From Guillardia theta CCMP2712 (lineage: Eukaryota > Protista > Cryptophyta): a stretch of DNA of 64,000 nt. Under the pieces are notes generated by a model, which did not search any database, was not told the DNA's origin, and worked only from the letters and a program-made list of their open reading frames with translations. Shown here piece by piece: positions 1 to 64,000 of this stretch. The stretch lies in the NCBI RefSeq assembly GCF_000315625.1, contig NW_005434577.1, forward strand, positions 160,147-224,146, in the 5' to 3' direction. The position numbers and the translations under genes are program-made. Every line of letters starts with the position of its first letter. Position 1 is the stretch's first letter.

Positions 1-106
1 AGGAAGAGGAGGAGGAGGGCGAATAGGATATGGATGAGGATGACAAGGAGAACGATCTGGAGGAGAAGCGGTTGATGTCGAGGATCAACATGAGGATGGA
101 GAAATC
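1..106 (+). other. Fragment of Vps34 intron 5 (another Vps34 copy running in from the left, cut by a gap)
   Basis: Matches the intron-5 text of the full copies, e.g. ~19495-19600 (gaataggatatggatgaggatgacaaggagaacgatctgg). Confidence 0.85.
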
Positions 107-369
107 NNNNNNNNNNNNNNNNNNNNNNNNNNNNNNNNNNNNNNNNNNNNNNNNNNNNNNNNNNNNNNNNNNNNNNNNNNNNNNNNNNNNNNNNNNNNNN
201 NNNNNNCTTTCCCTCCTCCCCCAACTTCCTCACGGGTTCGCTCCTGTCGTCCTTTCCCACTCCTCGGCCTCCCTCCTCCCCCCCCCTTCTCCCTCCATTC
301 CCTCTCGTCTCTCCCTTCCTCCATTCATTCCCCCTCTACTCACAAGGAAACTTGACTTCGGACTGCTAG

Positions 370-685
370 ACAATTTGTTGACCGCACGAGAGTCCTCACC
401 ATCGGTGGTAGGGGAGGAAACGGATGCGTTTCCATGGCCAGGTGAGCTGACGTGCTGTACGTCCTGTGGGCTGTCTCGCTTCCCTCATGGAGTTGCCATA
501 GGGACACGATCGATATTAATGGAGGGCCGAGCGGAGGGCCAGGAGGGAAGGGGGGAGACGTGTACGTGCGAGCATCGAACAAGGTTGCTCAGAGAAGAAT
601 ATTGATGATGAAGAGAAGATGATGATGATGATGATGAGGAGGAGGAGATTATGATGATTATTGTGATGGAGATGATGATGATCCA

Positions 686-725
<40 letters not shown>

Positions 726-3700
726 ATGATGGAGATGATGATGGAGATGATGATGGAGATGATGATGGAGATGATGATGATGATGAGGTGAAGGAGGAGG
801 AGGAGGAGAAGATGATGACGATGATGGAGATGATGATGATGGTGATGGTGATGGTGATGGTGATGGTGGTGGTGGTGATAATGACACGACGATGATGACG
901 ATGACGATGATGACAAAGGTTCTTGACCTGGCGATGGAGAAGTTTACCTACGTCGGGGGAAATGGTCTCCCAGGAGGCTCTAGTAGGATGATCGGAAGGA
1001 GCGGCGAAGATGTGAGAGGTTGAAAGATGCAGTAGGAATTTGACGTTTGACATCGTCAGGTCATAATTGACGTTCCAGTTGGAACGCTTGTCAGTGTCAT
1101 GGAAGACTTGACCGAAGAAGATGCAGAGAGTGAGGATGAAGGGGACGTGAAGTTAACTGAGATTAGTAGGATCCTCAAAGAACAAGTCGGAGAGCCTGTG
1201 TTTTACTGTGAAAAGTTACTGAGGGTGATGGACAGATCGAGAAGAAACGGAAGAAGAATTTGCCGAGAAGGCAGACAGCCGCGGCAGAGGAAGATGAGGA
1301 TGAAGAGAACGACGAAGTGGAGGAGGGAGAGGAGGAGGAGGGAGAGGAGGGAGAGGAGGGAGAGACTGAGGGGGACGAGGAGCTGGAGGAGGCAGAAGGG
1401 ATAGAAGAAGATGGTGAGACTTGACCTCTTGCGATGATCTCCGGACTTGAGGTTTGACGTGTCGTGAACTTTTGCAGCAGAGTCAGAGAAGGGCGCGTTA
1501 AGTCAACGGCACCAGAAGCAATTCGTTGAACGAGCTGAGAAACGAGAGGAAAGAGCCACGAGGATGCAACCCAAGTCGATCATGTTGGATGTGACGGGGA
1601 AGACGCTGAGGCAGGCCTACTGCGAGCACTACAACATCCCCTACGAGGGTGGGGAGGAGGCGGAGGAGAAGAAAGCGCCTGAGCTGCTGGCGGATCTGAA
1701 CCATGAGGGCGATGTGATGTCGAGAAGGTGTCGCTGCTGGGGATGATGGTGACTTTAGATTGTCCGCGTGGCGATTGGAGGTCAAGGGGGTAGAGGAAAC
1801 ATCTCGTTTGCGAGGAAGAAGAACAGGGCGCCGAGAACAGCTGAGAAAGGAAGGAAAGGGCAAAGGTGGGGCAAGGAGAGTCAGGGACTAGGAGGAGGAC
1901 GTGAAGAGAGAGGGAGAGGGAAAGGAAGGGAAGGGAATGGGAGGGAGGGAGGCAGGGAGATCGTGTATGATTGCTCACGATGACTTTGAAAGGATTCGGA
2001 TTGAGCTCGAGCTTAAGAGCATGGCGGACGTTGGGCTGGTGGGCTTTCCGAATGCAGGTAGACGATGGAACAGAAGTGTTGGTTTGCCCTGAACAAATAC
2101 TAGGAAAGTCTTCGTTGTTGAGCAAGCTTTCTCACGCCAAGTAGGATCGTAGTCCTGCTGATATGCCGGCTGATATGTTCGATGATGTGGCGCAGACCTG
2201 AGATCGCAGCGTATCCTTTCACAACCTTGAGGTAAAGAAACGATACGGATTTTGACAATGTCGCTATGAAGATGGTGGTAGTGGTGGTGGTGACGATGAT
2301 GATGAAGATGACGACGATAGAGATGATGACGATGATGATGATGATGATGGAGATGGTGATGGTGAGGATGGAGATGATGATAATGATGATAACATTGACA
2401 CGTCCATAACTCTGTTCTTGACACGCAGGCCCTACATTGGGAGGGTCGAGCACGAGGACCCAGGGGTGGAGCCTTTCACCATCGCCGACATTCCAGGCAA
2501 GTCGACGAGAAGGCAGCAGAGTAGAAGAATGATCGTGATAATGAGGGCGATGATGAGATTCTCTTCTTGTCAAGTTACTTCTTTATGTTGGGATATGTGT
2601 TTCTTACATGTTATCCTTGTTGTATCACCATTTGTCATGCCTGCTGTATCGCTGACGATCCTTTCTCTGTCGTCAATGAACTGTATATCCTGGTTGTACT
2701 GACCTTCATGTCAACAGGCTTGATCGAGGGAGCTCATGAGAACAGAGGACTAGGTCAGGAGCTGTCTGAGGTTTCTTGTCTTCTGCTCAATAACAACTCG
2801 TTCAGGTCACTCGTTCCTCCGTCACATCGAGAGGACCAAGGTAAGAAACCACATGCAGGTTTTGACATCTTTTTATCGGTTGACTCACTTGTCAGATCCT
2901 CGCCATCGTCTTGGACATCGCAGGGAGTGAAGGGAGAGACCCGGTAGATGACCTGGAGAAGTTGCGAGTGAGTTGCGATAATCCATCATGACTTGCTGTC
3001 TTATATCATCCCTCCATCATGTCTTGCTGTCTTATATCATCCCTCCATCATGTCTTGCTGTCTTATATCATCCCTCCATCATGTCTTGCTGTCTTATATC
3101 ATCCCTCCATCATGTCTTGCTGTCTTATATCATCCCTCCATCATGTCTTCTTGTCATCAGTCAATTCACCTTACCTCACGTGCCCTCATCTCACTTCACT
3201 TCATCTCACATGAACACTTCCAGAAATACATGTCAACCTGACAACCATCACTGCAGAAGGAGCTCGATCTCTATCTTCAGGGTCTCTCCTCCCGCATCGC
3301 TGTCATCCTCGCCAACAAGGTTCCTCGCATGTTCGTTTCCCTTCATGACCCTCTTGACTAGTGCGACCTGGACGGCTCTGACATCGGCAAGGAGCTTCTC
3401 GAGTACTTCCTCCGCCATGAGCAGGCGGTGAGCTGATTCCCTGTACCGCTATGCCTTCCCTATCGCGTTATTGTACCCACTGCATCCGGCTCCTGCCCCA
3501 TCACAATTTTCCATCATCGACGTCAATATCATCTTTTTTTTGAAAATCATCATCACCATCATCATGCTCCCCATCAACCTTCTCATCTTCACTACCAACG
3601 CCACCCGCAACAAGAGTTTCAACATCAGAAACTTCAGCAGCAGCAAGAGCATGAATCGGCACAGCAGCTCTTCTTCTCACTTTCATAACCCTGCCGCTGA

Positions 3701-3889
3701 CTGGTCGCAGCTCTACCCCAACAGCTCACTTGCCAGTGCCAAGGTTGTCTACTGCAGCGCGCTGGCTGACAAGAACCTGGAGGAGGTGCGGAGGAGGAGG
3801 TCAAGCGACTGCTAACGTTGAGTCAGGTCAAGGAAACGTTGCGAGAGCTGGTAGAGAGAAGGAAAAAGCTCGATGAAACAGCTGAATGA
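370..3889 (+). CDS. obg: Obg/CgtA-family GTPase (organellar MTG2/ObgE-like), multi-exon, 5' end missing
   Basis: Manually spliced exons give QFVDRTRVLTIGGRGGNGCVSM, GGPSGGPGGKGGDVYVRA, VIIDVPVGT, LLADL, VAIGGQGGRGN, LELKSMADVGLVGFPNAG|KSSLL (G1), PEIAAYPFTTL (G2), FTIADIPG|LIEGAHENRGLG|HSFLRHIERT (G3), ILANK|CD (G4), CSAL (G5). Stop TGA at 3887-3889. An acidic insertion follows VPVGT. Confidence 0.93.
604..915. repeat. (GAT/GGA/GGT)n low-complexity intronic tract
   Basis: Direct reading; lies in an Obg intron. Confidence 0.9.
2982..3150. repeat. 31-bp minisatellite, ~5.5 copies, in Obg intron
   Basis: Unit tccatcatgtcttgctgtcttatatcatccc repeated head to tail. Confidence 0.92.
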
Positions 3890-5246
3890 TGCCGATGCTT
3901 CATTTCTACGAGTTGAACTCTTGATCGTTGATCATCATTCTTCACCTTAACCTTGATCTTGTTCATTATGAAAAGTTGACATTTGAGGCAACATGGAACG
4001 AGATCTTCTTTCAATCTCTCTTTCAGGGCAGTGGTGGTGTCATACCGTTGACCGGTCACGGGGTTTCACCCTTGTGCTTCTGCATGCTTTCAGAATTTCA
4101 TCGACGAGATTTCAAAGCACTTGGCGCGGCTTGAGAGGCTCAGGCAGTGAGTTAGAGATCAGACAGTAATAGGGGAACCGAAGGCTCTTAAATCGGCGGA
4201 ACCGAAGGCTCTTGTTCTCTATCTCCCTCAGAGGAAACGAAGAAGTTTTCACAGTCAGCATGGCAGATGGGACTATCGAGTATCCGATGAACTTCTTATG
4301 ACGAAGATCGAAATTGGGATACTTGAATAATTTCACTTCTTTGTCATGTCCATGAATTTCTCGTAATTCTTCCATATTGCTAGACATGTACTTATTTCAA
4401 ATGAAGTGAAGTGAAGCCAAAACGAAGACTTTCTTGACAACAGTAGATAATTTGACAGTCTTGCTCGAACTCACATATTCCAGTCGAAACGTCAACGGAG
4501 AACGAGTTGAATGTCATCCGTGATAGGAACTTGGTTCCACAACTTTCATGCCATGGCAGTAGCTGGTGGGTTCACCGATACCCGATTGACACAACTTAAT
4601 GAGGGTCGAGCGAACCATTTTCTAGATTTTGCAATCTAGAAAAGAGCTCTGTTGAGTTTGATGATTCACAGAAAGAACCTAATCTCAATTATGTTCAGCA
4701 CTGCTGCTGGTAAGGTAGTGACGTCATCACTCGCAAGTCGTGCACGTGCTGGCAAATCTGTGATGAATTCAGCATCAAAGTACAGGTAATCAGGAGAGAT
4801 TTGATATCTAGGTAAAGGATGCTCGTTTTTCGAGCTCAATATTCTTTCTTGATCCGATCCATTGTTTCGACATACCAACTCATTTCATGGAAGGCGATTG
4901 TCAAGAATATGAATCAGAACAAGATGGCGAGCTGCAAACGGCTGACTCCATTGTTGAACGTGTACACCATCACCATCGCAGCCGAATCGGCATTAGCAGA
5001 GAAACACCTCCGCAGGAAGGAATCTTATTGAGCAGGAGTGGGCAGCAAGACAAGCCATGGTCTTGTCTCACAGCCACGAGGGCAGCAAGAGCTTTAACGG
5101 CTACTGGACCTCTGGAGTACAACCCCTGTTGGGCGACACTGTGCCAAGTACGGGTGGTATCTCCTGTACTGGTAGGATTGGCTGGGAGCAGGCAGCAGAT
5201 CTAAGCGGACGCACGAGGGATGCTCGCTCGTGCCTGAGGAGCCTGA

Positions 5247-5326
5247 CGTGACCACCCCTGGTGGTTCCCCTCGACTATAAAACGATCGTGACCACCCCTG
5301 GTGGTTCCCCTCGACTATAAAACGAC
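5247..5326. repeat. 40-bp direct tandem duplication (2 copies plus a degenerate third)
   Basis: cgtgaccacccctggtggttcccctcgactataaaacga(t/c) twice. Confidence 0.9.
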
Positions 5327-5406
5327 CGTCCACAACCCCTTGAGGGGCTCTGTCCCCTTGGTCTGTGTGACACGAACTTAAAGATAAGCAACATCCTTCT
5401 AAAAAG

Positions 5407-5551
5407 AAGCGCCTCTACATGCCCTCCCTCCCTCGCCCTGTTCGCGCATGCCCTCCCGCCCTTGATTGTCCGGCTGGCGAGCAGCTCCCGGCCCCCTACC
5501 TCCCCCAAGTACCGTACCGCCTCCAAGTGCCCTCCCTCGCTCGCCCAGTGC
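5407..5551 (-). pseudogene. Terminal ankyrin-repeat fragment of the caspase-ART-ANK family at a contig end
   Basis: HWASEGGHLEAVRYLGEVGGRELLA...EGGHVEAL, the same 35-aa unit as the arrays; cut by a gap. Confidence 0.75.
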
Positions 5552-5651
5552 NNNNNNNNNNNNNNNNNNNNNNNNNNNNNNNNNNNNNNNNNNNNNNNNN
5601 NNNNNNNNNNNNNNNNNNNNNNNNNNNNNNNNNNNNNNNNNNNNNNNNNNN

Positions 5652-6090
5652 TGATGAGGAGGAGGAGGCTGATGGTGATGTTGTTTTGTAAGGTGATGAT
5701 TGAAGGGACGATGAGCAATCAAACCCTTCAGCCTCTTGACAAGATGTCATGTGTGCAGGTGATGGACAATTACGTCAAGAGCTCAGCAGGATATTGTGTC
5801 GTCACCTACTTGCTGGGAGTAGGTAAACTCGTCACAGATGAGAGTGACACGTCATGGTGCTGGGGGGGTTGAACGTTTGCTGATGTCCAGGAGATCGTCA
5901 CTTGGATAATGTACTTCTGAGCCCAGGTGAAGATGATGAGAGAAGGAGAATCCGCAATCGCCATGTGCAAACCATCACGGAGACATTTCGATCATCATCA
6001 TCATCATCATCATCATCATCTCTATCGTCTCAATCATCATCATCTTCATCATCATCATCATCTCTATCAGCTCAATCATCATCATCTCCG

Positions 6091-6130
<40 letters not shown>

Positions 6131-6131
6131 T

Positions 6132-6202
<71 letters not shown>

Positions 6203-6475
6203 GGTGTTTCAATGATCTTTTCATCAGGAGGGTATCTCTTTCACATTGACTTCGGATACATCCTCGGGCGAGACCCGAAACCTCTTCCTCCTCCCTTCAA
6301 GCTCGTCAAAGAGATGGTCAACTCCTCCTTCACCCCGCTACCTCCTCCTCCATCTTGCCCTTATCTCTGCCAGTGACTGCCTGCTGGTGGTTGTCGACTT
6401 CTCCCGCCCTTCCTCTTCTGCCTCCGCTCTTGTCTTTGCCATTCGTTTGTGTATGCTTTCCTTTCTCCTGCTCCT

Positions 6476-6528
<53 letters not shown>

Positions 6529-7792
6529 CTCGACTCACGTCGGATCAGGTCGACGCTATGGGCGGGCAGCAGAGTCAGCATTATCGTCTCTTCCAGCAGT
6601 ACTGCAGTGAAGCCTACATCATCTTGCGTCGACGAGCAGAGTTCTTCATCAACCTGATGATGCTGATGAAGGTGACGGAGACGAAGAGGAAGGAAGAGGA
6701 GGAGGAGCAAGAGGACGAGGACGAGGAATGAGAAGAAGGGGCAAGAGAGAGAGCGAGGGAGCAGCAGTGGTGTAGTAGTGGGAGGAGGAGGACAAGGAAT
6801 GGAACGGACGAAGGCGAGGGAGAGAAAGAGACGGAGGAGAAAAGAGATCAGCGGGCAGAGCAGGAGAGCGACCCAGAAATTTTGTTTGAGGACGATGATG
6901 AGGAGCAGGATGTGAAGGGACCACGAGGGACCTCTTGGAGCTGAGCATGACGATGATGATGAGGGAGAGCGAGACGTAAGAGGTATCGTTGACGATGGTG
7001 ATGGTTGAGTCTTGTTGCTGTACTCACAGCTTGTCGATGATGTTGCTCGTCAGCGTCTGCCTGACTGACTCTCTCTCAGGACGCCAACATCCCGGACATC
7101 TCAGGGGTGCCAGGAAGGTAAAGACTTGCTGCTGCTAGACGAGAGGTCTTGTCACGTGTCGTCGCAGACCTGAAGACCCTGAGCGACAACTGTACAAGGT
7201 GAGGCTCTGGTGGGAGGGGCGGAGGGGCGGAGGGCATGGCGTCAGCGTCAGTGAGGGACTTGGCAGTTCTGGGAGAGGTTTCACCTGGAGATGTCCAACG
7301 AAGAAGCTTACAACCACATGCAGGCGAGAGACGAGGAGGAAGAGCAGGAGCGAGAAGCAGAGACGGGGAGGAAGAGCAGGAGCGAGAAGCAGAGACGGGG
7401 AGAGAGCAGAGGAAGGGAAGCAGAGACGAGGAGAGAGCAGGGGAAGGGAAGGGAGGGGCAAGAGGAAGGGAGGCAAGGAAGGAAGGGAGGGAGAGATGAG
7501 AGTGCAGGGAAGGGAAGTGACTCAAGGGAAGGGGTAGAGGGGAGGGAGGAAAGGGGAAGAAGACGNNNNNNNNNNNNNNNNNNNNNNNNNNNNNNNNNNN
7601 NNNNNNNNNNNNNNNNNNNNNNNNNNNNNNNNNNNNNNNNNNNNNNNNNNNNNNNNNNNNNNNNNGATCTATCAAAGTCAGACAGCGTTTGTACCTCAGG
7701 TCAGCTGGGTCGCGAGGAAAGGATGAGAGTGACGAGGGTTGCAGATGGTGGAATGGGCGCACAAGCTGAAACAAGACTACTGGACTGCATGA
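5652..7792 (+). CDS. VPS34: Vps34 class III PI3K, copy A (exons 6-14 only; 5' part lost in gap)
   Basis: Exons [21 protein letters not shown]|[10 protein letters not shown]|[25 protein letters not shown]|...|[15 protein letters not shown]; stop 7790-7792. Confidence 0.88.
5990..6202. repeat. (CAT)n microsatellite in Vps34 intron 7
   Basis: Direct reading; length differs among copies (also ~20007-20294, 32108-32451, 47478-47797, 62122-62303). Confidence 0.92.
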
Positions 7793-8144
7793 GGGGATAG
7801 CGATGCATGCGGGAAGATAGCAAGATGAAGATAGCAAGATGAGGAGTGAGTTGAAGCGGAGAGAGAAGGACTGTCGGGGACGAGAAGGAGATGTCATGGC
7901 AGGAGAAGGAGACAAGCTGAGTCTTGATAGTAGAGACAGGAGCCGATGTGAGGAGCCGAGCTGGTCATAGACAATTGTAGCTTCTCTTGGTAGGTAGTGA
8001 ATGATGATATTCTATCTACCTGAGACGTCAGCTCGAGATGTATTAGCTCAAGTTTGACACTTCGGTAAGTGTGAGAGTCAATTACACTAGAATATTAGAA
8101 CAAATATTCAAACCCTTCGAGTCAAAAGGCATCAAGTCCCGATC

Positions 8145-10064
8145 TCAATCGACCTCCACGGATCTCTCCAGCACATACAAGTAGAACAAGACCTCCTGAC
8201 CACCTTGAAGGTCAGTCTTATTTCGAAGATGCTCTTCGATCTTATCCATCCCCTCCTCCCATGACACCGACGGGTCCAAGCACCCATCGATCACCTTGCT
8301 CCATATCTCCAATGCTTCATCTCGCTCATCTGGGTCTGATATCACTCTGCGCATCTCCTTGCTGATCGTGTAGTCCAAGATCGCAATGAGCAGCTTGTCG
8401 TCCGATATGCTGCGACCTGTCTGACTTGCCTTCCATGCTTCGAACGACGGCGACGAGATCTTGTTCCGTCCAATGTACTCCAGCACGTCCTTGACCAGCT
8501 CGGGGCCTGCTATAAATTCGTCCATACACGAATAGAAGTATGCCAGCAGCCTCCGGGTAGAGAACCGCGTATCCTCATATCGCAGAAAGCACATTAGCAC
8601 GATCGAGCACACCCTCCACCGCGGACTATCCGCTCGCTGCTCTCCAAGGAAATACTTCACCGCCTTCATCGCCTTGTCTCTGAAAGACTTGGCGTCCTCA
8701 GGGCTGTAAGCCAGCACGTACGTGTCTGCCTTGGACGTGTCTGTGAGGGGAGGATAGCTCGATACGACATCCTTGGCAGCATGCAGTGCAGCTGTACTGC
8801 TCCTGATGTCTCTCAGAGCCTCGCCGTCGCTCACCAGGCAGAAGCCTTCCGGAATGTCATAAATGTTCATCAATACACAAGGTTGTGACTCTTTGCATCT
8901 CCTCGCACAGTCTAGTAAGACGCTGTCAAGCGGTCTGTTGCAAGCGAACATCCCTGTCTCTGCATCCAGAAGCGACTCAAACAGCTTCGACTCGTCGCTT
9001 GCTGTCTTGCCCTTGCCGCATGTCAGCAGCAGAGTCCAATGCTTGGGCAGCGCCTTCACTTCCGGATCTTGCGGCAGACCTTCTGGCACTCCCTCGATCT
9101 CGTCCCGACCAGCGTCTATGACCACAAGCACCCTCGGATGATATCCTGATACGTCTTGCTCGAAGTCCCTGAAGAACNNNNNNNNNNNNNNNNNNNNNNN
9201 NNNNNNNNNNNNNNNNNNNNNNNNNNNNNNNNNNNNNNNNNNNNNNNNNNNNNNNNNNNNNNNNNNNNNNNNNNNNNNNNNNNNNNNNNNNNNNNNNNNN
9301 NNNNNNNNNNNNNNNNNNNNNNNNNNNNNNNNNNNNNNNNNNNNNNNNNNNNNNNNNNNNNNNNNNNNNNNNNNNNNNNNNNNNNNNNNNNNNNNNNNNN
9401 NNNNNNNNNNNNNNNNNNNNNNNNNNNNNNNNNNNNNNNNNNNNNNNNNNNNNNNNNNNNNNNNNNNNNNNNNNNNNNNNNNNNNNNNNNNNNNNNNNNN
9501 NNNNNNNNNNNNNNNNNNNNNNNNNNNNNNNNNNNNNNNNNNNNNNNNNNNNNNNNNNNNNNNNNNNNNNNNNNNNNNNNNNNNNNNNNNNNNNNNNNNN
9601 NNNNNNNNNNNNNNNNNNNNNNNNNNNNNNNNNNNNNNNNNNNNNNNNNNNNNNNNNNNNNNNNNNNNNNNNNNNNNNNNNNNNNNNNNNNNNNNNNNNN
9701 NNNNNNNNNNNNNNNNNNNNNNNNNNNNNNNNNNNNNNNNNNNNNNNNNNNNNNNNNNNNNNNNNNNNNNNNNNNNNNNNNNNNNNCCGCCTCCTCCCTC
9801 GCCAAGCAAGACGGCTTGATCCGCCTTGCGTGTCTCTTGTCTCGTGCTGCTGTCAGAGCCTCTCCCTCTTCTCCTCTCTATCGCTTTCATCCTAGCACGA
9901 GTCAAGCTCCCGCCTGTCGCCCGGCCCGAGACAGCCTCGTCCTTGCTACGAGCCCCCCAGCTCTCTGAGGTCATGACGTGCAGGCAGAGCTCGTCATCCG
10001 GCCGCTCCTCCTCTCTGAAGCACAGGAGCCGCTCCAGGAGCGAGTCTTGGCCCTCCAGGTCGAT
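8145..10064 (-). CDS. C-terminally truncated caspase-like module (exon 1 and exon 2 pieces, gapped), ends ERSVEVD*
   Basis: Paralog of 14191-16645. Reads VLVVIDAGR where the others have DACR. Tail-to-tail with Vps34 copy A. Confidence 0.7.
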   Translation of the reverse strand: MDLEGQDSLLERLLCFREEERPDDELCLHVMTSESWGARSKDEAVSGRATGGSLTRARMKAIERRRGRGSDSSTRQETRKADQAVLLGEGGGXXXXXXXXXXXXXXXXXXXXXXXXXXXXXXXXXXXXXXXXXXXXXXXXXXXXXXXXXXXXXXXXXXXXXXXXXXXXXXXXXXXXXXXXXXXXXXXXXXXXXXXXXXXXXXXXXXXXXXXXXXXXXXXXXXXXXXXXXXXXXXXXXXXXXXXXXXXXXXXXXXXXXXXXXXXXXXXXXXXXXXXXXXXXXXXXXXXXXXXXXXXXFFRDFEQDVSGYHPRVLVVIDAGRDEIEGVPEGLPQDPEVKALPKHWTLLLTCGKGKTASDESKLFESLLDAETGMFACNRPLDSVLLDCARRCKESQPCVLMNIYDIPEGFCLVSDGEALRDIRSSTAALHAAKDVVSSYPPLTDTSKADTYVLAYSPEDAKSFRDKAMKAVKYFLGEQRADSPRWRVCSIVLMCFLRYEDTRFSTRRLLAYFYSCMDEFIAGPELVKDVLEYIGRNKISSPSFEAWKASQTGRSISDDKLLIAILDYTISKEMRRVISDPDERDEALEIWSKVIDGCLDPSVSWEEGMDKIEEHLRNKTDLQGGQEVLFYLYVLERSVEVD

Positions 10065-10647
10065 NNNNNNNNNNNNNNNNNNNNNNNNNNNNNNNNNNNN
10101 NNNNNNNNNNNNNNNNNNNNNNNNNNNNNNNNNNNNNNNNNNNNNNNNNNNNNNNNNNNNNNNNNNNNNNNNNNNNNNNNNNNNNNNNNNNNNNNNNNNN
10201 NNNNNNNNNNNNNNNNNNNNNNNNNNNNNNNNNNNNNNNNNNNNNNNNNNNNNNNNNNNNNNNNNNNNNNNNNNNNNNNNNNNNNNNNNNNNNNNNNNNN
10301 NNNNNNNNNNNNNNNNNNNNNNNNNNNNNNNNNNNNNNNNNNNNNNNNNNNNNNNNNNNNNNNNNNNNNNNNNNNNNNNNNNNNNNNNNNNNNNNNNNNN
10401 NNNNNNNNNNNNNNNNNNNNNNNNNNNNNNNNNNNNNNNNNNNNNNNNNNNNNNNNNNNNNNNNNNNNNNNNNNNNNNNNNNNNNNNNNNNNNNNNNNNN
10501 NNNNNNNNNNNNNNNNNNNNNNNNNNNNNNNNNNNNNNNNNNNNNNNNNNNNNNNNNNNNNNNNNNNNNNNNNNNNNNNNNNNNNNNNNNNNNNNNNNNN
10601 NNNNNNNNNNNNNNNNNNNNNNNNNNNNNNNNNNNNNNNNNNNNNNN

Positions 10648-11545
10648 GCCCTTCCCTGCTCGCCATGTGCGCGCATGTCCTCCCGTACACGGTCCCGGCT
10701 GACGCGAGCAGCCGTCCCCGGCCCCCTACCTCCCTCAAGTACCGTACCGCCTCTACATGCCCTCCCTCGCTCGCCATGTGCGCGCATGTCCTCTCTTGAT
10801 TGTCCGGCTGGGCGAGCAGCTCCCGGCCCCCTACCTCCCCCAAGTACCGTACCGCCTCTACGTGCCCTCCCTCGCTCGCCATGTGCGCGCATGTCCTCCC
10901 TTGACTGTCCGGCTGCCCCAGCAGCTCCCGGCCCCCTACCTCCCCCAAGTACCGTACCGCCTCCAAGTGCCCTCCCTCGCTCGCCATGTGCGCGCATGTC
11001 CTCCCTTCCTTGTCCGGCTGGGCGAGCAGCTCCCGGCCCCCTACCTCCCCCAAGTACCGTACCGCCTCTACATGCCCTCCCATGCTCGCCCAGTGCGCGC
11101 ATGTCCTCCCTTGGTTGTCCGCCTGCGCGAGCAGCTCCCGGCCCCCTACCTCCCCCAAGTACCGTACCGTCTCCAAGTGCCCTCCCAAGCTCGCCCAGTG
11201 CGCGCAGTTCAATCCGTTCTCGTCCGGCTGGGCGAGCAGCTCCCGGCCCCCTACCTCCCCCAAGTACCGTACCGCCTCCAAGTGCCCTCCCATGCTCGCC
11301 AAGTGCGCGCAGGTCCTCCCTTCCTTGTCCGGCTGGGCGAGCAGCTCCCGGCCCCCTACCTCCCCCAAGTACCGTATCCCCTCTACATGCCCTGTTTGAA
11401 ATGCCAAGTGCGCGCATGTCGTGCCCTCCTTGTCCGGCTGGGCGAGCAGCTCCCGGCCCCCTACCTCCCCCAAGTACCGTACCGCCTCTACATGCCCTTC
11501 CTCACACGCCGAGTGCGCGCATGTCCGCCGGTTCCTGTTCGTCGT
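10648..11545 (-). repeat. 105-bp coding tandem repeat (35-aa ankyrin), at least 9 units
   Basis: DxxGxTCAHxAxxxGHVEAVRYLGEVGGRELLAQP. Confidence 0.93.
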
Positions 11546-36767: not shown

Positions 36768-39700
36768 CTACACCTCCAAGTACCGTAGCGCCTCTACATG
36801 CCCTCCCTCCTTCGCCAAGTGCGCGCATGTCCTCCCGTCCTTGGCCAGTTTCGCCAGCAGCTCCCGGCCCCCTACCTCCCCCAGGTACTTCAGCGCCTCT
36901 ACATGTCCTTTCTGACTTGCCCAGTGCGCGCATGTCCAGCCTTCATTGTCCTGCTGGGCCAGCAGCTCGCGGCCCCCTACCTCCCTCAGGTACTTCAGCG
37001 CCTCTACATGCCCTCCCTCGCCCGCCTCGTGCGCGCATGTCCTTCCGCGCTTGTCCTGCTGGGCGAGCAGCTCGCGGCCCCCTACCTCCCCCAGGTACTT
37101 CAGCGCCTCTACATGCCCCTCTTGACTTGCCCAGTGCGCGCATGTCCAGCCATCGTTATCCGGCTGGGCCAGCAGCTCGCGGCCCCCTACCTCCCCGAGG
37201 TACTTCAGCGCCTCTACATGCCCTCCCTCGCCCGCCTCGTGCGCGCATGTGAAGCCGTCCACGTCCGGCTGGGCCAGCAGCTCGCGGCCCCCTACCTTTC
37301 CCAGGTACTTCAGCGCCTCTACATGCCCTTGCTTGCTCGCCAAGTGCGCGCATGTCCTTCCTTGATTGTCCGGCTGGGCCAGCAGCTCGCGGCCCCCTAC
37401 CTCCCCCAGGTACTTCAGCGCCTCTACATGCCCTCCCTCGCCCGCCTCGTGCGCGCATGTGCAGCCTTCGTTGTCCGGCTGGGCCAGCAGCTCGCGGCCC
37501 CCTACCTTTCCCAGGTACTTCAGCGCCTCTACATGCCCTCGCTCGCCCGCCTCGTGCGCGCATGTCCTTCCTTGATTGTCCGGCTGGGCCAGCAGCTCGC
37601 GGCCCCCTACCTCCCCCAGGTACTTCAGCGCCTCTACATGCCCTCCCTCGCCCGCCTCGTGCGCGCATGTGAAGCCGTCCATGTCCGGCTGAGCGAGCAG
37701 CTCGCGGCCCCCTACCTTTCCCAGGTACTTCAGCGCCTCTACATGCCCTCCTGCGCAAGCCAAGTGCGCGCATGTCCTTCCTTGATTGTCCGGCTGGGCC
37801 AGCAGCTCGCGGCCCCCTACCTCCCCCAGGTACTTCAGCGCCTCTACATGCCCTCCCTCGCCCGCCTCGTGCAAGCATGTCCTTCCTCGATTGTCCGGCT
37901 GGGCCAGCAGCTCGCGGCCCCCTACCTTTCCCAGGTACTTCAGCGCCTCTACATGCCCTCCTGCGCTCGCTAAATTGGTACAATGTCTTCCTTGTGGACC
38001 TGGTTGTGCCAGCAGCTCGCGGCCCCCTACCTTTCCCAGGTACTTCAGCGCCTCTACATGCCCTCCCTCGCTGAGTAAATGTGCACATGTCCAGCCCTGA
38101 TTGTCCGGCTGGGCCAGCAGCTCGCGGCCCCCTACTTCCCCCAGGTACTTCAGCGCCTCTACATGCCCTGCACCGCAAGACAAGTGCGCGCATGTCCTTC
38201 CATCAATGTCCGGCTGGGCCAGCAGCTCGCGGCCCCCTACCTCCCCGAGGTACTTCAGCGCCTCTACATGCCCTCCTGCGCTTGCCAAATAACAACATGT
38301 CCAGCCTTCATGGTCCGGTAGCGCCAGCAGCTCGCGGCCCCCTACCTCCCCCAGGTACTTCAGCGCCTCTACATGCCCTCTCTCACTTGCCCAGTGCGCG
38401 CATGTCCTTCCTTGATTGTCCGGCTGGGCCAGCAGCTCGCGGCCCCCTACTTCCCCCAGGTACTTCAGCGCCTCTACATGCCCTCCCTCGCCCGCCAAGT
38501 GCGCGCATGTGAAGCCGTCCATGTCCGGCTGGGCCAGCAGCTCGCGGCCCCCTACCTCCCCCAGGTACTTCAGCGCCTCTACATGCCCTTGCTTGATCGC
38601 CTCGTGCGCGCATGTGAAGCCGTCCATGTCCGGCTGGGCCAGCAGCTCGCGGCCCCCTACCTCCCCCAGGTACTTCAGCGCCTCTACATGCCCTCCTGCG
38701 CAAGCCAAGTGCGCGCATGTCCTTCCGTCTTTGTTTCTTGTCGACACATTGGCTCCATGCTTGACAAGCATTTGCATGCAAAGTTTGTATCCTTGTCTGG
38801 CTGCCACGTGCAATGGCGTGTCTCCGTTGCTCAAGGTCTCCGTCACTTTCCCTCCTGCCCGGCAGATCATCGGTATCAGGTCTGCCTGCCCCTGCCGCAC
38901 TGCCGTGAAGATCGGAGACTCCAGCTCCGAGTCTTGTTCACCTCCCCAGATCCCTTGCATTTTGCAGAACTGCTCCGCCAGCCTCTGCCCGTCTTGATCG
39001 CCCGTATCGCTCAGTGCTCTGCGATGCAAGTCTGATATCTTCGTCATGTAGAGATCTTTCATCTTTTGTGCTGCAAGTGCCTCACATTGAAAGTCTCCAG
39101 TACCGTCAAGCCAGAAGTTGATCTTGTTCATCGCCATCTCCTTCAGTCTCGTCGCTTCTCCCATGGCCTGTACGTAGTTTTCATCGACGTTGTACCAAGC
39201 TTCGCCCCGCTTCTTGTATCTCCTCACGATTTCTTTGATTTCTTCCACAATCGACGCACGCAGGTCGTGATGATTGTTCATTATCACATCCAAGGGTGTA
39301 TCTGCCATCCGATCTTTGACTCGCTGCGACTGCATCATGTCCTCCAGGTCTCGCCCGATCTCTTCCTCCACGTTCTTCAGCAGCGCCATGAACAGCTGCT
39401 TCCGCTTCCCCAGAGTCTCCTCTATCGTCGAGCACGTCAAGTTCGCGTTGATCTTCAGCGGCACCACCCGCACCAGCATCCCGTCTGTCTCTTCCACCCG
39501 CGGCTGCTTCATCACCTCCAGGTACGACAGCGGCGGATACAAGATCTCCTTCTCCTCGGGGTACTGCGACAGCAGCTCCAAGTCCGCTCCCCGGTCGATG
39601 GCCCCGCAGCTGATCTCGAACACCGTCGGCAGCGAGCCTTCCTTGGCGTACTGCAGCGCCACCTGCCTCTCCGTCGACGTGCTAAGCATCCCGTACTCCA

Positions 39701-42700
39701 CCCCCCCTGACACCCCTCGCGCGTCCTCCTCCACGAACCTCGCCGGCATCCGCACGCCCTTGAGCCCCCGGTACACAACCCGCGACGAGGGCAGCCTCGT
39801 GGTCTTGGACAGCTTGATCACCCCGCTCACCACGCAGTGCAGGGTCGTGACGTACTTGTTGACCTTGTGCGACTCCGGAAGTCGAAGTACCGCGTTGTAC
39901 TTGTAGTACATGGGGCCTGTCAACCGCGTCTGTCAGCTCTCGTCGCACCTCTACGCGTCTACACGTCTCTCATCCTCTACCTGTGTAGAGCAGCAGCGCG
40001 ACGACTTCCTCCTCCCGCAGCCCTGCTTGCTGCACTCGCTCCTCCGCCATCAAGCCCTCCACGTCGCGGATGCGTCTGATCCCCTGCGAGAGCTGCCGCC
40101 GCATGCTCGGGTCTGTCACGGCCTCCCACTCGCGCTTGGGCGTCGTGACCTCGTTGTGGTTGGGCGGAGTGAACGGCTCCTCCGAGTCCTTCCTGTGGCA
40201 GTGCTCGTCCTCTAGCCCCTTCCACAGGTCTATGCTGGGCAGCCCGATGCGCTCGATGAGGCCCCCGTGAAACTCCTCCAGCCTCCCGAAGATAGCTTCC
40301 TCTCCTTCCTCGATCGAGAACTTCGCGTTCCCTCCCTCTGACCTCCCTCTTGACCTTCTCGCTGATGCTGCCGATCTTCCTGAAACTGCATCCGATGACG
40401 TCACCTGGACGGCTTCGAGCACGTTTGCGATGCGTCTACCGCACGCCTCCTTCGTCTCCCTCGCTAGCAGCCCTGACAAGGGAGACCTCGGGCTGCCCCC
40501 GCCGATCTGCTCTGCGACCCTCCGCAGCACGTCAGGCCGGGCGAGCATGTCCTGCTTGTACGCGAGCTCCCACTCCCTCGCGATCGTCCTCATCGACACT
40601 ACTGCATGTCTCAGCGAGACGCGCGAGGAGGTCGGCCGGCAGGTTGAGACCCAGGCAGAGCTCGCTCACTCGCCCGTGACCTGCCGTCATGTCCGAGTCT
40701 TGGGAGCGACTGAGGTACAAGACCTGGAGCGTGTCGCGCATGTCAGGAGGAAGCGTCCACCGACCTGAGTCTGACGATGACGAGTCCTCGCCTTGTTTCG
40801 CCTTGCCTGACTCGGGGATTGAAGCTTCTTCAAGCTCATGCAGCTGCTGTAAACCGACCTCAGAGTCCGCCTCAGCCTTGTCTGCTGGTCTGCTCTGAGC
40901 TTCTTGCGCGCGTTCGCATTGACTTGGGTTTCTCTCCTTCAGCTCGTCGGGTTGATCTCCCTGGTCTAGCGATAGCTTGACTAGTGCTTGCGCCTCCTCT
41001 CCCTCGATTTGTCTTCTTCTCTTCTTCCTCTGCTCGTCATGTAGCCTATCGGCCTCTCCTTCCTCTGGCTTTCGCTTCTCCTTCTCTTGTCTCTTGCTTG
41101 CTGTCAGGCCTGGCGTCAGAGTCGCCTGCTGCTTGTCGTGATCATCCCTTTCATGCCCATGCCCATGCCCATGCTCAATCCTTTCATGTGCTGACGTCAT
41201 CATCACTTGCTCGCTGGCCTCCTCGTCTCGATGCTTCCTCCTCTCGTCTAGACTATCCGACCCCACCTGCCCTCATGCGTCAGACCCTCATACCTCACGG
41301 CTACATGTACATCCGGCCCTACCCTAGAAGCCGAAGCCGCAGACGAGCCGCCGGTCGTCAGTCTTCTTGTCTTGTTGCTCTCGCCTGCGCATGGCTTAGA
41401 CGATCGTAGTCTATCGCCTCTACCTTACCTCCCCCTTCCTTCACAAACGCCTCGAAGCTTCTATACCCTCCAGGCCTCTCGCACTCCTCCAGCCCTCGGA
41501 AACCCTCTCTCAGCTCCTCGCTCCAGCCCTCCTCGCACTCCCTCCAGTCTGCCCTGTACCCGTCGCTCCTCACGACCCAGCCTGTGCTGCTTATCCACGT
41601 CCTCCAGCCCTCTAGCTCTTGTCTGTCGTTCTCTTGCTTGTTGTGATAGTATTGGAGTAGACAACAGTGCAAGAACACGCTGCTCAGCTTGGTCATCTTC
41701 AGCATCATGACGTAGCTTCTGACATGAACGGCTCTGTCCAGCACATAGAAGTAGAATAAGACCTCCTGACCACCTCCAGGCATCATCTCTTCTCGAAGAT
41801 GCTCTTCGATCTTGTCCATCCCCTCCTCCCATGATACCGACGGGTCCAAGCACCCATCGATCACCTTGCTCCATATCTCCAATGCTTCATCTCGCTCATC
41901 GGGGTCTGATATCACTCTGCGCATCTCCTTGCTGATCGTGTAGTCCAGGATCGCAATGAGCAGCTTGTCGTCCGACATGCTGCGACCTGTCTGACTTGCC
42001 TTCCATGCATCGAACGACGGCGACGAGATCTTGTTCCGTCCAATGTACTCCAGCACGTCCTTGACCAGCTCGGGGCCTACGAGGTTCTTCTTCACCTTTG
42101 TCAGGAAGTTCCCCAGCAGCCTCCGGGTAGAGAACCTCGTGTCTTCGTATCGCAGGAAGTTCATCAGCACGATCGAGCACACCCTCCACCGCGGACTATC
42201 CGCTCGCAGCTCTCCAAGGAAATACTTCACCGCCTCCATCGCCCTGTCTCTGAAAGACTCGGCGTCCTCAGGGCTGTAAGCCAGCACGTACGTGTCTGCC
42301 TTGGACGTGTCTGTGAGGGGAGGATAGCTCGATACGACATCCTTGGCAGCATGCAGTGCAGCTGTACTGCTCCTGATGTCTCTCAGAGCCTCGCCGTCGC
42401 TCACCAGGCAGAAGCCTTCCGGAATGTCACCAACGTTCATCGATACACAAGGTTGAAACTCCTTGCATCGTCTTTCACAGTCTAGTAAGACGCTGTCAAG
42501 CGGTCTGTTGCAAGCGAACATCCCTGTCCCTGCATCCAGAAGCGACCGAAACAGCTTCGACTCGTCGCTTGCTGTCTTGCCCTTGCCGCATGTCAGCAGC
42601 AGAGTCCAATGCTTGGGCAGCGCCTTTACTTCCGGATCTTGCGGCAGACCTTCTGACACTCCCTCGATCTTTTCCCGACAAGCGTCTATGACCACAAGCA

Positions 42701-43838
42701 CTCTCGGATGATATCCTGATACGTCTTGCTCGAAGTCTCTGAAGATCTTGAAAACATCCTTCATTGACAGCATCTTATCACCCATCTCCCGGAATGATAA
42801 CTCTCTCACTTTCTTAACGTCCGTCGGTATCAACATCTGATCCTTGCTCCTTGACTCGTAGATGCCATGGCCCGCGTAGAAGAAGATCACCAGCTCCGGA
42901 CACGCTCCCTCTAGCTCCCTCAGACTACTTCTCAGGCACCCCTTCATCGCGGACAAAGTTGGGTTCGAGCTCAAGACCGAGTGACACTGCGGGAGTGAGC
43001 AGAGCTTCTCATGCAGCTCCGTCGCATCCTCCACGGCCCTCGCAAGCGGCTTGAGCTCTCCCTGGTAGTCGTTGAGCCCCATGCACAGCCCGTACACCCG
43101 AGGAGGCTCCAGGAAGATCAAGTCTGCCTCGAAGCTCCGCTCCGTCCGACTGTCCTCGAAGCTCTGGGAGCGATACGTCGACTGAGCTGACAGAGCGCTA
43201 GCAACACATCGAGTCACTTCCGTACCCTCCTCTCACGCCCTCCTCCTCTGTCTACGCTCTTACCTGTTGCGCCTCGAGAAGCTCTCGTCCGCTCTACCTC
43301 CCTCTAGAGCAAGCGCTATCACTCGCTTGACTAGCTCCCGAGCACCCTCGTCGTCACCGCCTCCTCCCTCGCCAAGCAAGACGGCTTGATCCGCCTTGCG
43401 TGTCTCTTGTCTCCTGCTGCTGTCAGAGCCTCTCCCTCCTCTCCTCTCTATCGCCTTCATCCTAGCACGAGTCAAGCTCCCGCCTGTCGCCCGGCCCGAG
43501 ACAGCCTCGTCCTTGCTACGAGCCCCCCAGCTCTCTGAGGTCATGACGTGCAGGCAGAGCTCGTCATCCGGCCGCTCCTCCTCTCTGAAGCACAGGAGCC
43601 GCTCCAGGAGCGAGTCTTGGCCCTCCAGGTCGATGATGCTGATGAGGCGGGTGGTCTTTCGTTGCATGCCGGCGTAGAGCTTGTCTAGCAAGCGCTCGGT
43701 CTGAGAGACTGGGCTGCTGCTCCATGCCTGGAGGTCTGAGAAGGTCTTGAGGAGAGAGTCAAACCTCTTCTGCACGTATCCCTGCATGGCAGGCTTGATG
43801 CTGCTGCTCACTTCGTCTCCTTGCTTCCTACCCGCCAT
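36768..43838 (-). CDS. Caspase-like / ART / ankyrin protein, unit 3 (full length; 8-nt frameshift in exon 3, possible pseudogene)
   Basis: Same exon structure, with intact GHG/DACR and R-STS-ExE motifs. 19 high-identity ankyrin repeats end in ALRYLEV*. Deletion of ctcgtact at ~40590. Confidence 0.82.
36775..38740 (-). repeat. 105-bp coding tandem repeat, 19 ankyrin units
   Basis: Counted from the 1051-aa ORF; framework GHVEALKYLG(E/K)VGGRELLAQP. Confidence 0.95.
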
Positions 43839-44404
43839 GCTGCCGCGCTCACAGGAAAGGTCCCGGAAATAAACTCCCCGGGCAGCTCCCCGGGGGTGGG
43901 AGGTATGTGTGGGGAATGTGTGGGTTGTTAATTGGGAGATTATGGGTTGTGTAGGTAGTGGGTGGGTGGTTATCTGATGGGTGGGTGGCTCAAAAGGTGT
44001 AACGGTTGGATTGTTTGAAATAGCTGTGGTAACATTTCGAATATTGTACAAGGCTTTGAAAGCCTAAATTGAACCTGCCGGCCCTCTCGACTCTCTCAGT
44101 GATAGTCCTCGATGAGAGGCCCGGTCCGACTTAATCGGAGCGAGTGCCGGGCCCGTGAGCTCTGAGGCGGACCTCTGCCTGCACTTCGTACGTCATGCCG
44201 GGGCAGGGAAGACGGGAGGGAGAGGGAGATGCGAGAGAAGGAGAAGAAGAGACAGAAAGAGAAGAAAGAGAGAGAAGTGAGAGACGATGATGATGATGAA
44301 TCAGAGAGATAGTAGTGAGAAGCGCTGGCATCTGATAGTGATTGAGCTCTGTCGATAACCGGAACCGACGTTTCTAAGTTTCTGCTTCGCCAACGCAAGA
44401 AAGA
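43839..44404. promoter_or_regulatory. Putative bidirectional promoter, long variant
   Basis: Lies between divergent ATGs; contains a ~220-bp G/T-rich segment absent from unit 1. Confidence 0.5.
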
Positions 44405-47400
44405 ATGGAGGAGGAAGTGGGAGACGTGATCTTGACGTGCGACATGGAGGCAGCCGGACCTCTGAGACTGAAGATCGACAGCTTCGAAGGAAGCAAGGAG
44501 GACCTGACCAGCGGCATCCATCCAGAGAATGCAGAGAGTCTCCTCGCCAACCTGTTTGTGGAAGCTCAGATCATGGAGGGAGAGACAGCGGTGGGTCTTC
44601 CCTCCCGCACATGCTACACATCCTACGGGAACCAGTGTCGCTGGAACGACCTGCTGACCTTCAACCACGTGAGGTACTGGCATCTTCCTAGGGACGCCGC
44701 CGTCCACCTCACGCTGCGGGCGCTCTATGCTCCGAGGAAGTACGTGTCGCTGGGGGAAGCGTCGTTCAGGCTGTTCAGCAAGAAAGGACGGCTGAAGAGC
44801 GGGAGGAAGAAGATCCAGGTGGAGTTCTACCATGGCAACGAGACGACCATGGACGCGCAGCAGCTGTCGCCTCCGCCTCACGCGCTGAAGAAGCATGGAG
44901 GAAGCGTTCCGAGCATGGAGAAGCTGGAGAAGCTGATGCAGCGGTACGATCGCAACGCGATGGAGCGAGTGCCATGGCTGGACGTGCTTGCCTTCAGGAG
45001 GATCCAGCAGCTCAACAAGGACGTCGGAGACGGGACTTGTCGCCCGACCATCACGGTTGAGATGGAGAGGTGGGACCGGACGGTGATGTACGGGGTCAGG
45101 CCCTACACGCAGATACCGAGCGGAGGGAACTCGCTGCTGCCCGATCCTGAGCTCGGGTGCGACAACCCCGTCGAGCACAAGCATCGCAAGCTCGCGCGAT
45201 CTCTGCACAGGGCTCACCAGGACCGCAACCTGCAGCCTGACGCGGAGGAGAGACGGCAGATAGAAACTCTCCTCAAGGCCCCATGGGACTGGGCAGACCT
45301 GACAGGGGTGAAGATGAACGTGGAGCACAAGGAGCTGCTGTGGCGGTACCGGTTTGCTCTGACCAAGGAGAACAAGGCTCTGACCAAGTGCTTGATCTGC
45401 GTGGACTGGAATGACGAGGAGGAGGCGGACCAGGCGGTGGATCTACTGCAGGAGTGGCAGAAGCAGGTGACGATCGACATCAACGACGCGCTGCAGATGC
45501 TGTCAGCCGCCTTCACGCACCCCAAGGTGAGGGAGGCAGCGGCGAGGAGAGTGGCGATCGCGGACGACCAGGAGCTGCTCGGCTATCTGCTGCAGCTGGT
45601 GCAGGCGCTGCGATACGAGGGAGGAGGAAGGGAGGGGGGCGACAGCCTGCTGAACCTGCTCATCGAACGAGCGAGCAACAACCTGGAGATCGCCAACTAC
45701 CTCCATTGGTACATCTTCTGCCAGCAGCTGGTGGAGGCGGACGGGAAGGAGGCGCGGGGGCGGCAGAAGCACTATGAGCGAGCGCAGAGGAAGCTGATGA
45801 ACAAGCTTGAGAGCACGGAGAAGGGGAGGTCGATCATCACGGTGCTAGAGCAGCAGCACGACCTTGTTACCTTCCTGACGAAGCTCGCGCAAGAGATCAA
45901 GAACATGAGAGACAGCAGGCAGAGGAAGGTAGAACGACTCAAGTCAGCCCTGGCCTCGACCCACTCGATGATCTTCGGGTCTGCCGGAGGGTCAGCGGGA
46001 GGAGGAGGAGGAGGAGTACGTCTCAACATGAACCCCAACATCATCGCTGTCGGTCTGCATGCGGAAGACGCTGAGGTGATGGAGACGAGGAGAAGGCTCT
46101 GTGTTGTCATGGCGGTCACGAGCTGGTCGTGAGAGTGTGCTGCTGCTCCCTTGCTCTTGTCTTGATGACGCGCAGCTCATGGGCTTGCAGGTCTTCAAGA
46201 GCGCGATGATGCCGCTGGGGATCTCGTTCCTGACCAACACGCCGCAACCAGACGTGAAGGCGGCTGATCGCATCCAGTACAAGTATCGCATCATCTTCAA
46301 GGACGGCGACGACCTCCGTCAGGACCAGCTGGTGTTGCAGATGCTGAGGCTGATGGACAGGTAGGCGAGAGATGCTGGGATGAGAGGGGTATGAGGGGGG
46401 TCGTCAGCGGGGGAGAGGAGGAGGGGGATGAGTTGTTGCTGTCTTGTGCTTGTGACTGGACAGTGTCAGGGAGCTGAAGAACTCCGGACTTGACCTGAAG
46501 CTGACGCCTTACCGAGCGCTTGCGACGTCGCCCTCGACAGGTAGAGGAGGGGGAGGAGGAGGACGAAGAGGAAGAGCGAGAAGATGAGGAGAGAGAGAGG
46601 GAGGAGGAGGTGGAATGAGGAGGAAGCAAGTGGAGACTGACGGGGAGGTTTTCTGTCAGGGATGGTGGAGCGGGTGGACTCATACCCGCTGTCAAAGATT
46701 CTAGCAGAGTACGGGAAGGACATTCGGATGTAAAGGAGGAGGAGGGACGACGGAGAGGGTGAGAGGTGTGGTCAGGTTTCTTCGTCAGCACCATCCCGAT
46801 CGGTCGGGCCCGTTTGGGATCGCAGCGGAGGTAGGCGATGAAGGAGATGAGGAGGAGATGAATGTGCTGGATGAGGGAACTTGCGATGATGATGAGGGAC
46901 AAGCTGACGAGACATGTAGAAGACGATGATGGAGGAGGAGGAGGAGGGCGAATAGGATATGGATGAGGAGGACAAGGAGAACGATCAGGAGGAGAAGCGG
47001 TTGATGTCGAGGATCAACATGAGGATGGAGGACTCGATGACAACGAGGATGAAGAGGGAGAGGGAGATGGTCATGACAAATGAATAGAAGAGAATGATGA
47101 TGATGATGATGATGAGGATGATGATGATGATGAGGATGATGATGAGGAGGAGGAGGAGGCTGATGGTGACGTTTTGTTGTTGGTGATTGAAGGGACGATG
47201 AGCAATCAAACCCTTCAGCCTCTTGACAAGATGTCATTTGTGCAGGTGATGGACAATTACGTCAAGAGCTCAGCAGGATATTGTGTCGTCACCTACTTGC
47301 TGGGAGTAGGTAAACTCGTCACAGATGAGAGTGACACGTCATGGTGGTGGGGGGATTGAACGTTTGCTGATGTCCAGGAGATCGTCACTTGGATAATGTA

Positions 47401-47693
47401 CTTCTGAGCCCAGGTGAAGATGACGAGAGAAGGAGAATCCGCAATCGCCATGTGCAAACCATCACGGAGACATTTTGATCATCATCATCATGTCAATCAT
47501 CATCATCATCATCATCATTATCATCATCGTCATCATCATCGTCATCATCATCATCATCATCATCATTATCATTATCATCTCAATCATCATCATCATCATC
47601 ATCATCTCAATCATCATCATCATCTCAATCATCATCATCATCTCAATCATCATCATCATCTCAATCATCATCATCATCTCAATCATCATCATT

Positions 47694-47756
<63 letters not shown>

Positions 47757-48590
47757 TCAATCATCATCATCATTATCCTCATCATCATAATCATCATGGT
47801 GTTTCAATGATCGTTTCATCAGGAGGGTATCTCTTTCACATTGACTTCGGATACATCCTCGGGCGAGACCCGAAACCTCTTCCTCCTCCCTTCAAGCTCG
47901 TCAAAGAGATGGTCAACTCCTCCTTCACCCCGCTACCTCCTCCTCCATCTCGTCCTTATCTCTGCCAGTGACTGCCTGCTGGTGGTTGTCGACTTCTCCC
48001 GCCCTTCCTCTTCTGCCTCCGCCCTTGTCTTTGCCATTCGTTTGTGTATGCTTTCCTTTCTACTGCTGCTTCTGTTTTGCTTTCCTCTCTCTCTTTGTCT
48101 CTGTACTGGTTGCCTGTGGCTCTAATCTATGTTTCCCCTCCTCTCCTTGATCATTTCTTCTGTTTGTTTCTTCCACTCTCTCTGTCTCTCTGTCTCTCCG
48201 TCTCTCTGTTTCTCGACTCACGTCGGATCAGGTCGACGCCATGGGCGGGCAGCAGAGTCAGTATTATCGTCTCTTCCAGCAGTACTGCAGTGAAGCCTAC
48301 ATCATCTTGCGTCGACGAGCGGAGTTCTTCATCAACCTGATGATGCTGATGAAGGTGATGGAGACGAAGAGGAAGGAAGAGGAGGAGGAGCAAGAGGAGG
48401 ACGAGGACGAGGAATGAGAAGAAGGGGCAAGAGAGAGAGCGAGGGAGCAATAGTGGTGTAGTAGTGGGTGATAGTGGTGTAGTAGTGGGAGGAGGAGGAC
48501 AAGGAATGGAACGGACGAAGGCGAGGGAGAGAAAGAGACGGAGGAGAAAAGAGATCAGCGGGCAGAGAAGGAGAGCGACTCAGAAATGAA

Positions 48591-48631
<41 letters not shown>

Positions 48632-49556
48632 GGAGCAGGAGGATGTGAAGGGACAACGAGGGACCTCTTGGAGCCGAGCATGACAATGATGATGAGGGAG
48701 AGCGAGACGGAGGAGGGATCGATCACGATGGTGATGGTTGAGTCTTGTTGCTGTGCTCACAGCTTGTCGATGATGTTGCTCGTCAGCGTCTGCCTGACTG
48801 ACTCTCTCTCAGGACGCCAACATCCCGGACATCTCAGGGGTGCCAGGAAGGTAAAGACTTGCTGCTGCTAGACGAGAGGTCTTGTCACGTGTCGTCGCAG
48901 ACCTGAAGACCCTGAGCGACAACTGTACAAGGNNNNNNNNNNNNNNNNNNNNNNNNNNNNNNNNNNNNNNNNNNNNNNNNNNNNNNNNNNNNNNNNNNNN
49001 NNNNNNNNNNNNNNNNNNNNNNNNNNNNNNNNNNNNNNNNNNNNNNNNNNNNNNNNNNNNNNNNNNNNNNNNNNNNNNNNNNNNNNNNNNNNNNNNNNNN
49101 NNNNNNNNNNNNNNNNNNNNNNNNNNNNNNNNNNNNNNNNNNNNNNNNNNNNNNNNNNNNNNNNNNNNNNNNNNNNNNNNNNNNNNNNNNNNNNNNNNAA
49201 GGGAGGCAAGGAAGGAAGGGAGGGAGAGATGAGAGTGCAGGGAAGGGAAGGGACTCAAGNNNNNNNNNNNNNNNNNNNNNNNNNNNNNNNNNNNNNNNNN
49301 NNNNNNNNNNNNNNNNNNNNNNNNNNNNNNNNNNNNNNNNNNNNNNNNNNNNNNNNNNNGAGGGAACGGCCCGGTCCAGCAGACGCGCCAGCTCGCGCTG
49401 GAGGAGAGACTGACGGGGGCGCAGGCTCTGATCTATCAAAGTCAGACAGCGTTTGTACCTCAGGTCAGCTGGGTCGCGAGGAAAGGATGAGAGTGACGAG
49501 GGTTGCAGATGGTGGAATGGGCGCACAAGCTGAAACAAGACTACTGGACTGCATGA
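44405..49556 (+). CDS. VPS34: Vps34 class III PI3K, copy D (exon 12 falls in a gap)
   Basis: Same exons and motifs as copy B; one fewer Gly in the poly-G run; stop 49554-49556. Confidence 0.9.
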
Positions 49557-49908
49557 GGGGATAGCGATGCATGCGGAAAGATAGCAAGATGAAGATAGCA
49601 AGATGAGGAGTGAGTTGAAGCGGAGAGAGAACGACTGTCGGGGACGAGAAGGAGATGTCATGGCAGGAGAAGGAGACAAGCTGAGTCTTGATAGTAGAGA
49701 CAGGAGCCGATGTGAGGAGCCGAGCTGGTCATAGACAATTGTAGCTTCTCTTGGTAGGTAGTGAATGATGATATTCTATCTACCTGAGACGTCAGCTCGA
49801 GATGTATTAGCTCAAGTTTGACACTTCGGTAAGTGTGAGAGTCAATTACACTAGAATATTAGAACAAATATTCAAACCCTTCGAGTCAAAAGGCATCAAG
49901 TCCCGATC

Positions 49909-51967
49909 TCAATCGACCTCCACGGATCTCTCCAGCACATACAAGTAGAACAAGACCTCCTGACCACCTTGAAGGTCAGTCTTATTTCGAAGATGCTCTT
50001 CGATCTTATCCATCCCCTCCTCCCATGACACCGACGGGTCCAAGCACCCATCGATCACCTTGCTCCATATCTCCAATGCTTCATCTCGCTCATCTGGGTC
50101 TGATATCACTCTGCGCATCTCCTTGCTGATCGTGTAGTCCAAGATCGCAATGAGCAGCTTGTCGTCCGATATGCTGCGACCTGTCTGACTTGCCTTCCAT
50201 GCTTCGAACGACGGCGACGAGATCTTGTTCCGTCCAATGTACTCCAGCACGTCCTTGACCAGCTCGGGGCCTGCTATAAATTCGTCCATACACGAATAGA
50301 AGTATGCCAGCAGCCTCCGGGTCCGCGGATTATCCCGCTCGCTGCTCTCCAAGGAAATACTTCACCGCCTCCATCGCCCTGTCTCTGAAAGACTTGGCGT
50401 CCTCAGGGCTGTAAGCCAGCACGTACGTGTCTGCCTTGGACGTGTCTGTGAGGGGAGGATAGCTCGATACGACATCCTTGGCAGCATGCAGTGCAGCTGT
50501 ACTGCTCCTGATGTCTCTCAGAGCCTCGCCGTCGCTCACCAGGCAGAAGCCTTCCGGAATGTCATAAATGTTCATCAATACACAAGGTTGTGACTCTTTG
50601 CATCTCCTCGCACAGTCTAGTAAGACGCTGTCTAGCGGTCTGTTGCAAGCGAACATCCCTGTCTCTGCATCCAGAAGCGACTCAAACAGCTTCGACTCGT
50701 CGCTTGCTGTCTTGCCCTTGCCGCATGTCAGCAGCAGAGTCCAATGCTTGGGCAGCGCCTTCACTTCCGGATCTTGCGGCAGACCTTCTGACACTCCCTC
50801 GATCTCGTCCCGACAAGCGTCTATGACCACAAGCACCCTCGGATGATATCCTGATACGTCTTGCTCGAAGTCCCTGAAGAACTTGAAAACCTCCTCCATT
50901 GAAAGCATCATTTCACCCATCTCCCGGAATGATAACCCTCTCACTTCCTCCACGTCCGTCGGTATCAACATCTGATCCTTGCTCCTTGACTCATAGATGC
51001 CATGGCCCGCGTAGAAGAAGATCACCAGCTCCGGACACGCTCCCTCTAGCTCCCTCAGACTCCTCCTGAGGTACCTCTTCATCGCGGACAAAGTTGGGTT
51101 CGAGCTCAAGACCGAGTGACACTGCGGGAGTGAGCAGAGCTTCTCATGCAGCTCCGTCGCAGCTGCCACGGCCCTCGCAAGCGGCTTGAGCTCTCCCTGG
51201 TAGTCGTTGAGCCCCATGCACAGCCCGTACACCGAGGATGCTCCAGGAAGATCAAGTCTGCCTCGAAGCTCCGCTCCGTCCGACTGTCCTCGAAGCTCTG
51301 GGAGCGATACCTCGACTGACCTGACAGAGCGCTAGCAACACATCGAGTCACGTCCGTACCCTCCTCTCACGCCCTCCTCCTCCGTCTACGCTCTTACCTG
51401 TTGCGCCTCGAGAAGCTCTCGTCCGCTCTACCTCCCTCTAGAGCAAGCTCCATCACTCGCCTGACTAGCTCCCGAGCACCCTCGTCGTCACCGCCTCCTC
51501 CCTCGCCAAGCAAGACGGCTTGATCCGCCTTGCGTGTCTCTTGTCTCGTGCTGCTGTCAGAGCCTCTCCCTCTTCTCCTCTCTATCGCTTTCATCCTAGC
51601 ACGAGTCAAGCTCCCGCCTGTCGCCCGGCCCGAGACAGCCTCGTCCTTGCTACGAGCCCCCCAGCTCTCTGAGGTCATGACGTGCAGGCAGAGCTCGTCA
51701 TCCGGCCGCTCCTCCTCTCTGAAGCACAGGAGCCGCTCCAGGAGCGAGTCTTGGCCCTCCAGGTCGATGATGCTGATGAGGCGGGTGGTCTTTCGTTGCA
51801 TGCCGGCGTAGAGCTTGTCTAGCAAGCGCTCGGTCTGAGAGACTGGGCTGCTGCTCCATGCCTGGAGGTCTGAGAAGGTCTTGAGGAGAGAGTGAAACCT
51901 CTTCTGCACGTATCCCTCCATGGCAGGCTTGATGCTGCTGCTGCTCGCCTCGTCTTCTCTTTTTGTT
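49909..51967 (-). pseudogene. Truncated caspase-like module (exon 1 plus exon 2 to ERSVEVD*) with frameshifts as assembled
   Basis: GHG and DACR present; 1-nt loss near 51232 and a deletion/frameshift at ~50320-50340. Tail-to-tail with Vps34 copy D. Confidence 0.7.
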
Positions 51968-52270
51968 NNNNNNNNNNNNNNNNNNNNNNNNNNNNNNNNN
52001 NNNNNNNNNNNNNNNNNNNNNNNNNNNNNNNNNNNNNNNNNNNNNNNNNNNNNNNNNNNNNNNNNNNNNNNNNNNNNNNNNNNNNNNNNNNNNNNNNNNN
52101 NNNNNNNNNNNNNNNNNNNNNNNNNNNNNNNNNNNNNNNNNNNNNNNNNNNNNNNNNNNNNNNNNNNNNNNNNNNNNNNNNNNNNNNNNNNNNNNNNNNN
52201 NNNNNNNNNNNNNNNNNNNNNNNNNNNNNNNNNNNNNNNNNNNNNNNNNNNNNNNNNNNNNNNNNNNNNN

Positions 52271-53455
52271 NATGTCCTCCTGTACTCGTCCGGCTGAGCG
52301 AGCAGCTCCCGGCCCCCTACCTCCCCCAAGTACCGTACCGCCTCTACGTGCCCTTCCCTGCTCGCCATGTGCGCGCATGTCCTCCCTTGATTGTCCGCCT
52401 TCGCCAGAAGGCTCCCGGCCCCCTACCTCCCTCAAGTACCGTAGCGCCTCTACATGCCCTCCCTCGCTCGCCATGTGCGCGCATGTCCTCCCGTACTCGT
52501 CCGGCTGGGCGAGCAGCTCCCGGCCCCCTACCTCCCTCAAGTACCGTACCGCCTCTACATGCCCTCCCTCGCTCGCCATGTGCGCGCATGTCCTCCCGTA
52601 CTCGTCCGGCTTCGCCAGCAGCTCCCGGCCGCATACTTTCTCTATGTACTTCAAAGCCTCTACATGCCCTCCCTCGCTCGCCATGTGCGCGCATGTCCTC
52701 CCTTGATTGTCCGCCTGCGCCAGCAGCTCCCGGCCCCCTACCTCCCCCAAGTACCGTACCGCCTCTACATGTCCTTCTCTGCTCGCCATGTGCGCGCATG
52801 TCCTCCCTTCCTTGTCTGCCCGCGCGAGCAGCTCCCGGCCCCCTACCTCCCTCAAGTACCGTAGTGCCTCTACATGCCCTCCCTCGCTCGCCATGTGCGC
52901 GCATGTCCTCCCTTGATTGTCCGCCTGCGCCAGCAGCTCCCGGCCCCCTACCTCCCCCAAGTACCGTACCGCCTCTACGTGCCCTTCCCTGCTCGCCATG
53001 TGCGCGCATGTCCTCCCGTACACGTCCGGCTGAGCGAGCAGCTCCCGGCCCCCTACCTCCCTCAAGTACCGTAGCGCCTCTACATGCCCTCCCTCGCTCG
53101 CCATGTGCGCGCATGTCCTCCCGTCCTTGTCCGCCTGCCCCAGCAGCTCCCGGCCCCCTACCTCCCCCAAGTACCGTACCGCCTCTACATGCCCTCCCTC
53201 GCTCGCCAAGTGCGCGCATGTCCTCCCTTGATTGTCCGCCTGCCCCAGCAGCTCCCGGCCCCCTACCTCCCCCAAGTACCGTACCGCCTCTACATGCCCT
53301 CCCTCGCTCGCCCAGTGCGCGCATGTCCTCCCGTCCTTGATTGGCTGGGCGAGCAGCTCCCGGCCCCCTACCTCCCCCAAGTACCGTAGCGCCTCTACAT
53401 GATCTTCCAAGATTGCCAAGTGCGCGCATGTCTGACCCTGATCGTTCTCAGTAGA
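52271..53455 (-). repeat. 105-bp coding tandem repeat, at least 11 ankyrin units
   Basis: DxxGRTCAH(M/W/L)ASxxGHVEA(V/L)RYL(G/R)EVGGRELL. Confidence 0.93.
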
Positions 53456-56400
53456 AAGATTAGCTCCCTGTTCAATCAAGACTTGCATGCAACTTATGTC
53501 TTCTTGTCTGACTGCCACGTGCAATGGCGTGTCTCCGTTGCTCAAGGTCTCCGTCACTTTTCCTTCTGCCCGGCAGATCATCGGTATCAGGTCTGCCTGC
53601 CCCTGCCGCACTGCCGTGAAGATCGGAGACTCCAGCTCCGAGTCTTGTTCACCTCGCCAGATCCCTTGCATCTTGCTCGACTGCTCTGCCAGCCTCTGCC
53701 CGTCTTGATCGCCCGTATCGCTCAGAGCCCTGCGATGCAAGTCTGATATCTTCGTCATGTAGAGATCTTTCATCTTTTGTGCCGCTATTGGTCTACATTC
53801 AAAGTCACCAGTACCGTCAAGCCAGTAGTTGATCTTGTTCATCGCCATCTCCTTCAGTCTCGTCGCATCTCCCATGGCCTGTACATAGTTTTCATCGTTG
53901 TTGTACCAAGCTTCGCCCTCCTCCTTGTATCGCTCCACGATTTCTTTGAATTTGTATGTGATCAGCTTGTGCAATGCGTGATGATAGTTCATCATCACAT
54001 CCAAGGGTGCATCTGCCATCCGGTCTTTGACTCGCTGCGACTGCATCTTGCCCTCCAGGTCTCGACCGATCTCTTCCTCCACGTTCTTCAGCAGCGCCAT
54101 GAACAGCTGCTTCCGCTTCCCCAGCGTCTCCTCTATCGTCGAGCACGTCAAGTTCGCATTGATCTTCAGCGGCACCACCCGCACCCGCATCCCGTCTGTC
54201 TCTTCCACCCGCGGCTGCTTCACCACCTCCAGGTACGACAGCGGCGGATACAAGATCTCCTTCTCCTCGGGGTACTGCGACAGCAGCTCCAAGTCCGCTC
54301 CCCGGTCGATGGCCCCGCAGCTGATCTCGAACACCGTCGGCAGCGAGCCTTCCTTGGCGTACTGCAGCGCCACCTGCCTCTCCGTCGATGTGCTGAGCAT
54401 CCCGTACTCCACCCCCCCTGACACCCCTCGCGCGTCCTCCTCCACGAACCTCGCCGGCATCCGCACGCCCTTGAGCCCCCGGTACACAACCCGCGACGAC
54501 GGCAGCCTCGTGGTCTTGGACAGCTTGATCACCCCGCTCACCACGCAGTGCAGGGTCGTGACGTACTTGTTGACCTTGTGCGAGTCCGGTAGTCGAAGTA
54601 CCGCGTTGTACTTGTAGTACATGGGGCCTGTCAACCGCGTCTGTCAGCTCACGTCGCACCTCTACGCGTCTACACGCCTCTCATCCTCTACCTGTGTAGA
54701 GCAGCAGCGCGACGACTTCCTCCTTCCGCAGCCCTGCTTCCTTCACTCGCTCCTCCGCCATCACGCCCTCCACGTCGCGGATGCGTCTGATCCCCTGCGA
54801 GAGCTGCCGCCGCATGCTCGGGTCTGTCACGGCCTCCCACTCGCGCTTGGGCGTCGTGACCTCGTTGTGGTTGGGCGGAGTGAACGGCTCTTCCGAGTCC
54901 TTCCTGTGGCAGTGCTCGTCCTCTAGCCCCTTCCACAGGTCTGTGCTGGGCAGCCCGATGCGCTCGATGAGGCCCCCGTGAAACTCCTCCAGCCTCCCGA
55001 AGATAGCTTCCTCTCCTTCCTCTATCGAGAACTTCGCGTTCCCTCCCTCTGACCTCCCTCTTGACATGCTCGCTGATGCTGCTGATCTTCTTGAAACTGC
55101 ATCCGATGACGTCACCTGGACGGCTTCGAGCACGTCTGCGATGCGTCTACCGCACGCCTCCTTCGTCTCCCTCGCTAGCAGCCCTGACAAGGGAGAGCTC
55201 GGGCTGCCTCCGCCGATCTGCTCTGCGATCCTCCGCAGCACGTCAGGCCGGGCGAGCATGTCCTGCTTGCGCCCGAGCTCCCACTCCCTCGCGATCGTCC
55301 TCTCGTACTCATCGACACTGCTGCATGTCTCAGCGAGACGCGCGAGGAGGTCGGCCGGCAGGTTGAGACCCAGGCAGAGCTCGCTCGCTCGCTCATGACC
55401 TGCCGTCATGTCCGAGTCTTGGGAGCGACTGAGGTACAAGACCTGGAGCGTGTCGCGCATGTCAGGAGGAAGCGTCCACCGACCTGAGTCTGACGATGAC
55501 GAGTCCTCGCCTTGTTTCGCCTTGCCTGACTCGGGGATTGAAGCTTCTTCAAGCTCATGCAGCAGCTGTAAACCGACCTCAGAGTCCGCCTCAGCCTTGT
55601 CTGCTGGTCTGCTCTGAGCTTCTTGCGCGTGTTCGCGTTGACTTGGGTTTCTCTCCTTCAGCTCGTCGGGTTGATCTCCCTGGTCTAGCGATAGCTTGAC
55701 TAGTGCTTGCGCCTCCTCTCCCTCGATTTGTCTTCTTCTCTTCTTCCTCTGCTCGTCATGTAGCCTATCGGCCTCTCCTTCTGGCTTTCGCTTCTCCTTC
55801 TCTCGTCTCTTGCTTGCTGTCAGGCCTGGCGTCAGAGTCGCCTGCTCCTTGTCGTCATCATCCCCTTCATGCCCATGCCCATGCTCAATCCTTTCATGTG
55901 CTGACGTCATCATAGCTTGCTCGCTCGCCTGCTCGTCTCGGTGCTTCCTCCTCTCGTCTAGACTATCCGACCCCACCTGCCCTCATACGTCAGACCCTCA
56001 TACCTCACGGCTACATGTACATCCGGCCCTACCCTAGAAGCCGAAGCCGCAGACGAGCCGCCGGTCGTCAGTCTTCTTGTCTTCTTGCTCTCACCTGCGC
56101 ATGGCTTAGACGATCGTAGTCTATCGCCTCTACCTTACCTCCCCCTTCCTTCACAAACGCCTCGAAGCTTCTAAACCCTCCAGGCCTCTCGCACTCCTCC
56201 AGCCCTCGGAAACCCTCTCTCAGCTCCTCGCTCCAGCCCTCCTCGCACTCCCTCCAGTCTGCCCTGTACCCGTCGCTCCTCACGACCCAGCCAGTGCTGC
56301 TGATCCACGTCCTCCAGCCCTCTAGCTCGTGTCTGTCGTTCTCATGCTTGCTGTGATAGTATTGGAGTAGACAATAGTGCAAGAACACGCTGCTCAGCTT

Positions 56401-58551
56401 GGTCATCTTCAGCATCATGACGTAGCTTCCGACCTCCACGGCTCTCTCCAGCACATAGAAGTAGAACAAGACCTCCTTACCACCTTCAAGGTCAGTCTGT
56501 TTTCGAAGATGCCCTTCGATCTTATCCATCCCGTCCTCCCATGACACCGACGGGTCCAAGCATCCATCGATCACCTTGCTCCATATTCGCAATGCTTGAC
56601 TCAGCTCATCGGGGTCTGATATCACTCTGCCCATCTCCTTGCTGATCGTGTAGTCCAAGATCGCAATGAGCAGCTTGTCGTCCGACATGCTGCGACCTGT
56701 CTGACTTGCCTTCCATGCATCGAACGACGGCGACGAGATCGCGTGTTCCTCTATGTACTCCAGCACGTCCTTGACCAGCTCGGGGCCTGCTATAAATTCG
56801 TCCATACTCGAATAAAAGTATCCCAGCAGCCTTCGGGTAGAGAACCTCGTGTCTTCATATCGCAGGAAGTACATCAGCACAATCGAGCACACCCTCCACC
56901 GCGGACTATCCGCTCGCTGCTCTCCAAGGAAATACTTCACCGCCTCCATCGTCCTGTCTCTGAAAGACTTGGCGTCTTCAGGGCTGTACGCCAGCACGTC
57001 CTCGTCTGCCTTGGACGTGTCTGTGAGGGGAGGATAGCTCGATACGACATCCTTGGCAGCGTGCAGTGCAGCAGTGCTGCTCGTGATGTCTCTCAGAGCC
57101 TCGCCGTCTCTCACCAGGCAGAAACCATCTGGAATAGCTTGGCTGTTTATGTATACGCATGATTGCTTCTCATCTCCTGCCAGTCTCGCACAACATTTCA
57201 ACGCATCTTCAAGTGGTCTGTTGCAAGCAAATATCCCTATACGAGGATCGAGAAGCGACTGAAAGAATTTTGAGTCATCGCTTGCCTGCTGTCCATTGCC
57301 GCATGTCGACAAGAGAGTCCAGAATCTCGGCAGTCCTTCCACTTCTGGATCTTGCGGCAGACCTTCTGATATTGACCCAATCCTTTCTCGACAAGCGTCT
57401 ATGACCACAAGCACCCTCGGATGAAATGGCTTGATCTTGTCCTCAAACTCTCTGAAGAACTTGAAAACATCCTTCCTTGAAAGCATTGTTTCAAACATCT
57501 CTTGGGGCGAAAACCCCTCGACCTCACTCAGGTCCTTCGGTATCAACATCTGATCCTTGCTCCTTGACTCGTAGATGCCATGGCCCGCGTAGAAGAAGAT
57601 CACCAGCTCCGGACACGCTCCCTCTAGCTCCTTCAGACTCTTCCTCAAGTACCTCCTCATCTCGGACAAAGTTGGGTTCGAGCTCAAGACCGAGTGACAC
57701 TGCGGGAGTGAGCAGAGCTTCTCATGCAGCTCCGTCGCATCCTCCACGGCCCTCGCAAGCGGCTTGAGCTCTCCCTGGTAGTCGTTGAGCCCCATGCACA
57801 GCCCGTACACCCGAGGATGCTCCAGGAAGATCAAGTCTGCCTCGAAGCTCCGCTCCGTCCGACTGTCCTCGAAGCTCTGGGAGCGATACGTCGACTGACC
57901 TGACAGAGCGCTAGCAACACATCGAGTCACTTCCGTACCCTCCTCTCACGCCCTCCTCCTCCGTCTACGCTCTTACCTGTTGCGCCTCGAGAAGCTCTCG
58001 TCCGCTCTACCTCCCTCTAGAGCAAGCGCTATGACTCGCTTGACTAGCTCCCGAGCACCCTCGTCGTCACCGCCTCCTCCCTCGCCAAGCAAGACGGCTT
58101 CATCCGCCTTGCGTGTCTCTTGTCTCCTGCTGCTGTCAGAGCCTCTCCCTCCTCTCCTCTCTATCGCCTTCATCCTAGCACGAGTCAAGCTCCCGCCTGT
58201 CGCCCGGCCCGAGACAGCCTCGTCCTTGCTACGAGCCCCCCAGCTCTCTGAGGTCATGACGTGCAGGCAGAGCTCGTCATCCGGCCGCTCCTCCTCTCTG
58301 AAGCACAGGAGCCGCTCCAGGAGCGAGTCTTGGCCCTCCAGGTCGATGATGCTGATGAGGCGGGTGGTCTTTCGTTGCATGCCGGCGTAGAGCTTGTCTA
58401 GCAAGCGCTGGGTCTGAGAGACAGGGCTGCTGCTCCATGCCTGGAGGTCTGAGAAGGTCTTGAGGAGAGAGTGAAACCTCTTCTGCACGTATCCCTGCAT
58501 GGCAGGCTTGATGCTGCTGCTCGCTTCGTCTCCTTGCGTCCCCCCCGCCAT
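52271..58551 (-). CDS. Caspase-like / ART / ankyrin protein, unit 4 (3' end in gap)
   Basis: Exons 58551-57977, ~57909-56095, 55976-54692, 54627-<52271. All catalytic motifs intact. A frameshift near 52405 is close to the contig end and may be an error. Confidence 0.85.
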
Positions 58552-59105
58552 CCTGCCGCGCTCCCAGCAAAGGTCTTCCGGATATATGACTCCCCGGGGG
58601 GCTGAGAACGTGGATGGAGAGGGGGTGGGGAAATCTATGGGTAGTGTAGGGATTGGGAAATCTATGGGTAGTGTAGGTAGTGGCGGGGGGGGGTCATCTA
58701 ATGGGTGGGTGGCTCAGTAAAAGGTGTGACGATTGGATTGTTTGAAATAGCTGTCGTAACATTTCGAATATTGGACAAGGCTTTGAAAGCCTAAATTGAA
58801 CCTGCCAGCCTTCTCGATGAGACGCCCGGTCCGACTGAATCGGAGCAAGTACCGGGCCCGAGAGCTCTGAGGCGGAGCTCGGCCTGCACATCGTACGTCA
58901 TGCCGGGGCAGGGAAGACGGGAGGGAGAGGGAGATGCGAGAGAAGGAGAAGAAGAGACAGAAAGAGAAGAAAGAGGAGAGGATATTGATGATGATGATGA
59001 ATAAGAGAGATAGTGGTGAGAAGCGCTGGCATCTGACAGTGATTGAGCTCTGTCGATAACCGGAACCGACGTTTCAAAGTTTCTGCTTCGCCAACGCAAC
59101 AAAGA
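58552..59105. promoter_or_regulatory. Putative bidirectional promoter, long variant with an internal duplication
   Basis: Lies between divergent ATGs; gggaaatctatgggtagtgtagg occurs twice at ~58628-58678. Confidence 0.5.
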
Positions 59106-62100
59106 ATGGAGGAGGAAGTAGGAGACGTGATCTTGACGTGCGACATGGAGGCAGCCGGACCTTTGAGACTGAAGATCGACAGCTTCGAAGGAAGCAAGGA
59201 GGACCTGACCAGCGGCATCCATCCAGAGAATGCAGAGAGTCTCCTCGCCAACCTGTTTGTGGAAGCTCAGATCATGGAGGGAGAGACAGCGGTGGGTCTT
59301 CCTTCCCGCACATGCTACACATCCTACGGGAACCAGTGTCGCTGGAACGACCTGCTGACCTTCAACCACGTGAGGTACTGGCATCTTCCTAGGGACGCCG
59401 CCGTCCACCTCACGCTGCGAGCGCTCTATGCTCCGAGGAAGTACGTGTCGCTGGGGGAAGCGTCGTTCAGGCTGTTCAGCAAGAAAGGACGGCTGAAGAG
59501 CGGGAGGAAGAAGATCCAGGTGGAGTTCTACCATGGCAACGAGACGACCATGGACGCGCAGCAGCTGTCTCCTCCGCCTCACGCGCTGAAGAAGCATGGA
59601 GGAAGCGTTCCGAGCATGGAGAAGCTGGAGAAGCTGATGCAGCGGTACGATCGCAACGCGATGGAGCGAGTGCCATGGCTGGACGCGCTCGCCTTCAGGA
59701 GGATCCAGCAGCTCAACAAGGACGTCGGAGACGGGACTTGTCGCCCGACCATCACGGTTGAGATGGAGAGGTGGGACCGGACGGTGATGTACGGGGTCAG
59801 GCCCTACACGCAGATACCGAGCGGAGGGAACTCGCTGCTGCCCGATCCTGAGCTCGGGTGCGACAACCCCGTCGAGCACAAGCATCGCAAGCTCGCGCGA
59901 TCTCTGCACAGGGCTCACCAGGACCGCAACCTGCAGCCTGACGCGGAGGAGCGACGGCAGATAGAAACTCTCCTCAAGGCCCCATGGGACTGGGCAGACC
60001 TGACAGGGGTGAAGATGAACGTGGAGCACAAGGAGCTGCTGTGGCGGTACCGGTTTGCTCTGACCAAGGAGAACAAGGCTCTCACCAAGTGCTTGATCTG
60101 CGTGGACTGGAATGACGAGGAGGAGGCGGACCAGGCGGTGGATCTGCTGCAGGAGTGGCAGAAGCAGGTGACGATCGACATCAACGACGCGCTGCAGATG
60201 CTGTCAGCCGCCTTCACGCACCCCAAGGTGAGGGAGGCAGCGGCGAGGAGAGTGGCGATCGCGGACGACCAGGAGCTGCTCGGCTATCTGCTGCAGCTGG
60301 TGCAGGCGCTGCGATACGAGGGAGGAGGAAGGGAGGGGGGCGACAGCCTGCTGAACCTGCTCATCGAACGAGCGAGCAACAACCTGGAGATCGCCAACTA
60401 CCTCCATTGGTACATCTTCTGCCAGCAGCTGGTGGAGGCGGACGGGAAGGAGGCGCGGGGGCGGCAGAAGCACTATGAGCGAGCGCAGAGGAAGCTGATG
60501 AACAAGCTTGAGAGCACGGAGAAGGGGAGGTCGATCATCACGGTGCTAGAGCAGCAGCACGACCTTGTTACCTTCCTGACGAAGCTCGCGCAAGAGATCA
60601 AGAACATGAGAGACAGCAGGCAGAGGAAGGTAGAACGACTCAAGTCAGCCCTGGCCTCGACCCACTCGATGATCTTCGGGTCTGCCGGAGGGTCAGCGGG
60701 AGGAGGAGGAGGAGGAGGAGTACGTCTCAACATGAACCCCAACATCATCGCCGTCGGTCTGCATGCGGAAGACGCTGAGGTGATGGAGACGAGGAGAAGG
60801 CTCTGTGTTGTCATGGCGGTCACGAGCTGGTCGTGAGAGTGTGCTGCTGCTCCCTTGCTCTTGTCTTGATGACGCGCAGCTCATGGGCTTGCAGGTCTTC
60901 AAGAGCGCGATGATGCCGCTGGGGATCTCGTTCCTGACCAACACGCCGCAACCAGACGTGAAGGCGGCTGATCGCATCCAGTACAAGTATCGCATCATCT
61001 TCAAGGACGGCGACGACCTCCGTCAGGACCAGCTGGTGTTGCAGATGCTGAGGCTGATGGACAGGTAGGCGAGAGATGCTGGGATGAGAGGGGTATGAGG
61101 GGGGTCGTCAGCGGGGGAGAGGAGGAGGGGGATGAGTTGTTGCTGTCTTGTGCTTGTGACTGGACAGTCTCAGGGAGCTGAAGAACTCCGGACTTGACCT
61201 GAAGCTGACGCCTTACCGAGCGCTTGCGACGTCACCCTCGACAGGTAGAGCAGGGGGGGGAGGGAGGAAGGAGGCGGGGGTGGGATGAGGAGGAGGCAAG
61301 TGGAGGCCTGACGGCGAGGTTTTCTGTCAGGGATGGTGGAGCGGGTGGACTCATACCCGCTGTCAAAGATTCTAGCAGAGTACGGGAAGGACATTCGGAT
61401 GTAAAGGAGGAGGAGGGACGACGGAGAGGGTGAGAGGTGTGGTCAGGTTTCTACGTCAGCACCATCCCGATCGGTCGGGCCCGTTTGGGATCGCAGCGGA
61501 GGTAGGCGATGAAGGAGATGAGGAGGAGATGAATGTGCTGGATGAGGGAACTTGTGATGATGATGAGGGACAAGCTGACGAGACATGTAGAAGACGATGA
61601 TGGAGGAGGAGGAAGAGGAGGAGGAGGGCGAATAGGATATGGATGAGGATGACAAGGAGAACGATCTGGAGGAGAAGCGGTTGATGTCGAGGATCAACAT
61701 GAGGATGGAGAAATCGATGACAACGAGGATGAAGAGGGAGAGGGAGATAGTCATGACAAATGAGTAGAAGAGGATGATGATGATGATGAGGAGGAGGAGG
61801 CTGATGGTGATGTTGTTTTGTTGGTGATGATTGAAGGGACGATGAGCAATCAAACCCTTCAGCCTCTTGACAAGATGTCATGTGTGCAGGTGATGGACAA
61901 TTACGTCAAGAGCTCAGCAGGATATTGTGTCGTCACCTACTTGCTGGGAGTAGGTAAACTCGTCACAGATGAGAGTGACACGTCATGGTGCTGGGGGGGT
62001 TGAACGTTTGCAGATGTCCAGGAGATCGTCACTTGGATAATGTACTTCTGAGCCCAGGTGAAGATGATGAGAGAATGAGAATCCGCAATCGCCATGTGCA

Positions 62101-62121
62101 AACCATCACGGAGACATTTCG

Positions 62122-62157
<36 letters not shown>

Positions 62158-62253
62158 TCTATCGTCTCAATCATCATCATCTTCATCATCATCATCATCT
62201 CTATCAGCTCAATCATCATCATCTCCGTCATCATCATCATCATCATCATCATT

Positions 62254-62303
<50 letters not shown>

Positions 62304-62523
62304 GGTGTTTCAATGATCTTTTCATCAGGAGGGTATCTCTTTCACATTGACTTCGGATACATCCTCGGGCGAGACCTTCACCCCGCTACCTCCTCCTCCA
62401 TCTTGCCCTTATCTCTGCCAGTGACTGCCTGCTGGTGGTTGTCGACTTCTCCCGCCCTTCCTCTTCTGCCTCCGCCCTTGTCTTTGCCATTCGTTTGTGT
62501 ATGCTTTCCTTTCTCCTGCTCCT

Positions 62524-62574
<51 letters not shown>

Positions 62575-63849
62575 CTCGACTCACGTCGGATCAGGTCGAC
62601 GCTATGGGCGGGCAGCAGAGTCAGCATTATCGTCTCTTCCAGCAGTACTGCAGTGAAGCCTACATCATCTTGCGTCGACGAGCAGAGTTCTTCATCAACC
62701 TGATGATGCTGATGAAGGTGACGGAGACGAAGAGGAAGGAAGAGGAGGAGGAGCAAGAGGAGGACGAGGACGAGGAATGAGAAGAAGGGGCAAGAGAGAG
62801 AGCGAGGGAGCAGCAGTGGTGTAGTAGTGGGAGGAGGAGGACAAGGAATGGAACGGACGAAGGCGAGGGAGAGAAAAGAGACGGAGGAGAAAAGAGATCA
62901 GCGGGGAGACGGAGAGCGACTCAGAAATGAAGACGAGGACGAGGATGAAGGGACAACGAGGGACCTCTTGGAGTTGAGCATGACGATGATGATGAGGGGA
63001 GGGAGAGCGAGACGGAAGAGGGATCGTTGACGATGGTGATGGTTGAGTCTTGTTGCTGTCCTCACAGCTTGTCGATGATGTTGCTCGTCAGCGTCTGCCT
63101 CACTGACTCTCTCTCAGGACGCCAACATCCCGGACATCTCAGGGGTGCCAGGAAGGTAAAGACTTGCTGCTGCTAGACGAGAGGTCTTGTCACGTGTCGT
63201 CGCAGACCTGAAGACCCTGAGCGACAACTGTACAAGGTGAGGCTCTGGTGGGAGGGGCGGAGGGGCGGAGGGCATGGGGTCAGCGTCAGTGAGGGACTTG
63301 GCAGTTCTGGGAGAGGTTTCACCTGGAGATGTCCAACGAAGAAGCCTACAACCACATGCAGGCGAGAGACGAGGAGGAAGAGCAGGAGCGAGAAGCAGAG
63401 ACGGGGAGGAAGAGCAGGAGCGAGAAGCAGAGACGGGGAGAGAGGGGGAGAAGGGAAGGAGAGACGGGGAGAGAGCAGGGGAAGAGAAGGAGGGGGAAGA
63501 GGAAGGGAGGGAAGGAAGGAAGGAGATGGAGAGGGAGAGAAATGAAGGAAGGGAGAGGCATCAAGGGAAAGGAAGGGAGGGAGAGATGAGAGTGCAGGGG
63601 AAGGGAAGGGACTGAAGGGAAGGGGGAGAGGGGAGGGAGGAAAGGGAAAGAAGGCGAGGGGAGGGAGAGAAGTGGGGACGGGAGGGAGGCTTGGAGGAGA
63701 GACTGACGGTGGCGCAGGCTCTGATCTATCAAAGTCAGACAGCGTTTGTACCTCAGGTCAGCTGGGTCGCGAGGAAAGGATGAGAGTGACGAGGGTTGCA
63801 GATGGTGGAATGGGCGCACAAGCTGAAACAAGACTACTGGACTGCATGA
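59106..63849 (+). CDS. VPS34: Vps34 class III PI3K, copy E, with a 53-bp deletion in the activation-loop exon
   Basis: All exons present. The deletion at ~62375 removes [14 protein letters not shown] and the splice donor. Stop 63847-63849. Confidence 0.85.
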
Positions 63850-64000
63850 GGGGATAGCGATGCATGCGGAAAGATAGCGTTGTGCGCGCTTGCTCTTTGG
63901 TTTCATGACGGGATCACTTCGTGTGACAACACTGGATCGAGAGATACTTGTAGGAAGTTTTCCTAACAACGGTGTTGTTCATGTAGTAGTCCTCGAGCTC

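Follow-up and report, generated by a model that had tools for sequence, protein, structure and literature searches.

An ankyrin array with a homogenised framework and re-assorted variable cassettes at the end of a predicted caspase-like protease and ADP-ribosyltransferase gene of Guillardia theta

The window analysed here, a stretch of 64,000 nucleotides from the cryptophyte Guillardia theta, carries on its reverse strand 19 tandem ankyrin units of 35 aa each, the last one truncated by a stop codon, whose differences are concentrated at seven positions. The reading that we favour, with a probability of roughly 60%, is that this region is the C-terminal solenoid of a cryptophyte caspase-ART (ADP-ribosyltransferase) gene, built of a homogenised framework and recombined cassettes, and that it most likely presents a variable ligand-binding surface. 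Repeats that are almost identical save for a few hypervariable sites on their surface are the hallmark of the fast-evolving recognition domains of fungal NLRs, and a 2026 survey found such repeats enriched in NLR-like proteins across life. The same signature occurs here in a unicellular alga, in a protein with two predicted effector-type enzymatic domains and with no NTPase found in any exon by Pfam or PADLOC. The pattern itself is well documented; the role of the protein and a selection that maintains the diversity are what we infer, and a biological conflict of some kind is the probable setting. Literature searches returned no paper on cryptophyte ART-ankyrin genes. Table 1 lists the features of the gene and of its sister arrays.

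Table 1. Features of the array, its host gene and two paralogous arrays (positions in the window).
Feature	Position	Strand	Remarks and evidence
Paralogous array A	10648..11539	-	At least 8 units, then N gap; framework AVRYLG
Stop codon after ...RYLEV, in helix 2 of unit 19	36768..36770	-	
Ankyrin array, units B01-B19	36771..38735	-	35 aa (105 bp) units; hypervariable codons 2, 3, 5, 10, 12, 13, 14; TRF, unit table, entropy, Pfam Ank, model, Foldseek
Two ordinary, divergent ankyrin repeats preceding the array	38736..38933	-	ORF aa 331-396
Helical linker from ART domain to ankyrin domain	38934..39473	-	ORF aa 151-330; conserved in cryptophyte relatives
Predicted R-S-ExE mono-ADP-ribosyltransferase domain, C-terminal part	39474..39916	-	ORF R52, S81-T82-S83, E124-K125-E126
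64-nt GT..AG intron	39917..39980	-	Joins ...LLLYTG to PMYYKYN within the ART domain; relatives read LYTGPMY; X1 and X2 contigs break at both edges
Middle exon	39981..41266	-	No Pfam family; its end is the start of the ART fold
56-nt GT..AG intron	41267..41322	-	Joined form in X1 and X2 contigs, absent from the DNA-like run X3; frames
62-nt mini-exon	41323..41384	-	Frames and splice sites
Predicted 44-nt GT..AG intron	41385..41428	-	Frames; RNA contigs give an approximate joint only
Exon: predicted caspase-like protease (Peptidase_C14; AGHG, DACRE), then helical region	41429..43232	-	Pfam, PADLOC caspase model, Guillardia theta relatives
Paralogous array C	52272..53446	-	At least 10 units, then frame change and N gap; framework alternating AVRYLG and ALRYLR

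Anatomy of the array and distribution of its variation

Tandem Repeats Finder (TRF) reports a single array (36787-38722; period 105, 18.4 copies, 84% matches, no indels, score 2557), which lies within a reverse-strand ORF of 1051 codons (36768-39923). Read in the register D1 to P35, it resolves into 18 full units and a 25-codon final unit, with unit starts exactly 35 codons apart throughout and 655 codons without a stop codon or indel. The terminal stop appears to be the natural C-terminus, because relatives terminate at a similar point. Pfam assigns the array to Ank_2 (E = 6.7e-101) and Ank (E = 1.1e-54), above the curated cut-off. The AlphaFold2 model of the ankyrin domain (pLDDT 87, pTM 0.83) is a solenoid in which each unit contributes two helices. 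Foldseek ranks Espin, ankyrin-B, ankyrin-1 and DARPins as the best structural matches of this model, with TM values of 0.78-0.79 to ankyrin-1 and ankyrin-B. The sequence-only reading, which had proposed 19 near-identical ankyrin units, is borne out by the repeat finder, the unit table, Pfam and the model alike.

The units share a mean pairwise identity of 80% (range 63-97%), and substitutions are not evenly spread along them. Positions 1-14 account for 85% of the pairwise amino-acid differences, and 745 of the 1071 differences (70%) fall at seven of the 35 positions, namely 2, 3, 5, 10, 12, 13 and 14. Entropy reaches 1.5-2.3 bits at these seven, 1.1 bits at position 25 (E/K) and 0-0.9 bits at the rest. 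Codons 15-35 are nearly invariant, synonymous sites included, and diversity per nucleotide, at 0.051 for the framework, reaches 0.31 for the hairpin cassette and 0.305 for the helix cassette. The earlier description of a fixed framework with variable hairpin and helix-1 sites is thus confirmed, as is every variant that it listed (DMDGF, DNQGR, DHEGW, DIDGR, GPQGR, DNEGC and DKRGR; L, E or W at position 10; CAG, IKQ, GEG, SER and SQK at positions 12-14).

The first 16 positions of the unit correspond one by one to those of the canonical 33-aa ankyrin module, and helix 1 spans unit positions 7-14 in the model, which upholds the assignment of the variable sites to the beta-turn and helix 1; the placement is made by alignment and secondary structure. 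By these criteria the seven positions are predicted to line the canonical ankyrin binding groove. Because variation is restricted to these groove-lining positions, the solenoid most likely offers a long ligand-binding surface that varies unit by unit.

The host gene and its relatives

The array closes a spliced gene of about 2,100 codons, in which it is preceded by a predicted caspase-like protease and a predicted R-S-ExE ADP-ribosyltransferase. For the protease, the Peptidase_C14 profile (PF00656) matches with E = 2.7e-10 and 40.7 bits, where the cut-off is 21.4, and the ORF contains the catalytic motifs of His and Cys, AGHG and DACRE; both point to a caspase-like enzyme. Profile and motifs likewise place the ART domain in the R-S-E clade of mono-ADP-ribosyltransferases (PF01129/PF03496): PF01129 reaches 27.4 bits where 22.3 is the cut-off, the motifs YRG, STS and EKE are read in the ORF, and a close relative (P0001) aligns to HopU1, ExoT and C3, with ART motifs that match those of HopU1. 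The 430-aa middle exon matched no family in Pfam or PADLOC. Searches for an NTPase of the NACHT or NB-ARC type found none in any exon of the gene or of paralog A (Pfam E <= 0.01; PADLOC), which rules out identity as an NLR; matches of a Hanusia relative to CHAT and ResIII were weak and below the cut-offs. A bacterial or viral insert is ruled out by the short GT..AG introns with spliced contigs. Raw RNA reads (X21) are few, lie mainly at the 3' end and fit only partly.

The gene is one of four tandem paralogs. Repeat number among them is 19 against at least 8 in array A and at least 10 in array C, the latter two being cut by gaps. In one paralog of the window a dynamin-like GTPase replaces the ART-ANK part, the C-terminal half being swapped between paralogs of the tandem cluster, and relatives with the same ART carry LRR, ARM/HEAT, SPRY, EF-hand or SH2 modules.

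Compared with paralogs A and C, this copy lacks 8 bp near 40592, and the resulting frameshift brings in a stop at 40535-40537. The ART-ANK exon follows about 650 bp downstream of this deletion, which looks recent and at which the X1 and X3 contigs agree with the window. In this assembly the frameshift severs the ART-ANK half from the caspase half, and because of it the array may not be produced within a full-length protein in this strain. It could be argued that the copy is dead and that the variation marks the onset of random decay, since the deletion is present in independent runs and arrays A and C also show frame slips close to their N gaps. However, the changes unique to the frameshifted copy stand at 12 synonymous to 16 nonsynonymous in the caspase exon and 4 to 6 in the ART-linker part, an omega of about 0.4 as in paralog A; the 655 array codons are unbroken, and the variation sits at seven positions instead of being evenly spread. 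Decay of a pseudogene is, on this evidence, quite improbable.

Outside the cluster, Hanusia phi transcripts, the Guillardia theta gene GUITHDRAFT_119904 and Hemiselmis share the same ART, the linker and a 35-aa unit of the TCAH type, with 45-61% identity over the ART-linker part, and these cryptophyte ART-ANK proteins are true family members. Unlike the 19-unit array, their repeats are ordinarily divergent, with frameworks varying at many positions. High internal conservation within cryptophyte ART-ANK proteins is so far found only in clusters of the Guillardia theta genome.

Concerted evolution, cassettes and selection

Framework states are specific to each array, with ALKYLG in the 19-unit array against the AVRYLG and ALRYLR types of A and C, and the codon of Gly4 is GGA or GGC in the former and mostly GGG in A and C. 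In the 19-unit array, synonymous diversity (pS) is 0.44-0.47 for codons 1-14 and 0.12 for codons 15-35, a difference of about fourfold. By these array-specific states and the low pS of the framework, the repeats of the 19-unit array are under concerted evolution. Unequal crossing-over or gene conversion would have made codons 15-35 almost identical in all units, synonymous sites included. The first 14 codons would have remained diverse as two short cassettes, one for the beta-turn (positions 1-6) and one for helix 1 (positions 9-15), recombined independently of each other. The units are indeed mosaics of hairpin and helix cassettes: the hairpin DNQGRT recurs four times, identical in nucleotides and each time with a different helix, the helix HEAGEGG recurs five times, identical and each time with a different hairpin, and hairpin and helix distances are uncorrelated (Mantel r = 0.05, p = 0.36). 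Units B09-B15 show a periodicity of two units.

The order of the units rests on a single assembly with N gaps in both sister arrays. The gaps that terminate these arrays, together with the short contigs of public runs, which fit several places of the array and of which none spans it, leave room for the idea that units of several loci or alleles were stitched together into an artificial mosaic. We consider this very improbable: three independent runs give coverage in every one of the 30 bins of the stretch, none of the 40 differences listed, out of 71, falls in the array, and the array has a perfect 105-bp register, one framework type distinct from those of A and C and an intact frame. The pattern per position is, moreover, unaffected by any reordering of the units.

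Selection was measured by pairwise Nei-Gojobori counts and by partitioned Goldman-Yang maximum likelihood (ML). At the variable codons pN is 0.43 against a pS of 0.44-0.47 in the same 14-codon segment, a ratio of 0.93-0.98 with a bootstrap interval of 0.5-3.3, and ML omega is 0.83 for the 19-unit array alone and 1.38 for the three arrays together. Set against framework pS, the variable-codon ratio rises to 3.7 (interval 1.8-12); it exceeds 1 only in this comparison, as codons 1-14 are about fourfold more diverse at synonymous sites too. When the first, positionally anchored unit was compared across paralogs, cassette pN/pS was 0.3-1.0, with no excess of amino-acid changes. The sequence-only reading had proposed diversification by repeat shuffling and positive selection. 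Shuffling stands, below the level of the whole unit, as cassette re-assortment; positive selection at surface sites may be at work, but dN/dS is about 1 against local dS and above 1 only against the homogenised framework. The contrast between variable and framework codons could mark where homogenisation acts and not selection on a binding face.

The variable face may accordingly be a neutral by-product, in which gene conversion happens to homogenise the 63-bp framework of a recently amplified tandem array, the 42-bp segment drifts under purifying selection at structural residues only (D1, G4, T6, C7, A8, H9 and A11), and no recognition function maintains the face. Such drift fits the omega of about 1 at variable codons with about 0.2 at their neighbours, where local dS is equally high, and the sequence differences of the cassettes could themselves hinder conversion. 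The variable positions are, besides, the most variable ones in ankyrin repeats generally and in the relatives. However, in nine ordinary relatives, represented by 53 units, positions 22, 24 and 33-35 (3.0-3.35 bits) are as free as positions 2, 3, 5, 10, 13 and 14 (3.1-3.5 bits), yet they are fixed in the 19-unit array. Unequal crossing-over duplicates units whole and conversion usually extends over more than 42 bp, so that the sparing of one segment in all 18 units needs explaining; the cassettes are re-assorted and not merely diverged, and at variable codons transitions are unusually scarce relative to transversions, with a ratio of 0.66 as compared with 1.9-2.8 elsewhere. We hold the neutral account to be unlikely, although it deserves serious consideration. 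In sister arrays A and C, variation at positions 5 and 12 is much lower than in the 19-unit array.

Comparison with known systems

If the array does form a variable recognition surface, as we favour, that surface would choose what the adjoining ART and protease modules take as ligand or substrate. Its closest functional models may be the sensor domain of fungal NLRs and those ankyrin domains by which tankyrase or OspC3-type enzymes recruit their substrates. The likeness drawn by the sequence-only reading to fungal repeats of the HET-E type is apt, as the ANK repeats that Dyrka et al. 2014 described in fungi combine high internal conservation (HIC) and variable sites on their concave face (PMC4986451). 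HIC repeats are defined by a Psim of 0.7 or more (PMC13449251) or by more than 85% identity across at least 100 aa (PMC4986451); the mean identity of the algal units to their consensus is 0.86 by our own calculation, which is not that of T-REKS, and so lies above the first threshold, the pairwise identity of 80% lies on average below the second, and the seven hypervariable positions lie on the predicted binding surface, in the beta-turn and helix 1. The array is probably a non-fungal, non-NLR example of this known repeat class. Shared with the HIC ANK repeats of fungal NLRs are the near-identical tandem units with a handful of hypervariable sites on the concave face (in the inner helix and the beta-hairpin), concerted evolution that acts inside clustered paralogs as well as between them, and attached putative death or effector domains (PMC4986451, PMC13449251). 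Unlike fungal NLRs, the algal gene has no NACHT or NB-ARC NTPase detected in its exons, it is predicted to carry a caspase-like protease and an R-S-ExE ART as effectors, its host is a cryptophyte, and the pieces that are re-assorted are half-unit cassettes. Both positive selection and variation in repeat number have been demonstrated in Podospora; in the alga, repeat number was compared among paralogs.

A bolder extension, which we regard as rather doubtful, is that cryptophytes possess a receptor family of the innate-immunity or allorecognition type without an NTPase switch, in which an ankyrin solenoid aims or triggers a caspase-like protease and an arginine-type ART, and in which the groove is diversified by re-assorting half-unit cassettes on a homogenised scaffold. 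If true, this would be a diversity generator acting on half-units, finer-grained than the whole-repeat shuffling of fungal NLRs, in clustered and rapidly duplicating genes; were the diversity functional, it would point to a receptor-like conflict system in a lineage without any described. Guillardia theta is cultivable, so the idea can be tested there.

Tankyrase ARCs, Shigella OspC3 and Chromobacterium CopC also join an ADP-ribosyl-transferring catalytic domain to a target-binding ankyrin domain, and among OspC paralogs different ankyrin domains lead to different caspases being hit (PMC12822615, PMC9239266). In contrast to the algal array, their ankyrin domains are short and not internally conserved, and their catalytic domains come from other ART clades; the algal gene may select substrates by analogy with them.

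With its 35-aa unit and seven variable positions, the array is a natural analogue of designed ankyrin binders, a likeness of design and not of family relationship. DARPins are randomised at positions 2, 3, 5, 13, 14 and 33. Another designed ankyrin library randomises positions 2, 3, 5, 10 and 13 (PMC4308713), all of which vary here, in keeping with the overlap suggested earlier. Designed libraries (DARPins; ANK-N5C, PDB 4O60 and 4QFV) likewise keep a fixed consensus framework and vary beta-turn and helix-1 positions. The algal array departs from them in its natural origin, its number of units (19), its lack of a C-terminal cap and its unit of 35 aa, which is two residues longer after helix 2; it varies at 12 and 14 too, not at the equivalent of position 33, and its residue set includes G and C. 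DARPin chains are among its best sequence and fold matches.

Variable positions of the ankyrin array

Tandem Repeats Finder describes a single array of 105-bp period (18.4 copies, 84% matches, no indels), located within a minus-strand ORF of 1051 codons. In the register D1 to P35, this main array consists of 18 full units and a final 25-codon unit closed by the stop codon, with unit starts spaced by exactly 35 codons throughout, and all the variants quoted for its 19 units in the sequence-only reading were found. Pfam assigns them to the ankyrin repeats (Ank_2, E = 6.7e-101). In an AlphaFold2 model covering ORF residues 331–711 (pLDDT 87, pTM 0.83), each unit has two helices, with helix 1 at unit positions 7–14. 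When the modelled domain was submitted to Foldseek, Espin ranked first, followed by ankyrin-B and DARPin fusions, and TM peaked at 0.78–0.79, with ankyrin-1 and ankyrin-B. Unit positions 1–16 align one-to-one with the canonical 33-aa ankyrin module, the two additional residues of the 35-aa unit being placed after helix 2.

Amino-acid change in the main array is strongly focused. Entropy reaches 1.5–2.3 bits at seven positions (2, 3, and 5 in the beta-turn; 10, 12, 13, and 14 in helix 1). Position 25 (E/K) follows with 1.1 bits, and no other position exceeds 0.9 bits. These seven positions account for 70% of pairwise amino-acid differences, and positions 1–14 for 85%. Their placement in the beta-turn and helix 1 agrees with the binding-face location proposed from the sequence. 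The randomised positions of DARPins are 2, 3, 5, 13, 14, and 33. The proposed analogy with designed libraries also holds, since the variable set includes positions 2, 3, 5, 10, and 13, which are randomised in a designed ankyrin library; further naturally high-entropy ankyrin positions are 12, 14, 16, 22, 25, 26, and 30 (PMC4308713). Nine ordinary relatives of the family combining ADP-ribosyltransferase (ART) and ankyrin domains supplied 53 units for comparison, in which entropy is 3.0–3.35 bits at positions 22, 24, 33, 34, and 35, versus 3.1–3.5 bits at positions 2, 3, 5, 10, 13, and 14. Of these equally free positions, the main array varies only in the groove-side set, and its variable set is therefore not a mere list of all loosely constrained positions.

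Homogenisation, shuffling, and tests of selection

Two further 105-bp arrays, in the paralogous gene copies A and C, both end at N gaps. The framework reads ALKYLG in the main array and AVRYLG in A, and alternates between AVRYLG and ALRYLR in C, the ALRYL state being retained by the final unit of the main array; Gly4 is encoded by GGA or GGC in the main array versus mostly GGG in A and C. These array-specific framework and codon states are the signature of homogenisation within arrays. Array C shifts frame past its tenth unit, and unit A08 of array A carries a compensated frame slip; such irregularities may be assembly errors near gaps or real damage.

Within the main array, the variable segment behaves as two independently assorting halves, a hairpin (positions 1–6) and a helix (positions 9–15). 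The hairpin DNQGRT recurs nucleotide for nucleotide in four units, each time beside a different, unrelated helix cassette, and the identical helix HEAGEGG recurs in five units, each with a different hairpin. Pairs sharing an identical hairpin differ at 2–7 of 21 helix nucleotides, near the overall mean of 6.4, and hairpin distances show no significant correlation with helix distances (Mantel r = 0.05, p = 0.36). Together with a two-unit (210-bp) periodicity across units B09–B15, this assortment supports the shuffling envisaged in the sequence-only reading, at a scale below that of the unit.

Dyrka et al. [quoted passage not shown] The main array averages 0.86 identity to its consensus and can, by pattern, be placed in this class, as the earlier comparison with HET-E implied. 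It differs from the fungal NLR repeats by its lineage and its half-unit mosaic, and its gene harbors ART and caspase-like modules. An NLR identity was rejected, as no NTPase domain was found in the exons of the gene by Pfam or PADLOC.

Pooled Nei-Gojobori estimates (pS, pN) were obtained from the 18 full units, and ML omega and tree length per codon from partitioned Goldman-Yang models. The seven variable codons give pS 0.44, pN 0.43, omega 0.83, and tree length 10.9; the corresponding values are 0.47, 0.10, 0.20, and 8.2 for the other codons of 1–14, and 0.12, 0.02, 0.16, and 1.8 for codons 15–35. Combining the three arrays of the window brings the ML omega of the variable codons to 1.38. Variable-site pN amounts to 3.7 times framework pS (interval 1.8–12) and to 0.93–0.98 of local pS (bootstrap interval about 0.5–3.3). 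Because silent-site divergence is likewise raised, about fourfold, across the entire 14-codon segment relative to the rest of the unit, dN/dS > 1 is not demonstrated. The positive selection claimed earlier is thus not shown. The pattern named beforehand as refuting it is seen only in part: there is no clear excess over local dS, but the changes are not uniformly distributed, nor are most of them silent. The main rival is neutral drift within a segment spared by homogenisation, which we consider unlikely. The best explanation, with a probability of about 0.6, is an ankyrin recognition surface that evolves concertedly and would serve the attached enzymes.

Architecture of the array-bearing gene

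The ORF begins within an ART domain (Pfam ART, 27.4 bits for a cut-off of 22.3), in which the motifs YRG, STS, and EKE are legible; the ART motifs of a close relative align with those of HopU1, ExoT, and C3. With its upstream exons, the complete reading frame would span about 2,100 codons. Over part of its length, the caspase exon matches GUITHDRAFT_122975 of Guillardia theta CCMP2712 at 99% identity, and the ART-linker part shows 59–61% identity to Hanusia phi transcripts; these matches point to Guillardia theta, or a species very close to it, as the source.

Coordinates of features in the window (X1, X2, and X3 are public sequencing runs)
Feature	Coordinates	Strand	Remarks
Main array, units B01–B19	36771-38735	-	105-bp period detected at 36787-38722
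ORF with main array	36768-39923	-	
ART domains	39474-39923; 12278-12727; 54185-54634		Three paralogs
Intron	39917-39980	-	64 nt; GT..AG; LLLYTG joined to PMYYKYN as in relatives; contigs of two runs break at both edges
Middle exon	39981-41266	-	
8-bp deletion	near 40592		
Stop after frame shift	40535-40537		
Intron	41267-41322	-	56 nt; joined form in RNA-like X1 and X2, absent in DNA-like X3
Mini-exon	41323-41384	-	62 nt
Predicted intron	41385-41428	-	44 nt
Caspase exon		-	5' of predicted intron; Peptidase_C14 E = 2.7e-10; motifs AGHG, DACRE
Array A	10648-11526		
Array C	52272-53432		
Dynamin-like paralog	23741-28910	-	
PI3K-like genes	16928-18721; 29759-30763; 44405-46132; 59043-60836	+	
Truncated caspase-like fragments	8145-9000; 50330-51232	-	
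32-bp minisatellite	7327-7441; 21417-21531; 33485-33599; 63364-63492		Purine-rich; about 3.7 copies
31-bp tandem repeat	2982-3149		5.4 copies; 99% identity

Relative to paralogs A and C (97.4% identity in this region), the middle exon of this copy is 8 bp short, and the resulting frame shift leads to a stop; deletion and stop both fall within 40535-40600 on the minus strand. Contigs of X1 and X3 match the window at the deletion. Synonymous and nonsynonymous changes unique to this copy number 12 and 16 in the caspase exon, and 4 and 6 in the ART-linker part; they give an omega of about 0.4, equal to that of paralog A, and the break therefore looks recent. The sequence-only interpretation is partly supported: it stands for the binding face, the two analogies, and shuffling; positive selection is not shown, and the array lies in a frameshifted copy of a gene other than an NLR.

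The tandem cluster

Four segmental copies arranged in tandem make up the window, and three of them combine caspase, ART, and ankyrin modules. In one paralog with the same caspase-like exon, a dynamin-like GTPase (Dynamin_N, E = 3.5e-15) replaces the ART-ankyrin part. Each caspase-led gene lies head-to-head with one PI3K-like gene (PI3K_C2 and PI3Ka accessory domain); as the two are paired in every copy, the duplicated segment of about 12–15 kb carries both. Among the three paralogs, pS is 0–0.035 in the ART domain, and divergence climbs toward the array, to 0.10–0.19 in the linker (0.10–0.22 for linker and cap repeats) and 0.38–0.57 in the cassette of the first unit. By sequence comparison, the near-identity of the ART domains suggests either that the paralogs have undergone gene conversion with one another or that their silent sites are strongly constrained. 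The same ART is found in other cryptophytes and in metagenomes, paired with ankyrin, LRR, ARM/HEAT, SPRY, EF-hand, or SH2 modules, and the ankyrin units of these relatives show ordinary divergence.

Truncated caspase-like fragments lie immediately downstream of arrays A and C; the one at 8145-9000 reads DAGRD versus DACRE/DACRD in intact copies, the presumed catalytic Cys being replaced. The 32-bp minisatellite recurs, with nearby (ATC)n and (CT)n microsatellites, at the equivalent place in every duplicated segment, and a separate 31-bp tandem repeat is located near the start of the window.
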